Position numbers and translations under genes: made by a program | The notes under the pieces: model-generated | Told to the model about the DNA's origin: nothing | Database searches by the model: none | What the model saw: the letters and a program-made list of their open reading frames with translations, nothing else | Source: an uncultured Bacteroidales bacterium | Lineage (GTDB): Bacteria > Bacteroidota > Bacteroidia > Bacteroidales > GCA-2748055 | Direction of reading: 5' to 3' | DNA length: 64,000 bases | Assembly (NCBI GenBank): GCA_963771005.1 | Contig: CAVYRO010000003.1 | Coordinates: 868,657 to 932,656 of the forward strand | In this document: piece after piece, positions 1 to 64,000 of the stretch | Numbering within the stretch: position 1 is the stretch's first letter | Layout of the letters: every line of letters begins with the position of its first letter

Positions 1-1769
1 GTTTCGAATAATTTGGAAGAGCCGGCCATCACACCTGTAAATTCCGCAATCAGTTTATCCTTATATACATAGTTAGCTCTTACCCCGAAATGCAGGTGTT
101 TGGCAGGCTGAAGTATATTATCCACGCTGTACTGATCCCTGTATCCAAGAGCTGTGGCCCTGAGGTGATGTCCCCCGAAATGCCGGTCATAATTCAGAGT
201 TCCGTAAACTCCCGTCTGCCGGTAGTAGAATTCATCGGTAACGGTTTGGGCATCCACCTTTGAATCAACCCCATACTTGGAGAATGCTATACTATCGCCG
301 GCATACGAAGGATGGTATACTGCATACGTGTTCAGCAGGTCGGTTTTGAACATGTTATACATGTCGAATGAAAAATATACGGAAGCTGTCAGTCCGGGCG
401 TTACAGAACCCAGATCAAAATCGAGTCCCGTACTGATCTGGATCAGCCTGTCATTGGTCTTACTGGGTCCGTTTCTCGTCAGTTCACCGTAAATATTGGT
501 CATATGTTCCGATGTACCTCCGGGGACATAGCCGCCTTTAAGCAGTTTTGCGGCGCCGAGGAGAGTCGGATCTTTAATGAGGTTGGCAGGGATCAGCACC
601 GGGTAATATTCGGGATGAAGGGTGGAAGAAAGGCCCCAGAAATCTTCATCGGTATACCGCGGTCCATCGGAAAGGTTGAACACCACGGTACCGTCAAACC
701 TTAATTTAATCGCTTCCTTAAGTTTGTAATCGATGTTTCCTCTCATGTTCAAACGGTCGGTCTTTTCCTTTGCTCCTTCGCCAATCTTAAGCAAACCGTT
801 TTCCCGGTGCCATCCGAGATTGAGATAGTATTGTGCCACTTCATTTCCCCCGCCTGCTTCGCCAACAATATTCTGATAACCGGACCAGTTCTTAAGATAA
901 GTTGAATTGTAATAATCCTCATCCGGATAGCGGACCGGATCAATGCCACTGCGGGTATTGGCAATGTCCGCAGTTGAAAATTTAGGGGTTAGACCATCGT
1001 TCGCCAGGGCTTCATTATAGAGTTCCATATAATCGGCGGCACCCAGGTATTCCGGATAGCTTATGGGTTTATTAAAACCGTTTTCAGCGGTAAATTGAAG
1101 CGTTTTTTTAAGAGGCTCTCCGCGTTTCGTTGTGATCAGGATCACTCCGTTAGAAGCCCGGGAGCCGTACAGCAAGGAGGAAGCAAGGTCTTTCACCACG
1201 GTGATCTGCTCAACCTGTTGCAGGTTGATATCCATGGCAGGTCTCGGAATACCGTCGATGACCATCAGGGGATTGCCCATGCCACGTATATCCGAGGGGT
1301 CGAACATGCCGGGGACCCTTCCACGTAGGGCACCTTCAACATCTGTCTGGTCGTGGTGAAGGATCTCGCCCGGGGAAAGAACAGTCACTGTTCCGGCAAC
1401 CTCCCGCCTGGCATAGGTTGCGAAAGGCATGTGAACCCTGTTTTTTTGTCCGGCCTGGTACGGGATCTTTATCAGGGTGACATTTTGTACTTTCCATGTT
1501 TCTTCGGCAGAGAGGATCCGGCTGTCATAACCTTCAGCCTCAATTAATATCGGTACGATGCTGTCGGAAGGCATTGAGAACTTTCCATTTTCGTCGGTAA
1601 ACACTGCCCGGCTCCCCTCACCTATGATAACACTTGCACCTGCCACGGGTGAGCCGTCTTCACCGGTTATTGTAATGATATTCTGAGGACCCTGAGCCAT
1701 TGAAAATACAGGTAAAAGTAAGTTCAGACTCAAAATCGCCACTATGACCTGCAAAGATTTCCTCTTCAT
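1..1769 (-). CDS. SusC/RagA-family TonB-dependent outer-membrane receptor; N-terminal ~589 aa, with the 3' end running off the left edge of the window
   Basis: Hand translation from the ATG at 1767-1769 (minus strand) gives a signal peptide MKRKSLQVIVAILSLNLLLPVFSMAQG. This is followed by a carboxypeptidase-regulatory-like domain (ITITGEDGSPVAGASVIIGEG...FTDENGKFSM) and a plug region (ITVVKDLASSLLYGSRASNGVILITTKRG). The frame is open to position 1. The ORF is absent from the ORF track because its stop lies outside the window. Confidence 0.8.
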   Translation of the reverse strand, partial: MKRKSLQVIVAILSLNLLLPVFSMAQGPQNIITITGEDGSPVAGASVIIGEGSRAVFTDENGKFSMPSDSIVPILIEAEGYDSRILSAEETWKVQNVTLIKIPYQAGQKNRVHMPFATYARREVAGTVTVLSPGEILHHDQTDVEGALRGRVPGMFDPSDIRGMGNPLMVIDGIPRPAMDINLQQVEQITVVKDLASSLLYGSRASNGVILITTKRGEPLKKTLQFTAENGFNKPISYPEYLGAADYMELYNEALANDGLTPKFSTADIANTRSGIDPVRYPDEDYYNSTYLKNWSGYQNIVGEAGGGNEVAQYYLNLGWHRENGLLKIGEGAKEKTDRLNMRGNIDYKLKEAIKLRFDGTVVFNLSDGPRYTDEDFWGLSSTLHPEYYPVLIPANLIKDPTLLGAAKLLKGGYVPGGTSEHMTNIYGELTRNGPSKTNDRLIQISTGLDFDLGSVTPGLTASVYFSFDMYNMFKTDLLNTYAVYHPSYAGDSIAFSKYGVDSKVDAQTVTDEFYYRQTGVYGTLNYDRHFGGHHLRATALGYRDQYSVDNILQPAKHLHFGVRANYVYKDKLIAEFTGVMAGSSKLFE

Positions 1770-1815
1770 GGTTTTTTTATTATAGTATTAATCCATGCTA
1801 TGATTCAGCCATTCA

Positions 1816-3612
1816 CTATTCCCATCCCGGATTCTGATACATGCCCGGATACAGGAGCGCCTGATTCCGGTTGATGGGCAGCCAGTAATGCTTTGGATCT
1901 TCGAAGACCCTCTTTTTTATTACTGATCTCACAAAGGATTCGGGGGTCCAGTCCTTATCAAAGGAAAGGTCAACGCAATCGAGATCCAGGTGAGACGTAT
2001 GCCATCTTCTTGTATCATACCAGTAATGACCTTCAAAGCAGAATTCCACCGTTCTCTCGTTGCGGAGAAGGTCCATAAAACTGTCGTATCCCGGGGCTGC
2101 AGCAGTGGCTGCAGGCATTCCCGCTCTCTGGCGTACGATATTGAGCGCGTCTACTGCCGTAAGATCCGCACCCGGCGCCATACCTGTTGGTCCGTAAGCT
2201 GCCGTAACGGCTTCGGCATAATCGAGATAAACTTCAGCAAGCCGCATAAGTGGTGAAATGATCCTTAAATTGTTATAATCCCTGTCATAACCGTTCGCTC
2301 CCACCGGCCAGAATTTTTTGATCAGGTATGGGAGTGTGATCTGCGCCTGTGAATTTTTATCGCTCCCTTCCCCTACATAGAGGTATATTTTTGATCTTTC
2401 GTCGTAGCCATGTTGCTCACGGTCGATGATAATGTATTTCCTAAACCTGGGATCCCTGTTCTCCCAGCGTTTTGTACTATCGCTGTCATATTCCACCTTG
2501 TATCGCGTCCCGTCGGCCATTTCAAATTTATCCACGAAGAGCTGGTTGACCTGTTCATTATACCTTCCTCCCATCCTGGCGAAGCTGTACTGCCTGGAAA
2601 TATAGCTCTCATGATCATAGGGTCCCTCGTTCTTCCTGATTTTTTGCCAGATGGTCTCGCTGGTCCTTGGAATGATCCCGTCGAGCCTGGCGAACATGGT
2701 GAGGATATCATCGAAATTTGTCATTTGGTAAGCGCCGGTCCTGGCCAGCTTGATCATTTCCCACCCTGCGGCAGCGGCCTTTTGGCAATATTCCTGGTTA
2801 TAAGAGTAGTCATTCCCGGAGAATTTATTCATAAGCGGACTGCCTGCATACAACAGCATTTTGGCCTTATATGCCATTGCGGCTCCTTTGGTGGTTCTGC
2901 CGAAATTGGCGCCCGGACGCTGACCGCCAACAACGGTATTGTCCCAGTCGACGGGCAGAAGGGAGATTGCCCTGTCATAATCCTCCACCACCTTGTCCGC
3001 ACATTGCTGATAGGTAAGACGGCTTAGTTTCACTTCATCACCGGGAGAATATACGGCGTCGATATAGGGCATGCCTCCGAAGGCATCGATGATCTGCTGG
3101 TGGAAATACGCCCTGAAAAAATAGATCTGTCCCTGGATAAGCTGTTTCTCTTCTTCCGTGGCATCTGACAGGAGAGGGAGGTTTTCCAGCGCGACGTTAC
3201 ATCTTCGGATCCCGCGCCATCCCCCGGTCCATATCCCGCCTCCCCCGTTATCCTTAAAAATACCGTAAGCGTATTTTCCGTTCATGTAGAGAGAAGTATA
3301 ATCGTTGAATGAATAATCATCCGCTCCGGCAATATACCAGTAGTTGCCTCTCCATGAAGTATATGCGGGCGACCAGCTTATGAAATCATTCAGGGTTTCT
3401 CCCCCCATATTTGCCGTAGTGGTGGGATATGTTGTATTATAGTTGATCACCTCACCGTAGTTGGCATCAAGAAATCCCTGAAAGGATTCATAAGTTCCGA
3501 AAATATCCTCCTCCGACACGGTTGCCTCGGGCGTCTTATCCAGGTATTTCTCGCATGAGGCCAGGAAGATGGCGCTCATTGCGAGGATCAGCAGATAACC
3601 GGTTGTTTTCAT
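1816..3612 (-). CDS. SusD/RagB-family nutrient-binding outer-membrane lipoprotein
   Basis: ORF 1816..3642 encodes 608 aa. The likely true start is MKTTGYLLILAMSAIFLASC at 3612, giving a lipoprotein signal with Cys. The gene lies immediately downstream of a SusC gene, and the SusC stop overlaps the alternative ATG at 3642. Length and composition are typical of SusD. Confidence 0.85.
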   Translation of the reverse strand: MKTTGYLLILAMSAIFLASCEKYLDKTPEATVSEEDIFGTYESFQGFLDANYGEVINYNTTYPTTTANMGGETLNDFISWSPAYTSWRGNYWYIAGADDYSFNDYTSLYMNGKYAYGIFKDNGGGGIWTGGWRGIRRCNVALENLPLLSDATEEEKQLIQGQIYFFRAYFHQQIIDAFGGMPYIDAVYSPGDEVKLSRLTYQQCADKVVEDYDRAISLLPVDWDNTVVGGQRPGANFGRTTKGAAMAYKAKMLLYAGSPLMNKFSGNDYSYNQEYCQKAAAAGWEMIKLARTGAYQMTNFDDILTMFARLDGIIPRTSETIWQKIRKNEGPYDHESYISRQYSFARMGGRYNEQVNQLFVDKFEMADGTRYKVEYDSDSTKRWENRDPRFRKYIIIDREQHGYDERSKIYLYVGEGSDKNSQAQITLPYLIKKFWPVGANGYDRDYNNLRIISPLMRLAEVYLDYAEAVTAAYGPTGMAPGADLTAVDALNIVRQRAGMPAATAAAPGYDSFMDLLRNERTVEFCFEGHYWYDTRRWHTSHLDLDCVDLSFDKDWTPESFVRSVIKKRVFEDPKHYWLPINRNQALLYPGMYQNPGWE

Positions 3613-3641
3613 ATCGTTTCTTCTTATGAATTGAATTTTCA

Positions 3642-6600
3642 TTAAAAATTGAGGTTAATGCCAAAATTATACCTCCTGAATTTAGGATAGGTCCTGCGGG
3701 TGTCTGTCTGTACGGTGGGCCGGTCTGCATCGAGATCTTCGGTCATTTTTGCCCAGAGAATGAAATTGTCGCCGCTGATGATAAACCTAACCCGCGTGAG
3801 TCCGACTTTCTCTATCCAGCGGGCTTTCAGGTCGTATGCAACTTCGGCATGCTGAAGTTTGAGATAAGCCCTTGTGGTTGCCACATAACCGCTGGTGGAG
3901 CTTGTATTGAAACGCAGACCGGGATTGATGGCACTTGCCGTATTGTCAAATTCGGGCGACCATGCGTATTCCATATTCCATGGATATACAACCGAATACT
4001 GGTTGGCAAATGCTCCACGGTAAGTTCCCACCTCACCTTCAATATTGAATACGCCGTAAAAGCGGGTTGTAAGGCTGAGATTTTTATAGCTTACTCCGGC
4101 TGCAGGAGCATAGGAATACTGCGGCCTTGAAGGATAACCGTACGGTACATCGTCGTTGTCGTCTACAATGCCGTCAGAATTGAAATCCACCCTGGCAAAA
4201 TCACCGGGAAGAAGTTGCGAATTCGTAATTCCCTGCACCGTATTATATATATCGTTCCATGTGAGTATCGGATGTTCAGACTGGTTCAGGATCACCCTGG
4301 GCTGGTCGATCTGGTATCCGGCCTGTTTCTGATAGGAGGGTTTGAGAATGGGATCGCCTCTTTCAATGATCTTATCTTTTGCATAAGCTATGGAATAGGA
4401 AAACCAGTAGTTCAATCCCCTGGGTGAAGTATTGGAAAAATATGCTTCGAATTCCCAGCCATGCATATCCACTTCCCCGATATTAGCAGATACCGGGTTC
4501 ACCCCGATATAGTCGGGGATGACCCGTTCATTTCCTGTAACGAAGATATTCGTCCTTTTTTCCGTGAAATAATCATAGGTGAGCCTGATCCTGTTATCAA
4601 AGAACCCGGTCTCAATACCAAAGTCCTGTTTGTGAGAAGTTTCCCATTGGATATCCGGATTTGGAATGACTCCTTCATAACGCAGCGGATAGGCATTCTG
4701 GAGATAGGGATATCCAAATCGCATAATATCCTCGGAGGAGGCTGAAGTAGTTGGTGGCAGGACAACCCAGCTACCTACATACAACCACCTTGCTATTCCT
4801 TCGTCGCTACCCACAAGTCCGTCGGAATACCTGAACTTCAAGTTGTTCATCACCGGTTTGATATTTTCAAAGAATTTTTCATTGGATACCACCCAGCCAA
4901 CCGCCATGGAGGGGAAGAAGCCGAACCGGTAATCCCTGGAAAATTTCTCCGACCCGTTGTAAGCGCCATTCAACTCAAGGAGATAACGCCTGTCGTACGC
5001 ATAAACGGCCCTGCCAACCCAGTCTTCCCGGTAGCTCGGGAAGTTGCTGCCGGTTGCCCTTTCCTGCCTGCTCATCAGGATGAGTCCGCTAACGGAATTT
5101 TTCCCGAAGTCGCGCGCATAATTGAGAGAGGCCTGGTAATAAAGGGACCGGTATACATTCCGGTTAGCGCTTTCGGTTTCGTAGGAATTGGGAAGCTCCA
5201 CATAATTATACCCGGTGGGGGGAAGGTCCTCGGGAATCTGATAAAATGTATATTTCGATTCCAGGTCCTTGATGTCAGCCTGTGACATACCGGGTGTAAT
5301 TTCATCCACAATAGCCGGGCTGATCCATTTTGTCAGTTTCCCGTAACCCTGGATATTGGGACCTGATGAATAGGCTGTATTGTCATAGGAAAGTTTTGCA
5401 TTGAAGGAAAGCCCTTCCGTAATGAAATCCATTTTCTGATCCAGCATGAAATCAGTTGTCACATTGGTTGTCTTCGTGACATCCACTCCGAAAAAATTGA
5501 AGGCATAGATACCATTGCTGAACCTGTCGTAAAGGGCGTAATCGGCCCAGGTGCCATCGGAATACTGGGCAGGCCAAAGATCCGGTGGTGCCGAATATAA
5601 ATAAGGCCATCCCGCCCATTTATCCCCCCCGGGTCTTTTCTGGATAGAGTGAAAACCTGAGAGGTTGGCGCTGAAGCGGGTAGTGGGGGTAATATCAAAA
5701 TCGACGTTACTTCTGAAATTGACGCGGTCGAAAGCAAAGCTGGGATCGTATCCCTGCCCGTTGTCCTTTATATTCAGGATATCGTTTTCATTAAAATAGG
5801 CGAGTGATCCGAAATATTTGACAACCTTAGTTCCTCCCGTCAAGGTCATGTTAAGGTTCTTGTCGATGGCATAATCGTTTGTAAACTGATCGACCCAGTC
5901 CACACTTGGAAGATATTCCGGATATTCCTGGGATTTGTAGAGTTCCAGCCAACGGTTTGGAACGACACTGTTCCAGGAAGATTCGGACAATGGAAGTTCG
6001 TTGAGAATGGCGTAGTTTTTCATGAGGTTCGCGGTATATGAACCCTCCCTTACCGGGATTCTTGAGATCGTTTTTGCGGTGGTGGTAAAGTCAACACTGA
6101 GTTTCGCCTTGCCTTCCTTACCCCGGATGGTCGTAATAAGAATAACTCCGTTGGCACCCTTCACCCCGAAAACGGCGGTCGCGGAAGCATCCTTCAATAC
6201 GGAGATGCTTGCTACTTCATAGGGGTTTACATCATGCAGCGGACGCTCGACCCCGTCGACCAGGACCAGCGGTTCAGCATTATTCCAGGTTTTCTTTCCC
6301 CGGATTAACAACTGGGCATAATCGTCGTCCTCGCCCGCTCCCCCGGGAACCCCCGTGGTGGAGATCGTAATGAGGCCGGGCAGGGCGCCGGTAAGTGCAT
6401 TTCCAAGGTCACTGCCCTGGGTTCCCTGAAGAATAACATCACCTGTCGTCTGTGAGATGGCACCCACTACACTTTCTTTCTTCTGGGCTCCATATCCGAC
6501 GAAAACAATCTCATCCAGTTCTGTCACGCTGGCTACCAGACCTACCAGTAAGTTTCTCTCTTTGCCAATTGTGACGGATTTGGAGGTATAGCCAATGAAG

Positions 6601-6899
6601 GAAAAATTCAGAACAGACTTTTCATCCGGTACAGTGATACTGAAACTACCCGTGGCATCTGTCATTGCACCGGTATAGGTTCCTGTGATAATTATATTAA
6701 CACCGGGCATGGCTTCTCCCGTTGAGGAATCCACAACCTTTCCGGTAATGGCAATATTTTTCTCCGCCTGGCCGAAAACTTCTCCGGGGAAAGCTGCGGA
6801 TACAAGAAAGACGCATAAGAGAAGAAGTCTGAATAGAAATGAGCCCCTCACTGGCGAGCTTATGTTGATCATTCGGGAGATCCTGGTATGATCTTTCAT
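3642..6899 (-). CDS. SusC/RagA-family TonB-dependent receptor (1085 aa)
   Basis: It has a carboxypeptidase-regulatory-like domain (ITGKVVDSSTGEAMPGVNIIITGTYTGAMTDATGSFSI) and a SusC-type TonB-box region (ELDEIVFVGYGAQKKESVVGAIS). The plug is VSISVLKDASATAVFGVKGANGVILITT and the C-terminus ends in an aromatic residue (NLNF). It is paired with the downstream SusD. Confidence 0.9.
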   Translation of the reverse strand: MKDHTRISRMINISSPVRGSFLFRLLLLCVFLVSAAFPGEVFGQAEKNIAITGKVVDSSTGEAMPGVNIIITGTYTGAMTDATGSFSITVPDEKSVLNFSFIGYTSKSVTIGKERNLLVGLVASVTELDEIVFVGYGAQKKESVVGAISQTTGDVILQGTQGSDLGNALTGALPGLITISTTGVPGGAGEDDDYAQLLIRGKKTWNNAEPLVLVDGVERPLHDVNPYEVASISVLKDASATAVFGVKGANGVILITTIRGKEGKAKLSVDFTTTAKTISRIPVREGSYTANLMKNYAILNELPLSESSWNSVVPNRWLELYKSQEYPEYLPSVDWVDQFTNDYAIDKNLNMTLTGGTKVVKYFGSLAYFNENDILNIKDNGQGYDPSFAFDRVNFRSNVDFDITPTTRFSANLSGFHSIQKRPGGDKWAGWPYLYSAPPDLWPAQYSDGTWADYALYDRFSNGIYAFNFFGVDVTKTTNVTTDFMLDQKMDFITEGLSFNAKLSYDNTAYSSGPNIQGYGKLTKWISPAIVDEITPGMSQADIKDLESKYTFYQIPEDLPPTGYNYVELPNSYETESANRNVYRSLYYQASLNYARDFGKNSVSGLILMSRQERATGSNFPSYREDWVGRAVYAYDRRYLLELNGAYNGSEKFSRDYRFGFFPSMAVGWVVSNEKFFENIKPVMNNLKFRYSDGLVGSDEGIARWLYVGSWVVLPPTTSASSEDIMRFGYPYLQNAYPLRYEGVIPNPDIQWETSHKQDFGIETGFFDNRIRLTYDYFTEKRTNIFVTGNERVIPDYIGVNPVSANIGEVDMHGWEFEAYFSNTSPRGLNYWFSYSIAYAKDKIIERGDPILKPSYQKQAGYQIDQPRVILNQSEHPILTWNDIYNTVQGITNSQLLPGDFARVDFNSDGIVDDNDDVPYGYPSRPQYSYAPAAGVSYKNLSLTTRFYGVFNIEGEVGTYRGAFANQYSVVYPWNMEYAWSPEFDNTASAINPGLRFNTSSTSGYVATTRAYLKLQHAEVAYDLKARWIEKVGLTRVRFIISGDNFILWAKMTEDLDADRPTVQTDTRRTYPKFRRYNFGINLNF

Positions 6900-7199
6900 G
6901 GTTTTAAAATTAGTCGTTCGGAACTTGGTAAAGAATAGCAGAGAACCTTAAGGGAATTTCATGCACAAACTCAAAATATTTCAAATACCTCCAATTCAAA
7001 AGTATGCTAATTGGAATTTTAAAAATAATACTAATCAATAGATTATTGATACTTTTATATTGATCCTCATTATTTTGTCCGTTGAAATCTTAAAAATTTC
7101 ATATATAAGTATCATATATTTTGATGTTATTTTATATTGTCATAGATTTATTCCTGTCAGGAACAGTTAAAATCAAAGACACAAATTCTTAATAAAGGA

Positions 7200-8678
7200 A
7201 TGAAGCCGGATTTACTTTTACGGTATGCGGGCCTGATGCTGGCCCTCTTTCTAATTGCCGGCTGCAACCCGATGCCTGACGCAGGTATTCTAAATACGGG
7301 GAAATCTCCCTCCCTTGAACCGGATTATGCCGGAGTCACGGTTCCGGTAAATATTGCCCCTTTAAATTTCCGGATCAGGGGGGAAGGAAAATGGTACAGA
7401 GTGAAAGTCACGTCATCGGCAGGTTATGGATTTTCGCTAATGTCTGCCGGCAGGGATATCCGCTTTCCTGAAAGGCACTGGAAGAGGATGATGAACCAGT
7501 CTGCCGGAGGGTCAGTAACCCTGGAGATTTTCTCAAAAGATGTAAGTAATAAATGGCGGGCATTCAAGCCGGTAAAAATCTTCGTGGCTCCCGAACCGGC
7601 AGATCCATGGCTGTGTTACAGGTTACTTTATCCAGGATACGAGACATGGTCCGAAATCCAGATCATACAGCGAAATATTGAAACTTTCAGGGAATCGATA
7701 CTGGCTGATAACCGGGTAATGAAAAATAATTGCATTAATTGCCACTCCTTCAACGGGAATGACCCGGAAAAATTTCTCCTCCACGTAAGAGGCTCCATGG
7801 GGGGAACTTATTTCGGCAATAAGGACGGAATCACCCGTACCGACCTGAAAACACCTGAGATGAATGCAAGCGCCGTTTATCCTGCCTGGCATCCCGGTGG
7901 CAGGTACGTGGCATTTTCATCCAACAATGTTATCCAGAGTTTCCATGCGGTAAGCAGTAAAAATATTGAGGTTCTGGACCTTGCATCATCACTTTACCTG
8001 TATGATACGGAAATGAACCAGATGGTTCCCGTGAAAGGAAGGGATACCCTTACTTATATGGAAACTTTTCCCGAGTGGTCCCCGGACGGAAACTTCCTGT
8101 ATTTCTGCAGGGCAGATGAATTCGTGAAGGGATCTGATTTCACAACGATAAAATACAACCTGGTCAGAAAATCGTTTGACTCCCGGACTGGATCTTTCGG
8201 GGATGATGAAACCGTATTCAATGCTGCGGCCGCCGGAAAAAGTGTTTCTTTTCCCAGGATATCGCCTGACGGCCGGTTCCTTGTGTATGTACTCCATAAA
8301 TATGGAACTTTCTCGATCTGGCACAAGGAGGCTGATCTTTATCTTCTCGATTTACATTCCGGCAAGATATCCCGTCTGAGATGCAACAGTAATGAATCGG
8401 AAAGTTATCATTCCTGGTCTTCCAACAGCCGCTGGCTCGTTTTCAGCAGCAAAAGGGGAGACGGCCTCACCGCCAGACCGTGGTTTGCCTATATCGATGA
8501 ATCGGGACATGCCCGTAAGCCTTTCGTGCTCCCCCAGAAGGACCCCGGTCTTTACGGACGAATGCTGAAAACTTTTAATAAACCGGAATTTGTTACCGGC
8601 AAGATTGGGTTCACTCCCCGTGATTTTGCAAGGGCGGCAAAAAAAGAACCTTTGAAGGCAGGAAGCCCGGCCAACTAA
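7200..8678 (+). CDS. Lipoprotein with PD40/TolB-like beta-propeller repeats and a single CxxCH motif
   Basis: The lipobox is LIAGCNP. A CINCH (CxxCH) motif sits in NNCINCHSF. PD40-like repeats are WHPGGRYVAFSSN, WSPDGNFLYF, ISPDGRFLVYV and WSSNSRWLVFSS. Confidence 0.6.
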   Translation: MKPDLLLRYAGLMLALFLIAGCNPMPDAGILNTGKSPSLEPDYAGVTVPVNIAPLNFRIRGEGKWYRVKVTSSAGYGFSLMSAGRDIRFPERHWKRMMNQSAGGSVTLEIFSKDVSNKWRAFKPVKIFVAPEPADPWLCYRLLYPGYETWSEIQIIQRNIETFRESILADNRVMKNNCINCHSFNGNDPEKFLLHVRGSMGGTYFGNKDGITRTDLKTPEMNASAVYPAWHPGGRYVAFSSNNVIQSFHAVSSKNIEVLDLASSLYLYDTEMNQMVPVKGRDTLTYMETFPEWSPDGNFLYFCRADEFVKGSDFTTIKYNLVRKSFDSRTGSFGDDETVFNAAAAGKSVSFPRISPDGRFLVYVLHKYGTFSIWHKEADLYLLDLHSGKISRLRCNSNESESYHSWSSNSRWLVFSSKRGDGLTARPWFAYIDESGHARKPFVLPQKDPGLYGRMLKTFNKPEFVTGKIGFTPRDFARAAKKEPLKAGSPAN

Positions 8679-8722
8679 ATTCAGGACTCCTGCATATTTA
8701 ATTTATATCTTATGAGTTTAGT

Positions 8723-10514
8723 ATGAGGATGCCTTCTTTAAAGAAAGATTTTGCCGGGAGATCTGCGGGTACCATAGCAATAGCTTTGATTTTCATTATC
8801 TCATTCATCTTTTTGTACGGATTCCATGATCACCTGTTTTTTTACCAGGAAAACCAGTCATTATTCCTGTTTTCAGGTGATTATCTTCTCGGGTTTACCG
8901 GCAAGCCGGGAGGGATCCTCTTGTATGCCGGCAATTTCTTCACGCAGGGCTACTTCAATGCAATATACGGTTCATTGCTATTATCTGCCGTAATTTCAAC
9001 CTTTGGATTTATACTTTTAAAAATAAATAAAAAGCTTTTCAGGGAAGGTTCTTCCTCCGTACTGCTCACCGTTATTCCCACCTGCCTCCTTCTTTTATTG
9101 CACCTGAACTTTAACTGGCCACTGAGCCATGACCTGGGATTTCTATTGACCGCTGTTTATTTCTACCGGTTGTCAGGTTCTGTCAACCTGACTGGCCGGA
9201 TATTACGTTTTGGCCGGCTTCCCAGCTTTTTATTACCTGGCGGGGGCTTTCGCATGGATCTTTATGGGGATGTATATCATCTTTAGCATCGAAAATGACC
9301 GGAAGCTCCTCCGGTATTCCTACCCGGCGCTTATACTTCTCGCCATTGTCACCTATACTGTTTTCAGGGAATTCATTTTTCTTCAGCCCGACAGCGTCCT
9401 CCTTCTCTCGCCTTTCTCGTTCAGGGATCCTCTGGCGCACATGGTGATTTTTTATCTGCTTTGTGCCGTAGTCATTTCCTTGCCGGTGCTCACAAGGGTT
9501 CTGTCAATAAGTGGAACGAAAGGAAAGTGGATGCGGCTGATTATGCCTTCCTCAATACCAGTGATGTTCCTCATTACTGTCATCCTCCTTGTTATTTGGA
9601 ATGATACAAAGATTGCAAAACTTTTCCGGCTGGAGAAATCCGTATACGAACGTGACTGGGATGCAGTGATCAACGACCAGGAGAAGTACCGCCTGAAAAA
9701 TTTAGTTGCAGAATATTATTATAACCTTGCCCTCGCAGAGAAGGGAGAGCTATGTGACAGGATGTTCCGGTGCCGCCAGGATTTCGGACCTGCCTCCCTG
9801 ATTATTCCCTGGGATTCAAAAATGGGAGCCAACAATATTGACAGGGGTGTTTACTTTTTTTACACAGCCGGACTGATCAATGAAGCCCATCGCTGGGCTT
9901 ATGAGTCAATGGTTGGAAGAGGTTTCCGGCCTGAAAACCTGAAGATGCTGATCAAGACGGATCTTATCAACGGGCATTATACCATGGCTAAAAAATACCT
10001 GGGAATCCTGAAGCAGACGCTGCATTACAGAAGCTGGGCTAAAAAATACGAGAGATTATTGAACCATCCCGGCCTGATCAGCGCTGATCAGGAACTTGGT
10101 GGAAAAATGAAGATCAAACCTGTTAAAGATTTTCAGATAAGCATCCGGAACCCGCAAACCAACCTGCAATTGCTGCTGGATTCCAATCCGTACAATAAGA
10201 CGGCTTTTGAATACCTGATGGCCTGGTACATGCTGGAGAAAAATATTACGACACTGGGCGATGAAGCGGGACGCATGAGAAAGCTCTCATATCCCGGGAT
10301 CCCGCGTCATATCGAAGAGGCTCTCATTATGTACAATATCGGAGCCGGGATGATGCCCGATCTCGGGAGGCTGAAGATCAGCCAGGAGTCTGTAAAACGC
10401 TTCCGTAAATATGAACTTTTCGCAGATCCTGCCCTGGGATTTTTAACAAAAGCCGGTAAAACCATTCCTGCGGAAACCAGGGAAACATTCTGGTATTACT
10501 TTGATTCAAAATGA
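8723..10514 (+). pseudogene. Large polytopic membrane protein with a C-terminal helical-repeat domain (DUF6057-like, from memory), split by a frameshift near 9185-9200
   Basis: ORFs 8723..9286 and 9210..10514 overlap in different frames. Both sides of the junction are hydrophobic TM segments (..FYRLSGSVNL / LAGYYVLAGFPAFYYLAGAFAW..). The second frame is open from 9192. The gene starts 45 bp downstream of the PD40 gene. Confidence 0.5.
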
Positions 10515-10545
10515 GTCCCTGGGAGGGGGCGAATGCCAACCGGAT

Positions 10546-10836
10546 CTATGACCGCAGGTACTCCTTAAGCGTATCAACATATTCTTCAAACTTCTTTTTT
10601 CCAAGGGTTGTCATCCGGCAGACGGTCCGCGGATAATTATCTTTAAAATGTTTATCCACCTCTATATATCCCGCGTCTTTCAACTTATTGATCTGAACGC
10701 TTAAATTCCCCGCTGTTGAGCCGGTCTTCTCTCTGATGAAAGTGAAATCGGCCGATTCTGTGTTCATCAGGATGCTGACGACGGCCAGCCTGAGCTGGGA
10801 ATGCAGGACCGGGTCGAGTGGTTTAAAGGGTTTCAT
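10546..10836 (-). CDS. Winged-helix transcriptional regulator (small, HTH_34/PadR-like)
   Basis: This 96-aa protein contains LDPVLHSQLRLAVVSILMN...FTFIREKTGSTAGNLSVQINKLKDAGYIEV. It overlaps the stop of the upstream membrane-protein gene, an operon-like arrangement. Confidence 0.7.
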   Translation of the reverse strand: MKPFKPLDPVLHSQLRLAVVSILMNTESADFTFIREKTGSTAGNLSVQINKLKDAGYIEVDKHFKDNYPRTVCRMTTLGKKKFEEYVDTLKEYLRS

Positions 10837-11409
10837 GCTCCGCTCTCCTTTTCAGCAGGTAACCCGGAACCAGGTAACCCCCAATCACGGCTGCAGCCAT
10901 AAAAAGAAGTTCATATGAATTCCCTGCAAACCGGGCCGCAATAGCCAGAAGCCAGAACATTACAGCACCGATGATCAGGGGCCTGAATTTTACGATGATC
11001 CCGGAAATAAAAGTCGGGATCCCGGCAAGCATCATGATGAACGGAGTTACATTGGCAAGATTGTCGTTAAGTAGTATGAAAAGAACGATGGCGGCAAAGA
11101 TAAAGGCCATCCATGTCCACATGTACAACCTGTCAGCATAAGTTGAAGCGGTGGATTTCCTCCCCTTCACAAAACCATACACCAGGGAGACAATGACACC
11201 CGGCATGGTGAGAAACCATACATAGTACGGGTGGGTATAGTCCGTAAACCGGTACAGCGCATAAGATGAAAGGCTGCAAAATACAATAAGCCATCCCCAG
11301 AAAAGAAGGTGAAAGCTTCCATGCCTGATATTGGCTTTCGTTTTACTGATCATCTCCGTGATGATGCGGATGCTTTCGGCTCCCGTGAGATCCTGTTCCT
11401 GTGTTTTCA
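10823..11409 (-). CDS. Hypothetical multi-pass membrane protein, co-transcribed with the winged-helix regulator
   Basis: The likely start is MKTQEQDLTG at 11409; the ORF-track start at 11479 adds an implausible leader. The protein has about 5 hydrophobic helices. Confidence 0.5.
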
Positions 11410-11547
11410 TTTCCGTATATATTTGTTTTTTAAAACATAAATAATATCCAAATATAAAGTAGTTTGAAATGTAAACCAAATAATTTAGAAATAGTTCATG
11501 TCCTTACAGAACTTTTCTTAATTTTATTCAAATCAATCCAAACCCTA

Positions 11548-12464
11548 ATGCACACCAGGTTCAGTATTTGTTTCCTGGGCATTTTCATGCTTAATGCCTG
11601 CAGTGACATGCCAAAGACTCGAAGAAAAGCAGATCCGGTTTCGAAATATAAACTTGCCATGGTCCAGATGGATGTAAGGGGAGGGGATCCGGTTCATAAT
11701 CTGGCTGCAGCCTCAGAAAGGATCAGGGAGGCAGCCGGGAACGGGGCACGCATAGCCCTTCTTCCTGAGATGACCGATTTCGGATGGTGTCATTCCTCGG
11801 CAAAGGAAGAGGCCGGACCCGTGCCTGGCGGTGATTCCTTTGAGGCGCTGAGCCGGGCAGCACGGGAAAATAATATATATGTCTGTGCGGGAATCGCCGA
11901 GAAAGACGATGACAGCCTGTATAACACAGCCGTTATCATCGGCCCCCGGGGAGATCTCCTGGCCAAACACCGTAAGCTAAATGAATTGGATTTTGCACAC
12001 GGTCTTTACAGCCAGGGTGATATGCTGAACGTAGCGCATACGGAGCTCGGTACCCTCGGCTTGCTGATCTGTGCCGATGCAAATGCCGACGGGCTTACCC
12101 TTTCCAAATCCCTATGTTACATGGGCGCGGACATCATCCTTTCACCCTGTGCCTGGGCCGTACCCCCGGATATGATAATGTGGCCTCTCCTTATGGCGAC
12201 ACCTGGCGCAATGCCTACGGACCCATAAGCAGGATGTTCGACGTCTGGTTCGTGGGTGTGAGCAATGTCGGGAAGGTGGAAGACGGGGCATGGAACGGCT
12301 GGGATTGCATCGGCTGTTCACTTGCCTACGCGCCCGGTGGGAAAGAGGTGGTACAGGCTCCTTATGGGGTATCAGCCGACACCATTATCTACATCGACGT
12401 AGATCTGCACAAACGTCCCGCAAAGGGAACCAAATGGGGGGAATATATAAGGGATCACCAATGA
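11548..12464 (+). pseudogene. Carbon-nitrogen hydrolase (nitrilase superfamily) lipoprotein, frameshifted in a C5 run at 12163-12167
   Basis: The Glu-Lys-Cys triad context is LLPEM, HRKLN and LLICAD. ORF 11464..12228 reads ..ILSPCAWAVPP and then loses homology. ORF 12114..12464 continues GYDNVASPYGDTWRNAYGPISRMFDVWFVGVSN.. in another frame. The likely start is MHTRFSICFLGIFMLNAC. Confidence 0.75.
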
Positions 12465-12548
12465 TGATTGAATCGTTATCCCTGACAGAGTTCAGAAATC
12501 CTGTCAGGGATAACGATTCACTTATCGGGTTCATACTCCGCTCAAAGC

Positions 12549-12926
12549 TCATGCATCCGGTTTTCCCGCCCGCCACCGCAGTATCGTTACAGCCAACAGC
12601 GAAAATCCGGAAACGATCAACCCATAGCAGGGAAGATAGAAAGAGATCTTCAGACCGGAAATAGCCAGGGCAAACGAGATATCAGCCGCCCTGATGATGG
12701 CATTCAGAGCTGAAATAAAACCTGTAACCTGGGCCAGAATACCTGTGAGGAGAGCAAGTCCTCCCAGATAAAGGATGAGGTCAAGATGTTTCCGCGGCAC
12801 CTCCTTGTGCTTCAGATACCTGCCCAATAGTCTGACTCCCAGTACTACGATGATGATAAGAAGGACCGTGATGACGATCCACCAGGCAATGCCGTTCAGT
12901 ACGATGTCGAGAAATTTTGTTTCCAT
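12549..12926 (-). CDS. Small hypothetical membrane protein (3-4 TM; possibly MotA/ExbB-like)
   Basis: This is a 125-aa hydrophobic ORF. I recognise no diagnostic motif. Confidence 0.4.
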   Translation of the reverse strand: METKFLDIVLNGIAWWIVITVLLIIIVVLGVRLLGRYLKHKEVPRKHLDLILYLGGLALLTGILAQVTGFISALNAIIRAADISFALAISGLKISFYLPCYGLIVSGFSLLAVTILRWRAGKPDA

Positions 12927-13090
12927 GTTGTGATGAATTTAAGGATTAAAAGAGAATCCCGTAAACATTTTCAAACAAGATTATAATACGGGCCGGATTA
13001 TCGCAATTTTATTCGACGCCCTGTACAATATCCGGGTGAAAAATTACCATTCCGGCTTTTTTTGCCATTCCGGCCTGATATCCTGTCAAA

Positions 13091-14184
13091 ATGGGACTTA
13101 AAACATCTGTTCATCTGATTTTTTTTCAAACGACGGGAAAATTGTGCAATTTGCTGAATAAAGTCTGCAGGTTGAAAAAATATGCACCTATAGCGCTTTT
13201 AATCATTTTGAGCTGGGCTGTCCTGTTTTTTATTTACAATTACAGGAATACTGCTTCGCATTACGGAATGCTTATCCCTGGGTTCATGACAGCGGTCGTA
13301 TTGATAAATGCATGGCTGTTCAACTATATTCTTATCCCGGGATACTACTTCAGACGGAAATATATTCCCTTTATTTTCTTCACCCTCTCGGCTGTTATTC
13401 TCAGCACCTGGCTGCAGATGCTTTTTGTGTTCGGACTATACATGAGGCTGAGATTTGAGTTGAACGCCGTTACACCGCGATTACAGGATATTATGGTCAT
13501 CATCTCCAGTACCTGGCTGATCGTTCTCGGGAGCATTGCTATAAGCAAACTTCCGTCCTGGCAGACAATGCAAGGAAACAGGAAGTACTAACCCGGGAGA
13601 AGTATGAAGCGGAGCTCCGGTTGCTTAAATCACAGATCAATCCCCATTTCCTGTTCAATACTCTGAACAGTATATATGTGTTGGCTAAGAAGAAGGCGGA
13701 GGAAACCCCGGAAATGGTCCTCAGACTTTCGCAGATCCTCGATTTCCTACTTTATGAGACCGGTTCTTCACAGGTTGAGATCATCCGGGAAATAGAATTT
13801 ATACGGGATTATATTGAGCTTGAAAAGCTGAGATACGGTAAAAAACTGGAAGTAAGTGTTCAGGTCGATATCCGTGATCCGCAGCGAAAGATTGAGCCGA
13901 TGATCTTCATCCCCCTTGTGGAAAATGCTTTTAAGCATGGGGTGAAAGGGGAGCGAAGGAAAGCCATTGTGCACATTGAGATTTCGGACCGGGATGGGAT
14001 CCGTTTTCACATCCGGAATTCAAAACCCGTAAGCGGGGTACCTGCATCGAAGGGAGGCATTGGGTTAAAGAATCTCCAGAGCCGTCTTGAAAAGATCTAC
14101 GGCGAGGGTTTCCGGATCCGCACAGATGATGCTCCCGGCCTTTACACTGTCGACCTGGAGGTTGTAAAGCCCCAATCCCCTTGA
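13091..14184 (+). pseudogene. LytS-type sensor histidine kinase (His_kinase PF06580 type), frameshifted near 13555-13572
   Basis: The N-terminal TM domain is in ORF 13091..13591. ORF 13621..14184 carries LKSQINPHFLFNTLNSIYVLA and IPLVENAFKHG. The second frame reads back through ..ADNARKQEVLTREKYEAELRLLKSQ, the usual coiled linker, so the two ORFs form one gene. Confidence 0.8.
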
Positions 14185-14246
14185 TATTACTGGGAAGCAA
14201 TTTCATTTGCAGCAAAGAGAAAAATCACTTCATAAAAACGTTGGCA

Positions 14247-14966
14247 ATGCCTTATACATGTATGATCATCGATGATGAACCGCTGGCGATTGAAGCCCTT
14301 GTTGATCACATCACCCGGCTTGACGATTTCACGATCATTGCCAGGTGCAGTGATGCGGTAGAGGCCATACCGCTCGTGAAGAGCGGTAAGCCCGACCTGA
14401 TCTTCCTGGATATTGAAATGCCTGAGCTCAGCGGGCTGGATTTCATCAGGTCGGTTCACAATCCTCCGCGGATCATTCTGACCACAGCATACAGGGATTA
14501 TGCGCCGGAAGCTTTTGACCTTGATGTGGTGGATTACCTGTTGAAACCGGTAAGTTTCCCGCGTTTTCTCAGAGCTGTCAACCGGTTCTATGATTCCTTA
14601 GGATCCTCAAATAAGGATACTGGAAATGTACAGGTTACTGGTGCCGATTACATAAATGTTTACGCTGATAAAAAAACACATAAACTGAAGCAGGAAGAGA
14701 TCCTGTATCTCGAGAGTGTGGGAGATTATGTGGCAATTCATCTCCATAACAAAAAGATACTCACCAGGGAAGGCATATCATCCCTTGAGAAAAAACTTCC
14801 CCGAGAATTATTCATCCGTATCCATAGGTCATTTATCATTTCCCTGGGACATATCGAAAGTTTTGCCAGTTCCGAGGTGGAAATTTCCGGAAAGATACTT
14901 CCGGTGAGCCGGAAATACAGGGATGCTGTATATCGAGTCCTGAATACCGGGAAAAGTAGACTCTAA
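14247..14966 (+). CDS. LytR/AlgR-family response regulator (receiver plus LytTR DNA-binding domain)
   Basis: The receiver domain shows MPYTCMIIDDEPLAIEAL and PDLIFLDIEMPELSG. The LytTR region shows ILYLESVGDYVAIHL...IRIHRSFII. The gene lies directly downstream of the LytS-type kinase. Confidence 0.9.
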   Translation: MPYTCMIIDDEPLAIEALVDHITRLDDFTIIARCSDAVEAIPLVKSGKPDLIFLDIEMPELSGLDFIRSVHNPPRIILTTAYRDYAPEAFDLDVVDYLLKPVSFPRFLRAVNRFYDSLGSSNKDTGNVQVTGADYINVYADKKTHKLKQEEILYLESVGDYVAIHLHNKKILTREGISSLEKKLPRELFIRIHRSFIISLGHIESFASSEVEISGKILPVSRKYRDAVYRVLNTGKSRL

Positions 14967-15063
14967 TGATCTTTTCGATCGTACCGTTAAGAACAGGAGG
15001 GTCACATTATCTGTCGGTAAGGGAAAGGTTAGGCTTCGCTCACCGACCGGGGAACTGCCACAA

Positions 15064-15913
15064 GAATTTGTTGAGTTGTTGAGTTGTTGAGTTGTTGATT
15101 GAAGAGATTCTACGTAGTACTGAATTTGTTGAGTTGTTGAGTTGTTGAGTTGTTGATTGAAGAGATTCTACGTAGTACTGAATTTGTTGAGTTGTTGAGT
15201 TGTTGAGTTGTTGATTGAAGAGATTCTACGTAGTACTGAATTTGTTGAGTTGTTGAGTTGTTGAGTTGTTGATTGAAGAGATTCTACGTAGTACTGAATT
15301 TGTTGAGTTGTTGAGTTGTTGAGTTGTTGATTGAAGAGATTCTACGTAGTACTGAATTTGTTGAGTTGTTGAGTTGTTGAGTTGTTGATTGAAGAGATTC
15401 TACGTAGTACTGAATTTGTTGAGTTGTTGAGTTGTTGAGTTGTTGATTGAAGAGATTCTACGTAGTACTGAATTTGTTGAGTTGTTGAGTTGTTGAGTTG
15501 TTGATTGAAGAGATTCTACGTAGTACTGAATTTGTTGAGTTGTTGAGTTGTTGAGTTGTTGATTGAAGAGATTCTACGTAGTACTGAATTTGTTGAGTTG
15601 TTGAGTTGTTGAGTTGTTGATTGAAGAGATTCTACGTAGTACTGAATTTGTTGAGTTGTTGAGTTGTTGAGTTGTTGATTGAAGAGATTCTACGTAGTAC
15701 TGAATTTGTTGAGTTGTTGAGTTGTTGAGTTGTTGATTGAAGAGATTCTTACGTAGTCCTGAATTTGTTGAGTTGTTGATTTGTTGATTGAAGAGATCCT
15801 TACGTAGTCCTGAATTTGTTGAGTTGTTGATTTGTTGATTGAAGAGATTCTTACGTAGTCCTGAATTTGCTGAGTTGTTGATTTGTTGATTGAAGAGATT
15901 CTCACGTGGTCCT
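15064..15913. repeat. 58-bp minisatellite: 11 identical copies (15064-15701) plus 4 variant copies of 59, 51, 51 and 51 bp
   Basis: The unit is GAATTT(GTTGAGTT)3GTTGATTGAAGAGATTCTACGTAGTACT. Unit starts fall at 15064, 15122, 15180 ... 15644, a constant 58-bp phase visible as a 2-nt shift per 60-nt line. Later units change to ..CTTACGTAGTCCT and replace one GTTGAGTT with GTTGATTT. Confidence 0.95.
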
Positions 15914-16299
15914 GAATTTGTTAAGGCTGCGCTCACCGAGCGGGACCCTGACTTGAAATGAATTATGGTTCGGCTTCCCTCAACATTTCGGTAATCTTTG
16001 CATTGAAAAGTCATCATATTATAATCTGGTGAAGTCATACCTTCGTTTAAGCGCATAGTTTGGGCTTCTTCCTTTGTAATACGTCTTAGTATCAACTGGG
16101 ATCCACCCCCACCGTCGACGCCGACCGCCCTTAATGGGATTCACCCCCCAAATCTCAGCGTCCCCTTTTTGACTTTTTGATGAAAAGTTATCAACACTAC
16201 AGATTATCAGTACGTTGGATAACCCCGAACTCATTGTTTTGGTGATTTGGTGAAGTGGAAGAGGAACGCGGATTTGACGGAAAAATACGAATCCCGGAA

Positions 16300-16410
16300 G
16301 AATTTGTTGATTTGTTCGATTTGTTGCGTTGTTGATTGAAGAGATTCTTACGTAGTCCTGAATTTGTTGAGTTGTTGATTTGTTGATTGAAGAGATTCTC
16401 ACATGGTCCT
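16300..16410. repeat. Two further degenerate copies (60 and 51 bp) of the 58-bp unit, ending in the same junction as the main array
   Basis: The sequence reads GAATTTGTTGATTTGTTCGATTTGTTGCGTTGTTGATTGAAGAGATTCTTACGTAGTCCT followed by GAATTTGTTGAGTTGTTGATTTGTTGATTGAAGAGATTCTCACATGGTCCT. Both arrays terminate in GAATTTGTTAAGGCTGCG(C/T)TCACCG. Confidence 0.85.
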
Positions 16411-16448
16411 GAATTTGTTAAGGCTGCGTTCACCGGCCGGGGAACTGC

Positions 16449-16585
16449 CTTTAAATGAAGAACGGTTCGGCTACGCTCAGCGGCTGGCGTTCTATCTTTA
16501 AATGAGGAACGGTTCGGCTACGCTCAGCGGCTGGCGTTCTATCTTTAAATGAGGAACGGTTCGGCTACGCTCACCGACCGGGGGC
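16449..16585. repeat. 47-bp tandem repeat (about 2.9 copies) carrying the core GGTTCGGCTACGCTCA
   Basis: CTTTAAATGA(A/G)GAACGGTTCGGCTACGCTCAGCGGCTGGCGTTCTAT occurs at 16449 and 16496, with a partial copy at 16543. Related cores (GGCT[ATG]CGCTCA) occur at about 15034, 15925, 15978, 16425 and 16607. Confidence 0.85.
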
Positions 16586-16641
16586 CTACGATTAGTGAGG
16601 TATGTTTCGGCTACGCTCAACATTCAGGCACACGGTCCCGC

Positions 16642-17472
16642 TCAACTCCTCTTCACATGGCTGTACTTTATGATCGCCACGAATACGATGCCACCTATCG
16701 CATTCCCGATGGTCGCCCAGAACTGGAAACGGAGATATCCAGCGAAAGTTATGGACTTGCTGCAGAGCATCCCTGTGAAGACCTCAATGGATCCGACGAT
16801 GGAATGGTGCAGGCCTCCCAGGCCGATGAGAAAGGTCACCAGAATGATAATAAAGATACGGCTTATGGTATCCTGCGAGGAGGTAACCAGCCAGGAAAGG
16901 ATTCCCATGAGCCATCCGGCGCCGATACTGCTGCCCAGGATGACACTCCAGTTGTAATTTATCCTCGTCTGTGCCAGGAAGGTGAATGATTCCCTGCTGA
17001 CAGATTCCATGACGGGTGCAAAATCACCTACGACGAGGGCAAAGATATAGCCTCCCAGGAGATTACCTGCGTAGATGATGCCCCACAGGATGAGAAGATC
17101 CTTTACGCCGGCCGATCTGTTCAGGACGGGAAGTACGGCAAGCGTGGTATGTTCGGTGAATAGTTCGGAACGGCCCAGGGTCACAAAGATAAAGCCCACC
17201 GGGTAGGCCAGCGCCATCAGGAGCACAAGGTTCTGGGGGGAAACTACCCCGGCATACATGTGATGAAGGATCCCCATCAGGTAAACGCTGAAGCCTATCT
17301 CAAGTCCTGCAGCGAATGCCGAAAGCAGGAGCCCGAACTTCGATCGCCGGTATTCCCGCATACCCAGTTCGATCTCCTCCTTAAGGATCTCACCTTCCGT
17401 TTTTGGCTTCTGCATCTCTTCCCTGAGCGCATGTCCTTCTTCTTTCTTTACCAGGTTCCTGAATGATACCAT
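16642..17472 (-). CDS. Formate/nitrite transporter (FNT) family protein
   Basis: This 276-aa protein has about 6 TM segments. FNT-like motifs are TLGRSELFTEHT, IIYAGNLLGGY and ATIGNAIGG. Confidence 0.8.
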   Translation of the reverse strand: MVSFRNLVKKEEGHALREEMQKPKTEGEILKEEIELGMREYRRSKFGLLLSAFAAGLEIGFSVYLMGILHHMYAGVVSPQNLVLLMALAYPVGFIFVTLGRSELFTEHTTLAVLPVLNRSAGVKDLLILWGIIYAGNLLGGYIFALVVGDFAPVMESVSRESFTFLAQTRINYNWSVILGSSIGAGWLMGILSWLVTSSQDTISRIFIIILVTFLIGLGGLHHSIVGSIEVFTGMLCSKSITFAGYLRFQFWATIGNAIGGIVFVAIIKYSHVKRS

Positions 17473-17613
17473 GGGTTGCTTTTTTCATGTATTTGAAAAA
17501 CAATATTCCGTTCTTTCAGAAACAGTAAAACGAATTGGGTACGAAGAAGGTTTATGGGCCCGGGAGAATTGCGGATTCCGCGATCCGGAATCCCGTTTTT
17601 GGGGAAAAGTGAT

Positions 17614-18186
17614 TCAATCTGATTTCCTGATGTATGTCAGCCCGGTAACTCCGCACCGGAATTGCCGGGTTCCGGTAAGCCCAAGGTTCATTCGCTCCCG
17701 GATATTTTTAAACAGGGGTATACCCATTCCGAGGATCACCGGGTTGATATTGATCCTGTATTCGTCGATCAGGTCTGACTGGATAAGTGCATGGGTGACG
17801 GAAGCGCTGCCGATAAGCAGTATATCCCCGCCGTCTTCTTTCTTAAGGGCAGATACAACCCCGTCAATATTGCCGTCATAGAATACCGTATTATTCCAGT
17901 CGGAGGTCAATACCGTTTTGGAGAAAACCATTTTCCGGGCTTTGTTGACCCAGGCAGCATGTTCTTTATCATGCCGCGACGCGCCGGTACTTTCACCTGC
18001 GGTAGGCCAGTAGCTTTCCATCATCTGGAAGGTAATCCTTCCATAAATTACAGTGTCGGCTCCCTGCGTCAGGGATGATGAGTAATCACCCATCTCCTCA
18101 TCAAACAGGATCCAGTCCATTTCACCTGTTGGTCCTGCAATGAAACCATCCAGTGAGGTGTGCATAAGCAGCTTAAGTTTCTTCAT
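17614..18186 (-). CDS. Dihydrofolate-reductase-like protein (RibD C-terminal domain family)
   Basis: The N-terminus reads MKKLKLLMHTSLDGFIAGPTGEMDW. Further matches are ..VIYGRITFQMMESYWP.. and ..ILLIGSASVTHALIQSDLIDEYRININPVILG. Confidence 0.8.
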   Translation of the reverse strand: MKKLKLLMHTSLDGFIAGPTGEMDWILFDEEMGDYSSSLTQGADTVIYGRITFQMMESYWPTAGESTGASRHDKEHAAWVNKARKMVFSKTVLTSDWNNTVFYDGNIDGVVSALKKEDGGDILLIGSASVTHALIQSDLIDEYRININPVILGMGIPLFKNIRERMNLGLTGTRQFRCGVTGLTYIRKSD

Positions 18187-18197
18187 AATACTGTGTT

Positions 18198-18767
18198 TCA
18201 GGAAGATAATTTTTTATAATTCAGAAGAACGACCCCGCATGGGAAGGCAATGCTCCTGACGGATTTTAATTTTAACCGGTCAGAAAAAACCGGGAGGCCT
18301 TTTCCGGCACCGAGGGTTACCGGATTGATGAAGAGAAAATACTCATCAATGAGATTGCGTGATGCCATGGAAGATGCCAGGCCGCTCCCACCGTAGAGAA
18401 TTATATCTCCCGGACCTGTCTCTTTCAACTTCCGTACTTCCTCGTCCAGATCGCCGGTTGCCAGGGCGGTATTCTGCCAGGGTGATTTATCCAGCGTTTT
18501 GGTAAAGACGACTTTTGGCGTATCAACCATCTTCTTCCCGAATTCGTACTCTGGGTTTGCCGGATCGCTTGCAACGTCAGTCCAGTATGAGACAAAGCCT
18601 TCCGTCATTTTCCGGCCCAGGAGGATGCATTCAACGGGTTTTGTCAGTTCGCTGACGAAGGATTTGAGCTCATCATCCCAGTCCCACACCATCCAGTCCA
18701 GTTCGCCGTTTGGTCCTCCGCAATACCCATCTACGGTGAGTTGCATCTGCAATTTTAAAGTTCTCAT
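18198..18767 (-). CDS. Dihydrofolate-reductase-like protein (RibD_C family), tandem paralog
   Basis: The likely start is MRTLKLQMQLTVDGYCGGPNGELDW at 18767. The ORF-track start at 18827 only extends into a (TTTGTTGA)n repeat run, giving the artefactual leader FIQQINKSTNQQI. Confidence 0.8.
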   Translation of the reverse strand: MRTLKLQMQLTVDGYCGGPNGELDWMVWDWDDELKSFVSELTKPVECILLGRKMTEGFVSYWTDVASDPANPEYEFGKKMVDTPKVVFTKTLDKSPWQNTALATGDLDEEVRKLKETGPGDIILYGGSGLASSMASRNLIDEYFLFINPVTLGAGKGLPVFSDRLKLKSVRSIAFPCGVVLLNYKKLSS

Positions 18768-18940
18768 GTCTGAGTTAAGAATTTGTTGATTTGTTGATTT
18801 ATTGATTTGTTGAATGAATTCGATCATCTCCTCAAAATATGTTTTTCTCCGGGTTTCCGGAAGAAATTGAGGATTTGATGAATAGCCGCTTGCATAGTAT
18901 TACATTCATCTCGTTCTAAAGTCCGGGCATACCAGGTGGA

Positions 18941-19384
18941 TCAAAACCATGTGGCCCAGGAATGGAGGAAAGGCCACGGGATAAAGAGGAAAATCAGGAT
19001 CAGGCCGATGCTGAAGAAAATAGCAACACGTCTGAATTTATCAGGATCGGTCTCCTTTTTCAGCGATGTCCGGTAACCCATATTCACCAGGGTGATGGCA
19101 ATGAACATGCCGATAAGGTGAATGATCCCGAAGAAAAAGATCATTCCGGAGGCTCCGGAAAGATTTCCCCAGGCTGCATAGTCCCCTTTCAGAAAGTAAA
19201 GTACGAGGCCCAGCAGCATCTGGAAATTCAGGAACCCGGTGGTTGCCAGGAAAAGCCGGCGCCTGGCTTTTGAAAATCCCCGGTGATTAACAAGGCCGCC
19301 ATAGGCGGAAATGATGGAGATGATCAAAAGGATAAGAGCGATGTAGCGTATCGCAGAATGCAGATCGAGTAAACCGGTAATCAT
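18941..19384 (-). CDS. Hypothetical 4-TM membrane protein
   Basis: This is a 147-aa hydrophobic ORF with no recognised motif. Confidence 0.5.
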   Translation of the reverse strand: MITGLLDLHSAIRYIALILLIISIISAYGGLVNHRGFSKARRRLFLATTGFLNFQMLLGLVLYFLKGDYAAWGNLSGASGMIFFFGIIHLIGMFIAITLVNMGYRTSLKKETDPDKFRRVAIFFSIGLILIFLFIPWPFLHSWATWF

Positions 19385-19514
19385 CGCAGGTATTTTTTAA
19401 GGTTAGAACTACTTCTTCCGGGGCACGATCAGCGGTTTAATTTCTTAACGATACCCGGATTTTCAGGAAACAAGGATAAGTAACAATTGTTTAGCCGGAC
19501 CGGTAATGAGGGAA

Positions 19515-19692
19515 TGAAGAATTTGGAGTACTGTTTGAGATTGTTTGAGATTGTTTGAGATGGTTTGAAAGAAGAGGAACGCGGATTTGACGGATTTTGA
19601 CGGATTCCGGTAGCTATCGGAACGGATTTTGGATAGTTGACTCTTCATTCACCAAATCACCAAATCACCAAATATTCTTCATCCGCGTTCTA
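19515..19692. repeat. Mosaic intergenic repeat element (10-mer run, D module with hairpin, 8-mer run)
   Basis: The order is (TTGTTTGAGA)x3 plus TGGTTTGAAA, then GAAGAGGAACGCGGATTTGACGGATTTTGACGGA. Next comes the palindromic TTCCGGTAGCTATCGGAA, then (TCACCAAA)x3. The element closes with ATCCGCGTTC, the inverted complement of GAACGCGGAT. Confidence 0.85.
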
Positions 19693-21849
19693 TTCCCCTC
19701 TATAAACCTTCACTTCAATACCCGAAGGCCTCACCCTATCATGGTAAATGCGTTGGGTGGCGCGAATAAAATCCCCTTCACCGCAATGATAAATATCGGT
19801 AAACTGCTGTGGATTCCGGTCCACGAGCGGGAACCATGAATTCTGGACCTGTATCATGATCCTGTGTCCTTTCTGAAAACAATGCGCAATATCCGGCATC
19901 TCAAAGGATACCCGGGTCACCTCTCCCGGAGTAAAAGCTTCCGGTTTTTCATAGCTATTCCTGAATTTTCCGCGCATAACATCGCCCCTGATCAACATCT
20001 CGTAACCGCCCGAAGGGACCATGCCGTTTTCACCCGGCTTCATTCTCAGGTTCAGGGGGAAAGACGTCGATGAGCTTAACTACATAGTCTGCATCTGTCC
20101 CTGAAGTGCTAACATAAAGATCCACGTTGAGCGGACCCGTTAGCGTTAGGGATTTCGTGAGAGGCTGTGATTCATAGACCAATACGTCCGGCCTGCTGGA
20201 AGCAAATCTCTGGTCTGCAGTCATATAATCTGCTGTTCTTTTAAAATGGACGCCGGCAACATAAGGAACGGGATTTTCCGGATCAGAGACATATTCGTCA
20301 TAGCTTTCGGCAGAGTGGGGCGGTGTGAAGGAAAGACTTCCTCCGGGTTGAAGGTATAGAACAGAATCCGTCGTATTCCTGGGAGGCCATTCTGAGAAAG
20401 AATGCCAGTCGTTTGTCCCGCTTATAAAGACGGAAGCTTCCGGGAGATCCATTTTTCCTTCATCCTTCATGATAGAAGTTGAAGAATTTCATTTGCAGCT
20501 GGTTGAAATAATCCGTTGTATTCTCACCCCAGGAAACGTCGCCCAATTGCTCACCGGCACTCTTAGCCCACTGGTGATGAGACCATGGCCCCATTATGAG
20601 CCGGTTACTTTTCCCGGAGTTCTGGGACTCAATGGTTTTATAAGTCTGCAAAGTCCCAAACAAGTCCTCAGCATCATACCAGCCCCCGACAACAAGCACC
20701 GCAGGACGGAGATCACTGAGGTACCGCAGGGGATTTCTGGCTTTCCAGAATTCATCATAGACAGGATGATCCATCATCTCCGACCAGAACCGTACCGTAT
20801 CGCCGAAATATTTTTTCTCAGCGTTGCGGATGGGGCCCAGATCCAGGAAAAACCGGTAATTATCGCTGCTTTTGAACTCATATGTTCCAGGCCATTCCCG
20901 GATAAGACCGTGCCGGGGAATGCCAAAGGCCGAATAAAAGGAGAAGGCATCCGAAAGAAAGAAGGCCCCATGATGGTGCCAGTCGTCGCCCATGAACCAG
21001 TCGGTGACGGGAGCCTGTGGAGAGACGGCCTTCACTGCGGGATGTGCATCCGGCAGTGCCATGGTAGAGTAGAAACCCGGATAGGATACCCCCATGATTC
21101 CAACCCTGCCGTTATTATTTTTTACATTTTTTACCAGCCAGTCTACAGTGTCCCAGGTATCGCTGCTCTCATCCGTTTCCTTCCTCTTTTTCAGTTCGAT
21201 ATAAGGTCTGACATCCACGAAGGTTCCTTCACTCATGAACCTTCCTCGCACATCCTGCAAAACGATGATATATCCCTCCTCCAGGAAATGGGAATATTCG
21301 GAAAGCATACTCGAAAAGCCCGTTTCCGATGTTTCGATACGGTAAGGTGTACGGGTAAGGATTATGGGATAGTAATTCAAATTGCTTTTGGGGGAATAGA
21401 TGGAAGTATACAGACGGACTCCGTCTCTCATGGTGATGTAGACGTCCTTTTTGTCATACTGTGTCCTGATGAAAGTCGTATCCTTCCAGTCGACTGTAGA
21501 ATCCTGCCTTGTAAAATCGACTTTATATTTTACCCCGGACTGTGTCATACTACCGGTGATCAGGGCCGCTTTTTCTTCATACCGGCCCCTGTAGGTCAGC
21601 CCGCCCTGCCGCCAGAAAAAGTAAAACTGATTTCCGGTGAGGGAGATGCTGTCAAGTGAGATAGCATACGCATTCTGGTCCGGGCTGTCGAAATCACCTG
21701 AGAGCTTGTAGCCATCTGCCCGGATATGGAGGTTCAGGTGAAGTTCGGGACCCTTCAGGAGGGCATTCCAGTCGCCGGTTATGTCCTGCGCTGCGGCCGG
21801 GAATAGAATGAAGGCCAATAGAACCAGGAATATGAATGTTCTTTTTCAT
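19690..21849 (-). pseudogene. CocE/NonD-family (S15, X-Pro dipeptidyl-peptidase-like) hydrolase, interrupted by three frameshifts
   Basis: Three consecutive ORFs (20460..21818, 20030..20470, 19690..20043) together form one S15 protein, with nucleophile context GVSYPG and C-terminal domain MLIRGDVMRGKFRNS. The junctions are at about 20466 (FFNFY / KDEGK) and in a G5/C5 run at 20055-20059. The signal peptide MK(K)RTFIFLVLLAFILFPAAAQ is restored only if the T5/A5 run at 21842-21846 is shortened by 1 nt, starting from the ATG at 21849. Confidence 0.8.
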
Positions 21850-22152
21850 TGCTTAATGGAAACGTGACCATGTGTGGATTCTTAAAAAATAACCGCGGTT
21901 CTGCAAAACCAGGAACCAAAATACAAAGAAAAAGCATGGAAATAATCCTTGTGACCGGCCAAATTCATTTTTCAGATAACAAGAAACAAGCTTTCCCGGT
22001 TCAGGAAGTTCCGATTACCCGGGGTGGGAAGGAATTAAACCCAGAAAATCCTTGCAAGTCCGGTTTTTCCTTCATAGTTTCATTCCGCAATTCATCATCC
22101 ATACCTGTAATAATAAATCAGCATTACCTGAAGTAATAAATAGCCTGTAACC

Positions 22153-23563
22153 ATGAAAACCACCAATCAACTCCTGGCATATTTGTCCATCGGGCTGGCC
22201 GCGACGGCAGGAAGCTGCACAACGGTTGACAGGGAACCCGGCAAACCCAATATTGTCATCATCTTCCTCGATGATTCCGGATGGTCTGATTTCAATCCCT
22301 TTACAAAAAACGATTACCCAACACCCAATGTCGACCGGCTGGCTTCGGAGGGAACCCGTTTCCAACAGTTTTACGTACCGCAGGCCATCTGTTCCGCCTC
22401 GAGGGCGGCCCTTCTGAGCGGGTGTTATCCCGGGCATACGGGCGTCACCGGAGCTCACGGTCCAGGCGCGCTGGGTCTCGATCCGAAATTCGCCACCCTC
22501 GGTGAGGTGCTGCAGAAGGACGGGTATGCAACGGCAGTCTTCGGGAAATGGCATATCGGCGATCAACCGCAAACGCATCCCTGGAACCGCGGTTTCGATG
22601 AATCGTGCGGACTGATGTACTCGAACGATATGTGGCGGTTTCATCCTGAGAACCCGGAGAAATGGGGAGAACATCCGCTGCAATTCTGGGAGAACGATTC
22701 TGTGAGTATTGCGGATGTGGATTCGGCCGACCAGAAAATGCTTACTACCTGGTATACGGAACATGCGGTCAACTTCATCAACAGGCATAAAGACGGACCT
22801 TTTTTCCTGTATGTTCCCCACAATATGCCCCATGTGCCGATTTTCTGCAGCGATAAGTTTGAAGGCAAATCCGGGAAGGGAAGATATGCCGATGTGATCA
22901 TGGAACTTGACTGGTCGGTGGGTGAGATTACAAAAGCCCTGCGGGAAAACGGGCTGGAGAAGAATACAATGGTGGTCCTCACCTCCGATAATGGCCCCTG
23001 GATCGTTTATGGCAACCATGCCGGCAGGACGCCGTTCCGGGAAGCAAAGGGAACTTCATTCGACGGTGGGACACGTTCCGCATGTATCGTAAAATTTCCC
23101 GGGAACGTCCCTGCTGGAAAAGTCTCAGACCAGGCTTTCTGCACCATCGATCTTCATGCCGACGATCTGTCACATTACGGGAGCTGAACTGCCATCCAAT
23201 CCCATCGACGGGATGGATGTGACAGACCTCGTCATGTCGAAGAAAGGAGCTGTAAATCCTCATGATTACTATGCTTTTTCAACCGGAAAGCAATTCGAGG
23301 CCGTGATGAGTGGCGACGGGCACTGGAAGCTTCATCTTCCGCACGATTACCGTACTCTTGGGATAGCCGGCAAAGACGGGATGCCAGGCCGTTACCGGCA
23401 GGATGAGATCGGATTGTCGCTCTTCGATATGGTCAATGACCCCAATGAAACGGAAAATGTGATAGGTAAGTACCCGGAGATCGCTGAAAAGCTGGAAGGG
23501 TACGCCCGGAAACACAGGGAGATGTATTATGCAATGGAGGAGAAAGAAGAAGCGCTTCAGTAA
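22153..23563 (+). pseudogene. Formylglycine-type sulfatase, frameshifted near 23150-23156
   Basis: Conserved sulfatase motifs are NIVIIFLDDSGW, CSASRAALLSGCYP (C-x-A-x-R) and FGKWHIG. ORF 22153..23187 reads ..AFCTIDL and ORF 23156..23563 continues MPTICHITGAELP in another frame. The usual sulfatase junction is TIDLMPTI, which implies one extra C in CTTCATGCC. Confidence 0.9.
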
Positions 23564-23583
23564 TGTTAATGCAGAACATGGAT

Positions 23584-23820
23584 GGACGCGGTTTAATTGT
23601 ATGAAATGGTTTGAAATGGTTTGAAATGGTTTGAAATGGTTTGAAATGGTTTGAGGTTGTTTGAACTCAATTCACCAAATAGTCTTCATCCGTGATTATC
23701 CGCACAAATCCGTCAAATCCGTGTTCTTCTTCCTCTTCCTCCCCAACTTCACCAAATCACCAGATCACCAAATTCTTCGGGGAGTTTCACCACAGATTTC
23801 ACAGATTATCACAGATTAGC
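23584..23820. repeat. Mosaic intergenic repeat element between convergent genes
   Basis: The order is (ATGGTTTGAA)x5, then TCACCAAAT, then ATCCGTGATTATCCGCACAAATCCGTCAAATCCGTGTTC (D module, reverse orientation). It finishes with TCACCAAATCACCAGATCACCAAA and TTCACCACAGATTTCACAGATTATCACAGATTA. Confidence 0.85.
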
Positions 23821-23845
23821 GGAAGATGATGCTCCCGTCCTTGAT

Positions 23846-25499
23846 CTAAGGGTTGGCGCTGCCTGTTTCCGGGTAAAAAGGTAGATGGCTCACCCGGTTA
23901 TACCGGAATGGTTTAAATACTTCTATTAATTCGTTTTCCTTACAAGTGAATGTATCCAGTGGTTCCCCGAGTAAATTTTTTATAGTTTCTTCCGCTATAT
24001 CATCCTTTATAATAAAGGTAAATTCCCGAGAGGTTTTTTTTGAACCATCTTCAACGTAATACCAGTTTTCATTCATGACATGATAATAAGGCTTAAGATC
24101 CGTATATACGCTGAAAATACGCAGTCCCTCTTTTGAGAACATGCTGATCAGTTTGCCATCCCAGTAGTTTCCCACCCCATTTTTCAATGAATGTTCCCTC
24201 GCGAGTCGATCCATACAGGCTACCTTTTCCGGATAGTAATGCAGCAATTCATTCATTCCGGCCTTTATATTTTCTTTCCGGAATTCATGATAAACGAAGA
24301 CAGTTCCCGAAAGCAGAAGTACTGCAGGAACAATGAACATTACCGTTCGTCTCCCGGGCAATACTTCGGATAACTTATAAAGCAGGTAGCCGAAACTGAA
24401 TATTCCGAAGTAAAGACTATATACATTATATCTCAATATATCCCATCCTGAGTAACTTCCGTTAATGATGGGCATTACCACCGTTGAAACAGTTATAACC
24501 ACAAATAGAAGCAGGTATATCAGTTCAGCCATCGGGACATCCTCATTTTTGAAAAATGAGATCAATTTTCGCACAAGAAATGTGGAATGAAGGATGAGAC
24601 TCAACAGGAAAAGCAGGTCGATGAGTGCCCGGAAATCGTATTGTGAAAGGTAGAAAGAATGCTGTTCTGAAAACATTGCAAGTGAAGGGACGATCTGGTC
24701 GAAGCTGAAAATTCTCCACGATAATCCCATGATCCGGATCGGGGAATTGAATCTCAGGAGGGTGAATAAGGGAAGGGCTACACCTATAGACAAGACATTT
24801 GTTGCCAATATCTTATAAAGTCCGGCCCGGTAGGGCGTATTCCTGAAGAGTAAAATGCCCAGGGCAAATACCGGTATGGAAAAAATGGCCATGAAAAGCC
24901 GGTCGTTTATGATGGCTACAACAGAAATTATGAACAAAATCACAAGAGCAGAGAACCGGTTCTTTCTGAGAAACCGGATCAGGAAAATGAGAGCGGCAAG
25001 GGTCATCAGGAATGCGCTCAGATGATAACCGATGCTTACGATATAAAATGTGTAACTGAAATCATGATTCACAATTCCAGCCAGCAGGAAGAGGGACATG
25101 AGCATTATCCCGGTTGTGAGAAACCTTGCATCGAGATTCTCAAAAAAACTCCTGTATACCATACATCAGAAGCAACATCAACAGGATAAATTCCAGGAAG
25201 CTGTATGTGAGCATAGCGGGGATGAACGAATTAAAAAAGATTTGGATGATGAAATACATGATCATATCGGGGAAAATATTCGGGGCCCCGTTCAGGTGCC
25301 ATCCGGCAAAGCTGTTTCCATCGATGAAAAGATCATGGTAAATTGACGGAACATACAGCGTGTCGGAATTGAAATAAACCGGGATCTGATCCTCCCTGAT
25401 CGTTGCAAAAAGAATGATGCAAAGAAGAATATTAATCATAAAGGCAACCGGTAAAATAATTCCCGGACCGGATCGTGGTAGCAGGCTGCGATAGGACAT
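23846..25499 (-). pseudogene. Large hypothetical polytopic membrane protein (about 550 aa), frameshifted near 25150-25160
   Basis: ORFs 25140..25499 and 23846..25162 overlap by 23 nt in different frames. Both are strongly hydrophobic and contiguous (..LLLMYGIQEFF / ..YRSFFENLDARFLTTGIML..). Confidence 0.5.
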
Positions 25500-25693
25500 A
25501 TCTCTGAACTTGATCTCAAAAGTATTAAAAAATTAATTTTTTTTGGTGGCAGGCTTATGACTTTGCTTACTTTTTCGCCTGTATTTTCCATCCCATCCCA
25601 TCCGGCATCCGGCGCCCCATTATTTTTCTAATCTCTTGAGAATGAACCAAAAAATCTCTGCAATGTTTAAAAGTAAATCAATATCCTATACTT

Positions 25694-26485
25694 ATGAAAA
25701 GAACAATGATTTTTCTGATGTTGCTGGGCATTATGGCAGAGATGTCATTTACCCAGGTGGTCGTACTTAATTACATGAAGGTGCCTGCCGGGATGCAGGA
25801 TAATTACGTTTCTGTCGAAAATAATTGGAAGGCTGTCCACCAGAATCTTGTGAATGAAGGCAGGATGATGGGATGGGAGCTCTATTATGTTCATAACTCG
25901 GGAACGGATAGTAAATATAATTTTGTAACGGCAAATATTTACAAAGATTTTACTTCTGCGCTGGCAGGAGCTTCCATGGATGATCTTCACAAAGCCTGGG
26001 GTGACAAAACGGAGAATATGTTAAAAAAAACCATGGAATCCAGAAACCTGATTTACTCCGAGACCATTGGACTTCAGACAGGAATTGCCCCGAAAGCAAA
26101 ACAAAAATATCTTTTGGTAACCTTCATGAATGCTCCTGACATTCAGACCTATTTTGATATGGAACGAACCGCGTATTTGCCTATGCACCAGGTCGCCATG
26201 GATGAAGAGAAAATGGTTGGCTGGAGTGTCTGGAGCCGTATGCTCTTCGACGATACCGAATACAATGCCATCACTGTAAATGGGTATAATTCACTCGACC
26301 AGATGGCGGCTGTGGATTATAACGCATGGTTCCGAAAAGCGAGTATGGGAAAAAGCCAGGAGGAGGTTTCACATATGAATTCCCTCTTCAAAGATACCAA
26401 CAAGCTCCGGTCTATTGTTAAGTCCCAGCTTTGGGAACTTGTGGCAGAAACCGATCCTAAACCGGATGGACAGGCCAATAAGTAA
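25694..26485 (+). CDS. Secreted hypothetical protein with an internal two-fold domain duplication
   Basis: The signal peptide is MKRTMIFLMLLGIMAEMSFTQ. The two halves align by eye: VLNYMKVPAGMQDNYVSVE..GRMMGWELYYV against LLVTFMNAPDIQTYFDMER..EKMVGWSVWSRM. Confidence 0.6.
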   Translation: MKRTMIFLMLLGIMAEMSFTQVVVLNYMKVPAGMQDNYVSVENNWKAVHQNLVNEGRMMGWELYYVHNSGTDSKYNFVTANIYKDFTSALAGASMDDLHKAWGDKTENMLKKTMESRNLIYSETIGLQTGIAPKAKQKYLLVTFMNAPDIQTYFDMERTAYLPMHQVAMDEEKMVGWSVWSRMLFDDTEYNAITVNGYNSLDQMAAVDYNAWFRKASMGKSQEEVSHMNSLFKDTNKLRSIVKSQLWELVAETDPKPDGQANK

Positions 26486-26794
26486 AAATTGATGGAAGAT
26501 TGCTGGAAGATAGACGGGAGATTGACGGGAGATTGATGGACCCGTCACTTTCCCACCTTCCGTGTTAACAGTTCATATTCGCATTCCTCCCACACGTTCC
26601 ATCCTCCTCCTGTAGTTTACAAGAAGCCTGGAACGTAAAAAGTAATGCCTGAATAAAACGAAAAGGGAAATAGCGGGACCGTGGTGATCCCGGATCTCAG
26701 AACGCTCTCACCTCAACCCTTCCACACTGTCTGAAAACCCGGGAATCACCTATATCCTGGTTTGGTAATCCGCATTTTGCAATACTCCGCTTTT

Positions 26795-26960
26795 CTAGAA
26801 TCCCCTGAAAATCCCGAAGAGGAGACTGATAACAAAAAGCACGAGAAAAATGTAGAAAAGTATCTTCGCAATGGAAGCCGCACCTGCAGCAATTCCGCCA
26901 AAACCGAAAAGAGCTGCGATCAATGCAATAACTAAGAATATAATAACTAATCGTAACATA
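26795..26960 (-). pseudogene. DUF1328 (UPF0391/YtjA-like) small membrane protein, with a 1-nt insertion near 26930-26936
   Basis: Minus-strand reading from the ATG at 26958-26960 gives MLRLVIII. After removing one A in CTTAGTT it continues [46 protein letters not shown], with the stop at 26795-26797. The interval is 166 nt, which is not a multiple of 3. It falls below the ORF-track length cutoff. Confidence 0.65.
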
Positions 26961-26993
26961 GCTTTATATATTTAAGTGAATACTAGAAAAAAT

Positions 26994-27659
26994 CTAGAAC
27001 ATAAACCCCACGTAGACCTGGATCGTATTGTTTTTCGCGTTTCCCAGCAGAGCTTCGGTTGATCCGTTTTCCTTCGCCACCTGCTGAAGGCCGAGCTCAT
27101 AATTGAATCCGAATATCAGCGGATCAAAACTGAAACCCAGACCTCCTGCAATTCCCGCATCCAGAGTATTGAATTTACTACGGTCAATATCATCACTGTT
27201 ATCTACATTAATGAATGAGAGGATTTCAGCATCGGTATCCATGTGAGCATTCATCAGGAATCCGACATAGGGACCAATGTGGAAGTTAAAATCCTTTGCG
27301 AGATAGAATGAAAGATAAACCGGTATCTCGATATAGTTGAGTTTGAGCTTTGTTGTCCCGTCTGCCACGTCGAAGCCTAAAAAGTCCTTGTTGTAGTCGG
27401 CCTTCATCCCTTTGCCTGTATAAAGGATCTCGGGCTGGATGCCAAACTTATCATTGACCATCATTCTTCCCCATACTCCCAGGTTGAAGCCGGGTATTAT
27501 ATTGCTGTCATTTGCCTTGTCGATTGACAGGGAGGAAAGGTTCAACCCTCCCTTAATCCCTCCTCCCGATTCCTGGGCATAAGTATTTGGGGTTGCAATG
27601 AGCATTATCATCATTATGGCTGCGGTGATTTTTACCGCGACTGGAAATATCTTTTTCAT
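26994..27659 (-). CDS. Outer-membrane beta-barrel (porin family, OMP_b-brl_2-like) protein
   Basis: The likely start is MKKIFPVAVKITAAIMMIMLIATPNTYAQ. The protein has alternating beta-strand patterns and a C-terminal ..IQVYVGFMF. Confidence 0.7.
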   Translation of the reverse strand: MKKIFPVAVKITAAIMMIMLIATPNTYAQESGGGIKGGLNLSSLSIDKANDSNIIPGFNLGVWGRMMVNDKFGIQPEILYTGKGMKADYNKDFLGFDVADGTTKLKLNYIEIPVYLSFYLAKDFNFHIGPYVGFLMNAHMDTDAEILSFINVDNSDDIDRSKFNTLDAGIAGGLGFSFDPLIFGFNYELGLQQVAKENGSTEALLGNAKNNTIQVYVGFMF

Positions 27660-27691
27660 ATAGTTTGGATTTTTATGGTTATACAATTAAA

Positions 27692-28369
27692 TTAAATTTC
27701 CCCGCGTTTCGCGGCTCTCTTGAGTTTGTCATTTGCATAGATAGCAATCTCGACCCTCCGGTTCTGCTGCCGTCCTTCTTCGCTTCCGTTACTGGCTACA
27801 GGCTGGGATTCTCCATATCCTTTCACGATAAACCGGCTCTTTTTTACATCGATCCCGCTGAGATAGTCGGCTACAGACTCTGCCCTTTCCCTGGAGAGTT
27901 CGTTGTTGTATTCTTCAGTGCCAACACTGTCGGTATGTCCTTCGATCAGGACGTTGGTATCATCGTATTTTTTCAAAGTCTCACCCAGTTCCGAAAGATT
28001 CTCCCTTGAGGTTTCACGAAGTTTGTAAGAATCAAAATCAAAAAGGATCCCGGAATCGAACGTGATCTTTATACCTTCACCTACACGTTCAACTTTAGCT
28101 CCCTCCAGGTCTTTTTGCAGTTCTTCGGCCTGTTTATCCATATACCTGCCAATGAGAGCTCCTGAAGCACCGCCGATCATCGCCCCGATGATGGCTCCCT
28201 CTGCCGTATGATCCGATTTACTCCCGATGGCAGCACCCACCGCACCCCCGACACCCGAGCCAATGGCACCGCCTTTCATCGTCCGCGATGCACTGCAACC
28301 TGAGAAAAGGAGGATAAGGATAAGGAATCCGGATAAAATGTAGTTTTTTGAAAATATTTGCACTTTCAT
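27692..28369 (-). CDS. OmpA-family lipoprotein (glycine-zipper N-terminus plus OmpA C-terminal peptidoglycan-binding domain)
   Basis: The lipobox is LFSGCSA and the Gly-zipper is GAIGSGVGGAVGAAIGS. The OmpA_C domain shows LIEGHTDSVGTEEYNNELSRERAESVADYL...NRRVEIAI. Confidence 0.85.
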   Translation of the reverse strand: MKVQIFSKNYILSGFLILILLFSGCSASRTMKGGAIGSGVGGAVGAAIGSKSDHTAEGAIIGAMIGGASGALIGRYMDKQAEELQKDLEGAKVERVGEGIKITFDSGILFDFDSYKLRETSRENLSELGETLKKYDDTNVLIEGHTDSVGTEEYNNELSRERAESVADYLSGIDVKKSRFIVKGYGESQPVASNGSEEGRQQNRRVEIAIYANDKLKRAAKRGEI

Positions 28370-28793
28370 GGTAATTTAGTTTTAATTGTACATAAGTCAT
28401 TGTTCCTTCCCTGCGTCTCTACTTTATGAAGGAACCGGCTGTTCGCAATATTGACAGCCTCCACAAAAATCTTTTCCGGATCAGTATTATTATCATCTGA
28501 AAAAGACTTTCATCAGAACAGATTTATGTTTAAAACTATGCCAAAAATTCAAAGGAACTCCGTAATATATTTAGAATTAGCTGATTACGACCATATAACA
28601 GGATAAATGGCCATTCCATTAAGCATAAGATGAAATACATAAAATTTTCACATGTGGGGAAAATATTTCTACAATGACTCCCGAAAGTCATTGATAACGA
28701 AACACTGAATATTGAGAAAGAGGATTCCGGGATACCGGATGATCACTGACAATTTCACTTAAGGGAGGAAGAAATGAGATTTTTTCTGTTGTC

Positions 28794-29387
28794 TCACCTG
28801 TTTTTCCTGTGATGAAAGATATATTGCCGTCCCTTGTAACATAGCCATGCTGTCCCCGCGCCGATAACCGCACCTGCAAGGACATCAGTAGGATAATGAA
28901 CTCCCAGGTCCATTCGTGAGAAGCCGATCACCGATGCCCATGAATAAGCCGGGATGATGACATACCACCGGGGATAGAGTATTGACAGAGAGGTGGCAAA
29001 TGCAAAGGCATCCGAAGTATGGCCCGAAGGAAAAGAAGGGCTTCCGGCGCTGGCTGCCTTGATTATATCTGGGTATTTTTGAAAAGGACGGCTCCTGTTA
29101 ACACTGTATTTAAGGACGGTCGTTACGATTGCTGCCGACGCAAGGGTTGCACCTGCGTAAAATGAGTCATACCTGGCGGCAGTATCCTTTGCAATGAAGC
29201 TATACCCAAAAAGTATCAATGGTGTTGCAATGGCGACCGGCGCGGTTGCGTCATCAAAGAACCGGAATGTATTATCAAGCCCGGGATTTCTTCCATGGTT
29301 AATTGCCCGCAGCAGGTTTATATCCGGATTCTGTGCAAAAGTGGAAAAGCCGGTGAGAAGAACTACCAGGAGAAGAAATTTTTTCAT
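28794..29387 (-). CDS. PAP2-family phosphatase
   Basis: The three PAP2 motifs are KYSVNRSRPF, PSGHTS and SRMDLGVHYPTDV. The likely start is MKKFLLLVVLLTGFSTFAQ. Confidence 0.85.
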   Translation of the reverse strand: MKKFLLLVVLLTGFSTFAQNPDINLLRAINHGRNPGLDNTFRFFDDATAPVAIATPLILFGYSFIAKDTAARYDSFYAGATLASAAIVTTVLKYSVNRSRPFQKYPDIIKAASAGSPSFPSGHTSDAFAFATSLSILYPRWYVIIPAYSWASVIGFSRMDLGVHYPTDVLAGAVIGAGTAWLCYKGRQYIFHHRKNR

Positions 29388-29582
29388 GGAGCTTGCGTAT
29401 AAGAAAATCAAATTTACATATACCTTTGATTTTTTAAATGAAACGGGAGAACATAATATATTTACCTGCTCACCTGCAAAATTTCCGTCTCCCTGTCATC
29501 CTGAAGTCAGACAGTGGTTTCGGAACGTCATTCCGGTTCGGGCAAAGTTCCCGTTTAACTTATATTAAAATACAATCCGATC

Positions 29583-30377
29583 ATGAAACAGGTATTGATC
29601 GAAGCCCTTATGGCAGCCGGTAAGATTCAAAGGAAACATTACCAGTCTGACCATCAAATTTCCATTAAGGAAAATTTTACCAGTATTGTTACAGAAGCCG
29701 ACAAGGAGAGCGAAAAAGAGATCATCCGGGTGATTGAAAAGCATTACCCGGGGCATAACATACTTTCCGAGGAAAGCGGTTATACCGGTAAAAATTCTGA
29801 ATTTACATGGATCATCGATCCTGTTGACGGCACTTCAAACTATGCAGCCGGAATTCCCTGGTTTGGACCACTGATAGCCCTCATTGAAAATAATCGTCCA
29901 ATCCTGGCGGGAGCCTATTTGCCCGTCAGCGGCGACATGTTTCTTGCTGAGGCGGGAAAGGGCGCAACCCGGAATGGCCATTCCCTTGAAATCAAGGACA
30001 GGGATCTCAAAGACGCTCTTTCCGGTTTCTCCACAAATTACTCTGAAGATGAGGACTACCAGCGCCTGGCATTGGGGATCTACCATTTTCTTGTCCAGAA
30101 TACCCGGAACGTCCGCACCACCAATGCCCTTGTAGACCTGATGAATGTTGCCACCGGCAGTTACGGTGGCTGTGTCATCATGTTTAACGGTCTTTGGGAT
30201 ATCGTCGCCCCTTACCTTATCATCAGGGAAGCAGGCGGTATAATGAAAAACCTGGATAGTCTTGAAATCGATTTTACAGCCGGAAGGGAGGCTCTTCTCA
30301 GGAATTACCCGGTAGTGACCGGTTCCGGGTTGTTCGTAACAAAGGTCCTGGAAGAGATAACACGACTGACTCCTTAA
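29583..30377 (+). CDS. Inositol monophosphatase family protein
   Basis: Matching motifs are LSEESG, WIIDPVDGTSNY and WDIVAPYLIIREAGG. Confidence 0.85.
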   Translation: MKQVLIEALMAAGKIQRKHYQSDHQISIKENFTSIVTEADKESEKEIIRVIEKHYPGHNILSEESGYTGKNSEFTWIIDPVDGTSNYAAGIPWFGPLIALIENNRPILAGAYLPVSGDMFLAEAGKGATRNGHSLEIKDRDLKDALSGFSTNYSEDEDYQRLALGIYHFLVQNTRNVRTTNALVDLMNVATGSYGGCVIMFNGLWDIVAPYLIIREAGGIMKNLDSLEIDFTAGREALLRNYPVVTGSGLFVTKVLEEITRLTP

Positions 30378-30480
30378 GCACGGTCATCAGATTTCATATC
30401 CCTTTGAAAGATCAATTATTATCCTCTTTATTGTTTCCACTATTAACTTCATTGAATATATTCCAAATATTTCCGGAATC

Positions 30481-31623
30481 ATGAAAAGCCAATCTAAACA
30501 AACCATCTGTGTACATGAAGGCCGGGTGGCCGATAAATTCTCGGGCATAAACACCCCGGTTTACACATCTACCTCCTACGGTTACCTGGATAGAGAGGAA
30601 AGATATTACCCGCGATATTTCAACGTTCCCAACCAGAAGGCACTGATCGACAAGCTTTCCAGGCTGGAAAATACCGAATCCGGACTGATCTTCGGTTCGG
30701 GTATGGCGGCTATCAGCACAACTCTCCTCAGTTTACTGGGGAAGGGTGACCATGCCATTTTCCAGAAGGGTCTGTACGGGGGAACGATCCATTTCATCCG
30801 GCAGGACCTTGAGCGTTTCGGCATCGAATTCACCATCGCTGCCAGTAACCCCATTTCAGCCTTTGAGAATGCCATCCGGAAAAATACGAAGGTCATATTC
30901 ATCGAAAGTCCTTCCAACCCGTTGCTTTCCGTAACCGACCTGGAAGCCATTGCGAATCTGTGTAAATCCCGGAATATCATCTCCGTGATCGATAATACCT
31001 TCGCGTCTCCGATCAATCAGAACCCAGCTGATTCTGGTATCGACCTCATTATCCACAGCGCCACCAAATACCTTGGCGGACATAGCGATATTTCCGCCGG
31101 CGCTGTTTTGGGCAAGGAGGAACATATTGCTGCCATTAAGGCAACATCGTTGAATCTTGGCGGTACATTGAATCCTCAGATGTGCCATTTGCTTGAAAGG
31201 AGCATGAAGACCCTCGCCATCAGGGTTGCCAGACAGAATGAGAATGCGATGCGGATCGCACGATTTCTTCATGATCACCCGAAGATCACAAAGATTTATT
31301 ATCCCGGTTTGCCGGATCATGAAGGATATGGAACGGCAAAAAAGCAGATGCTTGGATTCGGCGGAATGCTTTCATTTGAACTGGAGGGGCAGGATTCTTA
31401 TGAATTCCAGAAAAGACTTGAACTGATCAGACCGGCCATGAGCCTGGGCGGGATAGAATCAACAATATGTTCGCCGGCCTTAACATCACACAGGCACCTC
31501 ACAAAGGAACAACGTGAGGATGATGGCATACGGGACAGCCTGCTCAGGCTGTCGGTGGGGATTGAAGATGTGGATGAACTGGTGCAGGATCTGGAACAGG
31601 CGTTTGAAAGGAAACGGATTTAG
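30481..31623 (+). CDS. Cys/Met-metabolism PLP-dependent enzyme (cystathionine gamma-synthase, beta-lyase or gamma-lyase family)
   Basis: The PLP-lysine context is HSATKYLGGHSD. Other matches are ..IFIESPSNPLL.. and the C-terminal LLRLSVGIEDVDELVQDLEQA. Confidence 0.85.
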   Translation: MKSQSKQTICVHEGRVADKFSGINTPVYTSTSYGYLDREERYYPRYFNVPNQKALIDKLSRLENTESGLIFGSGMAAISTTLLSLLGKGDHAIFQKGLYGGTIHFIRQDLERFGIEFTIAASNPISAFENAIRKNTKVIFIESPSNPLLSVTDLEAIANLCKSRNIISVIDNTFASPINQNPADSGIDLIIHSATKYLGGHSDISAGAVLGKEEHIAAIKATSLNLGGTLNPQMCHLLERSMKTLAIRVARQNENAMRIARFLHDHPKITKIYYPGLPDHEGYGTAKKQMLGFGGMLSFELEGQDSYEFQKRLELIRPAMSLGGIESTICSPALTSHRHLTKEQREDDGIRDSLLRLSVGIEDVDELVQDLEQAFERKRI

Positions 31624-31744
31624 GAGGCAAGAGGAAGAATGAATATGGAACAGGGCGATCGTGAATCATGAAGTACATTAATCGCTGTGATCTCTGAATT
31701 ATGAGATCGTGATGATGTTTTTAGGATATTTCACCATGTAAATA

Positions 31745-32340
31745 ATGGAAACCGCTCCGCGGTTTATGGTTTATCCCGCCTCCTACTGCAGGTAGAATTT
31801 CAAAACCCCGACGTCTGTTTCATGGAACCAAATCCTGTCCGGATATATAAAATTTCTAAGATTAAACTCATTCCAGGGTTTTGAAATTCAACCTGCAGCT
31901 AATTAATGGGCACCGCTCCGCGGTGGGTTCAACCTGGGAATGAGATCCGACCTATGAATTAAATTTGCATTTTTTCCCTGATGAAACCCATTTATAGCAT
32001 GGGAACCGCTCCGCGGTTTATGGTCAACCCTGCGTCCTATGCAGGTAGAATTTCAAAACCCCGACGTCTGTTTCATGGAACCAAATCCTGTCCGGATATA
32101 TAAAATTTCTAAGATTAAACTCATTCCGGGTTTTGAAATTCAACCTGCAGCTAATTAATGGACACCGCTCCGCGGTGGGTTCAACCTGGGAATGAGATCC
32201 GACCTATGAATTAAATTTGCATTTTTTCCCGGATGAAACTCATTTATAGCATGGGAACCACTCCGCGATGGATTCAATCCCGCGAATGAAATCCATCGCA
32301 ACAATGGGTTTGCAATAACCGGGAATGAGATCCGAGTATG
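31745..32340. repeat. 252-254-bp tandem repeat, two near-identical copies plus a degenerate third; each full copy contains a 23-nt inverted repeat
   Basis: Unit starts (ATGG[GA]AACCGCTCCGCGGTTTATGG) are at 31745 and 31999, and in degenerate form at 32251. The arms CTGCAGGTAGAATTTCAAAACCC (31786-31808) and GGGTTTTGAAATTCAACCTGCAG (31876-31898) match at 22 of 23 positions. The same pair recurs at about 32040-32061 and 32128-32150. Confidence 0.9.
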
Positions 32341-32404
32341 AAATTGATTTGTATTTTATGTCATTCGAAGGAAGAACAGCCCGGAGGGCTGGCCATGTTT
32401 TAGC

Positions 32405-32476
32405 CATGGGTTGGAGCAACAGGCGGATAAATTCTGTGGAATGGCCATTTTTTTCGCCTGTTGCTCCTACCCATGG
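32405..32476. other. Long perfect-stem hairpin (21 of 22 bp stem, 28-nt loop) in a non-coding region
   Basis: CCATGGGTTGGAGCAACAGGCG (32405-32426) pairs with CGCCTGTTGCTCCTACCCATGG (32455-32476). The inner 13 bp are perfect. Confidence 0.8.
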
Positions 32477-32610
32477 TTGAACGCGGGAGTTGCCACTAAA
32501 CCATGGAGTGGTTTCCATTGTTCACTATAAGCAAACCATAGGAATTCGATTTCTTCATGGTTGATTCCAACCGTGGATTGTTCTGACTTAAAATTTAAAA
32601 CGAGCCGAAT

Positions 32611-33163
32611 ATGAGAAAAGTGATTATGCAGATGAATGTCTCACTGGATGGAGTTGCCGACCATAATGTGGCCATTGCCGACAATGAGTTGCATGACTTT
32701 GCAACGGAGCAACTCGAGGATACGGATCTCCTTCTGTTCGGAAAGGTAACGTATCTGCTTATGGAAAGTTACTGGCCCCATACACATGAAGATCCCGAGG
32801 CTACCCCGAGCATGGTGGAATTTGCACAGAAATTCAATGCCCTGCCCAAGATCGTATTTTCCCGGACCCTTAAGGAGGCTCGCTGGCAAAATTCACGGAT
32901 AGTCACAACTGATGCGGCTGAAGAAGTGCGCAAATTAAAACGGCAAGCTGGGGAAAAATATAGGTGTCGGCGGAATTGCTTTAAGCAGGGAATTGATGAA
33001 AGAGCGACTCATCGATGAATACATCATCCTTGTCCATCCTGTGATCTGGGGAGAAGGAAGGAAGTTATTTGATGGCTTGGAAGACAGGATAAATCTAAAT
33101 TTGATCAAAACACGGATTTTTAAATCGGGTGTAGTTGTTTTACGATACGAATCCAAGGGATGA
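32611..33163 (+). pseudogene. Dihydrofolate-reductase-like protein (RibD_C family), third paralog, frameshifted in the G4A5 run at 32950-32958
   Basis: ORF 32611..33018 reads MRKVIMQMNVSLDGVADH...EEVRKLKRQAG and then loses homology. The shifted frame continues KNIGVGGIALSRELMKERLIDEYIILVHPVIWGEGRKLFDG...VVLRYESKG*, with the stop at 33161-33163. Confidence 0.75.
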
Positions 33164-33347
33164 TTTTGGTGGCTGAGGATCATTTCCGAAGTCAGACTGA
33201 TGCTTTTTTGATGAAAAAACACCTGATTCCCCTAAGAATTGATCAAAATAGCATCAGATTTGAAGTTTTTTCCGGTCATTTCAAAATTAGCCATGCCCTT
33301 GTCCCGACCTCTCTTTACAACGCTGAAACTCATCGTATCTTTGAACC

Positions 33348-34179
33348 ATGAAAAAACTTTTTCACATCCGGAAATTTTCCGAAGCCGAGGTACGAAAGCT
33401 GGAGAGGACAGTCAATGAACCGCACCAGCATGATTTTGAAGAATTACTCGTGGGCATGGAAGGATCGCTTGAGCATTTTATTGATTTCAAATCAGAGGAA
33501 GTGGATGCTCCGTTTATCAGTTTCGTGACGAAAAGAAAGGTCCACAGGGTTGTTCCCAAAATAAAAGATGGAAAATGCAGTATCTGGGTCATACGCTTCA
33601 GGAGTGAATTTATTCCCGAAACAACCTTCCAGTTATATTCCTGGTTTCACGGGTATGCAAACATGAAGCTTCAATCCGGGGAATGTTTTGACAGGATGCC
33701 CCGGCTGTGTGAAATGATGTATCGCGGAATCCGGGCAGGATGATCCCGATTACGCTGTGATTCGTCACTTACTGAGCGCTCTTTTCATCATGGTTGAGTC
33801 TGAGCGGAAGAAGCTTAATCCCGGTGCTGACATCCTTCATTCGACCCAGAATACAACATTTAAAAATTTTCTGAAAATACTCGAAGAAAATTTCCGTCGT
33901 CCGGAAGGTGTGGAATTCTACGCTGAAAAATTATTCATGACTTCCCGTAATCTCAACCTGATCTGCCATAATATACTGCAGCAGAGCGTCTCGGAAATCA
34001 TCGAGACGCGTAAGCTCATTGAGGCAAAAAACCTGCTTATAAGCACCGGTAAAACTATATCCGAGATCGGTTTTGAATTGGGCTACAACGAGAAATCCTA
34101 TTTCACGAACGTATTCAAAAAAAAGTCCGGACAAACGCCCACTGAATTCCGGGAGGAGATGAGCCGGCTTCTTTCCTGA
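33348..34179 (+). pseudogene. AraC-family transcriptional regulator, frameshifted near 33723-33740
   Basis: The N-terminal cupin-like half is ORF 33348..33743 and the C-terminal HTH_18 half is ORF 33757..34179 (ISEIGFELGYNEKSYFTNVFKKKSGQTPTEFR). The second frame reads back through ESGQDDPDYAVIRHLL, joining the two halves. Confidence 0.8.
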
Positions 34180-34283
34180 TATCACAACACATTTACCGGA
34201 TAATGTAACACTGCAACCTTCTTTAGGCAGTACCTTTGTATTGTTGATTTTACAAAGATTTATTATAAAAAAGGAAAACAAAA

Positions 34284-34835
34284 ATGGGAACAAATTCAGA
34301 AGCTAAGAATAAAACCCGGTGGGTTTCAGATCCGGCACACAGTGAACTCATGTTCAGGGTTAAACATATGATGATTTCCAATGTTAAAGGAGAGTTCACA
34401 AGGTTTACGGCGGAGATTGACGGGGAGAATTTTGTTGAGGCTCCGGTGAATGTGGTCATCGATACTTCTTCGGTTTATACCAACGATGAGAGTCGTGACA
34501 AACATCTTAAAAGTGCTGATTTTTTTGATGCAGATAATCAAAAAGAGATCCGGTTCGAAGGAAAATCGGTCACGAAAGCGAATGACGGTACTTTTGAGCT
34601 GAAAGGACTTCTCACGATGAAGGGGAAGACAAAGGAGGTTATTCTTGATGTCGAATTCGGTGGTATAAACAAGGATCCCTGGGGAAATGAAAAAGCCGGC
34701 TTTTCCCTCAGCGGGAAGATCAACCGGAAAGACTGGGGGCTGAACTGGAATGCAGCCCTGGAGACCGGCGGTGTCCTGGTGAGTGATGAAGTCAGGATCA
34801 GCGGGGAGATACAATTCGTTAAACAGGCTGCCTGA
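34284..34835 (+). CDS. YceI-family (polyisoprenoid-binding) protein
   Basis: Matching segments are WVSDPAHSELMFRVKHMMISNVKGEFTRF, ..SRDKHLKSADFFDA.. and ..LTMKGKTKEV.. Confidence 0.85.
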   Translation: MGTNSEAKNKTRWVSDPAHSELMFRVKHMMISNVKGEFTRFTAEIDGENFVEAPVNVVIDTSSVYTNDESRDKHLKSADFFDADNQKEIRFEGKSVTKANDGTFELKGLLTMKGKTKEVILDVEFGGINKDPWGNEKAGFSLSGKINRKDWGLNWNAALETGGVLVSDEVRISGEIQFVKQAA

Positions 34836-34887
34836 GCATACACGCAGAAAGGCCGCTATGCGGGATGCAGCCTTTAAAAAGAAGGTG

Positions 34888-35715
34888 ATGAAATTACACG
34901 AACTCAATCCGATGACAAACCAATTTACAAGCACCAGCCCGATGCCGGTGCTTTTTCTTGGTCATGGCAGTCCCATGAATGCAATAGAGGAAAATGAATT
35001 TGTTAAAGGTTGGAGGGAGACTGGTAAAACCATTCCCAGGCCGAATGCCATTCTTTGTATTTCGGCCCACTGGGAAACGCGCGGAACCTATGTCACGGCA
35101 ATGAAACGGCCTGCCACCATCCATGATTTCGGCGGATTTCCGCGAGCCCTCTTTGAAGTGCAATATCCAGTCCCGGGAAGTCCGGCGCTTGCTGAGGAAA
35201 CCAAAAATGTCCTTACCGGGACGGATATTCTTTTTGATGATAAATGGGGCCTCGACCACGGTGCATGGTCGGTGATCAGGCATCTCTACCCGGAAGCCGA
35301 TGTGCCCGTCATCGAGATGAGCCTGGATTACGGCCGGTTGCCCCGGTATCACTATGACCTTGCGCGGGAACTCGATCCATTGCGCAGGAAAGGCATCCTC
35401 ATCATCGGAAGCGGAAATATGGTACATAACCTAAGGATGGTTGCGTGGGATAAATTCAATGAGGATGATTACGCCTATGACTGGGCTGCCGAAGCCTCTT
35501 CGGAAATGAAAAAATTCATCCTTGAAGGTGATCACCTGTCGCTGGCCGATTATTCTTCCCGTGGGGAGGCTTTTAACCTGGCTATCCCCACACCGGAACA
35601 CTACCTCCCCCTGCTGTATGTTTTGGCTCTGCAGGGAAAGGATGAAAAGGTAACCCTATTCAATGATAAAGCCGTTGCAGGGTCTCTTACAATGACATGT
35701 GTGCGCCTGGGGTAG
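34888..35715 (+). CDS. ygiD: 4,5-DOPA dioxygenase extradiol (LigB/YgiD family)
   Basis: The conserved N-terminal segment is PVLFLGHGSPMNAIEEN. Other matches are ..ILCISAHWET.. and ..DHGAWSVIRHLYPEADVPVIEMSLD. The start is taken as MKLHEL at 34888; the ORF-track start at 34783 overlaps the YceI gene. Confidence 0.8.
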   Translation: MKLHELNPMTNQFTSTSPMPVLFLGHGSPMNAIEENEFVKGWRETGKTIPRPNAILCISAHWETRGTYVTAMKRPATIHDFGGFPRALFEVQYPVPGSPALAEETKNVLTGTDILFDDKWGLDHGAWSVIRHLYPEADVPVIEMSLDYGRLPRYHYDLARELDPLRRKGILIIGSGNMVHNLRMVAWDKFNEDDYAYDWAAEASSEMKKFILEGDHLSLADYSSRGEAFNLAIPTPEHYLPLLYVLALQGKDEKVTLFNDKAVAGSLTMTCVRLG

Positions 35716-35721
35716 AAGGGT

Positions 35722-36258
35722 GAGCAGATTGTTTCAGGGGGAGTTTTACCACAGATACCACAGATTATCACGGATTAAGAGGGGTTGTTTCAGGTTGTTT
35801 CAGGTTGTTTCAGATTGTTTCAGATTGTTTCAGGTAGTTTCAATTCCATTCAACAAATCAACAAATCAACAAATCAATAAATCAACAAATTCTTCAGGTG
35901 GTTTCAGTGGGAGTTTTACCACAGATTTCACAGATTATCACAGATTAAGAAAGGTTGTTTCAGGTTGTTTCAACTCCATTCAACAAATCAACAAATCAAC
36001 AAATCAACAAATTTTTCGGGTGGTTTCAGTGGGAGTTTTACCACAGATTTCACAGATTATCACAGATTAAGAAAGGTTGTTTCAGGTTGTTTCAACTCCA
36101 TTCAACAAATCAACAAATCAACAAATTCTTCAGGTGGTTTCAGTGGGAGTTTTACCACAGATTTCACAGAATATCACAGATTAAGAAAGGTTGTTTCAGG
36201 TTGTTTCAACTCCATTCAACAAATCAACAAATCAACAAATCAACAAATTCTTCGGGTA
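35722..36258. repeat. Higher-order composite array: about 4.5 copies of a 114/122-bp unit built from the C, 10-mer and 8-mer modules
   Basis: The unit is TTCTTCAGGTGGTTTCAGTGGGAGTTTTACCACAGATTTCACAGATTATCACAGATTAAGAAAGGTTGTTTCAGGTTGTTTCAACTCCATTCAACAAA(TCAACAAA)n. Phase marks at 35890, 36012, 36126 and 36248 give periods of 122, 114 and 122 bp, depending on octamer count. The first unit carries (GTTGTTTCAG)x5. Confidence 0.9.
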
Positions 36259-36266
36259 CCTGGTAC

Positions 36267-37466
36267 TCATGGCTTCAGGTATTCATCGAAAAATGACAGG
36301 ATATACCCGGAAGTTATCTCAAGCTGGTATCGTCCGTCGATTTCCGGCATACCGGCCAGCCAAAACATTTTCTTGAGAATATGACTTTTTAGAAGGGCGC
36401 CGTCATCACTGAAACTAAAATGATTGGCGCCGGCGATGATAAAACGGTGTCTTGCTTCTGGGGGCATACGGTTGTAAACCGATAGAATATTGCTCCTGAT
36501 CGCACTGTCGGCTGCTGCCTGGCGTTTGTGGTCGCTCATAAGGAACATGAAAGGTTTGTGGATACCTTCCCTGATGACATTTCCGTATAAAGCTCCGTCA
36601 ATATCGATGCCTGCATGGATCATGGAATTCGAGGAGACGCTTTGGGCTGCCACCGCTCCCCCGAGTGAGTGGCCAAAGATCCCGATCCTGTTCATATCGA
36701 GCCTGTCGCGGAATCTTCCTGTTGGTGAATCATTCAATATACCCAGTCTTTGAATAACAAATCCCACATCATCACTCCAGGCGGACAGGAGTTTCTGAAC
36801 GACCTTCTCCTGTTCGATACCTGAAAAAATTTCAGGATCATTTTCGGGGGTGCGGTTGTATACTCGCCCGTCGGGAAAAACAACGACCCTGGTCCGGTAA
36901 GGTGCATCGAAACCGGCCACGATATAACCATGACTGGCAAGATCAGCAGCGAGAGCGGAGTATCCGAGTGTCAGCGAGGAAAGGCCCGCTCTCATGATGA
37001 CGACCGGGTATGACCTTCGCTCCCTCGATAGTTCTGCATTGCTGTAAACAGGAGCCCTGACCCTGGAGAGATCGCGTGTCAGAAAGTGACTGATGAGGGG
37101 TCCGCGTACTTTTTCAACCGCCTTTCTCCAGGAAACGGGCATGTAGTCCTCTTTTTCGCCCGGATCATCTTCCGAAGCGGGATACCATACCCATACTACC
37201 ACCTTGCGTATTTCGTCTTTTTCCGGTGCCAACATGTCAGATTGACCGGTATCCGCCCATGCATAGCTTACCCGCCCGACATGGTAGGGTCCTGAAGGTT
37301 CCGGAAGATTCATTGGCATTTTATGCTCGAACCATAAGAGGAGGAGGCCGGTTCCCGCTCCTGCCAGGACAATCAGCGCCAGAATGGTAAATCCATGGAT
37401 TAGACGGAACAGCATCCTTAGAATCCATGGCCTTGTAGCATGGGATGAATCCGGTTTTCCTGTCAT
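36267..37466 (-). CDS. Alpha/beta hydrolase with an N-terminal membrane anchor (PAF-acetylhydrolase or dienelactone-hydrolase-like)
   Basis: The nucleophile elbow is GHSLGG. The N-terminal TM segment is ILALIVLAGAGTGLLLLW. Confidence 0.7.
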   Translation of the reverse strand: MTGKPDSSHATRPWILRMLFRLIHGFTILALIVLAGAGTGLLLLWFEHKMPMNLPEPSGPYHVGRVSYAWADTGQSDMLAPEKDEIRKVVVWVWYPASEDDPGEKEDYMPVSWRKAVEKVRGPLISHFLTRDLSRVRAPVYSNAELSRERRSYPVVIMRAGLSSLTLGYSALAADLASHGYIVAGFDAPYRTRVVVFPDGRVYNRTPENDPEIFSGIEQEKVVQKLLSAWSDDVGFVIQRLGILNDSPTGRFRDRLDMNRIGIFGHSLGGAVAAQSVSSNSMIHAGIDIDGALYGNVIREGIHKPFMFLMSDHKRQAAADSAIRSNILSVYNRMPPEARHRFIIAGANHFSFSDDGALLKSHILKKMFWLAGMPEIDGRYQLEITSGYILSFFDEYLKP

Positions 37467-37648
37467 TGAAATATTTTTCCCGGTTGAAAGACCGGTGTTT
37501 ATCCTAAGTAAAACAACCGCCAGGCGAAAAATGATTTTATTAAACCTGAAACATAAGTCTGAAGATTAAATTCATTTTTCAAACTTACTACCCTGCCGGA
37601 TGTTTATTCCATTCAATAAATCAACAAATAACAAATCAACCAATAATT

Positions 37649-39120
37649 ATGCCCGAAAATGGTACAATGATACAGTACTTCCATGCATACACCCCGGTGA
37701 CGGGAGTCTTTGGAAGAATCTGGCGAAAAATGCCCCGGCCCTGGCCGGGGTGGGGATAACAGCGGTATGGATGCCTCCTGCATACAAAGGAACGTCGGGC
37801 ATTGCCGATACGGGATATGGCGTTTACGACCTTTTCGACCTTGGAGAATTTGACCAGAAAGGTACGGTCCGGACCAAATATGGTACCCGCGATGAATATA
37901 CCGGTGCCATAAAAGCGGTGCAGGATGCCGGAATGCAGGCTTATGCCGATATCGTATTTAATCATAAGCTGGGCGGCGATAAAAAGGAAAAATTCAAGGC
38001 CACACCTTTTAACCCCGGTAACAGGAATGAACCTACAGGAGAATTGCAAACCATAGAAGCCTGGACGAATTTTACGTTTCCTGGACGTAAGAAAAAATAC
38101 TCCGAACTGGAGTGGCACTGGTGGCATTTCAATGCTGCCGATTATAATGCGCTGGATGATAAGAATGACGCAGTTTTTCTTTTTGAAGGAAAGGAATTCA
38201 ATACTTCCGTGGATAAGGAAAAGGGGAATTTCGATTTCCTCATGGGCTGTAACCTGGACTTTAATAATGAGGATGTCAGGAAAGAACTTTTCTACTGGGG
38301 CGAATGGTACCTTGAGAATACCGGGATTGACGGATTCCGTTTCGATGCACTCAAGCATGTAAAATCTGATTTCTTTCTGTTCTGGCTGGATCATCTGCGT
38401 AAGAAAAGCGGCAGGAAATTATTCGCCATGGGAGAGTACTGGTCGAATAACCTGGCTGCACTGGAGAATATTTTGGATGCTACCAACAGAACAATAATGC
38501 TTTTCGATGCAGGGCTGCATTTTAATTTTGCTGCGGCAAGCAAAAAGGGGGAACAATATGACCTGAGGCAGATATTTGATAATTCCCTCGTTAGTATTCA
38601 CCCCGATCTGGCTGTCACACTGGTCAGCAACCATGACACTCAACCCTTGGAATCACTGGAATCGGTGGTAGAGGAATGGTTCAAGCCCCTGGCTTATTCA
38701 ATGATATTACTGAGACAAAGCGGATACCCCTGCATTTTCATGGCCGATTATTACGGCGCGGAATACAGTGGAAAGGCAAGGGATGGAAATGACTATGATA
38801 TAAAAATCAATAGCCACAAATGGATGATCGACAAGTTTCTGTATGCAAGAAAAACATTTTGTTTCGGGGATCAATATGATTATTTCGATCATTCCTCATG
38901 TGTAGGATGGACCCGGACGGGCGATGAAAACCATCCCGGGGGAATGGCGGTTTTGCTCAGCAATGGTGAGGCGGGGACGAAAAATATGCAGACGGCCACT
39001 CCCGGGACCAGTTATTATGATCTGACCGAGCATTTTGATGATGAGATCACGACAGACGGGAACGGATGGGCTGAATTCCGTTGCCCGGCAGGATCCGTCT
39101 CCGTTTGGGTTCCCGAGTGA
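37649..39120 (+). pseudogene. GH13 alpha-amylase (Bacillus licheniformis-type, cytoplasmic), frameshifted in the C4G2 run at 37692-37697
   Basis: The ATG at 37649 gives MPENGTMIQYFHAYTP. The long ORF frame then continues GDGSLWKNLAKNAPALAGVGITAVWMPPAYKG. The conserved GH13 regions are DIVFNHK, GFRFDALKHV, GEYW and LVSNHDTQP. The ORF-track start at 37600 lies inside an 8-mer repeat run. Confidence 0.9.
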
Positions 39121-39439
39121 GCCGGCCGGGTAAAAATAATCAGGATGAACCTTTTTTGGGCCATAGCATTAGCATCCGGAGGGGTTGTACTGGTGATATT
39201 TTTCTGAACAACTCGTGAAAGGCGTGGTCCCTGGGAAGTCCGAAGGGTTAACCGCGAGGTCCTTTATTTTTACCTGCCCGCGAGCGGAGTGACCGTCCTG
39301 TTCATCCTTGGCACGCTGGCCCTTACAAGAAAGATCCCGCGATGGGCCGGTTTCCTTTTGTTGTTGATCTAAATCATCTTTGTTTTTGTTAGTTATACAT
39401 TGAAATGAATCTACAACATGAAATATTTATTTAGTAAGC

Positions 39440-40166
39440 ATGAACCTATCCGGAAATAAAATTCTGATCACCGGGGGAGCCTCAGGCATTGGCCTGGGCC
39501 TGGCGGAAAAATTCATTGGCGAGGGAAATTCGGTCATAATTTGCGGTCGGCGCGAGCCGGCGCTTGATGAGGCATCGGCGTTGTTTCCACCGGTAATTAC
39601 GCGCAAATGTGACCTGTTGGTGCAGGCCGAGCGCGAGGCATTGTTCAACTGGATATCCGATGAGCACAGCGATGTCAATGTCCTGGTTAATAATGCAGGT
39701 ATACAGCAACGGATGGGGATCCATGATGAAAATTTTTTCCCGCGGGCAAAAGAGGAAATACGGATTAATGTTGAAGCCCAGGTCCATTTGATCTCTCTTT
39801 TCCTGGGGTTGAAGTCGTTGGATACGATCCTCAATGTGACTTCCGGGCTCGCATTTGTTCCCATGACCCATGCTGCAGTTTACTCTGCCACAAAAGCCTT
39901 CTTCCATTCCTTTCACGGTTTCCCTCAGGGAGATCGTCAGGCAGGATAACATAGAGGTGATCGAGATCATTCCCCCGGCAGTGAATACGGATCTCGGGGG
40001 GAAGGGCGTGCATAGCAATGCCACCCCTGTCGGTGAATTTGCCGAAGCAGTTCTAAGTCAGCTCAGGCAGGGGAAGACAGAGATCACTTATGGTTTCACG
40101 GAAGGCATGCCGGCGTCTTCTCCTGATGATTTGGAGAAAATATTCAGGAGGATGAACGGAATTTAG
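39440..40166 (+). pseudogene. SDR-family oxidoreductase, frameshifted at the T3 run 39911-39913
   Basis: The cofactor motif is ILITGGASGIGLGLA and the active-site motif is YSATKAF. ORF 39440..39949 reads ..ATKAFFHSF and ORF 39870..40166 continues TVSLREIVRQDNIEVIEIIPPAVNTDLGG in another frame. Confidence 0.85.
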
Positions 40167-40520
40167 GTGTTGTTTGAAATGGTTTGAAATGGTTTGAAAG
40201 AAGAGGAACGCGGATTTGACGGATGTTGACGGATCTCACGGATTTTGGATAGTTGACTCTTCATTCACCAAATCACCAAATTCTCCGAGTTTACCACAGA
40301 TTTCACAGATTATCACGATACCGTGATTATCCGCACAAATCCGTCAATCCGTTTCCTCTCCACTTCACCAAATCACCACTTCACCAAATCACCAAATCAC
40401 CAAATTTCCGGGAGTTTCACCACAGATTTCACAATTATCACAGAAATTGTTTCAGTTGGTTTGAACTCCATTCAACAACTCAACAACTCAACAAATTCTT
40501 ACCAGATCCGTGTTCAGAGT
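40167..40520. repeat. Mosaic intergenic repeat element showing the full module grammar, including D and inverted D modules
   Basis: The order is (GGTTTGAAAT)n; GAAGAGGAACGCGGATTTGACGGATGTTGACGGAT; then (TCACCAAA)n; then ACCACAGATTTCACAGATTATCAC. Next comes the inverted D module (CCGTGATTATCCGCACAAATCCGTCAATCCGTTTCCTCTCC); then (TCACCAAA)n; CACCACAGATTTCACAATTATCACAG; and TTGTTTCAGTTGGTTTGAACTCCAT. The element ends with (TCAACAAC)n and ATCCGTGTTC. Confidence 0.85.
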
Positions 40521-40545
40521 TCAATAAGGTGTATATGAATGGATC

Positions 40546-41875
40546 TTAATGTCCTTTCTTTCCCATAAGCCCAATAACATTCGCGGTCATCGCCTCAATG
40601 CCCGTTTCAATCGCTTTCCGGTAATCGGCCTGCAAAACGGGTGAATGAAGCGGGGCAGGGGATTCACCTTTACTCTTTAGACCGGCCATTAGCTCCGGAC
40701 GTGTGACGCCGAGCCATACCAGGCATACCGGGATATTTTCAGGGGTTCTTCCATATTTCCCGAAATCTTCCGCGCCCATAACAGGTTTAACGGCAAACGA
40801 TATTTTCGCTTCCGAGAATGCCTCCGGAATATAAACGGATATCCCCCACAAGCGCCTCATCGTTCATTACGGGCGGAGTTTCGACGGTATCGATCTTTAC
40901 CTCGGGGAGGCGGTCTTCGGGCATACCGGCCGTGAGGGCGGCGCCCCGGCATATTCTTTCGATGGCGCTGATGGTCTTTTTGATCACCTCATCGTTATAA
41001 TAGCGCAAGGTGAGTTGCATTTTCACCTCATCGGGAATGATATTCGGACGCGTGCCGCCATGGATCGAGCCCACCGTAACGACCACCGGTTCGAGCGGGC
41101 TGATCTCGCGGCTTGCGATGGTTTGCAGGTCAAGTACGATCCGGGAGGAGATCACGATGGGATCGATACATTTTTCCGGGTAGGCACCATGTCCGCCTTT
41201 GCCATATACGATGATCTCCGCTGACTTAACCCCGGCAAGGGCAGGCCCGGTGACCAGGCCGATCTTCCCGGATTCCACATCCGGGTTGATGTGATAGGCC
41301 AGGGCATAATCCGGTACGGGAAATTTCTGAAATAATCCTGCGTCAATGGCCGCATCGGCGCCGGCGGAGATCTCTTCCCCCTCCTGTGCAATGACCATTA
41401 GGGTGCCTTTCCAGAGACCCTTCAGGGTTACGAGGGCATGCACCGTCCCCGCGAGGACCGACATGTGGATATCGTGGCCGCAGGCATGCATCACATAAAC
41501 TTCCTCGCCATTATCGTTTTTAGCCTGCTTTGTACTGGCGAAATCAAGGCCGGTTTTTTCCTTTACAGGAAGTGCATCCAGGTCGCATCGCAGCATGATC
41601 ACGGGGCCTTTGCCGTTCCTGAAAATCCCGACAACGTTATTGCCGCCGAAATTACGCGTAACTTCGAGGCCTGCACTCTCAAATTCCCCGGCCATCCGTT
41701 CGGCAGTCTGAAATTCCTGTAACGAGAGCTCGGGATTCCGGTGGATCTGCTTGCAAAGTTCATAGGCTTTGGGACTCTCAGTCTTAGCCGTAGCTATGAT
41801 CTTTTCGTTTACTTGTGAGGCAGCGTTCATTTGAAGAACGACGGACAATAAAAAAATGAGTTCAGGTATTTTCAT
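40546..41875 (-). pseudogene. M20-family amidohydrolase/peptidase (hippurate-hydrolase-like), frameshifted near 40820-40835
   Basis: The metal-binding motif is HACGHDIHM. ORF 40787..41875 reads ..PPVMNDEALVGDIRLY and ORF 40546..40860 continues IPEAFSEAKISFAVKPVMGAEDFGKY in another frame. The N-terminus is a signal peptide. Confidence 0.85.
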
Positions 41876-42005
41876 GGCTTTTTTTTTGGTGACCTGGTAT
41901 TACCGGGTGACTTTAAATCGGTACGAATGTACTACAATGTAACAAGCTCTTCAATCAACAAATCAAAAAATTCTTCAGGTGACGGTGCGTGTGGTCTTCT
42001 TGCCC

Positions 42006-42137
42006 GGGCGTAACCTTACCATGGGCATAACCTTACCATGGGCGTAACCTAACCACAGGCATAACCTACCACGGGCGTTACCTAACCACGGGCGTAACCT
42101 TACCACGGGCGTAACCTTACCACGGGCGTAACCGTGG
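42006..42137. repeat. 17-bp tandem repeat, about 7.8 copies
   Basis: The unit GGGCGTAACCTTACCAC and variants start at 42006, 42023, 42040, 42058, 42073, 42090, 42107 and 42124. The array is preceded at 41950-41985 by TCAACAAATCAAAAAATTCTTCAGGTG, the 8-mer/junction motif of the main family. Confidence 0.9.
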
Positions 42138-42627
42138 CTAATACAATGAAACCCCTCCGGGGTGCCGGGAACACGATCATCATATATTATGCGCGTGACC
42201 TTACCTCGGGAGTAACCATGAGTAATACAATTAAACCGCCTCCGGGGTGCCGGGAACACGATCATCGTATACAATGGACGTTTTGGTGGGTAATACAATT
42301 AAATCGCCTCCGGGGTGCCGGGAACACGATTATCATATATTATGCGCGTGACCTTACCACGGGAGTAACCATGAGTAATACAATTAAACCGCCTCCAGGG
42401 TGCCGGGACCACGATCATCGTATACAATGGACGTTATGGTGGGTAATACAATTAAATCGCCTCCGGAGTGCTGGGACACGATCATCGTATATTATGTGCG
42501 TGACCTTATCACGGGCGTAACCATGAGTAATACAATTAAACCACCTCCGGGGTGCCGGGACCATGATCATCGTATACAATGGACGTTATGGTGGGTAATA
42601 CAATTAAATCACCTCCTGTGGCAGATC
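42138..42627. repeat. 152-153-bp tandem repeat, about 3.2 copies, each made of two related half-units
   Basis: Both half-units begin TAATACAATTAAA(C/T)CGCCTCCGGGGTGCCGGGAACACGAT. Half H1 ends CAATGGACGTT(T/A)TGGTGGG, and half H2 ends TTATGCGCGTGACCTTACCACGGGAGTAACCATGAG. Phase marks are at 42221, 42374 and 42526. Confidence 0.9.
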
Positions 42628-42711
42628 TTCTCTTCCCTTTTTACTTTTTACTTTTTACTTTTGCCTTGGATTTTCTTCCCTCGGCGGGGTTTCAGATCCC
42701 TGAAACAATCT

Positions 42712-44154
42712 TTAATTATCCGAAAGCACAATAGTTTCAATGGAATGGGCTGGGCTGTTGAGCGGGGTTGCCTTTTTCTTCATCCAAAGCTTGAATGGGA
42801 TATCATCATTGGTCCTGTTCATCACCACGACAGCTATCGTTCCATCGGGATTGACAAAAGCTGTGGTAAGAAAGCGGTCGTCGTCCGACGAACTGATGAT
42901 GCGTTTGGCCCCGGGCCTGATAAACTTTGAGAAATGGCCGATGTAGTAATAGGAGTTCATATATTGAACATCTCCTGCATGTGTATCGGCGATCATGGTG
43001 GCCATGCACAGGTTGCCTACGTGATTCGGGCCTCCGGTTTCATCGAGAAGCAGGTTCCAGTCGATCCATCCTGCAGCCCAGTTGTTCAGGTCCATGATCA
43101 TGGATTCGCCGTACTGTTCTCCCCACCGCCATTCCGCGATCCTGTCAGCGCGGAAGGAGGCCACCGTCGCCTCGGTGAACACCAGGTTTTTCTCCGGCCA
43201 GGCTTCGTGGACCCGTGCAACGTTTTCGAAATGATCTCCCACGTACCAGTGAAATCCTGTCCCCCAGACGTATTGTGCTGCCTCCGGATCATCGAGCACC
43301 GCCTGCGCCCTCTGGTACATGATCCCCCGGTTATGATCCCAGATCACCAGCTTAATATCCTTTTCCGTGGCGGATAGGGCCGGTCCCAGGTAGTCCCTTA
43401 CAAAATCGCGTTCTTCCTCCCCGGTATAGATGCACGATTCCCAGGTCTGTAATGCCATGGGCTCATTCTGCACGGTGATTCCCCAGATGGGTATCCCTTC
43501 TTTCTTATATTCCCCAATGAAACGGATATAATATTGAGCCCAGGCATTCCGGTATTCAGGCCTGAGTTTTCCACCATGAAGCATGTCATTGTTGGTTTTC
43601 ATCCATGCCGGCGGACTCCATGGTGAGGCCAGGATCTTTACCGGACCTTCTGCACGCTCCAGTGCGGCCTTAATAAATGGGATACGGTATTTGCGGTCAT
43701 GATCTATGTTGAATGCGGAAAGAGACGTATCGCCCGGAACCTCATCGTATGCATAGCTGTCGCTGGAGAAATCACAACTGTTTATATTGGTGCGGCACAA
43801 GGAATAACCGATGCCGTCATCCATAGAAAAGTAGGCAGTAAGGATAGCTTGCTGCCGCTTAACGGGTAATCTGTAGAAGGTCTCGGCGGCAGCATCGGTG
43901 AAAGCACCACCAAAACCCGCGATCGTCTGGAAGGTCTTGTCCGGGTCGATGAAGATGAATGGATAAGCCTCATCGGGCTGCGCAAGATCTTCGAAGGGAG
44001 GCACTTCTTTCTCCGTAAGCCGGTCCCCGGTATTTTTTGCCGTAACAAACACCCTGGCCTCTATGTTGTTCCGATCCCGGATGTTCCCCGGAGTCTGACA
44101 GAATATTGCAGGGACAACACCTGCTAGAAACAGGAAAAAAAAGATTTTTTTCAT
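42712..44154 (-). CDS. Glycoside hydrolase family 30 (glucosylceramidase-like)
   Basis: After a signal peptide, matching segments are GFGGAFTDAA, WSPPAWMKTN, ITVQNEP (acid/base context) and LVFTEAT (nucleophile context). Confidence 0.85.
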   Translation of the reverse strand: MKKIFFFLFLAGVVPAIFCQTPGNIRDRNNIEARVFVTAKNTGDRLTEKEVPPFEDLAQPDEAYPFIFIDPDKTFQTIAGFGGAFTDAAAETFYRLPVKRQQAILTAYFSMDDGIGYSLCRTNINSCDFSSDSYAYDEVPGDTSLSAFNIDHDRKYRIPFIKAALERAEGPVKILASPWSPPAWMKTNNDMLHGGKLRPEYRNAWAQYYIRFIGEYKKEGIPIWGITVQNEPMALQTWESCIYTGEEERDFVRDYLGPALSATEKDIKLVIWDHNRGIMYQRAQAVLDDPEAAQYVWGTGFHWYVGDHFENVARVHEAWPEKNLVFTEATVASFRADRIAEWRWGEQYGESMIMDLNNWAAGWIDWNLLLDETGGPNHVGNLCMATMIADTHAGDVQYMNSYYYIGHFSKFIRPGAKRIISSSDDDRFLTTAFVNPDGTIAVVVMNRTNDDIPFKLWMKKKATPLNSPAHSIETIVLSDN

Positions 44155-44276
44155 TTTCGGAGCTTTATATGATCAACCTATTTCACGTCAGCTGAAATAC
44201 GAAAAAAAGTGCGAATTGCCGGACCAGAGATACAGGGCAGTACCAGCATCAAATCTCTGGCAAGGTCCTGAAAACA

Positions 44277-45671
44277 TCACCTCAGATCAGGGGGATCCTG
44301 CTTCCGTGCCATCTCCAAAGCCCTGGTCGTGATATAATATTTTGTGATCATACCGGGAACCTCCCATGCTGGCATGTCATCATTCTTCAGGTAATCAAGG
44401 AAATTCCCGGTGACCTGTCCGAAATGGGCTTCATGTCCCAGACGGTATTTATCGGGGATGACCAGTGACCATGTTTTTTCATCTACTCTCTTTACAGTAA
44501 GGCCGGGATACTCGCCGGCAAGATCCTCCTGTACGGTCTTTGTGAGCAATGTTTCAAACGAAGATATGTCGTCCGATAAGGTTTCAATATATACCTGGGG
44601 CACATAATTTTGCTCGGCTCCCTGCCTGATGATGAGATTTGCCAGGCTGCCCCGCATTATGGAATAATGGGTATCGGCTGCCCCTTCCGGCGCCTTATAC
44701 CTCCATTCCACGGATATATGGATATACTTTCCTTTCAGCCGGTAATCCATAGCGCCGTTTGAGTAAACAAACAGGGTTCCATTCTTCACATACTTTTGAA
44801 GGTAACCTGGATATTCTGCAAGCCCCGTCACTTGCTGAAATTCTTCCGGCGAAATGGCCGTGGTCCAATGTTTCGCAGCTACCATGTCTACGTCGTTCTC
44901 ATAGTCGAGCGTAACCCCCGGAAAAGCTTCCCACTGGGCGAGATCCACCAGGTGGGTGGTAACATCGACGATACCTTCGCCCTGCTGTTCGATGTCAAAG
45001 GCCCAGGCCGGCCTCACCAGCGGAACGCCCGAAACATATTTGAAAAAATGATGCACGCTTTCCTTTGTGATCGCCGGATTGTCCTCAGTTCCATCGATGA
45101 GTTCACCAAAGACGGCAGGTACCTGCGAAAGTTTTTTCTGAAGGATTGTGGTGATCTCGAAACGTTCGGTCATGATATCATAAAGCAGTACACCGCTTTT
45201 TTCCGCAAGGGTGAATGCCTCTCTAAGCTTCGGGAAATTCTCCGGGGTAATGACCATGGGTTTATCCGCCAGGACATTCAGACCTTCTTTCACGGAATGG
45301 TAAATGTAGTCGGTCTTGATCTGGTTATTGCCTGCAATCACAACCACATTACCTTTGTTCTCTGCAAGCATTTTTTCAAAATAATCCGGTCCGAGATAAA
45401 CATGCCCGTTCCATTGTGTAGGATCCACGTCACGGGTATTATAAGCCTCAATCCGGTTGAGATAATCATGAACTTCAGGGCCTTCAGGGGCATAAACATA
45501 CACATTGCTATCGACAGACGGGTACATTACTTTCTGGACCAGCCCGGCGTGGAAATGGCCCGGGTTAAGTGTCATGAGCGTTACTTTTTGCATGTCTTTT
45601 TTTTGTGATGGATTACATGATATTGTCGTTGCAAGGATCATGATTATGGTGAGGATGTGTTTATTTGCCAT
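44277..45671 (-). CDS. Lipoprotein with a Gfo/Idh/MocA-like N-terminus and a putative oxidoreductase C-terminal domain (Oxidoreduct_C-like)
   Basis: The lipobox is ATTISCN, followed by LMTLNPGHFHAGLVQK...VVVIAGNNQIKTDYI..LADKPM. The family assignment is from memory of Bacteroidota homologs. Confidence 0.6.
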   Translation of the reverse strand: MANKHILTIIMILATTISCNPSQKKDMQKVTLMTLNPGHFHAGLVQKVMYPSVDSNVYVYAPEGPEVHDYLNRIEAYNTRDVDPTQWNGHVYLGPDYFEKMLAENKGNVVVIAGNNQIKTDYIYHSVKEGLNVLADKPMVITPENFPKLREAFTLAEKSGVLLYDIMTERFEITTILQKKLSQVPAVFGELIDGTEDNPAITKESVHHFFKYVSGVPLVRPAWAFDIEQQGEGIVDVTTHLVDLAQWEAFPGVTLDYENDVDMVAAKHWTTAISPEEFQQVTGLAEYPGYLQKYVKNGTLFVYSNGAMDYRLKGKYIHISVEWRYKAPEGAADTHYSIMRGSLANLIIRQGAEQNYVPQVYIETLSDDISSFETLLTKTVQEDLAGEYPGLTVKRVDEKTWSLVIPDKYRLGHEAHFGQVTGNFLDYLKNDDMPAWEVPGMITKYYITTRALEMARKQDPPDLR

Positions 45672-45789
45672 AGTTTCGGAAGATTAATCGATCTCAGTAA
45701 CAGGATGTTATCCAGGCTGAACCTGCGATGAGAATGAATCTCCAAGATATTATATTTTCGCGGGATAAAGAAATGCCCGTATTTCTTCT

Positions 45790-46334
45790 TTAGCTGGTTT
45801 CACCGGTCCCGGCCAGTTTCTGCACCGTTCTCCAGTTCCGGGTAGTGGCGGTAACATGGAGTCTGGATTCGAAAAAGGTATTATTTAGTTTAGTCCTGCC
45901 ATACCCGTTTGGGCAATGGAGGAATATTTCCCTTCCCATAATCCGGAATTCATCAGGAAGAAAATTCCTTTCTTCCAGGGATTTCACATTTTTTTCTTCC
46001 GGGATGTCAGAAAGGAAGGTAACATGGAGTTTTTCGGGGGAAGCATTCCCGTCCTGCAGAAAAGGGTTGTCTTCAAGTATTTTATGCAGAGCGGCATTAC
46101 TGCGGATAATGAACAGGGACATTTACCCCGAACCGGCTCCTGATAAGATCTCCGATCCGCCGGCTTGCTTTTCCGGGATCTTCACGCGGAAGTGAAAATG
46201 ATGTTCCCGCTCTGGATATACGTTCTGACATTGCCGAATCCTTCCTCTTCCATGGCGGTTCTGAGTCCGGCCATATTGACGGGATTCTTTCCGCCTACGT
46301 TAATTCCCCTGAGAATGGCAGCAAATGTTTCCAT
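45790..46334 (-). pseudogene. DUF1697-family protein, interrupted by two frameshifts (about 46183-46190 and 46112-46120)
   Basis: The ATG at 46332-46334 gives METFAAILRGINVGGKNPVNMAGLRTAMEEEGFGNVRTYIQSGNIIFTSA*. A second frame gives REDPGKASRRIGDLIRSRFGVNVPV. The third frame (ORF 45790..46122) gives IIRSNAALHKILEDNPF...GRTKLNNTFFESRLHVTATTRNWRTV. Confidence 0.75.
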
Positions 46335-46363
46335 GGCATCAGGTTAAATATGAACGATCATTT

Positions 46364-48176
46364 CTATTCCGCATAAAGATACGGCTCACACCAGTCGGCA
46401 TGGTCATAATGGTTCCCGTTTCCGCCGTCGGTGACTATAAGGGTGAGTTCGTTCACGCCCTCCAGGGATATATCAACAAACCGCGCCTCATCCTCAGCCG
46501 TCATAAGTCCGCTCCTGAAGAGTTCCTTTTCGTCACCCTTTACAATAAATTCCACGCTACCGAAAGTGTTGAACCGGGTATATGCATCGACACCTACCCA
46601 TGAAGTGAACCGTTTATAATGCCCTCCCGGAAAAAAATGAAGTTCGGAAACGGCATGGACACCAAATCCGGTTTCAAAATTGCGATCTTTTATTTGCAAC
46701 GGTGTTCCCTGAAGAGCCCGGTTTAGATGGGGGTTTCCAAAACCCTGGATCCAGGAAGCGGGATGGATCTTTGAGAGAAGGATATTGGCAGGCTGATCCC
46801 AGGATACAATCACCGGTTGTGAATATTCCGATTTCATACCTTCAAGAGTGGCTGATTCCAACCGGCATGTATCGATTGTTCCTGCAAGTTGCAGGGGCAG
46901 AGTACAGGAAAGGGTTGTTGTAGTGAACTGCCATTCCCCATTGATCAAAATATGATACATACCGGCGCCTTTTACCATTTTCCAGGAGAGTGTCTTCAGG
47001 CTGTCAGTCGTTCCATCGGAACATGTAAGGTCAGGCCGCGGAAGCGGTTCTTCAACAGGATCGAAGATATTCATGTTCCACCTGTCCAGGTTTTCAATGA
47101 TAAAACTTCCGTCCTTACGAATAAAAAAGGGTTGCCAGAAAAGACGGGAATTTTCAAGTTTGTCAGCATCCCATATGTCTGCCATGAAAATGAAAGAACC
47201 TTCAGGTTTGCCGGGGGCGGGAAGGACAAATGTGCTTTGCGAACCGAAGGTTATCCCCGCTTCCGGACCCCGGCAGGGATTCTCATGTGACGTCCAGGGC
47301 CCGAGAATATGATCCGCGGTATGGTATGAGGCGGCATTTGCAGCCCACCCGGTGAGTCCGGAAGTGATCATATAATATCGTCCCTTATATTTGAAAGGGG
47401 CAGGAGCCTCCCTTTTCTGATTTATGATCGCGCGTGCCCAGGTTATTCCTTCCGTGAGCGGCCGGGCCACATCGGTATAATCATCTGAGAGTTTTACGAT
47501 ATAGATGCTGCTGTTATTTTCGGATGAATAGATCACATACCCGCTTCCGTCATCGTCTGCAAAAAGATTCATATCCCGGAAAGTGTTGCCCCGGTCTTTC
47601 TCACCGATCTTTTGAAGGCGTTCGGAATCTTCCGGCGATAGTGCTTCGTTGCCGCCATCCATACTGTGATAGCCATAGTCGAATTTCACCGGCCGGAAAG
47701 ATCTTATAAATTCGAAGGGACCCGTGGGAGAACCGGATACAGCCACGCCTGCTTCCGACATTGTATACCCGTCGGCATCGAGATGCATCCACATCACGTA
47801 TTTACCGGTTTTAGAATTATAAATCACTTTCGGCCTTTCGAGCACACCGGTGTTCCTGGTTTTTTCCGGGGTACTCCCGGTGGCCAGCGCTGTACCTTCA
47901 TATTTCCAGTGATAAAGGTCAGTCGATGAATAGCAGCATACCCCTGTCCTGTTCCCATGTCCGAGCCTTTGGTCCTGGCCGTACATGTAATAAATATCAC
48001 CTGCCTTGAGGATCCCGCAGGCATGAGCTTCTATGGGAACACTGTCTGTATCGTACCAGACTTCGCCGGGGGTGAAGAAATCCCGGTCATTGCCCGTTTC
48101 GGCTGTCTTTTGATTACAGGATGAGAGCGGTTATGAGAGAGAACAGAAGGATGAGTGGGATGAAGATCTTATTCAT
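46364..48176 (-). pseudogene. GH43-family glycoside hydrolase lipoprotein with a C-terminal NPCBM-like carbohydrate-binding module, frameshifted in the signal peptide region (about 48113-48125)
   Basis: GH43-like blocks are YSSTDLYHWKYEG, ERPKVIYNSKTGKYVMWMH, DMNLFADDDGSGYVIYS and REAPAPFKYKGRYYMITSG. The C-terminus is TDGGNGNHYDHADWCEPYLY. The ATG at 48176 gives MNKIFIPLILLFSLITALIL*, and the next frame continues SCNQKTAETGNDRDFFTPGEVWYD.. directly into the long ORF. Confidence 0.8.
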
Positions 48177-48390
48177 AGTTTATTTATTCAGGATTACGGA
48201 ACCCCATTTCGTTAATGGAACCGGGAAATACCGGCATATCGCTTATCAAATGGCATGTAAATTTATAAATAATTGTAAACCCGGTAAAGAAGTCCTTATC
48301 CCAAATCCGCATTCAATGCCTCTTTTATTTAATTTTATCATTGAGAAGCGCCTTGATGCGCGCCCCTGCGACAAAATTAAATAATCAGCA

Positions 48391-49021
48391 TCAATACCTG
48401 GTTACCTGCTTTCGTGCTATCAGCAGGAAGAGAGGGTAATTTTTCTTCTCTTGTCCGGAATCTTTTTCGATCGAGTAGAAATCTGTAAAGACCAGGGTCG
48501 TGAACCCGTGAAGCGAGAGGAGCCGATCTTAGCTGTTCCTGTTCAAAGCCGTTATGACCGTCGAAATCAGGCATGTGGGCATGGAAACTTCCGTCTTCCT
48601 TCTCCAGGTCGCCTATACAAAGGATTCCGCCCTCGACCAGCAAGGAATTAAAACGGTGGAAGAGGATATCGAGATCCCGTATATGATGAAGGGTCATCAG
48701 GGTATAAATGATATCGAATTTCTCATTCAACCCTCTTTTCTCAAGGTCAATTTTCAGGGGTCTGAAATGATCGAGATGATTCTCTTTAATCCTATTTTTC
48801 AGAACCTTCAGCATTCCTGCGGATGAATCGGCGAGGGTGATGCGTTCAAACTGTTCGCGCAGGAAATAACTAAGTAATCCCGTTCCGCAGCCGAATTCAA
48901 AGGCATCACTGAGATTCCTGCCCTCAAGGAAGTTCCTGATATGATCTGCAAATACTGCAGCCCTCTCCCGCTTCTTTGGATCGTCATCCCAATCTGCGGC
49001 TCTTTCATCAAAAGATGTCAT
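48391..49021 (-). pseudogene. Class I SAM-dependent methyltransferase, frameshifted near 48535
   Basis: Motif I is AFEFGCGTGLL. After GFEQEQL the ORF-track frame becomes non-homologous. The shifted frame reads RLLSLHGFTTLVFTDFYSIEKDSGQEKKNYPLFLLIARKQVTRY*, with the stop at 48391-48393. Confidence 0.8.
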
Positions 49022-49362
49022 ATGCTAAGATTTTTATTTTATTTGGAACCATTTTCTTTTTCGTTGAGATGTGGTTACCCAAAAGCTCATACTAAAAAAA
49101 ATCTTTCAAAATATAAATTCCCTTCGACCTTGCCCGGTTATTACCCTTCGACGATGTTTAGGGACAGGTTTGTACGGGATGATAGAGCGAAGTTAAAAAA
49201 ATCATATCCGTGAGAAAATATCCCTGGTCCCTGATCATGGTTGAGGGGGGAAAGCATGGATATTCTTTGAATGACTTTTGATCCATCCCCTTACTGAAAC
49301 AATCACAGGATGCAATCGTTTGCGAACAGGCTGATAAATTCTCCTGTACCGGGGATGCGAAA

Positions 49363-50031
49363 TCAATGCGGGAACTTTTGCCTGAGATCCATAAGCATCG
49401 TGATGGCGAGGAGATCGAGGTAGACGTAGAAATTCAGTGTAAGAAGCCTTTGCCATGTTCCTTTCCAGAGGGTAATAATTTCAACGGGATGATCCTTCAG
49501 TTTAGCAATGCTGAACAATAACAATAAAATCCCTCCTGCAACAATAATTGGCCAGGTCATGGAATAGAGCAGCGGGTGCTGTCTTCGGGGAATGACTTTC
49601 CGGATGAGGAGCGGGAGGATGAACATACCTGCGATCCCGAGACCTCCCAGGGTATCGTGGATTTTTCCGGCCAGTGTAAGGTTCCCGTTTACATAATCTG
49701 CGTGAAAGAATCCCGAACCCATTCCTTCACCCACACCATACAGAATGATGAGCAGGGATGCAGCTTTTGTCAGGGCCGCAGGTTCCTTATATAAATTACG
49801 GAATCCATACCCGAAGATTATGAACATAACTCCAAGGATCACCCACCAGGTGGAAACCAGTGCTGAAACGGGACTGTTGCTGGCTCCCAGCATACTTTCC
49901 GTATCATGCAGCATTCTGTATCCCGGATAGATGCTTCCGGCAATCCCCATTACAATGAAATCGCCCGCAGTTGCCAGGAAACACATGACTGCCGATGCCA
50001 GTATGAATGTTCTTTGAGAAAAAACCTTCAC
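49363..50031 (-). CDS. Hypothetical multi-pass membrane protein (DUF998-like)
   Basis: This 222-aa protein has about 6 TM helices. The family guess is from memory only. Confidence 0.5.
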   Translation of the reverse strand: MKVFSQRTFILASAVMCFLATAGDFIVMGIAGSIYPGYRMLHDTESMLGASNSPVSALVSTWWVILGVMFIIFGYGFRNLYKEPAALTKAASLLIILYGVGEGMGSGFFHADYVNGNLTLAGKIHDTLGGLGIAGMFILPLLIRKVIPRRQHPLLYSMTWPIIVAGGILLLLFSIAKLKDHPVEIITLWKGTWQRLLTLNFYVYLDLLAITMLMDLRQKFPH

Positions 50032-50138
50032 ATAAAATGGTATTCTGATAAAGTTTGTAAAAAGTCAGATTCAAAATGGCCGGGAGTTGCCGGTATTATT
50101 TTAACATTAACAGTTGTATGATTTAGGGCAAGAAACCA

Positions 50139-51755
50139 TTAAGCCCTCCATGGCCTGCTTCTGTCTTTTGCTCCGTTATGAGCATCAATGGCCAGGTTGA
50201 CATCATCCACGATCTGGAAATCGTACATTCCCACGCAGATGAAATCTGCGCCGCTGTTGAAGCACCATGGGAAGGCATCTTTCGGGTGCAGGGAACCGGC
50301 TGCAAGGGTTTTGAATGCAATCCAGGGCTGATGCAGGGTTTCCATGTAGCGGACGGTTTCGTTGGGATCGAAGCAATACATGTTATCATGCCAGGTGGGA
50401 GCAGTAGCTGACCAGTAATCGTGAGTGTGAAGGGTTTTCATCCAGAAGTCGTTTTCGAGTCCCAGTTCCACACATTTTTTAATGGTCTCGATCTTATGTG
50501 CCCCGATACCTATGGGCAGGTTGTTTTTTCTGAGGAGATCCATGATCCTGACGATCTTGTCCACTTCGCCGTTCATGATGTAGTAATCAGCTGTTTCGCC
50601 CTGGATATAACCGGCGTTAGCACCGTCGTCGATCGCTTTTTTGACGATATCTTCGTATTTATCAAAGGGCATTGGTTTGATCCCATTGCTGTAATCGAGT
50701 CCTGCGCAGTCGGAGATAAACTGGATCTTTCCGTACCCTTCGTCCCAGTACTCCCTCATTAGAGGCATCACGACAGGGTTTGACAGGAGAGTATTCACGC
50801 CGCATTGTTCTGCCAGCATCAGGGTCTTGAAAATGCGGTCCTTCTGGTGGTAATGCAGAACAAGGGAAGAGACGTAGATAAGGTCACGGGAATGCACATA
50901 GCCACTGAGCAGATTACCGCCGAGAATGATCTTTGAAGCTTCGAGGGTTCCCAGCATTCCGCGGGGGACGCTACCTTTAATGTTCGCAGCTTCATCGAAT
51001 TTCGTGCCTTTCAGGGAGGCAAGGGAGAGGCGGTCACCGCCGGCCTGGATCTGCTGCACGAACCTTTGCGTCGGACCGGTGGCTGCATCAACGAGGTTCT
51101 GTTCCTCCACGCTTTCCATCCGTGTCTTTCGTATGGCACCGTATATAACTGCACCCAGAAAAGGAAGGGTGGCCAGGTGTTTCAGGGCTTCGCGCCTCCT
51201 GATCTGCCTGATATTTCCTGTGACCGTCTCCGTCTCCGGTTGCCCCGAATCCAGCTTATGCACGGGTTTGGAGAAGGCTGAACGAAGAAATCCGTCGATT
51301 CCGAGGAATTTTCCCGTCGGAAAGAACATCAGTATGGCTAGGGCCATGATCTCGAGAAGATCTTTACTGATGAAAAGATAGGAGCCTTCGCGGAAAAACC
51401 CGGGGTCGCTGAAGAATGGCGGATGCGCGACGTAATACAGGAAAAGGAGGGACATTGCAGCCACCTGGGAAATTTTCGTGAGCAGTCCCAGAAATAGTCC
51501 GAAGCCGATCAGTACGAGCCCTGCAATATTCAGGAAATCGATGATACTCACTGCGGAAGGACTCGAGCCCATCGCGTTGAAGAGCCCTGAAAGCGGTCCT
51601 GTGGAGCTCTGTAGAAAGCCTGCGGAGGTCCAGGAGGGATCAAGAAGTTTGACGAGTCCTTCATACAGAAAATGCCAGCCAATGCCGATTCTCAGTATCG
51701 TAAGAAAATAAAATAACCGTTTCTGATTTTCAGGGAAAAGTCCTGTAGTTTTCAT
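50139..51755 (-). CDS. DoxX-family membrane domain fused to a roughly 330-aa uncharacterised soluble domain
   Basis: The N-terminal 160 aa resemble DoxX (ILRIGIGWHFLYEGLVKLLDPSWTSAGFL..). A central RRREALKHLATLPFLGAVIYG segment (Tat-signal-like or TM) follows. The C-terminal domain has no motif I can assign (..IILGGNLLSGYVHSRDLIYV..IGIGAHKIETIKKC..). Confidence 0.6.
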   Translation of the reverse strand: MKTTGLFPENQKRLFYFLTILRIGIGWHFLYEGLVKLLDPSWTSAGFLQSSTGPLSGLFNAMGSSPSAVSIIDFLNIAGLVLIGFGLFLGLLTKISQVAAMSLLFLYYVAHPPFFSDPGFFREGSYLFISKDLLEIMALAILMFFPTGKFLGIDGFLRSAFSKPVHKLDSGQPETETVTGNIRQIRRREALKHLATLPFLGAVIYGAIRKTRMESVEEQNLVDAATGPTQRFVQQIQAGGDRLSLASLKGTKFDEAANIKGSVPRGMLGTLEASKIILGGNLLSGYVHSRDLIYVSSLVLHYHQKDRIFKTLMLAEQCGVNTLLSNPVVMPLMREYWDEGYGKIQFISDCAGLDYSNGIKPMPFDKYEDIVKKAIDDGANAGYIQGETADYYIMNGEVDKIVRIMDLLRKNNLPIGIGAHKIETIKKCVELGLENDFWMKTLHTHDYWSATAPTWHDNMYCFDPNETVRYMETLHQPWIAFKTLAAGSLHPKDAFPWCFNSGADFICVGMYDFQIVDDVNLAIDAHNGAKDRSRPWRA

Positions 51756-51881
51756 TTCGTTGGTTGATAGGTTGGGTAATGAAAAGGCAAGTTACGATCA
51801 ACGGGAACAGTTCCGGAAAAAATGAGACGGAAAATTGACGGAATGGGGAGCTATTTGGAACGGGTAAAAATTGGGGGAAGG

Positions 51882-52476
51882 AATGTAGAACACGGATCCG
51901 GAAGAATTTGTTGATTTGTTGATTTGTTGATTTGTTGAATGGAGTTGAAACCACGTGAAACCATCTTTCTTAATCTGTGATAATCTGTGCAATCTGTGGT
52001 TAAACTCCCCGAGGAATTTGGTGATTTGTTGATTTGTTGATTTGTTGAATGGAGTTGAAACCACGTGAAACCATCTTTCTTAATCTGTGATAATCTGTGC
52101 AATCTGTGGTTAAACTCCCCGAGGAATTTGGTGATTTGTTGATTTGTTGATTTGTTGAATGGAGTTGAAACCACGTGAAACCATCTTTCTTAATCTGTGA
52201 TAATCTGTGCAATCTGTGGTTAAACTCCCCGAGGAATTTGGTGATTTGTTGATTTGTTGATTTGTTGAATGGAGTTGAAACCACGTGAAACCATCTTTCT
52301 TAATCTGTGATAATCTGTGCAATCTGTGGTTAAACTCCCCGAGGAATTTGGTGATTTGTTGATTTGTTGATTTGTTGAATGGAGTTGAAACAACCTGAAA
52401 CAATCCGAAAGAAGAGGGAACACGGATTTGACGGATTCCGATAGCCATATAGCCATCGGAATTCGTGTTCTACATT
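51882..52476. repeat. Higher-order array: 4 full copies plus 1 partial copy of a 110-bp unit, the reverse complement of the 35722-36258 unit type, bounded by imperfect 19-bp inverted repeats
   Basis: GAATTTG phase marks fall at 51904, 52014, 52124, 52234 and 52344, exactly 110 bp apart, and copies 2-4 are identical. The left flank is AATGTAGAACACGGATCCG (51882-51900). The reverse complement of the right flank (52458-52476) is AATGTAGAACACGAATTCC, matching at 16 of 19 positions with the first 13 perfect. Confidence 0.9.
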
Positions 52477-52486
52477 AATCTTCCCT

Positions 52487-52927
52487 TCATTCCTGGTCCA
52501 GCGGCACGATCATCACCGGTATTTTGGATTTATTGATGATATTTTTGGCATTGCTGCCTACGAAGGTCTCATACAGGATGCCGTGGTCATGGTGGCCGAT
52601 GATGACGAGGTCGGTTTTCAGACGCTCCGATTCCGCCAGTATCATTTCCGTTGTGGCGCCCTGTATAAGGAGGCCTTCGGCATCGATGCCGTTCGCTTTC
52701 ATAAGGGAAATGAATTTTTGCAGGAGCCGGTGTTCCTCCCTGAGATCATCGGCACGCACATCCCTGATATATTGTGGTCCTACCTCGTAACCCACAAAAT
52801 CGGGATCCGGAGCAGCTACATGCAGTATCCATACCTTTGCCCCTGACATTTCAGCCAGTTCCGAGGCCATGTCAATAAGACGTGAAAATTTTTCTTCAAA
52901 ATTAACAGAGACAAGAATATTTTTCAT
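52487..52927 (-). CDS. Universal stress protein (UspA family)
   Basis: The 146-aa protein begins MKNILVSVNF and contains ..VWILHV.. and ..DLVIIGHHDHGILYETFVGSNAKNIINKSKIPVMIVP. Confidence 0.85.
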   Translation of the reverse strand: MKNILVSVNFEEKFSRLIDMASELAEMSGAKVWILHVAAPDPDFVGYEVGPQYIRDVRADDLREEHRLLQKFISLMKANGIDAEGLLIQGATTEMILAESERLKTDLVIIGHHDHGILYETFVGSNAKNIINKSKIPVMIVPLDQE

Positions 52928-52938
52928 GCTTTCGTTTT

Positions 52939-54585
52939 TTAAAGCTTACCTGCTTTTTTGAAGGCCTTGTATGCATTCACCACGCCTCCGGTAACCGAGA
53001 GTTCTCCGAAACGGACCAGGTCGTCAGCGGGTGCATCGGTGAAATCGCTCATGGGCAGCAGCACTTTCTGTTTTCGCTGTTTATCGGTCGATTTGAGAAT
53101 AATTGTACGCAATTCGGGGGCTGAAAGTCCGGGGTGGTAGGAGAGGATGAGGGCGGCCACCCCGGCAACGACCGGCGAGGCGAAACTCGTACCGTCGCCC
53201 ATTGTGTATTTATCTCCGGGATAGAGAGAAATGATGTTCACACCGGGAGCGAAGAGATCCACTTCTTTATCTCCGTAATTTGAAAATGAGCCGGGCAGTT
53301 CCTTACCTTGAGACTTTGACGATGCCCCGACGGTGATCCAGTTGTTGACTACTGTTCCGTCATTCAGCCTTTCAACCGGGTAACTTCTTGCGCTGCCAAG
53401 GTCATTTGCATCATTGCCGGCTGCGTGTACGAGAAGGACGTTGTGATCCTGTGCGTACCTGACGGCCTCATCCACGAAATCCTTATGCGGAGAGAAATCC
53501 TTTCCGAAGCTCATATTGATAATATTTGCCCCGTTATCGACTGCATAACGAATAGCGAGGGCAACATCCTTATCGCGTTCATCCCCGTCGGGTACGGCTC
53601 TCACACTCATGATCTCTACGCTGCCGGCAATGCCGTTTATTCCCATGCCATTATCCCTGGAGGCGGCGATAATGCCGGATACAAAGGTGCCGTGAAAGGC
53701 ATCAGGACCAGTTACATCTCCGTTCCCGTAATTTGTATCGGTGATATCATCAGGGTCATCGCCCACAATACTCCTTGAATTAAAATCGGGGTTCAGCTGT
53801 TTGTCCAATCTTGTTGCGATCATTTTCTTCACCTCATCCAGTCCCTCCTGAGTAAATCCGTTCTCATTAAGACTGATGAAGAATTTTTTCACCATATTGA
53901 CATCATCCCTGTCTGTGCTGATATCTTTCACGTCCTCTATGGAAAAGGTGTCTTTGTCGAGAAAATCTTTTATGACCTGGTTTGCATAGGTAAGATTCAT
54001 TTCCAGATTTTCCACATTTGTTCTGATCTTCTGAAATTTCTCCTTCTTTTTTTCATAGGAAGCTATGCACTCCTTATAAAGTTTGTAATCCTCACGGTCC
54101 TCCTTAGCCACATGAAGGATTGTGTCAACATCTCTGAACCGGGGCTCAAGCCGTCTCATGATCCTCACCTCTTCCAGGTTGGCATATTGTACATTTTCAC
54201 CTTCGCTGTTGCCAAGGAAATTCCACCCGTGGATATCATCGACATAGCCGTTTTTGTCATCGTCGACACCATTGCCCGGAATCTCATCTTCATTGACCCA
54301 GATCCTTCCTTTCAGCTCTTCATGGGAGGTATCGACGCCTCCGTCTATTACGGCGACAATTACTTTTTGCCGGGCAGGTTGATTCCCGATGAGTTTTTCA
54401 TAGGTGCGGTCTACAGCGGCTCCCTCAATCTTATCTTTTGCAGGACTTTTATCAAACCAGTTGAGAAAGGATTGATCCAGGGAATCAACTGTAGAAACGG
54501 GAGTAGACTGACTGAAAACCGCTGAGCTTAAAAGCATAAAAAAAAGGGCAGAAGTTGCACCCATTAGGAAGGTTCTGAGATTCAT
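52939..54585 (-). CDS. Secreted S8-family (subtilisin-like) serine peptidase
   Basis: The catalytic triad contexts are VAVIDGGVD (Asp), HGTFVSGIIAA (His) and GTSFASPVVAG (Ser). The N-terminus is a signal peptide. Confidence 0.9.
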   Translation of the reverse strand: MNLRTFLMGATSALFFMLLSSAVFSQSTPVSTVDSLDQSFLNWFDKSPAKDKIEGAAVDRTYEKLIGNQPARQKVIVAVIDGGVDTSHEELKGRIWVNEDEIPGNGVDDDKNGYVDDIHGWNFLGNSEGENVQYANLEEVRIMRRLEPRFRDVDTILHVAKEDREDYKLYKECIASYEKKKEKFQKIRTNVENLEMNLTYANQVIKDFLDKDTFSIEDVKDISTDRDDVNMVKKFFISLNENGFTQEGLDEVKKMIATRLDKQLNPDFNSRSIVGDDPDDITDTNYGNGDVTGPDAFHGTFVSGIIAASRDNGMGINGIAGSVEIMSVRAVPDGDERDKDVALAIRYAVDNGANIINMSFGKDFSPHKDFVDEAVRYAQDHNVLLVHAAGNDANDLGSARSYPVERLNDGTVVNNWITVGASSKSQGKELPGSFSNYGDKEVDLFAPGVNIISLYPGDKYTMGDGTSFASPVVAGVAALILSYHPGLSAPELRTIILKSTDKQRKQKVLLPMSDFTDAPADDLVRFGELSVTGGVVNAYKAFKKAGKL

Positions 54586-54846
54586 CTTATTATTTTTTGA
54601 ATTATGGAATATAAAATTACTATTATTTACCTAAAAACAATGGGATTGCAGGAAAGTTCCGGTCCTCCATTGTAGGGATAGAGGAATGGTTCGCCATCAT
54701 CTACCGGCAATTTCGACCCGGATTGTCGACGGTTGATAAAATTGGGGAAAAGTTCTTTCGAATTAAATTGAAATGCGCTCCGGATTTTAATATCATTACA
54801 AGGATTTGAATATGCGGGGGTTACCGGGTTTTAAATCATTCTATCC

Positions 54847-55224
54847 ATGATCAGCAGTACATTTAATTCCAAACTTGGCATTCTTGAGGTTAAATATTCG
54901 GGAAGGCTTAATTATAGAGAACTAAAAAATTTTAGTGACAGTCTGATGAAAGACAAGAAGATCCCCCGGGAACTGAAGATCCTGACGGATGTTCGTGAGG
55001 GAGAGTACGATCTGAAAGGCAGGGATCTTCCGGAGATACCTGATGCCTCAAACAATATGGCCGGGGCCTTTACCTTTATCAAAGCAGCATTCATCCATAA
55101 CAGGCCCAGGGAAACCGCCCTCTCGCTTATCGCCGAAAAACGCAACACCATTCCAAATTATTTTCACAGGGTATTCTCAACTGAAGAGGCCGCCCTGAGC
55201 TGGTTACTCGGGAACATTCCCTGA
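54847..55224 (+). CDS. Hypothetical protein (125 aa)
   Basis: The ORF has coding-like composition but no recognised motif. Confidence 0.45.
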   Translation: MISSTFNSKLGILEVKYSGRLNYRELKNFSDSLMKDKKIPRELKILTDVREGEYDLKGRDLPEIPDASNNMAGAFTFIKAAFIHNRPRETALSLIAEKRNTIPNYFHRVFSTEEAALSWLLGNIP

Positions 55225-55481
55225 GTTATATCTAGAGCTTACAGATTCCAACGACAAGCTGTACCTGCGTTGAAAAATATTCACAGGTTAAAAACCCTTT
55301 AACAGCTTGAATTTGTTACAATTCCAGATGAATATCCATTCTTTTCCTGAAATATGCTAAACAACGTGGAAATCTGGCCCCAATATTCTGAAATTCAGGG
55401 GTTTTTTTGGCAAAATTCCGGATTTGTACATTTTTTGTATAAGCATTCTCAGTTTCATTAAAAAAGAAAGGGGGAACTATT

Positions 55482-55833
55482 ATGAAAGATCATTCGTTTA
55501 GATGGCAGGACTGGGTCACCCTTTTCGCGGGGATCTGGTTATTTATCAACCCATGGCTGTTTGGATATTACCGGATGGCTTATGCCTGGGACGCTTTTCT
55601 TTTTGGTGCCGTACTTTTCGTTTTTTCAATCTGGGCACTTAGTGACAAGCGGTTTCTGGGAAGAATGGGTCGACTTACTTATAGGAATCTGGGTATTTAT
55701 TTCGCCCTGGGTACTGGGCTTCAATACGAACAGGGGAGCCCTGTGGAACTTTCTTTTTGTAGGCTTTTTCACGATGGTTTTTGCCATCTGGAGCATTGCG
55801 GCTTACCCAAAGGTTTCAACAGCCCAGGCCTGA
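55482..55833 (+). pseudogene. SPW-repeat membrane protein, with a 1-nt insertion near 55656
   Basis: The first repeat (WQDWVTLFAGIWLFINPWLFG) is in ORF 55482..55928. The second repeat (WEEWVDLLIGIWVFISPWVLG) is in ORF 55561..55833 in another frame. The junction CGGTTTCTGGGAA joins cleanly if the C is removed. Confidence 0.7.
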
Positions 55834-55931
55834 TAAAAAGCAGGTATCATTTCTGCATAAGAAGTAAAAACCGGTATGGACATGTACGTATAACATTGCC
55901 CATACCGGTTTTTTGTACAACAGAATGATTA

Positions 55932-56636
55932 TCAGGAATTATCTGCAATATATTCATAGATCATAGCGGCCAGCATTTTATGACCTTCATGGTTAAGGTG
56001 TATGCCGTCGGAGCTGTATTTACTATATTCCGGCTGAAGAGGATTGTAAACATCGATATAGCCGCAACGGTTTTGGTGGGCAATGTCTTTGAAGTAGGGG
56101 ACCAGGTATTTCACCCGTTCGTCAGCTCCCTTATATCTTGAGGGTAATGTCGAATCGGGGCCGAAGGGCAGGGGTGAAAGCACGATGATCCGGGGTGGCC
56201 TGTTCTTAAAACCCGGGAAACTGTTTATCTTGCGGATCAGTTCCCGCAGATGGTTCGGAACGAGGGAAAGTTCCTTATCGAAAATACTCTTGCAATCATT
56301 GGTGCCGAGCGAGACGATGAGATAATCGATCCTGCGGCCACCGATTGAATCGAGGGCATTGTCGAGGTAAATTTCAATGTTACGAAGGGTATTGAGCTTC
56401 TTATTATCCAGGTTGTTAAATCCAAAGGTATTGCCGGGATAGGAGAAATTGAGGATCTTATCACCGGGCAGCTTGTCCCTGAGCTGATAAACCCAACTTT
56501 TATCTTCCGTAGAATTCTGATCGCCGATCACAGCGATATAATGTTTATGATCGCCCGAGCAGGAAACCAGGGTGAGGAACAAGATTGTCATCACAATATT
56601 TGAGGCTTTTCCCTTTAAGAATTTCATGTAGGGCAT
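55932..56636 (-). CDS. SGNH/GDSL-family hydrolase lipoprotein
   Basis: The lipobox is LVSCSG. The SGNH blocks are IAVIGDQNS, SLGTNDC and DGIHLNHEGH. Confidence 0.75.
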   Translation of the reverse strand: MPYMKFLKGKASNIVMTILFLTLVSCSGDHKHYIAVIGDQNSTEDKSWVYQLRDKLPGDKILNFSYPGNTFGFNNLDNKKLNTLRNIEIYLDNALDSIGGRRIDYLIVSLGTNDCKSIFDKELSLVPNHLRELIRKINSFPGFKNRPPRIIVLSPLPFGPDSTLPSRYKGADERVKYLVPYFKDIAHQNRCGYIDVYNPLQPEYSKYSSDGIHLNHEGHKMLAAMIYEYIADNS

Positions 56637-56780
56637 CCATTTTTGTTCCTGACAATTTAAAGCAATTTATCCTATTATTGAAATTTGCAGGAGACTTTTA
56701 ACGTGATCAAGCTGGCAATCCTGTAAAGCGGCCTTTCATCCGGTGGGGAATTTTGAGGCGCAGGGACTGAAACTTCAGTC

Positions 56781-57188
56781 TCAGTTATTACCGATCAATT
56801 CCCGCAACAATTGCTGAATGGTGCAGGAATCGATAGGTTTTTCAAGGTAACCGGCGAAACCGGCAGCCAGGAATCTTTCTTTTTCTTCCGGAATGCAATT
56901 GGCAGTGTGGGCAACAACCGGGATATGATTCTTTTGCTCCCGGATCCTTTCGAAAACTTCGAAGCCATTTTGTCCCGGTAGTCTTATATCCATTAAAACA
57001 AGGTCAACTGCTTTTTCATTCATCATCCTCAATGCAGCCTCACCGTTACCGGCATACAGGATATCAATCCCTGTCCCCCTGAGCATCATCTCAATCAGGC
57101 TGAAGATAAATTCATCATCTTCGACTATAAGTATCGTTTTGCCGCATAATTCACGGACTTCAGCCTCTCCGGCATTGCTTCTTTCCAT
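56781..57188 (-). CDS. Stand-alone response-regulator receiver protein (CheY-like)
   Basis: Receiver motifs are KTILIVEDDEFIF, ..VDLVLMDIRLPGQNG.. and ..VVAHTAN.. The likely start is MERSNAGE at 57188. The gene is downstream of the histidine kinase on the same strand. Confidence 0.85.
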   Translation of the reverse strand: MERSNAGEAEVRELCGKTILIVEDDEFIFSLIEMMLRGTGIDILYAGNGEAALRMMNEKAVDLVLMDIRLPGQNGFEVFERIREQKNHIPVVAHTANCIPEEKERFLAAGFAGYLEKPIDSCTIQQLLRELIGNN

Positions 57189-57422
57189 AAAAATGTCTCT
57201 TTGATTTAAGGATGGAGAAGGAAAAGAACTCACAGCCTCAAACCAGGTATTCAAACTAGAAATTATCAATCTATATTTTACACCAAATTAAATATTAACA
57301 TCCTGATAACAAAAATATGTAATATAAACCAGATAAATATCTTTATAAAAGCGAAAATTATTTTAAAACCAGATGATAATTCACTGGCTCCGTCAGTTCT
57401 GCACCAAATTCGAAGGATATTA

Positions 57423-58970
57423 TCATTCATTCGGCCCGGGCACCATCTCCCTTGCTTTCCGTAAGGTAAAGATAAAGGTGCTTCCTTTTCCTTCCTCACT
57501 CTCTACCATGATCTTTCCTTTATTGACATTCACGAAGTCGCGGCAAAGCACGAGGCCCAGGCCGGTTCCTCGCTCATTGGCTGTTCCCCTTTGCGTCCTG
57601 ACATTTCCTATTTCGAAAAGGTGATCGAGATTTTCAGAACTGATCCCGGTGCCTGTGTCCGAAACCCTGACCCTGATAAATTCATCATTAGGATCTTCTT
57701 CTGCACTAAGCAAGACCTTCCCACCCTGTGGAGTGAATTTCAGTGCATTGGAAACGAGGTTCCTGAGTACCGTGTTTATCATTTCGACATCGGCATAAAC
57801 CCGGATATCCCGGTTTATTTCCGATGAAAAATCAATATTCTTATTCTCAGCGGTTTGCTGGTATAAATTCAGAACCCGGTTCACGCTTTCCTTCAGGTTC
57901 ATCACTGTGGGATTGACCGTGATCGCACCCGTCTTAAATCTGGACCATTCCAGCAGGTTTTCCAGCAGAGTAAAAGTATTTTTTGATATGTCGTAAATAT
58001 TTTTTGTATAGCGAAGTGTATGGCTATTATCAAACTGGTTTACTTTTTCGTGCAGTATCTCGGATGCCATGATGATGGAGGCGAGCGGGCTCCTTAGATC
58101 ATGGGCGATGATGGAAAAAAATTTATCCCGGGTTGCGATCTGTTCCCTGAGTTGTTTGTTGAATTTGTCGATCTCTTCCTGGCTTTTTACAAGGGAGTGG
58201 TAAATAAGCCGCGTAGGACGGATATATCCTGTCTCAATATTGGCCTTGTATATCAGGATGAAGGCGAATAATTTGAAATAATGGCCAAACTGGTTCGCAA
58301 TGCCATAATTTGAAAAATACAGGGTAAACATGTATTCGCTCATCATCGTGAATACAATGGATAAGCCGACAAGAATGAAAATATCCTTTTCAAATGCGCT
58401 CCTGTTCCGGATCAATACGAATAAGGCGAAAAGCAGGATAAGAATGATCACATACTCACTGTATATTTTAAAGTTTGTCTGGCCCACTCCTTCAATATAA
58501 CAGATGGGAAAAAATTTATAGACGAGTATGCTAAGAACGATGAAAGTACTGATTGTCAAGTATATCCCGAATATCATCCAGAAATAGGGTCTGATATTCC
58601 GCCTGATGAAAATAAAGCCGGCGAGAAGCGTCAGGCTTTCAAGAAAACGCGTAGCGATCCAGAACTGGTTGGCATAGAAATGAACAGCCGGAATGATGTT
58701 CGTGCCGGGATAGGTGATGACGTGCATAAGATCCAGGAAACCGATGAAAAGCGATGCTATCCCGAAAAAGAGGAGGTAGTTGTTCTCAAGTATCCTCCTC
58801 AGGTTAAGGGTGAGCATGAAAAGTGAGAAGGCGACAATAATGGCAAAGAGTTCAATTAAGGTATGAAAGAGAAGGTAATTGGTCCTGCCTACAAAATAAA
58901 AAATAAGTATACCCCCTGTAACCAGGAGAACGGGGAAAAGGTATTTAAACAATTGCCTGAAATTTCTCAC
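57423..58970 (-). CDS. Sensor histidine kinase with a multi-pass N-terminal membrane sensor domain
   Basis: There are about 8 TM helices. The H-box is FFSIIAHDLRSPL, and the ATPase boxes are NLVSNALKFTPQGG, DTGTGI and GTGLGL. Confidence 0.9.
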   Translation of the reverse strand: MRNFRQLFKYLFPVLLVTGGILIFYFVGRTNYLLFHTLIELFAIIVAFSLFMLTLNLRRILENNYLLFFGIASLFIGFLDLMHVITYPGTNIIPAVHFYANQFWIATRFLESLTLLAGFIFIRRNIRPYFWMIFGIYLTISTFIVLSILVYKFFPICYIEGVGQTNFKIYSEYVIILILLFALFVLIRNRSAFEKDIFILVGLSIVFTMMSEYMFTLYFSNYGIANQFGHYFKLFAFILIYKANIETGYIRPTRLIYHSLVKSQEEIDKFNKQLREQIATRDKFFSIIAHDLRSPLASIIMASEILHEKVNQFDNSHTLRYTKNIYDISKNTFTLLENLLEWSRFKTGAITVNPTVMNLKESVNRVLNLYQQTAENKNIDFSSEINRDIRVYADVEMINTVLRNLVSNALKFTPQGGKVLLSAEEDPNDEFIRVRVSDTGTGISSENLDHLFEIGNVRTQRGTANERGTGLGLVLCRDFVNVNKGKIMVESEEGKGSTFIFTLRKAREMVPGPNE

Positions 58971-59392
58971 TTCGGATCTGATTACAAAAATTTTTCCTTT
59001 AAAAAAAACTATTTTTTCCTGGAATTTTTCTCCTTTCCACCCGAATAAATATAAATAAAATTAATTGATCCTTACTTAAAACTCCATTATTAACGATTTT
59101 TTTTGATGTAATTATGACTCATTTGCCAATCCTTAGAAAATTTACGGGTCGCATGTAACAAGACGATAACAAATCATCTTCAATTCATATAAATATCTAT
59201 AGCTTTAAATAAAATTTGATTCTGAATACTTTATAATGAATTCTTTTCGAATATTACCATAGAATAAATTCCTATTACAGGAATTATTATTTATTACCTT
59301 TTAAATGGTATGGAAAAGACTTTGATCCGTTCTGGAATAGGGCCGCAGGGTGCAGAAACCGGTTCTCAGAGGAAGCAGTTCTCCGGATAGCG

Positions 59393-59560
59393 TTATTCTT
59401 CCGAAAATGCAGATAAACATTCCGGGCAAAGGCAGTCGTCATACCTGTCCATGATCACGATCATTTCCTTCTTGTGGATCCGGGCAGATTCACACCAGCA
59501 ATCGTTTTCTCCTTCACAGATGAAGTGTTTCGCACAGGAAGGGCATAATTTTTCACTCAT
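59393..59560 (-). CDS. Cysteine-rich CWC-family small protein (55 aa), below the ORF-track cutoff
   Basis: Hand translation gives MSEKLCPSCAKHFICEGENDCWCESARIHKKEMIVIMDRYDDCLCPECLSAFSEE*. Its ATG (59558-59560) overlaps the folB stop (59553-55) in the sequence ATGAGTGA. Confidence 0.7.
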   Translation of the reverse strand: MSEKLCPSCAKHFICEGENDCWCESARIHKKEMIVIMDRYDDCLCPECLSAFSEE

Positions 59561-59915
59561 TTTTCTCTCTGCTTAAGGTTACACTCACTGCTTTCATCTG
59601 GCCGCCAACCGGAGGATTCATTTTCCGGATCGTTACGGTTGCCTTCTCCGTACCTGGCAGTTCGCCGATTATTGCATCCAGGATCCGGCCGGCAATATGT
59701 TCCAGAAGCCTGGATTTCTTTTTCATCTCCCGTTTTACAAGACGGTAAGCCTCCTGGTAGTTCACGGCATCCTGAAGCTCATCGGTCCTGGCGGGTTTAT
59801 CCATGCCGGTTTCGATCTGCAGATCGACAAGGAAACGATTACCCACGATCTGTTCTTCCTCGAAATGACCGTGGAAGGCATAAAATTCCATACTCTCCAG
59901 ATGGATCTGGCCCAT
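59553..59915 (-). CDS. folB: Dihydroneopterin aldolase
   Basis: The sequence is MGQIHLESMEFYAFHGHFEEEQIVGNRFLVDLQIETGMDKPARTDELQDAVNYQEAY.. The start is taken at 59915; the ORF-track start at 60005 adds a non-homologous leader. Confidence 0.85.
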   Translation of the reverse strand: MGQIHLESMEFYAFHGHFEEEQIVGNRFLVDLQIETGMDKPARTDELQDAVNYQEAYRLVKREMKKKSRLLEHIAGRILDAIIGELPGTEKATVTIRKMNPPVGGQMKAVSVTLSREKNE

Positions 59916-60221
59916 GATCAAAGCTTTGTGTGCAAAGATAACGAAAAGATCCGGTGAATTGTTGATCGGGTTTAGGTTGTTTATCTGGTAAAGCGTGGGT
60001 TGCACAATGACCTGGATCTTGTTCTTCCTGAAAGTTAAGGAGCTTTGAAATTTAATTCCATTTTTTAAGTCGTTTTTTTATATAAATCATTCTATTTTTG
60101 CAGAAAAAAAGGGAATGCATGGTTTCAGGGTCTGTTCTCCCGTTTTTTGGCCCTGCTGCCGGTTCTCAAGTCACTGGCTCCCTCCAATCTCATTGAAATA
60201 AGAACATTCACAACTAATAAT

Positions 60222-61922
60222 ATGCAATCAGAAGAAGCCGGATCAGAAAAGAAAGGTTTGAATTTTGTCGAATCCATTGTCGAAGAAGATCTGCAAACGG
60301 GCAGAAACGGCAAAAAAGTACATACCCGTTTCCCGCCCGAGCCCAACGGATACCTTCATATCGGGCATGCAAAAGCCATCTGTATTGATTTCGGAATAGC
60401 AGAGAAGTATGGTGGGATCACTAACCTGCGTTTTGATGATACCAACCCGGAAAAGGAGGATATTGAGTATGTGGATTCGATAAAGGAGGATATCCGATGG
60501 CTGGGGTTTGACTGGGACGACCGTGAATATTATGCATCCGATTATTTCGGGCAGCTCTACGAATGGGCGGTTATGATGATCAAACAGGGAAAAGCCTACG
60601 TGGATGATCAGAGCGCGGAAGACATATCCCTGCAGAAGGGCACACCAACTGTTCCGGGTAAAATCAGTCCGAACAGGGACCGGCCCGTTGAGGAAAGCCT
60701 CAATCTTTTTGAAAGGATGAAAACCGGTGAGTTCGTTGAAGGAACGCACGTGCTCAGGGCCAGGATAGATATGGCTTCCCCGAATATGCACTTACGCGAT
60801 CCCATTATGTACCGGATCATGCGGAAACCCCATCAAAGGACCGGTAACGAATGGTGTATTTACCCGATGTACGACTATGCACACGGACAGAGTGATTACA
60901 TCGAAGGCATAACTCATTCAATATGCACCCTTGAATTTGAGGTTCACCGGCCGCTCTACGACTGGTTTCTCGACCAGGTGACGAAACCGGGTAAGGTAAG
61001 GCCCAGGCAGATTGAATTCGCCCGGCTTAACCTGAGCTATACCATTATGAGCAAGCGCAAACTCCTTGAACTGGTGCAGGAATGCCTGGTAAACGGCTGG
61101 GATGATCCGCGGATGCCCACCATTTCCGGACTGAGACGCAGGGGATACACGCCAGGATCGATCCGGGATTTTGCCGAACGGATAGGGGTGACCAAGGTCG
61201 ATAGTGTCATTGATGTGGGTTTACTGGAGCATTCGGTTCGTGAAGATCTGAACCGGACGGCTGCCAGGGTGATGGCTGTGCTCCACCCGGTTAAGGTGGT
61301 CATCACCAATTACCCTGAAGATATGGAAGAAGAACTTGAAACGGTAAATAATCCGGAGGATGAATCGATGGGCTCCCGGACCATCCCTTTCAGCCGTGAG
61401 ATCTTTATTGAGGAGGATGATTTTATGGAAGATCCTCCCGGTAAATATTTCAGGCTTGCACCAGGACGGGAGGTGAGGTTGAAATCCGCATATATTATAC
61501 GGTGTGAAAAGGCCGTTAAGGATGCGGAGGGTCATATCACGGGGCTCCTGTGTACTTATGATCCTGAAACAAAGAGCGGCGCACCTGCGGCTAATCGCAA
61601 GGTAAAGGGAACGCTCCACTGGGTCTCGGCGCGTCACGCCGTGAAGGCTGAGGTCAGGCTGTATGACCGGCTGTTCCATGACCCGGAACCGGATAATCAT
61701 AAGGATATCGATTTTAAGGAGTTCCTGAATTCCGATTCCCTGGAGATTCTTACAGGATGTTATGTAGAACCGGGATTGAAAAATGCCGAACCTCTTACAC
61801 ATTACCAGTTTCAGCGGCTGGGTTACTTCAATGTCGATCCGGACTCTGTCCCGGGAAAACCGGTTTTCAACCGGACAGTGCCACTGCGGGAAACCTGGAC
61901 AAAGGTGGCAGGGAAGGAGTGA
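60222..61922 (+). CDS. glnS: Glutamine--tRNA ligase
   Basis: The HIGH region is [18 protein letters not shown]. Other matches are [11 protein letters not shown] and a KMSKS-type IMSKRKL. The start is taken at [11 protein letters not shown] (60222). Confidence 0.95.
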
Positions 61923-62003
61923 AGATAATATTGAAAAGGAGATATATCTGACGAATGCGAACAGGTTTTACCTCCTTTCATTCTGAACCTAAGGAAAATT
62001 GCT

Positions 62004-62681
62004 TTGATCACACTGGCAGACAGGATCATCACTTTCAACGAAAACCTGGAATTCAGCGCCACACTGCCCCCGGGTGTTGAGGTCATGAATCCGTTCAGGG
62101 ATGCGACGGTGCGGCGGGTATCAGCGGAATTCTACCGTAAGTTTTTTTCAGATAATCATCCGAGACGCCTCATACTCGGCATCAATCCCGGACGTTTCGG
62201 TGCCGGGGTTACGGGTATTCCTTTCACCGACCCGGTTAAACTCCTTGAATACTGTGGTATTGCGAATCCTTTTGCAGCGAAAACGGAGGCTTCGGCCGGA
62301 TTCATCTATGAGATGATCACCGCCCGGGGCGGACCGGAAAAATTTTACCGCGAATTTTTGATCAGCGCTGTAAGCCCGCTGGGTTTCGTCAGGGACGGAC
62401 TGAATCATAATTATTACGACTCCGCAGAGTTACTGCATCTCACCGAACCCTTCATTATTTCGACACTCCGGGAAACCCTTGAATGGAGTATCGACCGGCG
62501 GTTTTGTTTCTGCCTCGGGAACGGCCGCAATTACGATTTTCTGAATAAGCTGAATTCCAGGATGGCCTTTTTCGGGGAGATCGTTCCCCTTCCGCATCCC
62601 CGGTGGGTGGTGCAATACCGGCGGAAAAAAATGCAGGAATTCGTGCGGGTGTACCTGGATGCTTTCGAAAAATACGGTTAG
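62004..62681 (+). CDS. Uracil-DNA glycosylase superfamily protein (DUF4918/SMUG2-like)
   Basis: It has a TTG start. LILGINPGRFGAGVTGIPFTDP resembles the UDG-superfamily motif-1 region of DUF4918 proteins, from memory. Confidence 0.55.
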   Translation: MITLADRIITFNENLEFSATLPPGVEVMNPFRDATVRRVSAEFYRKFFSDNHPRRLILGINPGRFGAGVTGIPFTDPVKLLEYCGIANPFAAKTEASAGFIYEMITARGGPEKFYREFLISAVSPLGFVRDGLNHNYYDSAELLHLTEPFIISTLRETLEWSIDRRFCFCLGNGRNYDFLNKLNSRMAFFGEIVPLPHPRWVVQYRRKKMQEFVRVYLDAFEKYG

Positions 62682-62945
62682 TTTCCGGAATGAACCTGGT
62701 TTTTTCAACGAAGATCCCGCCCCCGGTATTCTCATGTTGTTGGCAGTTCTTTGGCATCCCGATGGGTACCTTTCGCAGCCGGCTGACCGGTGTCCTCCTG
62801 TCTCGACGCTTATTTTTGAACGTAGAGATGATAAGGCTGTATGCCTGACGTTTGCCTGATTCCGTTCTTGCAGACAATCAGCTTTCGAACATTTCGGCTC
62901 GTTATATGTCCTATTTACCCGGTAAGGATCAAAAGATTATCAACC

Positions 62946-63329
62946 ATGAGTACCAACCTGCATCAAAACAGGCAAAATGCAATCGCCTATTACAAGACAG
63001 CCTTTGAGGGAGACCCTAGAAAGGCTGTCGAACTCTATGTCGGGAATGAATATACCCAGCATAATCCGGCGGTGGCTAACGGAACAGAAGCCTTCATTGA
63101 CTATTTTGAACGGATGGCGAGGGAATACCCCGGAAAAACTATCCAATTTGTGCGGTCGGTTGCCGAGGATGATCTTGTTGCGCTTCATACACACCAGGTA
63201 TGGCCCGGCGATGAGGAATATGTCACCATCGATTTTTTCAGGTTCGACGACGACGGCAAGATCGTTGAACATTGGGATGCCGTTCAGAAGATCCCGGGGG
63301 AGTCGGTGAACGGGAATACGATGTATTGA
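62946..63329 (+). CDS. SnoaL-like / NTF2-family protein
   Basis: The sequence is MSTNLHQNRQNAIAYYKTAFEGDPRKAVELYVGNEYTQHNP...FRFDDDGKIVEHWD. The ORF-track start at 62841 is upstream and implausible. Confidence 0.75.
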   Translation: MSTNLHQNRQNAIAYYKTAFEGDPRKAVELYVGNEYTQHNPAVANGTEAFIDYFERMAREYPGKTIQFVRSVAEDDLVALHTHQVWPGDEEYVTIDFFRFDDDGKIVEHWDAVQKIPGESVNGNTMY

Positions 63330-63340
63330 GATCGTTATAG

Positions 63341-63723
63341 AATGGTTTCGGGTTGTTTGAAATGGTTTGAGGATTGTTTGAAATGGTTTGAAATGGTTTG
63401 AGGTGGTTTGAAATGGTTTCAGGGAGTTTAACCACAGATTTCACAGATTATCACAGATTAGGAAGAAGAATATTTTCCAGATTGTTTCAGATTGGTTTGA
63501 GGATTGTTTGAAATGGTTTGAAATGGTTTCAGGTGGTTTCAACTCCATTCACCAAATCACCAGATTCACCAAATTCTTCCGAGATCCATGTTCTTTCCTC
63601 TTCCACTTCACCAAATCACCAGATCACCAAATCACCAAATATTCTTCATCCGTGATTATCCGCACAAATCCGTCAAATCCGTGTTCCTCTTCCTCTTCCT
63701 TTTCCACTTCACCAAATCACCAC
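63341..63723. repeat. Mosaic intergenic repeat element (10-mer runs, C module, two inverted D modules, 8-mer runs)
   Basis: It contains (GGTTTGAAAT)-type runs, GGGAGTTTAACCACAGATTTCACAGATTATCACAGATTA and TTGTTTCAG runs. AACTCCATTCACCAAATCACC follows. ATCCGTGATTATCCGCACAAATCCGTCAAATCCGTGTTCCTCTTCC also occurs at 23690-23735, identical except for one C/T difference in the trailing CTCTTC/TTCTTC. Confidence 0.85.
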
Positions 63724-64000
63724 ATTCATATTATCATCATAATCCGAATTCAGAAAACTTTTTTTCCAAAAAAAAAATCAATGATTTTCGTCATAATTTT
63801 CTTCTGTTCTTTGACTTTTTTTCGCTATGCCCGTATATAAACAAAGCATACATCAGAAAAACAACCGGTATTGTGAGTTAATATGTTGATTTAAAGGATA
63901 TATGCAGATAAGGTTGTCCGGTGAAATAAACTGTGTATATGATACAATATCTGAGACGCGCCATACTTTTTCTTACTACAGTTTGTATTCCGGTCGGTAC

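Follow-up and report, generated by a model that had tools for sequence, protein, structure and literature searches.

Intergenic repeats assembled from short modules have been described in several bacterial lineages. The BOX elements of Streptococcus pneumoniae and S. suis are composed of boxA, a tandem run of boxB modules whose copy number differs between loci and strains, and boxC, have terminal modules that pair with each other, contain spurious ORFs and often occur in 3' UTRs (PMC3049150). The REP, BIME and REPIN sequences of Proteobacteria are interspersed extragenic mosaics of a few modules with hairpin-forming inverted pairs (PMC3733652, PMC3116915). The cyanobacterial STRR heptamers and the TAACTGA arrays of Beggiatoaceae, Cyanobacteria and Bacteroidetes are intergenic direct repeats on the 7-nt scale, which are sometimes grouped into larger assemblages and for which a connection with gene rearrangement has been proposed (PMC4679880). 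The locus considered here, part of a 64-kb stretch of DNA (the window) that was analyzed throughout, can be likened to BOX by architecture, both being modular composites of intergenic, non-coding DNA; a relationship in sequence is not evident. We favor, with moderate confidence, the view that it is a non-coding minisatellite, formed when part of a dispersed, lineage-specific mosaic element was amplified locally in tandem. Such an array, mosaic interspersed repeat or minisatellite, is probably without a dedicated function.

The array between two convergent genes

The array fills the gap between the stop codons of two convergent genes:

34858-35715, plus strand: LigB-family gene (4,5-DOPA dioxygenase extradiol/YgiD-like; Pfam PF02900, E 1.3e-18)
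36267-37466, minus strand: PAF-acetylhydrolase-like alpha/beta hydrolase gene (Pfam PF03403, E 1.1e-25)

The LigB-family gene on the left flank ends in a stop codon at 35713-35715, and its product, called as 285 aa in a public collection, has a best non-self homologue that is 77% identical and a C-terminus that stops at the position equal to that in the relative L105. The hydrolase gene on the right flank, with its stop-codon complement at 36267-36269, is not present in the syntenic relatives; its best non-self homologues are only 53% identical, the named ones coming from Bryobacteraceae, Dyella, Verrucomicrobiota and Actinomycetota. The gap between them (35716-36266) measures exactly 551 bp, as the sequence-only reading had it, and contains just 11 non-repeat bases on the LigB side and nine on the hydrolase side. 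The remainder is a 13-bp linker fragment followed by four composite units of 170, 122, 114 and 112 bp. Hence, the earlier estimate of about 4.5 copies filling the gap was right about the filling, with the count now being four units, the first of them expanded, plus the fragment. Each unit is made of a 38-bp C-arm (GGAGTTTTAC plus three CACAGATT words), two to six GGTTGTTTCA decamers, three to five TCAACAAA octamers and a linker, with the linker GGTGGTTTCAGTG sitting before each C-arm:

35727-35739, plus strand: partial linker/decamer fragment GATTGTTTCAGGG at the array start, resembling the inter-unit linker
35740-35909, plus strand: unit T1, 170 bp, with C-arm 35740-35777, six decamers 35783-35842, five octamers 35850-35889 and linker 35890-35909
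35910-36031, plus strand: unit T2, 122 bp, with C-arm 35910-35947, two decamers 35953-35972, four octamers 35980-36011 and linker 36012-36031
36032-36145, plus strand: unit T3, 114 bp, with C-arm 36032-36069, two decamers 36075-36094, three octamers 36102-36125 and linker 36126-36145
36146-36257, plus strand: unit T4, 112 bp, truncated in its linker, with C-arm 36146-36183 (one substitution, CACAGAAT), two decamers 36189-36208, four octamers 36216-36247 and TTCTTCGGGT at 36248-36257

Tandem Repeats Finder recovers both of the higher-order periods proposed from the sequence at 35858-36257, namely 114 (3.2 copies, 94% matches, score 650) and 122 (3.3 copies, 91% matches, score 709), which places the array among minisatellites as a head-to-tail unit of high identity in the 10-200-bp range. 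The same program finds the decamers (period 10), the octamers (period 8) and the CACAGATT-type words (period 9-10) nested inside it. T1 is the most divergent copy, being separated from T2-T4 by 5-7 substitutions and 48-58 gap positions, while any pair among T2-T4 shows two substitutions plus octamer indels. The copies thus differ in octamer number and in substitutions, as had been noted, with the correction that the octamers number 5, 4, 3 and 4 from T1 to T4, rather than three or four, and that the decamers also vary (6, 2, 2, 2). The 38-bp C-arm pattern has ten matches in the window against 0.00 expected from 100 shuffles, which excludes chance.

A dispersed repeat family and its absence from relatives

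Modules related to those of the array form clusters at about ten loci, comprising 5.1% of the window, and C-arms occur at four of these loci. The principal members are:

51888-52440, minus strand: sister higher-order array of the same composite unit, with a 110-bp unit in one partial and four full copies
23599-23818, plus strand: single-copy element in another convergent gap, with decamers, octamer, D-arm (23688-23723), TC-rich box, octamers and C-arm (23781-23818)
40172-40510, plus strand: family element after an SDR gene, with a compact C-arm/D-arm hairpin at 40285-40356
63341-63724, plus strand: complete element, with decamers, C-arm (63423-63460), a decamer/octamer-array loop of about 190 nt and D-arm (63648-63683)
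15064-15922, minus strand: related higher-order array of a 58-bp unit in 14.5 copies, shifting to a 51-bp variant at 15714-15922
37613-37646, plus strand: octamer tract, short and of different length in different assemblies, in the divergent hydrolase/amylase gap

A complete element has a C-arm on the left, in which the three CACAGATT words are spaced at about 10 bp, a loop of tandem arrays of 10-bp (GGTTGTTTCA or GTTTGAAATG) and 8-bp (TCAACAAA or TCACCAAA) units, and on the right a D-arm of inverted words of the AATCCGTG type. The two arms form hairpins at three loci: in the 23599-23818 element the minus-strand RNA hairpin (23685-23822) has a folding energy of -43.7 kcal/mol and a z of -4.4; the compact hairpin at 40285-40356 reaches z -4.3 (minus strand) and -2.4 (plus strand); and the long hairpin of the complete element (63415-63690) has z -2.5. 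The sister array, also delimited as 51904-52405, lies between the genes for Usp and a DoxX-domain protein and is detected by Tandem Repeats Finder with period 110, 4.6 copies and 98% matches. Its units U1-U3 are identical and U4 has three substitutions, so that identity within this array is 97-100%; between a T and a U unit there are 7-14 substitutions, most pairs having 8-9, corresponding to about 92% identity between the arrays. The first, partial U unit has T-type decamers and the amplified U units have a common derived variant. Comparison of the T and U lineages with those at 23781 and 63423 shows the three CACAGATT words unchanged and the two spacer positions variable. In the 58-bp array, the unit consists of four TCAACAAC/TCAACAAA octamers and TTCAGTACTACGTAGAATCTCT (Tandem Repeats Finder score 1471, 97% matches), and the plus strand has a GC skew of +0.65. 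Further arrays occur elsewhere on the window's own 1.0-Mb contig (P0241, three units of about 165 bp) and on a 1.87-Mb contig (P0242). Eight of the nine family loci considered in the window adjoin a gene 3' end, the target array being placed between two stop codons. Element orientation relative to the upstream gene is a vacuous test, as an element in a convergent gap is always co-directional with one neighbor; the three informative tandem gaps split two to one.

The family belongs to this Bacteroidota genome alone. Relatives that share the gene order, at 68-84% amino-acid identity, have a tandem-repeat content of 0-0.19% versus 6.35% in the window, and none of the syntenic relatives contains the C-arm or octamer runs. 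The comparison of orthologous gaps, proposed with the sequence-only reading as a way to refute a function, was run through LigB, the hydrolase being unsuitable given its distant homologues. Relatives sharing the AraC-YceI-LigB synteny have no repeat downstream of LigB, which by that standard counts against a terminator; as their downstream gene differs, however, these gaps are not strictly orthologous. The target array lies at a synteny breakpoint, and arrays are found at four of the six junctions that differ from L105 versus none of the six conserved junctions. No real match to the family was found in JGI metagenomes, viral contigs, plasmids or phages: two JGI metagenome matches to the decamer-octamer junction fall within coding sequence of an AT-rich giant-virus contig and are due to chance, and BLAST of the gap gave one borderline 38-bp match among plasmids, inside a Bacteroides hydE gene, and no match among phages. 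Rfam at its gathering threshold has no match in the whole window, and permissive scans of the locus and eight foreign hairpin loci returned only sub-threshold snoRNA- and miRNA-like noise.

One module does extend beyond this genome. The exact C-arm 19-mer is found in more than 101 contigs spanning many phyla, where it forms an arm of a hairpin, compared to about four expected, and none of 101 foreign loci contains the window's other modules. An inverted right arm lies within about 200 nt in 49 of 111 foreign matches and at three other loci of the window; the target has none. In foreign hairpins such as L083 the words are conserved and the spacers vary, and hairpins of five genomes have a GxxExxY gene within the loop. 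The same arm architecture with other words (CACGAATT, CGCTAATT) flanks GxxExxY genes of the PD-(D/E)XK type. In the searchable literature we found neither a paper printing the arm words (17-19-mers) as strings nor a description of sub-repeat-armed hairpins enclosing GxxExxY genes. The bottom strand of the foreign hairpins is the stabler one, via G-U wobble, in 37 of 49 cases; this is not evidence of a strand preference, because the query fixed the left arm and the regular expression favored T-to-C variants.

Origin of the array and competing explanations

Our preferred explanation is that at the target only the "arm plus loop" half of the element was copied head to tail, four times. The process would be replication slippage or unequal recombination between direct repeats, operating at two scales: single 8- or 10-bp modules would be gained or lost at the small scale, and whole units of about 115 bp at the large one. 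Local amplification is indicated by the two substitutions per pair among T2-T4 and the identity of U1-U3, set against the greater T-U divergence. Module slippage is indicated by the variable octamer and decamer counts in near-identical units and by a nearby 7-bp indel between assemblies, in the tract at 37613-37646 relative to the Logan contig L102. These observations bear out the earlier proposal that octamer slippage and whole-unit duplication act together. Most likely the array has been kept because extra DNA is tolerated in a convergent 3' gap where a junction was recently rearranged, and not for any dedicated function; its neutrality we infer from the absence of evidence for a role.

The competing explanations range from artefact to function. 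An assembly artefact, by repeat expansion, collapse or mis-join, would have to produce units that are not identical but have substitutions and module counts of their own, and to do so while joining cleanly to intact gene ends at both edges, with equivalent arrays at several loci on two contigs. A Logan short-read contig (run ERR11594398) is identical to the window base for base from 36227, in the last octamer run, through the hydrolase gene; it stops inside the array, and thus independently supports the right edge and not the unit count. The count of four comes from one assembly, apparently long-read. A short-read contig also ends at the edge of the sister array, and such breaks at array edges mean that short reads cannot resolve the array; moreover, several nearby genes are apparently frameshifted, as is typical of uncorrected long-read indels. 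On balance, we regard an artefact as very improbable. The prospect that the array encodes a repetitive protein or peptide is practically negligible. ORFs of 61-139 aa do span it in three frames, and gene callers have called similar ORFs in the sister arrays (P0241, P0242). All four overlapping ORFs listed in the sequence-only reading are present, and its judgement that they are artefacts of periodicity holds: the periods of 8, 10 and 122 bp are not divisible by three and break the reading frame, the translations are periodic and of low complexity with no Pfam family above the cut-off, and two of the ORFs extend into the hydrolase gene in antisense. A search of 5.8 billion protein sequences retrieved only two similar "proteins", both of them ORFs of those other arrays. 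The suggestion of a bidirectional terminator fails for the intrinsic type, as neither strand of 35716-36266 has a terminator-like site or a G+C-rich hairpin followed by a T-run. The gap has no inverted repeat of note or palindrome (11 C words, 0 inverted words), and its RNA folds no better than shuffles, the entire gap giving z +1.2 and +2.0 and a single unit -0.05 and +0.9. Because the inverted arm is missing there, the array cannot form the hairpin of the element and is not an intrinsic terminator. Intrinsic-terminator-like sites occur only at chance frequency across the window, being nowhere enriched, and hence their absence from the gap is uninformative about termination as such. With just 11 and 9 bp separating the array from the stop codons, too short for any other terminator, both transcripts have to be ended inside the array or in the opposite gene. 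This raises the possibility of a transcription barrier without hairpins, for example a rut-like region for Rho loading. Each unit would give a plus-strand RNA with a G-free, C-containing, unstructured tract of 45-50 nt (ACUCCAUUCAACAAAUCAACAAA...UUCUUC), the decamer complements (UGAAACAACC) in the minus-strand RNA are C-rich and G-poor, the octamer blocks have 9-11 C and 0-3 G per 40 nt, and the lack of structure above shuffles is what rut sites, as C-rich and G-poor RNA of about 60-80 nt, require; the minus strand of the 58-bp array is likewise extremely biased toward C over G. However, the net GC skew across the target array is -0.01, since G-rich decamer blocks alternate with C-rich octamer blocks, and one rut site would not need four copies. 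The relatives do without such an array 3' of LigB, where L105 has an ordinary hairpin and T-run, and, at 19532-19673 and 37613-37646, family members also occur upstream of genes and antisense to both neighbors. We therefore consider a functional barrier quite unlikely.

It is also unlikely that the array is a protein-binding platform whose C-arm words are recognized by a protein that binds DNA or RNA. This could be a regulator, a nucleoid-associated protein or the enzyme that mobilizes the hairpins, and four direct copies would titrate or nucleate it. The retention of words amid varying spacers, both in the window and in the foreign hairpins, is consistent with this proposal, as are the excess of the 19-mer across phyla, the like arms with other words flanking GxxExxY genes, and the phasing of words and decamers at about 10 bp, which puts the three CACAGATT on one helix face. 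Invariance in the window and recurrence across phyla both hint at sequence-specific constraint, which speaks against neutrality. Nonetheless, the word-versus-spacer comparison draws on only four independent lineages, the conservation among copies may merely reflect recent common origin or gene conversion, and the window encodes no candidate protein, the GxxExxY motif not being found there. Among known sites, the DnaA box was rejected: although TTATCCACA is found beside some foreign arms, CCACAGATT is preceded by variable bases, and the window words differ from the box at two or more positions. By eye, likeness to CRP half-sites, IHF sites and Fur boxes fails on spacing or consensus. A broader and rather doubtful extension would see the C-arm as the recognition end of a cross-phylum hairpin class whose autonomous members have a GxxExxY PD-(D/E)XK nuclease gene in the loop, with loop and higher-order arrays as by-products of copying; such elements might mark or promote sites of cassette exchange, as the position of the arrays at synteny breakpoints suggests.

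Taken alone, the array, as a bacterial minisatellite with satellite-like nested periodicity, is a minor curiosity. Yet about 5% of the window derives from one small vocabulary of 8-10-bp modules, and as these are missing from syntenic relatives, the genome offers a clean case for the origin and homogenization of bacterial repeat families. The coincidence of arrays with gene-order breakpoints means that they may be footprints or agents of cassette exchange, and one module belongs to a type of hairpin, sometimes built around a nuclease gene, that is not in Rfam. As short-read assemblies break at such arrays, families of this kind are systematically under-reported.

Relation to known repeat classes

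Two familiar classes can be set aside: a CRISPR array, because there are no unique spacers and all sequence between the repeated words is itself repeated, and a MITE, as the target has no inverted termini and no target-site duplication is evident at its edges. The higher-order repeats of eukaryotic satellites, in which short repeats are contained in a longer unit that is locally amplified and homogenized, provide an analogy only; the present arrays are bacterial and span hundreds of bp versus kb to Mb, with no centromere-like role implied. The MIRU/VNTR minisatellites of Mycobacterium are likewise tandem and intergenic, with MIRU units of 40-120 bp in strain-variable copy number. MIRUs, however, lie within operons, contain small ORFs coupled to the neighboring genes and are not built of nested micro-arrays. 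The resemblance to STRR and TAACTGA arrays lies in close relatives that have the same gene neighborhood without the arrays and in assemblies that break there. The units here are of 8 and 10 nt and of other sequences, with no TAACTGA dimer in the window; they are nested in a larger tandem composite unit and are found mostly beside stop codons, as opposed to just upstream of starts.

With REP, BIME and REPIN the family shares a mosaic drawn from a small vocabulary and an extragenic location at gene 3' ends or between convergent genes. REPs are single imperfect palindromes of 20-40 bp with a GTAG or CGTC tag and a link to the RAYT transposase, whereas the arms here are triplets of 8-bp words, the target has no palindrome, and no RAYT is seen in the window. 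In the case of BOX, the variable-copy internal tandem module has its parallel in the octamers and decamers of the target. Pairing terminal modules around a tandem middle are absent from the target and occur in the three sister elements at 23599, 40172 and 63341. The loop contains several kinds of 8-10-bp micro-array instead of one 45-bp boxB, the target reiterates the whole "arm plus loop" block with the closing arm missing, and the host belongs to Bacteroidota rather than Firmicutes. As for the sub-repeat-armed hairpins around GxxExxY (TIGR04256) genes, the target differs in having neither the right arm nor an enclosed gene. It does have their left arm of three CCACAGATT-type words, in its four C-arms, and the C-arm of the window corresponds to that arm word for word. 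The foreign loops also contain 7-8-bp tandem arrays, and the whole units are sometimes themselves in tandem, as in L090 (326 bp, 3.0 copies).

Anatomy of the array between the convergent genes

The plus-strand LigB-family ORF ends at 35715 and the minus-strand PAF-AH-like hydrolase ORF at 36267; hence, the gap between them (35716-36266) measures exactly 551 bp from stop to stop, as the sequence-only reading had it, and just 11 + 9 of its bases lie outside the repeats. The re-read sequence matches that reading's description of a composite block in tandem with a 114/122-bp period, and Tandem Repeats Finder recovers both periods superimposed on the gap (114 bp, 3.2 copies, 94% matches; 122 bp, 3.3 copies, 91%), with nested arrays of GGTTGTTTCA (period 10), TCAACAAA (period 8) and CACAGATT-type words (period 9-10). 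The unit order is GGAGTTTTAC and three CACAGATT words (together the 38-bp C-arm), AAGAAAG, the decamers, ACTCCAT, the octamers and TTCTTCRGGTGGTTTCAGTG. The earlier count of about 4.5 copies needs revision: parsing on the anchor GGAGTTTTACC yields a 13-bp linker fragment followed by four units, T1-T4.

Composite units of the target array (anchor parsing)
T1: 170 bp, six decamers, five octamers; expanded and more divergent
T2: 122 bp, two decamers, four octamers
T3: 114 bp, two decamers, three octamers
T4: 112 bp, two decamers, four octamers

These module counts and the near-identity of T2-T4 support the proposal that octamer slippage and whole-unit duplication both contributed. There are 10 matches to the 38-bp C-arm pattern in the window, with 0.00 expected from shuffles; C-arms are located at 23781-23818, 35740-36183, 51971-52338 and 63423-63460. 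All four overlapping ORFs reported earlier exist, but they are artefacts of the periodicity, as that reading held: the periods are not divisible by three. Their translations are periodic low-complexity strings with no Pfam match above the cut-off, and two of them run antisense into the hydrolase gene; that the array encodes a protein is scarcely conceivable.

It is very improbable that the four-unit structure is an assembly artefact. A Logan short-read contig (L102, run ERR11594398; window 36227-37754) has the same sequence as the window from inside the final octamer run across the hydrolase gene and ends within the array, and a second (L107; window about 52419-54265) stops at the edge of a sister array. 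Since contigs of the same organism end in or at the arrays, short-read assemblies would systematically miss this repeat family. The SDR, M20 peptidase, sulfatase and PepX-like genes (39440-40166, 40546-41875, 22153-23563 and 20030-21818, respectively) are each split into two overlapping frames, through either pseudogenisation or long-read indels left uncorrected; this bears on the trust to be placed in single-base differences between units. The octamer tract 37613-37646, in the divergent hydrolase/amylase gap, differs from L102 by a 7-bp indel and three nearby substitutions. As annotated, the amylase ORF starts at 37600 and extends across this tract; its actual start probably lies further downstream.

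Sister arrays and hairpin elements in the window

A second array of the composite unit occupies 51904-52405 on the minus strand (110 bp x 4.6, about 92% identical to the target). Within arrays, T2-T4 are 98-100% identical, with two substitutions per pair, and the full units U1-U4 of the second array 97-100%, with no differences among U1-U3; identity between arrays is lower, at 7-14 substitutions (8-9 in most pairs). T1 is an older unit, more divergent than T2-T4, and the partial first unit of the second array retains T-type decamers while its amplified units have a common derived variant. The higher identity within arrays and the T-type decamers of the partial unit are the mark of a unit that first dispersed and was then amplified locally. 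To catch spurious gene-caller ORFs of sister arrays, the array translation was searched against 5.8 billion predicted proteins, among which only two clusters matched. One (P0241) lies on the 1,002,312-bp contig that includes the window, though outside the window itself; its three composite units, each about 165 bp long, have the C-arm, a decamer, three TCAACAAA, a D-word, a TC-rich box and three TCACCAAA. The other (P0242) is on a 1,873,826-bp contig. Higher-order amplification is therefore recurrent in this family, which, as far as public data go, seems limited to this genome or species.

Clusters of the target's module vocabulary form about ten loci covering 5.1% of the window. Among them is the array of a 58-bp unit of four TCAACAAC/A octamers and a spacer with the palindrome CTACGTAG; this array has an extreme strand bias (plus-strand GC skew +0.65, C only 6%).

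Other repeat arrays in the window
15064-15889 (array as a whole to 15922): 58-bp unit x 14.5, 97% identity, 51-bp variant at the 3' end; shares the target's module vocabulary
15027-15045, 15920-15985, 16464-16622: dispersed motif CGSTGAGCGYAGCCGAACC, bracketing the 58-bp array
31745-32267: higher-order array of an unrelated family, 252 bp x 2.1 (95%)
42005-42616: higher-order array of an unrelated family, a 17-mer x 7.6 run, then 153 bp x 3.2 (93%)

The motif CGSTGAGCGYAGCCGAACC also occurs as a 47-bp x 2.7 tandem array (16449-16573), 3' of a formate/nitrite transporter gene.

A 36-bp module, ATCCGTGATTATCCGCACAAATCCGTCAAATCCGTG (the D-arm), is found at 23688-23723 and 63648-63683; if G-U pairs are allowed, its words complement those of the C-arm in inverted orientation. 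RNA folding predicts three stacked 7-9-bp helices at loci with both arms.

Loci with both arms
23685-23822, minus strand: hairpin, -43.7 kcal/mol, z -4.4
40285-40356: hairpin, z -4.3
63415-63690: hairpin, z -2.5; decamer and octamer arrays make up its loop of about 190 nt

The target gap has 11 C words, zero inverted words and no inverted repeat of note, and its RNA folds no better than shuffles (whole gap, z +1.2 and +2.0; single unit, z -0.05 and +0.9). Hence, what the target repeats is one half of the element, the arm with its loop.

Gene-order breakpoints and arms in other phyla

The window carries a SusC/SusD gene pair at 1816-6899, which assigns its organism to Bacteroidota. LigB relatives are 73-77% identical, and the AraC-YceI-LigB order is kept in two contigs that encode them. 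Tandem repeats cover 0 and 24 bases of these contigs (12.8 kb each) versus 6.35% of the window, and neither the C-arm nor octamer runs are found in them. In the comparison with relatives suggested in the sequence-only reading, the AraC-YceI-LigB relatives have no repeat downstream of LigB, which speaks against the terminator role proposed there; the gene after LigB differs in them, however, so that the gaps are not strictly orthologous. In one syntenic relative (L105), LigB is followed by ordinary DNA including a plausible hairpin and T-run. This contig is collinear with window 27231-35712 and again at the SDR (39440-40160) and GH30 (42721-44169) genes, with differing genes between, and the hydrolase-amylase segment (36267-39120) stands in place of its GyrI-like and glyoxalase genes. 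The target array sits exactly where this synteny ends, beside the hydrolase, whose best relative is 53% identical and whose named matches are all outside Bacteroidota; it looks horizontally acquired. Across window 27231-44169, six junctions differ from L105 and four of these hold repeat arrays, versus none of the six conserved ones; this association with gene-order breakpoints is only suggestive in so small a sample. The arrays at 31745-32267 and 42005-42616 are both at junctions of differing gene order.

The C-arm 19-mer CACAGATTATCACAGATTA extends to more than 101 contigs of species-representative genomes (a lower bound; about 4 expected by chance), the hosts among the matches listed including Prevotella, Flavobacterium, Bacteroides, Victivallales, Ardenticatenaceae, Omnitrophota, Treponema, Ignavibacteriota and Planctomycetaceae; it has no match in 2.9 million viral contigs. 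Among the matches listed, it typically forms a hairpin's left arm, each arm having three roughly 9-10-bp words: the order is CCACAGATT-n-CACAGATT-nn-CACAGATT, a loop, and an inverted triplet of words that ends in GTGG. Two or more inverted words lie within 200 nt downstream in 49/111 and upstream in 11/111. Within 300 bp of these arms, tandem arrays of 6-12-bp units reach five times their density in the remainder of the loci (1.21 versus 0.24 per kb), partner arms being part of the excess. Whole composite units are tandemly duplicated in some foreign loci (e.g. 326 bp x 3.0, 97% matches, in L090), and none of the window's other modules occurs in the 101 foreign loci listed. A 123-bp x 5.2 tandem array, tRNA-gene-like by eye and unrelated to the target, begins a Bacteroidales MAG contig (L067, 1-642).

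Among the matches listed, the hairpin loops of five phylogenetically distant genomes contain GxxExxY ORFs (TIGR04256, PD-(D/E)XK-like; roughly 94-139 aa, E 3.5e-24 to 2.3e-46).

GxxExxY ORFs in hairpin loops
L007: 4159-4572
L014: 840-1226
L024: 4660-5076
L044: 7097-7486
L066: 5991-6272

Two of the five keep the three-plus-three layout with other arm words (CACGAATT, CGCTAATT); this suggests that structured arms delimit a gene cassette. The arm hairpins match no Rfam family, and in the searchable literature the arm words were not found in print and GxxExxY received passing mentions only. This arm, common to many phyla and occasionally carrying GxxExxY cargo, is the most interesting loose end.

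Origin, possible roles and known repeats

The proposed bidirectional terminator does not hold in its intrinsic, hairpin-dependent form: the gap has no stable hairpin, no terminator-like site on either strand and folding at shuffle level. The missing sites themselves mean little, as such sites are at chance level across window 1-60000 (23, 24 and 26 observed; 20.8, 21.6 and 22.1 expected from shuffles), this crude scan giving no sign of reliance on canonical hairpin and T-run terminators. A hairpin-independent, Rho-type barrier would suit the 45-50-nt G-free, C-containing, unstructured plus-strand RNA tract of each unit, and the 11 + 9 spare bases leave no room for another terminator of either transcript; we consider it quite unlikely, however, given a net array skew of -0.01, relatives that lack the array, and family members that lie 5' of genes or antisense to them. 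In convergent gaps, a within-window test of element orientation carries no information. A role as a putative protein-binding platform is likewise unlikely.

The array skew, chance-level terminators, array-free relatives and 5' or antisense family members lead us to favour, with moderate confidence, an array that would arise by slippage or unequal exchange and would persist by tolerance. The observation itself is confirmed with small corrections, and the target is a mosaic interspersed repeat or minisatellite, new as a variant but of a kind already known. In behaviour it is closest to VNTRs and short direct-repeat assemblages. For the TAACTGA arrays of Bacteroidetes, which are intergenic assemblages of short repeats, a similar link has been noted between the repeats, close relatives that lack them and the replacement of genes nearby (PMC4679880). 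In architecture it is closest to BOX elements, in whose pneumococcal form boxA pairs with boxC and the variable boxB run between them has few interactions, so that they have in common with the window's both-arm loci the succession of arm, tandem-array loop and arm (PMC3049150).

What the first reader, a model, noticed from the sequence alone, without database searches (positions are those of the whole stretch)
40167..40520. D module present in direct and inverted orientation within one element, giving long imperfect foldback potential
GAAGAGGAACGCGGATTTGACGGATGTTGACGGATCTCACGG lies at 40198-40240. The inverted copy CCGTGATTATCCGCACAAATCCGTCAATCCGTTTCCTCTCC lies at 40321-40361. The two could pair over roughly 40 nt around a 75-nt loop that contains H8 and C modules. 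Smaller versions of the same logic occur at 19570-19692 (GAACGCGGAT ... ATCCGCGTTC). The core GGAAC(A/G)CG(G)AT also appears in the otherwise unrelated 153-bp repeat at 42138-42627 (GCCGGGAACACGATCATC) and in the termini of the 51882-52476 block. It is therefore a candidate recognition sequence shared by several repeat families.
Basis: partly seen in the sequence, partly recalled or inferred. Interest (0 to 1): 0.6.

Follow-up and report, generated by a model that had tools for sequence, protein, structure and literature searches.

The report
Orphan repeat arms of nuclease-gene cassettes
The inverted "D" repeats are real: they are a gene-less copy of the mirror-image repeat arms that bracket a small uncharacterised nuclease gene (GxxExxY) in many bacterial phyla, and hundreds of such orphan arms, mixed with arms of other small-gene cassettes, fill the gaps between genes in this genome.

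Summary
D (40200-40243) and inverted D' (40321-40361) can pair over about 45 nt (RNA fold z -5.6).

- **Core enrichment:** GGAACRCGGAT occurs 284 times in this 6.1-Mb Bacteroidales genome (8-10 expected). About 90% of copies are intergenic.
- **Recurrent architecture:** convergent D...D' pairs outnumber divergent ones 34-46 to 3.
- **No covariation here:** an arm pairs no better with its own partner than with another unit's (p=0.9), so nothing supports a selected hairpin.
- **Identity of the arms:** convergent arrays of CGGAT units at 9-10-nt spacing, ending in (A/G)GAACRCGGAT, occur in more than 12 phyla. Full-length copies hold a GxxExxY (PF13366, PD-(D/E)XK nuclease) gene in the loop.
- **Protein link:** proteins with CGGAT arms form one clade across three phyla. 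Five more clade members, chosen by protein similarity alone, all had such arms.
- **Orphan status:** this genome has five GxxExxY genes with other repeat units and none of that clade. Its D arms are shuffled with arms of other cassettes.

How the arms spread is unproven. This scan found GxxExxY cassettes before on other DNA; I found no paper describing them. The match in the 153-bp repeat is coincidental.

The parts
40167..40199 (+). A array: GTTTGAAATG x2.8. It starts directly after the TAG stop (40164-40166) of the upstream short-chain dehydrogenase gene.
   Evidence: TRF row 40172-40199, period 10, 100% matches. The same 10-mer array in inverted orientation brackets a four-helix-bundle (PF05635) pseudogene at G000:C4:137625.
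40200..40243 (+). D arm: core GAAGAGGAACGCGGAT (40200-40215) plus three further CGGAT units at 9-10-nt spacing (40220, 40230, 40239).
   Evidence: Sequence; exact core hit at 40205-40215; member of 111-146 CGGAT arrays in the genome against 0-3 for control motifs.
40244..40264 (+). Conserved loop segment TTTGGATAGTTGACTCTTCAT, shared with other D...D' units.
   Evidence: Collinear alignment with 9 other units and with window 19570-19700.
40265..40281 (-). H8 array (TCACCAAA x2; TTTGGTGA on the minus strand).
   Evidence: TRF row. The related 8-mer TTTGTTGA, in inverted orientation, brackets the four-helix-bundle gene at G000:C6:91862.
40287..40319 (+). C arm: GAGTTTACCACAGATTTCACAGATTATCACGAT, made of CACAGAT units. 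It faces D' with almost no loop.
   Evidence: Near-identical to the left arm (GGTTTAACCACGGATTACACAGATTATCACAGATT) of this genome's own GxxExxY gene at C4:134150, whose right arm is the inverted copy.
40321..40361 (-). D' arm: inverted D module, rc GGAGAGGAAACGGATTGACGGATTTGTGCGGATAATCACGG. ATCCG units lie at 40329, 40339 and 40347. The core carries a 1-nt deletion.
   Evidence: Sequence; inverted repeat I1; pairs with D in all three folds; aligns with the right arm of 9 other units.
40360..40405 (-). H8 array (CACTTCACCAAATCACCA...), the usual outer neighbour of a D core.
   Evidence: TRF rows 40360-40405; the same context occurs beside most of the 284 cores.
40410..40446 (+). Second C arm (GGGAGTTTCACCACAGATTTCACAATTATCACAGAAA).
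   Evidence: Direct repeats D3/D5 with 40290-40309.
40443..40494 (.). F segment (GAAATTGTTTCAGTTGGTTTGAACTCCATTC) and TCAACAAC x3 array.
   Evidence: TRF row 40472-40494; the same order of modules occurs in the 110-122-bp composite units at 35858-36257 and 51904-52405.
40506..40516 (-). Outermost partial D core (ATCCGTGTTCA), 30 nt before the stop of the convergent M20 peptidase gene (40546).
   Evidence: Relaxed core search; inverted repeat I5 region.
19570..19700 (+). Closest relative of the element in the window (82% identity). It has a full D arm, and its right arm is reduced to the terminal unit ATCCGCGTTCTAT, which is the cross-phylum end consensus.
   Evidence: consensus.

Best explanation
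D and D' are the two inverted arms of a gene-less ("orphan") derivative of a GxxExxY nuclease cassette of the CGGAT type.

**The full form, seen in other phyla**
- It is a roughly 500-bp unit.
- A 120-135-aa PD-(D/E)XK-fold gene (PF13366/TIGR04256) sits between two convergent arrays of 3-5 repeat units, C-R-CGGAT, spaced 9-10 nt apart.
- The outermost unit on each side is (A/G)GAACRCGGAT.

**The form in this genome**
- Only the arms survive, in about 280-340 copies.
- They have been copied to dispersed intergenic sites as whole D...loop...D' units.
- They have been recombined with arms of other small-gene cassettes: C arms of the genome's own GxxExxY gene, and A, H8 and CTTTTTA arrays of four-helix-bundle genes. 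The result is composite repeats that fill gene gaps.

**Reading of the foldback**
The foldback potential follows from the arms being inverted copies of one binding-site array. It is not a selected RNA hairpin.

**Shown here**
- The architecture and its recurrence.
- The cross-phylum end consensus.
- The gene in the loop.
- Protein clade tracking arm type.
- The orphan status of the arms in this genome.

**Inferred, not shown**
- That the nuclease binds or cuts its own repeat units.
- That this, or recombination or repair at the palindrome, spreads the arms.
For: **1. Recurrent architecture in this genome**
- Convergent core pairs at 60-450 nt number 34 exact or 46 relaxed, against 3-4 divergent.
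- 308 of 338 cores are intergenic and point away from the nearest gene.
- Whole units recur on other contigs at 88-97% identity. In one pair the similarity starts exactly at GGAAC and ends just past the inverted core, at GTTCCTCTTCCNCTTC.

**2. Spread across phyla**
The hits cover more than 12 phyla, including archaea.
- In those loci, convergent pairs number 38, divergent 6 and direct 4.
- The end consensus is aat.gaaCgCGGAT, and each arm matches its own partner much better than another element's (score 23.4 vs 11.0, 0 of 5000 permutations).

**3. Gene in the loop**
- L044 (Chloroflexota), L078 (Acidobacteriota) and L146 (Bacteroidota; left end GGAACGCGGAT) hold a GxxExxY ORF in the loop.
- L108 has the gene directly beside an array.

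**4. Protein clade tracks arm type**
The CGGAT-armed proteins and the gene of CGGAT-rich genome G026 form one clade (support 100/99, branch length 0.95). The arm label was as clustered in 0 of 500 shuffles.

**5. Prediction test**
Five clade members chosen by protein similarity only all carry convergent arms ending ATAGAACGC(G/T)GAT ... ATC(C/A)GCGTTCTAT.

**6. General habit of the gene family**
17 of 30 Bacteroidota GxxExxY genes have at least 2 convergent CRCRRAK units on both sides, against 0.2 expected per flank.

**7. The protein looks like an active nuclease**
- D67, E77 and K79, plus E28 of the GxxExxY motif, are invariant in 58 sequences.
- The AF2 model has pLDDT 95.5.
- The nuclease-fold matches among the leading fold hits are RecB-like, lambda exonuclease and Hjc, but they are weak (E 3e-3 to 2e-2; none below 0.001).
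Against: - No GxxExxY gene of the CGGAT clade exists in this 99%-complete assembly.
- None was found in two other CGGAT-array-rich relatives, G001 and G032, although those assemblies are 80% and 91% complete. A cognate nuclease acting now cannot explain the copies.
- No target-site duplication or empty site could be shown. Same-genus genomes are only about 72% identical and synteny is broken.
- In this genome the core is usually preceded by GAAGAG and another array, not by unique DNA. The copied unit is therefore often larger than D...D'.
- The two arms of a unit here are usually of different subtypes.
- Later checks recorded in this scan's notes on other genomes report that no such element was seen to move among near-identical strains. 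I did not check this.
- Four cassettes sit at the same GT2|GT4 site in different species with arms retained. That fits vertical persistence as well as it fits homing.
Confidence: 0.62

Rival explanations
1. The D/D' stem works at the RNA level. It would act as a 3'-end hairpin shared by the two convergent genes, serving as a bidirectional terminator, a barrier to exonucleases, or an RNase III site like the stems of rRNA intervening sequences. The host would retain it for that function.
For: - The fold is stable on both strands (z -5.6 and -4.7).
- The element fills the gap between two convergent genes, starting right at a stop codon.
- Cores are 2.3 times denser per kb in convergent than in divergent gaps.
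Against: - Arms do not covary within the genome (p=0.91).
- There is no U-tract terminator and no Rfam match.
- 36 divergent gaps also carry cores.
- The exact 16-nt core (GAAGAGGAACRCGGAT) occurs only 0-1 times in five same-genus genomes, so this is not a conserved host function.
Confidence: 0.15
2. The inverted arrangement is a neutral by-product. Short-period arrays expand by slippage and are shuffled by recombination, and two oppositely oriented blocks simply abut here. No protein recognises the core.
For: - The composites are highly variable, and array copy numbers vary between loci.
- The arms of a unit are of mixed subtypes.
- The breakpoints of similar copies fall at module borders.
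Against: - The convergent excess over divergent is 10-fold here and 6-fold in other phyla.
- The 13-nt end consensus is conserved from Chloroflexota to archaea.
- Arm type follows protein clade.
Confidence: 0.1
3. The CGGAT units, spaced at about one helical turn, are binding sites for a host DNA-binding protein (nucleoid, replication or regulatory). The inverted arrays would organise DNA locally.
For: - The period is 9-10 nt, and the unit is conserved while the bases between units vary.
- Arms are retained at one syntenic site across species.
Against: - Distribution is patchy even within the genus: 146 arrays here, 43 in G001, and 0-7 in the other four same-genus genomes.
- The arrays are linked with one clade of a small nuclease gene, not with a host regulon.
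Confidence: 0.08
4. It is a classical MITE: a deletion derivative of an insertion sequence, mobilised by a DDE or HUH transposase that recognises the terminal inverted repeats.
For: - It has inverted ends and is small.
- It has many dispersed intergenic copies, some 88-97% identical.
Against: - No transposase-like ORF lies between any convergent core pair up to 4 kb apart.
- No target-site duplication was seen.
- The three Y1 transposase genes are flanked by other repeats.
- Where a gene lies in the loop in other genomes, it is a 120-aa nuclease-fold protein, not a transposase.
Confidence: 0.03

Closest known systems
REP / REPIN sequences with their RAYT (Y1 HUH) transposase
   Same: - Both show many short gene-less palindromic intergenic copies per genome and a few copies that bracket a small nuclease-type gene.
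- Both are tolerated mainly at gene ends.
- In both, repeat type goes with the protein lineage.
   Different: - The gene here is a PD-(D/E)XK-fold GxxExxY protein, not a Y1 transposase.
- Each arm is an array of 3-5 repeat units at 9-10-nt spacing, not a single 20-40-nt hairpin with a GTAG head.
- This genome's three Y1 genes are flanked by unrelated repeats.
NTS/SRM repeats and the GIY-YIG single-strand nuclease SsnA (Chenal et al. 2025, PMC11893778)
   Same: A small nuclease gene family is associated with hundreds of copies of a short repeat that surrounds genes. For Ssn, the protein has been shown to interact specifically with the repeat and to cut single-stranded DNA site-specifically (abstract).
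   Different: - The nuclease fold differs (PD-(D/E)XK, not GIY-YIG).
- The repeat sequence and architecture are unrelated.
- No biochemistry exists for GxxExxY; PF13366 is listed as function unknown with multiple transfers (PMC3424549).
MITEs with internal tandem repeats, e.g. BrickBuilt of Porphyromonas gingivalis (PMC4596501)
   Same: - Both are Bacteroidota, strictly intergenic and non-coding.
- Both have small inverted ends around tandemly repeated short units.
- Both occur in multiple forms per genome (abstract).
   Different: - BrickBuilt is built from one 23-nt unit with leader and tail, in 19 copies.
- Here several 8-10-nt arrays of different origin are combined, and the inverted ends are themselves repeat-unit arrays with relatives in many phyla.
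- Sequence similarity to BrickBuilt was not tested.
BIME (E. coli) and BOX (Streptococcus pneumoniae) composite repeats
   Same: Both are modular patchworks of a few short module types in variable order and number, lying between genes.
   Different: Here the modules can each be traced to the arms of a small-gene cassette (GxxExxY or four-helix-bundle). To my knowledge this is not known for BIME or BOX.
Intervening sequences of 23S rRNA that carry a small ORF (PF05635 family)
   Same: A small gene is bracketed by inverted sequences able to form a long stem. The four-helix-bundle genes of this genome are bracketed by the A, H8 and CTTTTTA arrays that also occur in these composite repeats.
   Different: The element is not in an rRNA gene. 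The D arms go with GxxExxY genes, not PF05635: there were no PF05635 hits in 120 CGGAT loci.

Membership tests
CGGAT-armed GxxExxY (PF13366/TIGR04256) cassette | Two convergent arrays of at least 3 C-R-CGGAT units at 9-10-nt spacing | tested here: met
   The D arm has 4 units (40211-40243) and D' has 3 units (40329-40351), facing each other. The same layout occurs in 38 pairs from other phyla.
CGGAT-armed GxxExxY (PF13366/TIGR04256) cassette | Outermost unit (A/G)GAACRCGGAT on both arms | tested here: met
   Left arm GGAACGCGGAT (40205-40215). Right arm GGAA-ACGGAT with one base missing (40347-40356). A further ATCCGTGTTCA lies at 40506-40516. Cross-phylum consensus.
CGGAT-armed GxxExxY (PF13366/TIGR04256) cassette | GxxExxY gene between the arms | tested here: not met
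   The loop is about 77 nt of other repeat modules. No convergent core pair in the genome encloses such an ORF. The element is therefore a gene-less derivative, not a full member.
CGGAT-armed GxxExxY (PF13366/TIGR04256) cassette | A gene of the cognate protein clade elsewhere in the genome | tested here: not met
   The five GxxExxY genes all lie outside the CGGAT clade. tblastn with five clade members finds nothing more.
REP/REPIN-RAYT | A RAYT (Y1 transposase) gene flanked by the same repeats | tested here: not met
   Three PF01797 genes exist. Their flanks carry other repeats, one of them the 153-bp-repeat type, and no D cores.
MITE of a transposase-encoding insertion sequence | Terminal inverted repeats shared with an autonomous element that encodes a transposase | tested here: not met
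   No transposase ORF lies between convergent cores up to 4 kb apart. The autonomous relatives in other genomes encode a 120-aa nuclease-fold protein.
MITE of a transposase-encoding insertion sequence | Target-site duplication at the ends | tested here: inconclusive
   No duplication is visible at the ends of 34 cross-phylum copies or at the boundaries of near-identical copies. Most ends in this genome abut other repeats, so the true ends are uncertain.
Intrinsic (Rho-independent) terminator | GC-rich stem, short loop, U tract | tested here: not met
   0 terminator-like sites in 39900-40700.
Any Rfam RNA family | Match to a curated covariance model | tested here: not met
   No match at gathering score in the window. 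Only a chance-level hit (E=0.88) in 40100-40600.
Structured RNA or DNA hairpin under selection | Compensatory change between the two arms among copies | tested here: not met
   Within this genome, an arm's own partner gives -19.1 kcal/mol and another unit's partner -20.8, permutation p=0.91. Across phyla the arms of one element do match each other, but inverted protein-binding ends would give the same result.

The most novel reading that the evidence does not exclude
GxxExxY proteins are sequence-specific nucleases that recognise the repeat-unit arrays flanking their own genes, with each protein clade having its own unit (CGGAT, CACAGAG, CGCAAAG and others). Gene plus arms would form an undescribed, horizontally moving class of prokaryotic element. 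Its orphan arms multiply like REPINs or MITEs and build the composite repeats that fill intergenic DNA in genomes such as this one.
Probability: 0.3. Interest if true: 0.8.

Novelty: new variant of a known kind. Interest (0 to 1): 0.55.

Why it matters
A 6-Mb genome carries roughly 300 copies of a repeat arm whose end sequence is conserved from Bacteroidota to Chloroflexota, Acidobacteriota and archaea. That arm goes with one clade of a very large protein family: over 8,000 relatives were scored in one search, and the family is still listed as function unknown.

If the protein recognises these arms, this would be a third kind of nuclease-plus-repeat partnership, after REP/RAYT and NTS/Ssn. It would offer programmable sequence specificities and would explain a common type of bacterial "junk" composite repeat.

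The practical consequences are:
- These composites break short-read assemblies.
- They create long palindromes at gene ends.
- They should be annotated as one family, not as separate local oddities.

For this single locus the finding is ordinary. It is one diverged, recombinant copy among hundreds.

Tried and rejected
- **Rfam:** the whole window at gathering score and 40100-40600 at E<=1 gave nothing.
- **Terminator and promoter scan:** no terminator, and two weak sigma-70-like matches of no weight in a Bacteroidota genome.
- **Empty-site comparison in the genus:** orthologues are only about 72% identical and the two flanking genes are 1.4-7 kb apart in relatives, so no clean empty site exists.
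- **Gene between D arms in this genome:** none found.
- **Cognate gene in other array-rich relatives:** absent in G001 and G032, present in G026.
- **Phage carriage:** the viral scan gave 102 loci. These were mostly simple direct 10-mer tandems that happen to contain CGGAT, with no GxxExxY gene, so the scan was uninformative.
- **PDB sequence search with a clade member:** no hit. The fold search gave only distant nuclease-fold matches.
- **Organism identity from an alpha-amylase search:** uninformative, with a best hit of 69%.
- **Literature:** three papers hold "GxxExxY" (two listed), each with one passing mention, and one mentions "PDDEXK_3" (function unknown). None describes the arms.
- **A first fuzzy regex search** undercounted diverged cores because of best-match behaviour. 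It was replaced by exhaustive searches.

Full report
**What is at the locus**

The 379-bp gap between two convergent genes contains nothing but repeat modules. The upstream gene is a short-chain dehydrogenase ending at 40166. The downstream gene is an M20 peptidase on the minus strand, ending at 40546.

From left to right the gap holds:
- an A array (GTTTGAAATG x2.8, 40167-40199);
- the D arm (GAAGAGGAACGCGGAT plus three more CGGAT units, 40200-40243);
- a short conserved spacer;
- two TCACCAAA units;
- a C arm of CACAGAT units (40287-40319);
- the inverted D' arm (40321-40361);
- more TCACCAAA units;
- a second C arm;
- an F segment;
- TCAACAAC x3;
- a last, partial inverted core (ATCCGTGTTCA, 40506-40516).

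D and D' pair over about 45 nt around a loop of about 77 nt. As RNA the fold is -57.2 kcal/mol, z -5.57, with none of 200 shuffles as good. The other strand gives z -4.66 and DNA gives z -4.44.

**Is the core more than chance?**

Yes.
- GGAACRCGGAT occurs 5 times in the window against 0.06 expected.
- It occurs 284 times in the 6.1-Mb genome against 7.5-9.9 expected under Markov orders 1-4.
- It occurs 255 times in about 1 Mb of intergenic DNA against about 1 expected.
- The 16-mer with the GAAGA prefix occurs 203 times here and 0-1 times in each of five same-genus genomes.

**Is the inverted arrangement a unit?**

Yes.
- Consecutive cores within 450 nt are convergent 34 times (46 with relaxed cores) and divergent only 3-4 times.
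- 308 of 338 cores lie outside crude gene calls and point away from the nearest gene. That means they point inward, whichever end of the gene is near.
- Cores are densest in convergent gaps: 8.9% of such gaps, against 5.7% of divergent and 3.9% of tandem gaps.
- The window's unit aligns collinearly with nine other units (left arm, TTTTAAGTAGGTGACCGTGACTYTTCAT spacer, TCACCAAA units, right arm). Its closest relative is the element at 19570-19700, at 82% identity.
- Whole units recur on other contigs at 88-97% identity. In one such pair the similarity begins exactly at GGAAC and ends just beyond the inverted core, at GTTCCTCTTCCNCTTC.
- The window's copy itself is old or recombinant. Its best full-length match is 73%.

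**No covariation within the genome**

I compared the duplex energy of each left arm with its own right arm and with the right arms of the other 45 units, excluding the shared core. The own partner averages -19.1 kcal/mol and other partners -20.8, permutation p=0.91. The two arms of a unit are typically of different subtypes. The stem exists because both arms are D modules, not because pairing has been maintained.

**What the arms are**

Arrays of at least 3 CGGAT at 8-11-nt spacing number 111 by my script, or 146 pattern matches by the genome search. Control motifs give 0-3. Such arrays also occur in a same-genus genome (43 matches) and in genomes of two other families of the order (55 and 14 matches), and one of those shows the same convergent layout.

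The hits come from Acidobacteriota, Chloroflexota, Planctomycetota, Verrucomicrobiota, Bacteroidota, Proteobacteria, Bacillota, Gemmatimonadota, Calditrichota, Methanoperedens, Methanosarcinales and others.

Within these loci:
- Convergent pairs number 38, divergent 6 and direct 4, with loops of 5-480 nt.
- Each arm matches its own partner far better than another element's (23.4 vs 11.0, 0 of 5000 permutations).

**The gene**

- In three of the 120 loci the loop is 450-480 nt and holds one ORF of 108-134 aa that scores as TIGR04256/PF13366. These are L044 (Thermoflexales), L078 (Pyrinomonadaceae) and L146 (Ferruginibacter, whose left end reads GGAACGCGGAT).
- A fourth locus, L108 (Flavobacterium), has the gene directly beside an array.
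- In a tree of 40 GxxExxY proteins, these four plus the gene of the CGGAT-rich genome G026 form one clade (support 100/99, branch length 0.95). They are separate from 30 Bacteroidota proteins whose arms use CACAGAG, CGCAAAG or CACAGAT.
- As a test of that link, I took five further relatives of the L146 protein chosen by protein similarity alone, at 66-86% identity. All five are bracketed by convergent arms ending ATAGAACGC(G/T)GAT ... ATC(C/A)GCGTTCTAT.
- More broadly, the gene occurs in 85 of 151 sampled Bacteroidota genomes. 17 of 30 sampled genes have at least 2 convergent CRCRRAK units on each side, against 0.2 expected.

**The protein**

The protein models confidently (pLDDT 95.5). D67, E77, K79 and the GxxExxY glutamate are invariant in 58 sequences. 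The nuclease-fold matches among the leading fold hits (RecB-like AdnA domain, lambda exonuclease, archaeal Hjc resolvase) are weak: E 3e-3 to 2e-2, none below 0.001. No PDB sequence relative exists.

**This genome's own cassettes explain the other modules**
- Its GxxExxY gene at C4:134150 is bracketed by GGTTTAACCACGGATTACACAGATTATCACAGATT and its inverse, which is the C module.
- Its four-helix-bundle (PF05635) genes are bracketed by inverted arrays of TGGTTTGAAA (module A), TTTGTTGA (H8), AAGTAAAA (the CTTTTTA array at 42637-42662), GTGAGTGA and GAAAGGY.
- The composite repeats are therefore a patchwork of cassette arms.
- None of the five GxxExxY genes belongs to the CGGAT clade, and tblastn finds no further copy. 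The D arms are orphans.
- Two other array-rich relatives also lack a clade gene, although those assemblies are only 80% and 91% complete.

**Mechanism**

I commit to the reading that D/D' is a gene-less derivative of a CGGAT-type GxxExxY cassette, and that the core is the terminal unit of a protein-recognition array. Architecture, homology of the ends, gene association and clade specificity are shown here. Binding or cutting by the nuclease, and the way copies spread, are inferred.

The absence of a cognate gene in three of four array-rich genomes weighs against simple spread driven by the nuclease. So does the lack of target duplications. Later checks recorded in this scan also say no such element was seen to move between near-identical strains (not verified by me).

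The persistence of arms at one GT2|GT4 site in four species shows that arms can be kept for long periods. This hints at a role for the arms in the cassette itself.

**Rival readings**
- *An RNA-level hairpin at the shared 3' end.* Position and stability favour it. Against it are the missing covariation, the missing U tract, the presence of cores in divergent gaps and the patchy distribution in the genus.
- *Neutral shuffling.* It does not explain the cross-phylum end consensus or the clade link.
- *A host-protein array.* It does not fit the patchy distribution.
- *A classical MITE.* It fails for want of any transposase.

**The 153-bp repeat**

Its GGGAACACGAT lacks the CGGAT unit. Its sequence type (CCACGGGCGTAACCGTGG and CCCCTCCGGGG hairpins) flanks a Y1/RAYT-like gene at C8:90259. 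It belongs to a separate, REP/RAYT-like family, and the resemblance to the core is coincidental.

**Novelty**

In the papers I could search, PF13366 appears only as a family of unknown function with multiple transfers (PMC3424549). "GxxExxY" appears only in passing. The nearest published systems are REP/RAYT and NTS/Ssn (PMC11893778), and among Bacteroidota repeats, BrickBuilt (PMC4596501).

Within this scan the cassette has been reported many times on other DNA, and the cross-phylum motif was noted for 51882-52476 of this same window.

This report adds four points:
- The D core is identified as the cassette's terminal unit.
- The CGGAT arm type maps to one protein clade, confirmed by a blind five-for-five test.
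- The arms are orphans in this genome.
- The other modules are assigned to other cassettes.

Noticed in passing
window 39440-40166 and 40546-41875: Both genes flanking the element are split into two overlapping ORFs. The dehydrogenase is split into 39440-39949 and 39870-40166. The M20 peptidase is split into 40787-41875 and 40546-40860. These may be frameshifts or indel errors of a long-read assembly. If they are errors, the 1-nt deletions in D' may be errors too.
   Followed up: no
window 42138-42627; G000:C8:90259-90585: The 153-bp repeat, and the 17-bp CGGGCGTAACCTTACCA array before it, have the same sequence type as the DNA flanking a Y1/RAYT-like transposase gene on contig C8. This points to a separate REP/RAYT-like family in this genome. 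The same sequence also sits inside the loops of several D...D' units, for example C2:602095 and C3:742102.
   Followed up: partly
G000:C1:2633, C1:4273, C6:91862, C10:464652, C4:137625; window 42637-42662: Five of the six four-helix-bundle (PF05635) matches in the genome are bracketed by inverted arrays of a short unit, a different unit for each (the sixth, C6:265890, is not): GTGAGTGA, AAGTAAAA, TTTGTTGA, GAAAGGY and TGGTTTGAAA. These arrays are modules of the intergenic composite repeats. One cassette lies between two tRNA genes.
   Followed up: partly
L291, L293, L295, L297: A CGGAT-clade GxxExxY cassette sits at the same site, between a GT2 and a GT4 glycosyltransferase gene, in four different metagenomic genomes (proteins 66-68% identical to the L146 query). 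The arms are retained but partly changed from CGGAT to CTGAT. This suggests long vertical persistence or repeated homing to one site.
   Followed up: no
G026 (L024 1200-1900; L025 700-1500): In a genome of another family of the order, convergent CGGAT arms around a 75-nt AT-rich loop form tandem units of 170-185 bp. They are followed by long ATCCGTGTCCAATyy arrays next to that genome's only GxxExxY gene.
   Followed up: partly
G047 and G050: Two same-family genomes have 25-58 arrays of the reversed control motif (TAGGC at the same spacing). Different lineages therefore carry different short-period array families, and a reversed-motif control is not always empty.
   Followed up: no
genome-wide, e.g. 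C2:628173, C2:853053; window 19607-19624, 52433-52458: An 18-nt palindrome, TTCCGATGGCTATCGGAA, is often inserted between two CGGAT units of a D arm. This adds a small hairpin inside the arm.
   Followed up: no
G001, G003, G032: Relatives of this genome's C8:1628449 GxxExxY gene (61-64% identity) occur in several genomes of the genus and order. Each is flanked by a different short unit (GATGGAA, AATCCTG, AGAATT). Arm units therefore change faster than the protein.
   Followed up: no

Follow-up and report, generated by a model that had tools for sequence, protein, structure and literature searches.

The block at about 41981-42632 of the window, by which we mean the whole 64,000-nucleotide stretch of DNA analysed, is best read as one genus-specific, multi-hairpin, REP-type extragenic repeat whose inner part was multiplied in place and later decayed; we give this reading a probability of roughly 0.7. 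As it now stands the array is probably a locally amplified and structurally decayed REP-like cluster, non-coding, which would have grown by slippage or unequal exchange. The family was most likely spread by an HUH/Y1 nuclease of TnpA_Y1 subclass 1.2, and its probable partner enzyme is a single-copy Y1 nuclease encoded on another contig of the same genome, at C8:90232-90681.

The array lies 42 kb into a 1.0-Mb contig and has unique flanks. It sits between two genes on the minus strand, a GH30 glycoside hydrolase gene upstream of it (42712-44154, minus strand; Pfam PF02055, PF17189) and downstream of it an M20/M25/M40 peptidase gene whose product has a signal-peptide-like N-terminus (40787-41875, minus strand; Pfam PF01546, PF07687). 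These gene calls leave a gap of 836 bp, the same figure as that given by an earlier sequence-only reading of this DNA.

Along the plus strand the block is preceded by an octamer (H8) remnant and the junction motif TCAACAAATCAAAAAATTCTTCAGGTG (41955-41981, plus strand), read directly from the sequence. They form a module of other, class-1, mosaic repeats, and the junction motif has matches of 92-97% identity at many further loci of the genome. The REP-like element proper opens with its 5' arm (41981-42004, plus strand), in which ACGGTGCGTGTGGTCTTCTTGCC corresponds to the canonical GATGCGTGCGTCCTCCTTACC in a by-eye comparison with canonical copies; this arm lacks the hairpin with which a canonical element begins. 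There follows a 17-nt array of 7.6 copies of CGGGCGTAACCTTACCA (42005-42133, plus strand), delimited by tandem repeat search and comparison of its units (Tandem Repeats Finder, period 17 nt, 85% matches, score 195). The 17-nt unit consists of the left arm and loop of a hairpin that we call B, plus the preceding 6 nt. The perfect copies are 1, 6 and 7; those in the middle have about 88% identity to the consensus. The array leads into hairpin B itself (CCACGG-GCGTAA-CCGTGG; 42120-42137, plus strand; pattern match at C3:910776), which by pattern match and predicted fold is the only intact one in the window. It is followed by the linker CTAATACAATGAA and an intact hairpin A (ACCCC-TCC-GGGGT), which belong to the first head and match the family core at 100% over 49-50 nt (42138-42165, plus strand).

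The second part of the block has a period of 153 nt and 3.2 copies (Tandem Repeats Finder, 42134-42616; 93% matches, score 833), and a second repeat search returned the same 17-nt and 153-nt structure. Cutting at the repeated word TAATACAAT, together with alignment and unit identities, resolves it into six half-units (42139-42595, plus strand) that make up three higher-order repeats of 152-153 nt. The half-units start at 42139, 42223, 42291, 42376, 42444 and 42528 and are in order 84, 68, 85, 68, 84 and 68 nt long; a partial one follows at 42596. The 152-153-nt units are 91-95% identical to one another, and their differences of 5-9% fall at many fixed positions in an alternating pattern. Long and short half-units are 88-98% identical over their first 44 nt and have unlike tails. 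In the alignment each half-unit is a diverged copy of a basic unit of about 66 nt, comprising linker, hairpin A, spacer and a decayed hairpin B. The block closes with a partial seventh head (42596-42632, plus strand) that carries the 3' tail motif AGATCTTCT (42623-42631; canonical tail AAAAG(A)ATCTTCTAAAACGAA). Beyond it lie a microsatellite of 3.7 copies of the 7-nt unit CTTTTTA (42637-42662, plus strand; Tandem Repeats Finder) and an inverted, degenerate hairpin-A-like copy that reads TGAAACCCCGCCGAGG (42679-42694, minus strand) and is 88% complementary to 42147-42162.

The sequence-only reading had described an H8/junction motif ahead of a 17-bp array of about eight copies, then about 3.2 copies of a 152-153-bp unit made of two half-units with a common head and different tails. 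It had also proposed nested levels of duplication and a second repeat class. This description holds, with the 17-mer array as one level, the half-units as another and their pairing into a higher-order repeat as the third; the class is indeed separate from the octamer and decamer modules. The same reading took the open reading frames called here to be artefacts of periodicity, and we agree, since none of the three that cross the array has a Pfam match at the default threshold and 153 nt amounts to 51 codons, which keeps the frame from unit to unit. The 66-nt arrays of the family elsewhere in the genome likewise contain ORFs of about 300 aa on both strands. Coding repeats were rejected for lack of a Pfam match, and a CRISPR-like array was rejected because the entire unit repeats and variable spacers are absent.

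The link between this block and the rest of the genome runs through its first head. Positions 42120-42165 are a perfect copy of a dispersed core composed of CCACGG-GCGTAA-CCGTGG, the linker CTAATACAAT and CCCC-TCC-GGGG. Taken together, the last 17-mer and the first head (42115-42165) are 100% identical over 49-51 nt to the core, which is found at 43 loci, and a blastn-short search with this segment matched 104 places in the 6.1-Mb genome at 86-100% identity. We then counted a 24-nt core pattern, allowing up to two mismatches, in this genome, in the congener G204 and in 59 other genomes of the same taxonomic family. This genome has 97 occurrences and G204 has 85, with none in the 59 others, four of which are congeners; a reversed-pattern control gave none. 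An exact 28-nt pattern had no match in 185,579 species genomes, a set that perhaps does not include the organism's own genome, and hence at that stringency the family appears private to the genus. The 97 copies of the core in this genome form 43 loci, and none of them lies inside an ORF of at least 150 aa save for ORFs made by the arrays themselves. Array-made ORFs misclassified the present locus, which makes the ORF-based call of flanking gene orientation unreliable; it is used here only for extragenic status.

The canonical element is about 110 nt long. A 23-nt spacer separates its hairpin A (AAACCCC-TCC-GGGGTTT) from hairpin B (CCACGG-GCGTAA-CCGTGG), and after the linker CTAATACAATGGAT come a second hairpin A and the tail AAAAGAATCTTCTAAAACGAA, behind which runs of 10-nt satellite usually lie. 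Its two copies of hairpin A (CCCCTCCGGGG) start 66 nt apart (11 + 23 + 18 + 14 nt). The family forms further arrays, namely 66 nt x 20 at C2:960.5k, 66 nt x 18 at C8:90.7k, 176 nt x 6, and 238 nt in at least nine copies at a contig end. The first two are alike in period and unlike in their spacers. Two contigs (C2:1-2600 and C5:1-1300) begin inside the same 238-nt array in opposite orientation, with 97.9% identity over 984 nt, and are probably one locus split by assembly. Four contigs that together comprise 0.83 Mb (C1, C4, C9 and C10) hold none of the 97 cores; about 4 of the 43 loci would be expected on C10 (557 kb), and chance, another replicon or foreign DNA in the bin could each account for this. 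The orientation of the repeat agrees with the sign of the GC skew at 25 of the 43 loci and thus shows no replication-strand bias, which leaves single-strand, lagging-strand targeting unsupported. Searches of Rfam gave no match at E <= 1 for the array region or for the Y1 locus and five intact copies, and none for the whole window at gathering thresholds; the Acido-Lenti-1 motif is among the models without a match.

How the later half-units relate to this family is less direct. The sequence-only reading had proposed searching the genome with a 40-nt head as the mark of a family. That head, like the later half-units, has no significant match outside the locus (blastn-short against the genome, E <= 0.05), a result that on that reading's own criterion would point to a local duplication; the first head with the last 17-mer, found at 43 loci, is what establishes a family. 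Homology of the later half-units to the family therefore rests on a chain through head 1 and on a column-by-column alignment (A2), in which heads 2-7 of the window match the family core, remnants of hairpin B included. These remnants are ACCACGGGAGTAACCATGAG and ATGGACGTTTTGGTGGG in the two half-unit types, which implies that both types are diverged copies of one basic unit with the order hairpin B, linker, hairpin A, spacer. Since the first head is the family core and heads 2-7 align to it, the local amplification appears to have been seeded from a member of the family.

The alignment of the family in the two species indicates that its hairpins are under selection. In hairpin A, changes on both sides of the stem are seen in 4 of 5 pairs, and 92.5% of cells are paired compared with 31-47% when the partner columns are slid. 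Compensation between the species takes the form of C-G to G-C in 8 sequences and A-U to U-A in 11. Hairpin B and the linker are almost invariant between the two species, and the six-pair stem of B is 94% paired across the family. Within the window, predicted folds show both hairpins in the first head only, and the later units have z-scores of -0.3 to +0.8 against shuffles. Folding no better than shuffled sequence fits neutral decay of these units.

Three genes in the genome have a Pfam Y1_Tnp match, each present in a single copy and 21-31% identical to one another as proteins. All three products keep H-x-H, the catalytic tyrosine and the Y---Q--HH motif (YVMNQENHH, YVENQQVHH and YILNQPEHH). 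The probable partner of the repeat, encoded at C8:90232-90681, is a protein of 149 aa with a Pfam PF01797 match at C8:90259-90585. It retains H-x-H and Y114, and Y---Q--HH is the signature of TnpA_Y1 subclass 1.2. Its score against the NCBIfam IS200 model is 49.5 bits, below the cut-off of 55; it has no match to the NCBIfam RAYT model NF047646 (TnpA-REP, class 2), and its sequence matches in the PDB are weak ones (E ~1e-3) to the TnpA of ISDra2 and IS608.

What ties this gene to the repeat is its surroundings. It lies in a REPtron-like locus (L002, C8:88759-92085) with inverted 63-nt arms, at 802-864 and 1225-1287 of the locus facing 1963-2025, that are 83% complementary. The left flank of the gene carries two inverted repeat copies and a 44-nt array of six copies, and the right flank a 66-nt array of 18.2 copies (97% matches) that begins 5 nt past the stop codon. 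Three ORFs of about 300 aa that this 66-nt array creates, on both strands, are spurious. The commonest 16-mer in the flanks of the gene occurs 94 times in the genome, at 42 loci, against 14 and 6 for the remaining Y1 genes. By the same measure Bertels et al. (2017; PMC5581495) report 41 around RAYTs and about 5 when the flanks are random or those of housekeeping genes. Those remaining Y1 genes (L001, C6:73939-77277, and L003, C3:35148-38489) have repeat families of their own that are unrelated to this one: one is accompanied by GCCTCCGTAGGTGGCGAATATCGATAGG-type hairpins (top 16-mer at 11 loci) and the other by a local repeat of 280-300 nt, including AACCTTATTTTAATTTTCAACCTTAATAGG, that is confined to that locus.

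Gene and repeat are found together in two species. Orthologues with 64-66% identity are found only in G204, the sole other genome with the repeat. The other four congeners all lack the repeat; two of them have homologues of 49% identity and two have no match. As the two carrier genomes are related, this co-occurrence of gene and repeat amounts to about one independent event. In G204 the Y1 gene and repeat cluster are present in three tandem copies at C4:345195-349183 (L035, L038 and L040), the Y1 copies lying at 345569, 346646 and 347857 with a period of about 1.1-1.2 kb, and each copy is flanked by the repeat in inverted arrangement. The flanks of 19 Y1 homologues from the order (37-51% identity) contain none of the family's motifs. 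Several of these homologues (L008, L015, L017, L018, L020 and L023) have their own inverted or direct GC-rich hairpins, separated from the gene by an ATTNAA context, such as ATATTCAACCCC...GGGGTT, and the hairpin nearest to the C8 gene, CTATTAAACCCC...GGGGT, looks like those of the homologues.

From the anatomy of the block we infer four steps of amplification. A 17-nt piece of hairpin B, comprising its left arm and loop, would have slipped out to 7.6 copies. The basic unit of linker, hairpin A, spacer and hairpin B would then have multiplied, with unequal exchange or slippage at the element's two A hairpins as the probable mechanism. Adjacent units may next have diverged into the 84/85-nt and 68-nt types, and the resulting pair would finally have been triplicated to give the 153-nt higher-order repeat.

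A different account of the growth has the units laid down singly by the Y1 nuclease, an excised single-stranded unit being re-inserted beside its own recognition hairpin. Several features of the family point this way: the two distant arrays at C2:960.5k and C8:90.7k share a 66-nt period and have unlike spacers, one of the two begins right behind the Y1 stop codon, and the arrays of G204 cluster around its Y1 genes. RAYT-driven formation of BIMEs has moreover been proposed by Nunvar et al. (2010; PMC2817692). However, 66 nt is the spacing of the element's own direct copies of hairpin A and also the period of both large arrays, and ordinary unequal exchange or slippage between these direct repeats therefore suffices. 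The 17-nt unit holds no complete hairpin and is bounded by CC microhomology, which indicates slippage rather than an enzyme that recognises hairpins. The two-unit, 153-nt higher-order repeat is typical of recombination, and strand bias is absent. We therefore consider growth by the nuclease unlikely.

Whether the array does anything where it lies bears on the neighbouring genes. A scan for sigma-70 promoters on the gene strand of the GH30-M20 gap gave no sites, and no Bacteroidetes-type TAnnTTTG box (-7) was found on that strand of the gap; in view of the missing box the M20 gene may need transcripts that run across the array. A perfect 7-bp hairpin (GTTTCAG-ATCC-CTGAAAC; 42689-42706, unstranded) 5 nt past the GH30 stop codon is a candidate GH30 terminator. 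The arm of this hairpin is the same word as that found in the abundant 10-nt satellites of the genome.

The array could accordingly be read as a functional cis-acting RNA, serving as the 5' leader or attenuator of the M20 mRNA, as a protective 3' structure of the GH30 mRNA or as tandem small RNA genes. It takes up the whole spacer between two co-oriented genes, transcription of M20 may pass through it, and hairpin A of the first head (42138-42165) is terminator-like on the minus strand. Stabilisation of mRNA and termination of transcription are reported for classical REPs (PMC3733652). Against this, neither the array nor the intact copies have an Rfam match at E <= 1, units 2-7 fold like shuffled sequence, and their hairpin stems carry disrupting changes.

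Gene order in the congeners argues in the same direction. Orthologues of M20 in three of them have 72-74% amino-acid identity to the gene here. In G203, G204 and G205 the M20 gene sits behind a different gene, with a short spacer and without the array. In G203 and G205 an oxidoreductase gene comes first, then the PAP2-like gene and then M20, which is preceded by less than 200 bp of spacer; in G204 this spacer is about 140 bp. In G201 the GH30 gene is followed by the PAP2-like gene. The homologue of this PAP2-like gene, which codes for 219 aa in the congeners, is found here 12.5 kb off, at 28797-29399 (minus strand), with the array in its stead. A gene that stands between GH30 and M20 in congeners (G201, G203 and G205) is thus displaced here, and the 836-bp spacer represents a derived state at a rearrangement junction. 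A role as a functional RNA is, in our judgement, quite improbable. We read the array, non-coding and with most of its hairpins disrupted, as neutral debris in the rearranged GH30-M20 spacer, with at most an incidental effect on read-through from GH30 to M20.

That the block is a purely local duplication of unique sequence, with no family behind it, would fit the 40-nt head, the full half-units and the tails, for which blastn-short finds no match outside the locus (E <= 0.05). This is very unlikely, since the last 17-mer and first head match the core at 43 loci and in a second species, the block closes with the family's 3' tail motif, and heads 2-7 are 88-98% identical to head 1. The converse, a family copied from the window locus, is implausible, because the copies flanking the Y1 gene and those of G204 are intact and the window copy is decayed. 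That the array or its copy number is an artefact of the assembler is scarcely credible: other arrays of the family do break contigs, as at the starts of C2 and C5 with their shared 238-nt array, but the units here differ at many fixed positions in consistent alternation, and unique flanks surround the block, which lies 42 kb into the 1.0-Mb contig.

With the block thus read as a family member amplified in place and since decayed, its own interest is only local: it shows how a minisatellite with higher-order periodicity can come from a REP-like element, and it flags the junction of a gene rearrangement. The array is itself an unremarkable by-product, and the system of repeat and probable enzyme from which it stems is less ordinary. 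One intergenic repeat class of this lineage is now tied to a specific candidate enzyme, and one small protein with a few oligonucleotides would suffice for a direct test of a REP/RAYT-like partnership in Bacteroidota. Arrays of this kind could also be used as strain-typing markers, and they carry a warning for assembly, since contigs of this genome break at arrays of the family.

Among known systems, the BOX elements of Streptococcus pneumoniae and bacterial VNTR minisatellites with higher-order repeats, whose internal tandem modules vary in number, resemble the array in being modular, intergenic and non-coding and, probably, in growing by slippage or unequal exchange. The array itself has the head-to-tail tandem units and non-coding character of a minisatellite. 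It differs from BOX in having been seeded by a REP-like element with ties to a Y1 gene, and in its two-unit higher-order period. No cognate nuclease is known for BOX elements.

The enzyme shares with the TnpA of IS200/IS605 elements (IS608, ISDra2; PDB 2a6m, 2xm3) its catalytic fold family and subterminal hairpins by the gene. It departs from them in that there is one gene copy, the flanking hairpins are inverted rather than direct, the IS200 score is below the cut-off and there are far more repeats than gene copies. TnpA_Y1 subclass 1.2 (Quentin, Siguier, Chandler & Fichant 2018; PMC6006769) has in common with our case Y---Q--HH, kept in all three Y1 proteins, a length of about 150 aa, low copy number and a host in the Bacteroidota. 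The one survey of that subclass that we found lists no partner repeats (PMC6006769), whereas here the gene sits amid inverted hairpin clusters and the core is dispersed at 43 loci. One may speculate from the sequences that subclass 1.2 enzymes of the Bacteroidota are domesticated RAYT-like nucleases, each with a cognate multi-hairpin repeat, that recognition and cleavage would here depend on hairpin B together with the CTAATACAAT linker, and that head-to-tail arrays would be actively built; we offer this tentatively and think it less probable than not. Were it true, this would be a second, independent REP-type system whose enzyme clade, repeat grammar and amplification geometry are unlike the proteobacterial one.

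In its workings the system most resembles the REP/BIME and RAYT pairs (REPtrons) of Proteobacteria (Nunvar et al. 2010, PMC2817692; Bertels & Rainey 2011, PMC3116915; Bertels et al. 2017, PMC5581495). Both have short, GC-rich, extragenic hairpin repeats, at about 100 copies per genome and often clustered, that are specific to a species or genus and co-occur with the gene across genomes. Both also have a single-copy Y1/HUH gene between inverted repeat copies, with over-represented flanking 16-mers (94 here). The differences lie in the enzyme, which is not a class-2 TnpA-REP and has Y---Q--HH in place of the YIxxNP type, and in the repeat, which has neither GTAG nor CGTC at its head (canonical copies are TTACCACGG...CCGTGGCTAATA and ATTAAACCCC...GGGGTTT) and has a unit of two different hairpins with a conserved linker. 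The arrangement differs as well, being one of singlets or of head-to-tail arrays in the same orientation, rather than the inverted doublets of REPINs or alternating BIMEs. As enzyme clade and repeat head, two features that define REP/RAYT, are different here, and the geometry differs too, we file the system as a variant of REP/RAYT rather than as a member.

Follow-up and report, generated by a model that had tools for sequence, protein, structure and literature searches.

We consider it somewhat probable that the 595-bp block at positions 51882-52476 of the window (the whole 64-kb stretch of DNA that was analysed), downstream of the stress-protein gene Usp, represents one copy of a non-coding mosaic repeat that is specific to the lineage and akin to BIME, BOX and BrickBuilt elements, and this judgement includes the explanation of its origin proposed below. 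Locally, the block is ordinary selfish or neutral DNA and accounts for 0.6 kb of non-coding sequence. At least seven such mosaic blocks, built from shared 8-10-nt modules that are often more than 90% identical, occupy about 6% of the window and lie at gene 3' ends in both orientations. Such repeats break short-read assemblies and inflate spurious ORF calls.

From the Usp side to the DoxX side, the block is organized as follows:

52456 to 52476, no strand assigned: Usp-proximal arm of the terminal inverted repeat (TIR), TCGGAATTCGTGTTCTACATT, its outer end 10 nt past the Usp stop codon (52487-52489)
52418 to 52470, no strand assigned: terminal hairpin, a short iteron palindrome composed of GAACACGGAT + TTGACGGAT + TCCGAT, a loop, and ATCGGA + ATTCGTGTTC
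52406 to 52417, no strand assigned: purine-rich linker CGAAAGAAGAGG between hairpin and array
52296 to 52405, minus strand: array unit 1, which retains the GGTTGTTTCAGGTTGTTTCA form, here called ancestral
51966 to 52295, minus strand: array units 2-4, identical 110-bp copies
51903 to 51965, minus strand: partial fifth unit with decamers, ACTCCAT, four copies of TCAACAAA and TTCTTC, continuing into the left terminus
51882 to 51902, no strand assigned: DoxX-proximal TIR arm AATGTAGAACACGGATCCGGA, with the orthologous DoxX upstream region starting about 8 nt beyond

Tandem Repeats Finder placed the 110-bp tandem array at 51904-52405 (4.6 copies, 98% matches, no indels), and in the alignment units 2-4 were identical to one another and unit 1 differed from them at three positions, which confirms the 110-bp period and the three identical copies reported in a preliminary description of this DNA. 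The unit is a composite of three kinds of 8-10-nt mini-repeats, arranged in units 2-4 as two GGTTTCA decamers, ACTCCAT, three TCAACAAA + TCACCAAA, the linker TTCCTCGGGGAGTTTAA, three CACAGATT decamers and AGAAA. The block is non-coding: 110 is not divisible by 3, and the internal ORFs are of chance-level length (at most 112 aa). A repeat-protein reading was rejected because the array period is not a multiple of 3. A CRISPR-like reading was likewise rejected, since a repeat-spacer structure is absent and the sole matches were to CRISPR-DR46 at E = 9.

The two TIR arms match at 18 of 21 nt (86% complementary) with the outer 13 perfect, so that the inverted termini described before, with their first 13 positions perfect, stand. 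The exact 13-mer AATGTAGAACACG is found at only two sites in the 64 kb, namely the two TIR arms, one per strand, where simple arithmetic from the window size gives about 0.002 expected exact matches. The second GAACACGGAT end faces outward and pairs with the Usp-proximal one. On the gene-sense strand, the 53-nt hairpin palindrome lies 10 nt past the Usp stop and is built from 9-10-nt CGGAT units, with one 9-nt unit fewer in its right arm. Its inverted pairs are 52431-52448/52449-52466 and 52418-52428/52460-52470, and its folding energy of -22.4 to -23.8 kcal/mol (z -3.1 to -3.4 against shuffles) bears out the hairpin that had been noticed at the right end of the block. The hairpin is followed by CCCUCUUCUUUCGG without a T-run and was not flagged by a simple terminator scan; many related palindromes in other phyla are flanked by AAAAAATA ... 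TATTTTTT. The GAAGAG leader of the linker also precedes GAACRCGGATTTGACGGAT at 19566 and 40195, and variant forms of it occur at 23726 and 63686.

The following family blocks are found elsewhere in the window:

35722 to 36262, plus strand: sister array in which the composite unit runs the other way (period 114-122, 3.2-3.3 copies, 91-94% matches)
23568 to 23830, plus strand: family member with a AATGCAGAACATGGAT end, (GTTTGAAATG)n, TCACCAAA, four inverted CGGAT iterons ending ATCCGTGTTC, and then a TCACCAAA/CACAGATT module
19523 to 19690, plus strand: family member bounded by GAACGCGGAT ... ATCCGCGTTC
40165 to 40515, plus strand: family member bounded by GAACGCGGAT (40206) and ATCCGTGTTC (40506-40515), with every module type within
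63340 to 63730, plus strand: family member in which a right-type end occurs twice in tandem (63584-63593 and 63677-63686)

The block had been described as the inverse of 35722-36258, and reverse-complement matches of 96-123 nt at 89-94% identity confirmed this; in one stretch of 50 nt, 52354-52403 in unit 1 against 36077-36126, the identity was 100%. Two convergent stop codons flank the sister array, whose terminus is decayed (GGGTACCTGGTAC). Sharing of the termini by other copies, a point raised in the preliminary description, is partial in the 64-kb window: the core GAACACGGAT, allowing at most one mismatch, has 19 occurrences against 4.5 expected, and the longer terminus recurs once, as AATGCAGAACATGGAT (14/16 identical) at 23568, 5 nt past a stop codon. 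The core GAACRYGGAT closes five or more of the blocks, in inverted pairs. Similarity between loci extends over longer segments too, as 63628-63725 (98 nt) is 92% identical to 23668-23765. The block at 19523-19690 is oriented oppositely to the block at 51882-52476 with respect to transcription, and the CTA in its GTTCTAT serves the minus-strand gene at 19690-20043 as stop codon. The gaps that contain blocks are convergent or co-directional; the 11 divergent gaps contain none, an avoidance that is not statistically significant at these numbers.

Comparison with related genomes shows the block to lie after the Usp stop codon and ahead of the upstream region conserved at DoxX, the two genes being co-directional. 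The block had been thought to sit directly upstream of the DoxX start; it actually ends 126 nt upstream of the start codon, and orthologous DoxX upstream sequence resumes about 8 nt past the element. The Usp-DoxX spacer is 731 bp here versus 157-203 bp in four related loci (L105, L106, L107 and L113), in which the orthologues keep the same gene pair and the conserved upstream motif without the element, and the block modules were absent from the 61.6 kb of six related loci. The empty sites that had been suggested for related strains were thus found at this spacer in related species; they are between-species comparisons, with the closest relatives at 81-82% protein identity, and a within-species empty allele was not found. 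The idea that a terminator already stood at the insertion point was only weakly supported: the element-free site folds at -12.3 kcal/mol with a z of -1.7, and the argument is partly circular.

We suggest that this lineage acquired a palindrome of CGGAT units downstream of Usp, either by arrival or by origin on the spot, and that amplification in place, perhaps by unequal recombination or replication slippage, then multiplied the composite unit next to it. Amplification in place is proposed because units 2-4 are identical and unit 1 keeps the sequence shared with the array at 35.7 kb. Copies at separate loci may have been kept similar by recent duplication or gene conversion. The array would not require a function of its own; the stop-adjacent hairpin would be at most a terminator or a 3'-end stabilizer of the S8-Usp transcript, and the DoxX promoter region would be left untouched by the element. 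Spread may have depended on a trans-acting factor that recognizes the CGGAT units, rather than on cut-and-paste transposition that leaves duplications. This mechanism of spread is a proposal drawn from sequence, and transposition may still have been involved, given that related arrays lie inside true MITEs elsewhere.

The terminal motif itself is not restricted to this lineage. GAACRCGGAT-TTGACGGAT was found in more than 100 species of at least 14 phyla, including some archaea, mostly as 80-100-bp inverted arrays of the 9-10-nt unit adjoining stop codons. Arrays next to stop codons are present in Bacteroidota, Chloroflexota, Acidobacteriota, Planctomycetota, Bacillota, Methanoperedens and others. 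Among 58 related palindromes, 31 have an ORF stop within 31 nt, and 18 overlap the stop or are no more than 5 nt away from it. The unit wwSACGGATt, with two to four units per arm, is spaced at 9 nt in 120 cases and at 10 nt in 51. Arm complementarity was 0.26 within an element versus 0.21 between unrelated elements (p = 0.013), and among the arm mismatches G:T (101) and A:C (110) were equally frequent. Because these mismatches are balanced and the arms barely more complementary than unrelated ones, it is the motif and its spacing that are conserved and not RNA or DNA pairing. Selection would appear to act on motif and spacing rather than on hairpin pairing, a pattern that would point to recognition by a protein.

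It is possible, and we propose it tentatively, that the termini of the block belong to a multi-phylum element family of inverted 9-10-nt iteron (wwSACGGATt) arrays, recognized by a protein, spreading without duplications and hypertrophied here. The typical ends of that family are AATR/GAACRCGGAT...ATCCGYGTTC/YATT, with arrays of 80-100 bp. Its members possibly insert at the tip of a palindrome that is already there, for example a terminator or the centre of a MITE, and this would explain both their variable palindromic flanks and their nesting in ISL3-type and other MITEs. In the window genome, the iterons and the mini-repeats that accompany them would then have expanded into minisatellites, a hypertrophied version of the element. 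A metagenome scan for the window-type junction CAAATTCTTCN{2,3}GATCCRTGTTC returned one chance match inside a gene. BLAST with the canonical palindrome gave no plasmid or phage matches, and the single match in an IMG/VR scan implies that the element is not phage-borne.

The recurrence of one 19-mer and unit structure beside stop codons across phyla would imply either a very promiscuous small mobile element or a widely shared DNA-protein recognition system at gene ends. Either would be useful to know when terminators and repeats are annotated in metagenome-assembled genomes. The choice between a mobile element and a recognition system is testable in cultured carriers, of which there are three: Lunatibacter salilacus CUG 91308, Flavobacterium sp. 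SUN046 and Methylobacter tundripaludum OWC-G53F. The 9-10-base terminal motif at gene ends across phyla is apparently undescribed, as no description was found by sequence search of Rfam or the literature: neither the window nor eight palindrome loci had an Rfam family that passed the gathering or E-value threshold, the matches in the block being at chance level only (E at least 1.3), and literature searches with the repeat sequence strings gave unrelated primer-type matches or none. In the other loci, the hairpin-only Rfam matches were to miRNA models.

We regard it as unlikely that the block is a classic MITE, that is, a non-autonomous element moved by a DDE transposase that is encoded elsewhere in the genome and binds the GAACACGGAT termini, with the minisatellite as cargo in the manner of BrickBuilt. 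The block is small (595 bp) and non-coding, its inverted termini recur within the window, and its site is empty in relatives, and to this extent the MITE interpretation offered in the preliminary description holds. Further in its favour, CGGAT arrays are found inside elements with duplications of 8-9 bp (TAAATTGTG in L006, TACACTAA in L007 and TTAACTTAA in L053), and in Anaerolineae the array is at the centre of an ISL3-type MITE with such a duplication. The L006 terminus GGGTCTCTGGGAATTCCCGTG matches that of an annotated Acaryochloris ISL3 element at 18/21 positions, and in ISPpu12, likewise of the ISL3 family, the termini include ACGGATTT and agree with ATAGAACACGGATTTGACGGATT at 14/22 positions. 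However, no target-site duplication was found at the window copy, whose flanks GGGGGAAGG and AATCTTCCC are not direct repeats. The duplications that the preliminary description proposed to look for were missing also at the 58 related palindromes of other genomes, 37 of which had none and the others chance-level repeats of at most 4 nt; none appeared when the palindromes were extended, and a search reaching up to 80 nt outward located duplications only in nested MITEs. The window termini do not start with the ISL3-type GGSTCT, and GGSTCTYTGGGAATT termini with an 8-bp duplication, absent at the window copy, were present only in the Anaerolineae loci L006 and L007. The terminus of the sister array survives in decayed form only. 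No transposase, integrase or Y1 (RAYT-type) domain was detected among the 57 window proteins scanned, tblastn gave no match to the ISPpu12 transposase in either the window or the loci that were fetched, and pairs of far-apart ends enclosed only ordinary genes, with no autonomous element among them. Less probable than the MITE, in our view, are arrays used by the host as protein-binding sites, in which the CGGAT units, and perhaps other modules, would serve a putative roadblock terminator, nucleoid or partition-like factor. The regular 9- or 10-nt spacing of wwSACGGATt, the conservation of motif and spacing without that of arm pairing, and the distribution across at least 14 phyla are in keeping with this explanation. 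But no candidate protein has emerged, and no gene family is enriched beside the elements: the 1244 ORFs from 103 loci clustered only into housekeeping families (ABC transporters, histidine kinases and dehydrogenases). Moreover, the relatives of the source genome do without the arrays, the 110-bp array consists mostly of other modules that were not met elsewhere in the metagenome scan, and a transposase also binds motifs, so that this explanation overlaps with that of a MITE.

A cis-regulatory RNA, with the array or hairpin acting as an attenuator, sRNA or promoter module for the DoxX-fusion gene, seems very improbable to us. The block does lie between co-directional genes, the whole block folds as RNA with z = -4.1, each unit carries a sigma-70-like GTGAAA-18-GATAAT, and the BrickBuilt repeats of Porphyromonas gingivalis are known to have promoter activity (PMC4596501). 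However, single 110-nt units fold like shuffled sequence (z from +0.8 to -1.3), for which reason a structured unit RNA was rejected, and folding stronger than that of shuffles is confined to the terminal hairpin and to the closure by the termini. An attenuator or promoter role for DoxX is not indicated, since the region conserved upstream of DoxX is downstream of the element and the promoter-like hexamers point away from DoxX. The orthologous gene pair with its upstream motif is kept without the element, the orientation of the family relative to transcription varies, and there was no Rfam match. Least credible of all is an assembly artefact, in which the array or its copy number would come from mis-assembled repetitive reads. 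Several window genes of the source assembly are split by frameshifts, suggesting a noisy long-read assembly, and the short-read contig L001 (Logan ERR11594398) breaks inside the Usp-proximal hairpin, so that the array copy number rests on a single assembly. But the same contig independently reproduces the Usp-proximal 68 nt of the spacer, with the hairpin, exactly; seven blocks at separate loci have a consistent module order, and related elements are present in hundreds of independent assemblies, including those of isolates.

Among known systems, one that resembles the proposed mosaic repeat is the BrickBuilt MITE (PMC4596501), which is from the same phylum and strictly intergenic, with a variable-copy tandem minisatellite between segments ending in short inverted repeats; many of its copies lack one or both ends, and its target-site duplications are inconsistent or absent. 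The core in the window differs in being a 110-bp higher-order unit of three mini-repeats, and the window block ends in CGGAT iterons and has no known matching IS. The BOX elements of Streptococcus pneumoniae (boxA-(boxB)n-boxC; PMC10969869) are alike in modular build: the end modules pair and the internal tandem modules vary, as in the window, where complementary ends surround tandem arrays of 3.2-4.6 units at two loci. BOX and SPRITE elements also cluster and nest with other repeats, and SPRITE elements are terminator-like. However, BOX has one internal module type, whereas in the window family the iterated 8-10-nt modules are of four kinds or more.

REP/BIME and REPIN sequences, mobilized by RAYT Y1 transposases (PMC3733652), are likewise extragenic 3'-end palindromes, duplication-free and joined to other motifs in mosaics. 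REPs are GC-rich palindromes of 20-40 bp with a fixed GTAG or CGTC tag that co-evolve with a RAYT gene (PMC3733652). The window terminus contains GTAG (AATGTAGAAC), and other copies have ATAG, ATGG or AGAG. In contrast to REPs, the arms of the window family are tandem 9-10-nt iterons with poorly conserved pairing, and no RAYT was detected in the window. The TAACTGA heptamer repeats, or cyanobacterial STRR (PMC4679880), are also short intergenic repeats common to distant phyla, including Bacteroidetes; their transfer mechanism is not evident, and close relatives have shorter, repeat-free spacers (PMC4679880). They differ in being direct heptamers, mostly just upstream of start codons, whereas the arrays described here are inverted, of 9-10 nt, and near stops.

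With the ISL3 insertion sequences and their MITEs the likeness is in the iteron core, which is contained in the ISPpu12 (pWW0) termini GGGTATACGGATTTAATGGTTGAT and GGGTAAGCGGATTAAATGGTTGAT; the window element and the common 80-100-bp palindromes differ in having neither the GGSTCT terminus nor the 8-bp duplication. Eukaryotic foldback (FB) elements have inverted arms of hundreds of bases built of short tandem sub-repeats. The foldback interpretation given earlier for the block did not hold: because its 110-bp core is a direct array, with only 21 nt per end inverted, the block is not strictly a foldback element. Arms of tandem sub-repeats like those of FB elements fit only the cross-phylum 80-100-bp CGGAT palindromes and not the window array.

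For the block at 51882-52476 (595 bp) the best reading is a mosaic intergenic repeat of a kind comparable with BIME (PMC3733652), BOX (PMC10969869) and BrickBuilt (PMC4596501). It is flanked by two minus-strand genes. On their sense strand, 10 nt separate the Usp stop codon from the terminal hairpin, which is followed by the linker, the array and the second terminus; the DoxX start comes 126 nt further on.

Features of the block and its flanks
50139-51755, minus strand: DoxX-fusion gene (538-aa protein, N-terminal DoxX domain)
51882-51902 and 52456-52476: terminal inverted repeat arms, 21 nt, 86% complementary
51904-52405: 110-bp tandem array, 4.6 copies, 98% matches, 0 indels (Tandem Repeats Finder)
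51966-52295: array units 2-4, mutually identical (unit alignment)
52296-52405: array unit 1, differing from units 2-4 at 3 positions (unit alignment)
Partial fifth unit, continuing into the left end of the block (unit alignment)
52431-52466 within 52418-52470: nested palindrome at the right end
52487-52927, minus strand: universal stress protein (Usp) gene

The array, its three identical units, its reverse-complement relation to the sister array at 35722-36258, the inverted termini and the right-end hairpin were all present as given in the preliminary description. The two arrays share matches of 96-123 nt at 89-94% and one 50-nt stretch at 100%, and the exact 13-mer AATGTAGAACACG has two sites in the window, which are the two block termini, one per strand. 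That three units are identical and a neighbouring one keeps the ancestral sequence points to a recent event of unequal recombination or slippage. Folding, which had been proposed as a check, set apart the ends but not the units: the right-end palindrome reached -22.4 to -23.8 kcal/mol (z -3.1 to -3.4), and only this hairpin and the long-range pairing between the termini exceeded shuffled sequence, whereas single 110-nt units did not on either strand (z +0.8 to -1.3). No Rfam family matched the block and no terminator consensus was flagged at its hairpin. No ORF in the block exceeds 112 aa, and the unit length is not divisible by three. A TG-extended sigma-70-like GTGAAA-18-GATAAT is present in every unit (e.g. 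52065-52094); it lies on the plus strand, antisense to the two genes that flank the block.

Several genes in the window are split by frameshifts, so the assembly may contain indel errors. The split genes (S15/PepX peptidase in three pieces, sulfatase in two and short-chain dehydrogenase in two, at 19690-21818, 22153-23563 and 39440 to ~40166) represent pseudogenes or else indel errors from long reads, and this bears on the trust in exact repeat counts. An independent short-read contig reproduced the Usp-proximal hairpin and breaks off within it.

The order S8 peptidase, Usp, DoxX and DUF998 is kept in related contigs; apart from an identical protein, those most similar to the DoxX-fusion product share 81-82% identity with it. 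The Usp-DoxX spacer is 731 bp in the window, compared to 157, 185 or 203 bp in the relatives, and none of the block modules was found in six related loci (61.6 kb in total). In an alignment of the DoxX upstream regions, a conserved stretch with the common motif TTCCGTCAATTT restarts about 8 nt past the element end, and the element therefore has the Usp stop on one side and an intact ancestral upstream region on the other. This motif precedes the DoxX-fusion start by ~85-95 nt (window ~51830-51845; related loci L105 ~5905-5916 and L106 ~5906-5917) and probably marks the gene's native regulatory region. A promoter or attenuator effect of the block on DoxX, as first suggested, is unlikely, since the promoter-like hexamers in the units face away from it; a role as a regulatory RNA for DoxX is also unlikely.

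At least seven blocks in the window, making up ~6% of it by arithmetic from the block coordinates, are composed of one small set of common modules: the octamers (TCACCAAA)n and (TCAACAAA)n, the decamers (GTTTGAAATG)n, (GGTTGTTTCA)n and (CACAGATTNN)n, and GAACRCGGAT-TTGACGGAT units. The module order is conserved between blocks, and distant blocks share near-identical segments (23668/63628, 98 nt at 92%; 19622/40238, 44 nt at 100%; 19541/40170, 65 nt at 94%). With at most one mismatch, GAACACGGAT occurs 19 times in the window against 4.5 expected, and as inverted pairs it closes the blocks 19523-19690, 23568-23726 and 40206-40515. The end of the sister array (35722-36262) is present only in decayed form. 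The blocks sit in convergent and co-directional gaps, with all 11 divergent gaps free of them, and their orientation to transcription is variable. In block 19523-19690, the CTA of GTTCTAT also serves the adjacent gene as its stop codon.

The termini also have matches far outside the Bacteroidales. A scan for GAACRCGGATTTGACGGAT, with one genome per GTDB species, returned at least 103 stretches, compared to ~9 expected in random sequence by our own arithmetic; the set covers only part of the family because it was selected by an exact 19-mer. The matches listed, three of them in cultured isolates, fell in Bacteroidota including Ignavibacteria, Chloroflexota, Acidobacteriota, Planctomycetota, Bacillota, Cloacimonadota, Calditrichota, Spirochaetota, Hydrogenedentota, Actinomycetota, Desulfobacterota and Pseudomonadota, and in the archaeal Methanoperedens/Methanosarcinales. 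An inverted partner lay within 600 nt in 74 of the 106 matches listed, mostly at 78-102 nt. The palindromes are flanked by AATA|GAAC...GTTC|TATT or AATG|...|CATT, and their arms hold two to four wwSACGGATt units (CGGAT units) at a spacing of 9 nt (120 times) or 10 nt (51 times). Complementarity of the inner arms was barely higher within the same element than between unrelated elements (0.26 vs 0.21, p = 0.013), and G:T and A:C mismatches were equally frequent. The unit and its spacing are conserved; pairing and RNA wobble are not. The nearest ORF stop was within 31 nt in 31 of 58 elements, 18 of which overlapped the stop or lay within 5 nt of it, and many elements have an A-run before and a T-run after, resembling bidirectional terminators. 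There was no enrichment of neighbouring genes around the elements, and no transposase between far-apart ends. The element was rare in viral contigs, BLAST searches of plasmids and phages did not find it, and the JGI metagenome matches listed contained no window-type junction. Elsewhere, CGGAT units adjoin other short tandem modules in L025 (Flavobacteriales), L014 (Cloacimonadota), L024, L058 and L103, for example CACAGATT decamers, CTGCTTTCT/AGAAGGCAG repeats and CGCAAAG-type repeats; thus mosaics of 8-10-nt mini-repeats are not unique to the window genome.

The proposal that the block is a MITE is partly supported. Its termini are shared with some other copies in the window, including a second long-form terminus, AATGCAGAACATGGAT, at 23568, 5 nt past a stop codon. 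Of the empty site that was to be sought, the absence of the element from the relatives' spacer was established, but its exact limits could not be defined because the flanks of these different species have diverged too far. Related arrays are MITE-borne elsewhere: in three Anaerolineae genomes (L006, L007, L035) a CGGAT array lies within a ~170-bp element at non-orthologous sites, flanked by TAAATTGTG/TAAATTGTG in L006 and TACACTAA/TACACTAA in L007, and its terminus GGGTCTCTGGGAATTCCCGTG matches an annotated Acaryochloris ISL3 terminus, GGCTCTCTGGGAATTAGCGTG, at 18 of 21 positions. The Acidobacteriota element in L053 has other termini and a 9-bp duplication, TTAACTTAA; in all, MITEs with 8-9-bp target-site duplications and a central CGGAT inverted array were seen in L006, L007, L035, L053 and L072 (Acidobacteriota). 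Given these duplications and ISL3-type termini, CGGAT arrays do travel within true MITEs. Against a MITE at the block itself, however, no direct repeat flanks 51882-52476, so the expected target-site duplication failed to appear, and no transposase, integrase or Y1 domain was found among the 57 window proteins scanned; in its gene content (SusC/SusD genes, glycoside hydrolases, peptidases) the window is an ordinary stretch of Bacteroidota chromosome. The common palindromes, like the window copy, lack an ISL3 terminus and a duplication (no target-site duplication in the 58 elements examined).

The termini of ISPpu12, an ISL3-family element on pWW0, include ACGGATTT and carry the iteron core RCGGATT (L111 34398-34421, GGGTATACGGATTTAATGGTTGAT; 37737-37760, GGGTAAGCGGATTAAATGGTTGAT). 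They agree with the common palindrome end at 14 of 22 positions, which may be coincidence, and tblastn with the ISPpu12 transposase gave no match in any fetched locus.

For the block as a mosaic repeat, we suggest that a CGGAT-unit palindrome came to lie against the Usp stop codon and that the adjoining mini-repeat composite was then amplified in place. Any function would most plausibly be confined to the stop-adjacent hairpin, as a terminator or 3'-end stabiliser. It is possible, though we regard it as rather doubtful, that the termini represent a family of gene-end iteron arrays spanning phyla, undescribed in open-access text, which a protein would recognise and which may insert at palindrome tips. 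With the element removed, the site forms a modest hairpin followed by UUUUU, a weak and partly circular test of such insertion.

Other repeats were also observed in the window. The largest block (15064-15922 and 16310-16419), in the 1.68 kb that separate the genes for a LytTR response regulator and a formate/nitrite transporter, consists of a 58-bp unit x14.5 (97% matches) followed by 51-bp variants, based on (TTGTTGAG)n, with a single GAACGCGGATTTGACGG unit at 16264. A 47-bp unit x2.7 (GGTTCGGCTACGCTCAGCGGCTGGCGTTCTATCTTTAAATGAGGAAC) at 16449-16573 and scattered GGCTNCGCTCACCG motifs near 15030, 15925, 16422 and 16600 seem to form a separate family. At 31745-32267, after a Cys/Met-metabolism PLP enzyme gene, there is a 252-bp unit x2.1 (95% matches) unrelated to the CGGAT family. 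Another separate family, at 42005-42662 with an M20 peptidase gene on one side and a GH30 gene on the other, comprises a 17-bp unit x7.6 (CGGGCGTAACCTTACCA) and then a 153-bp unit x3.2.
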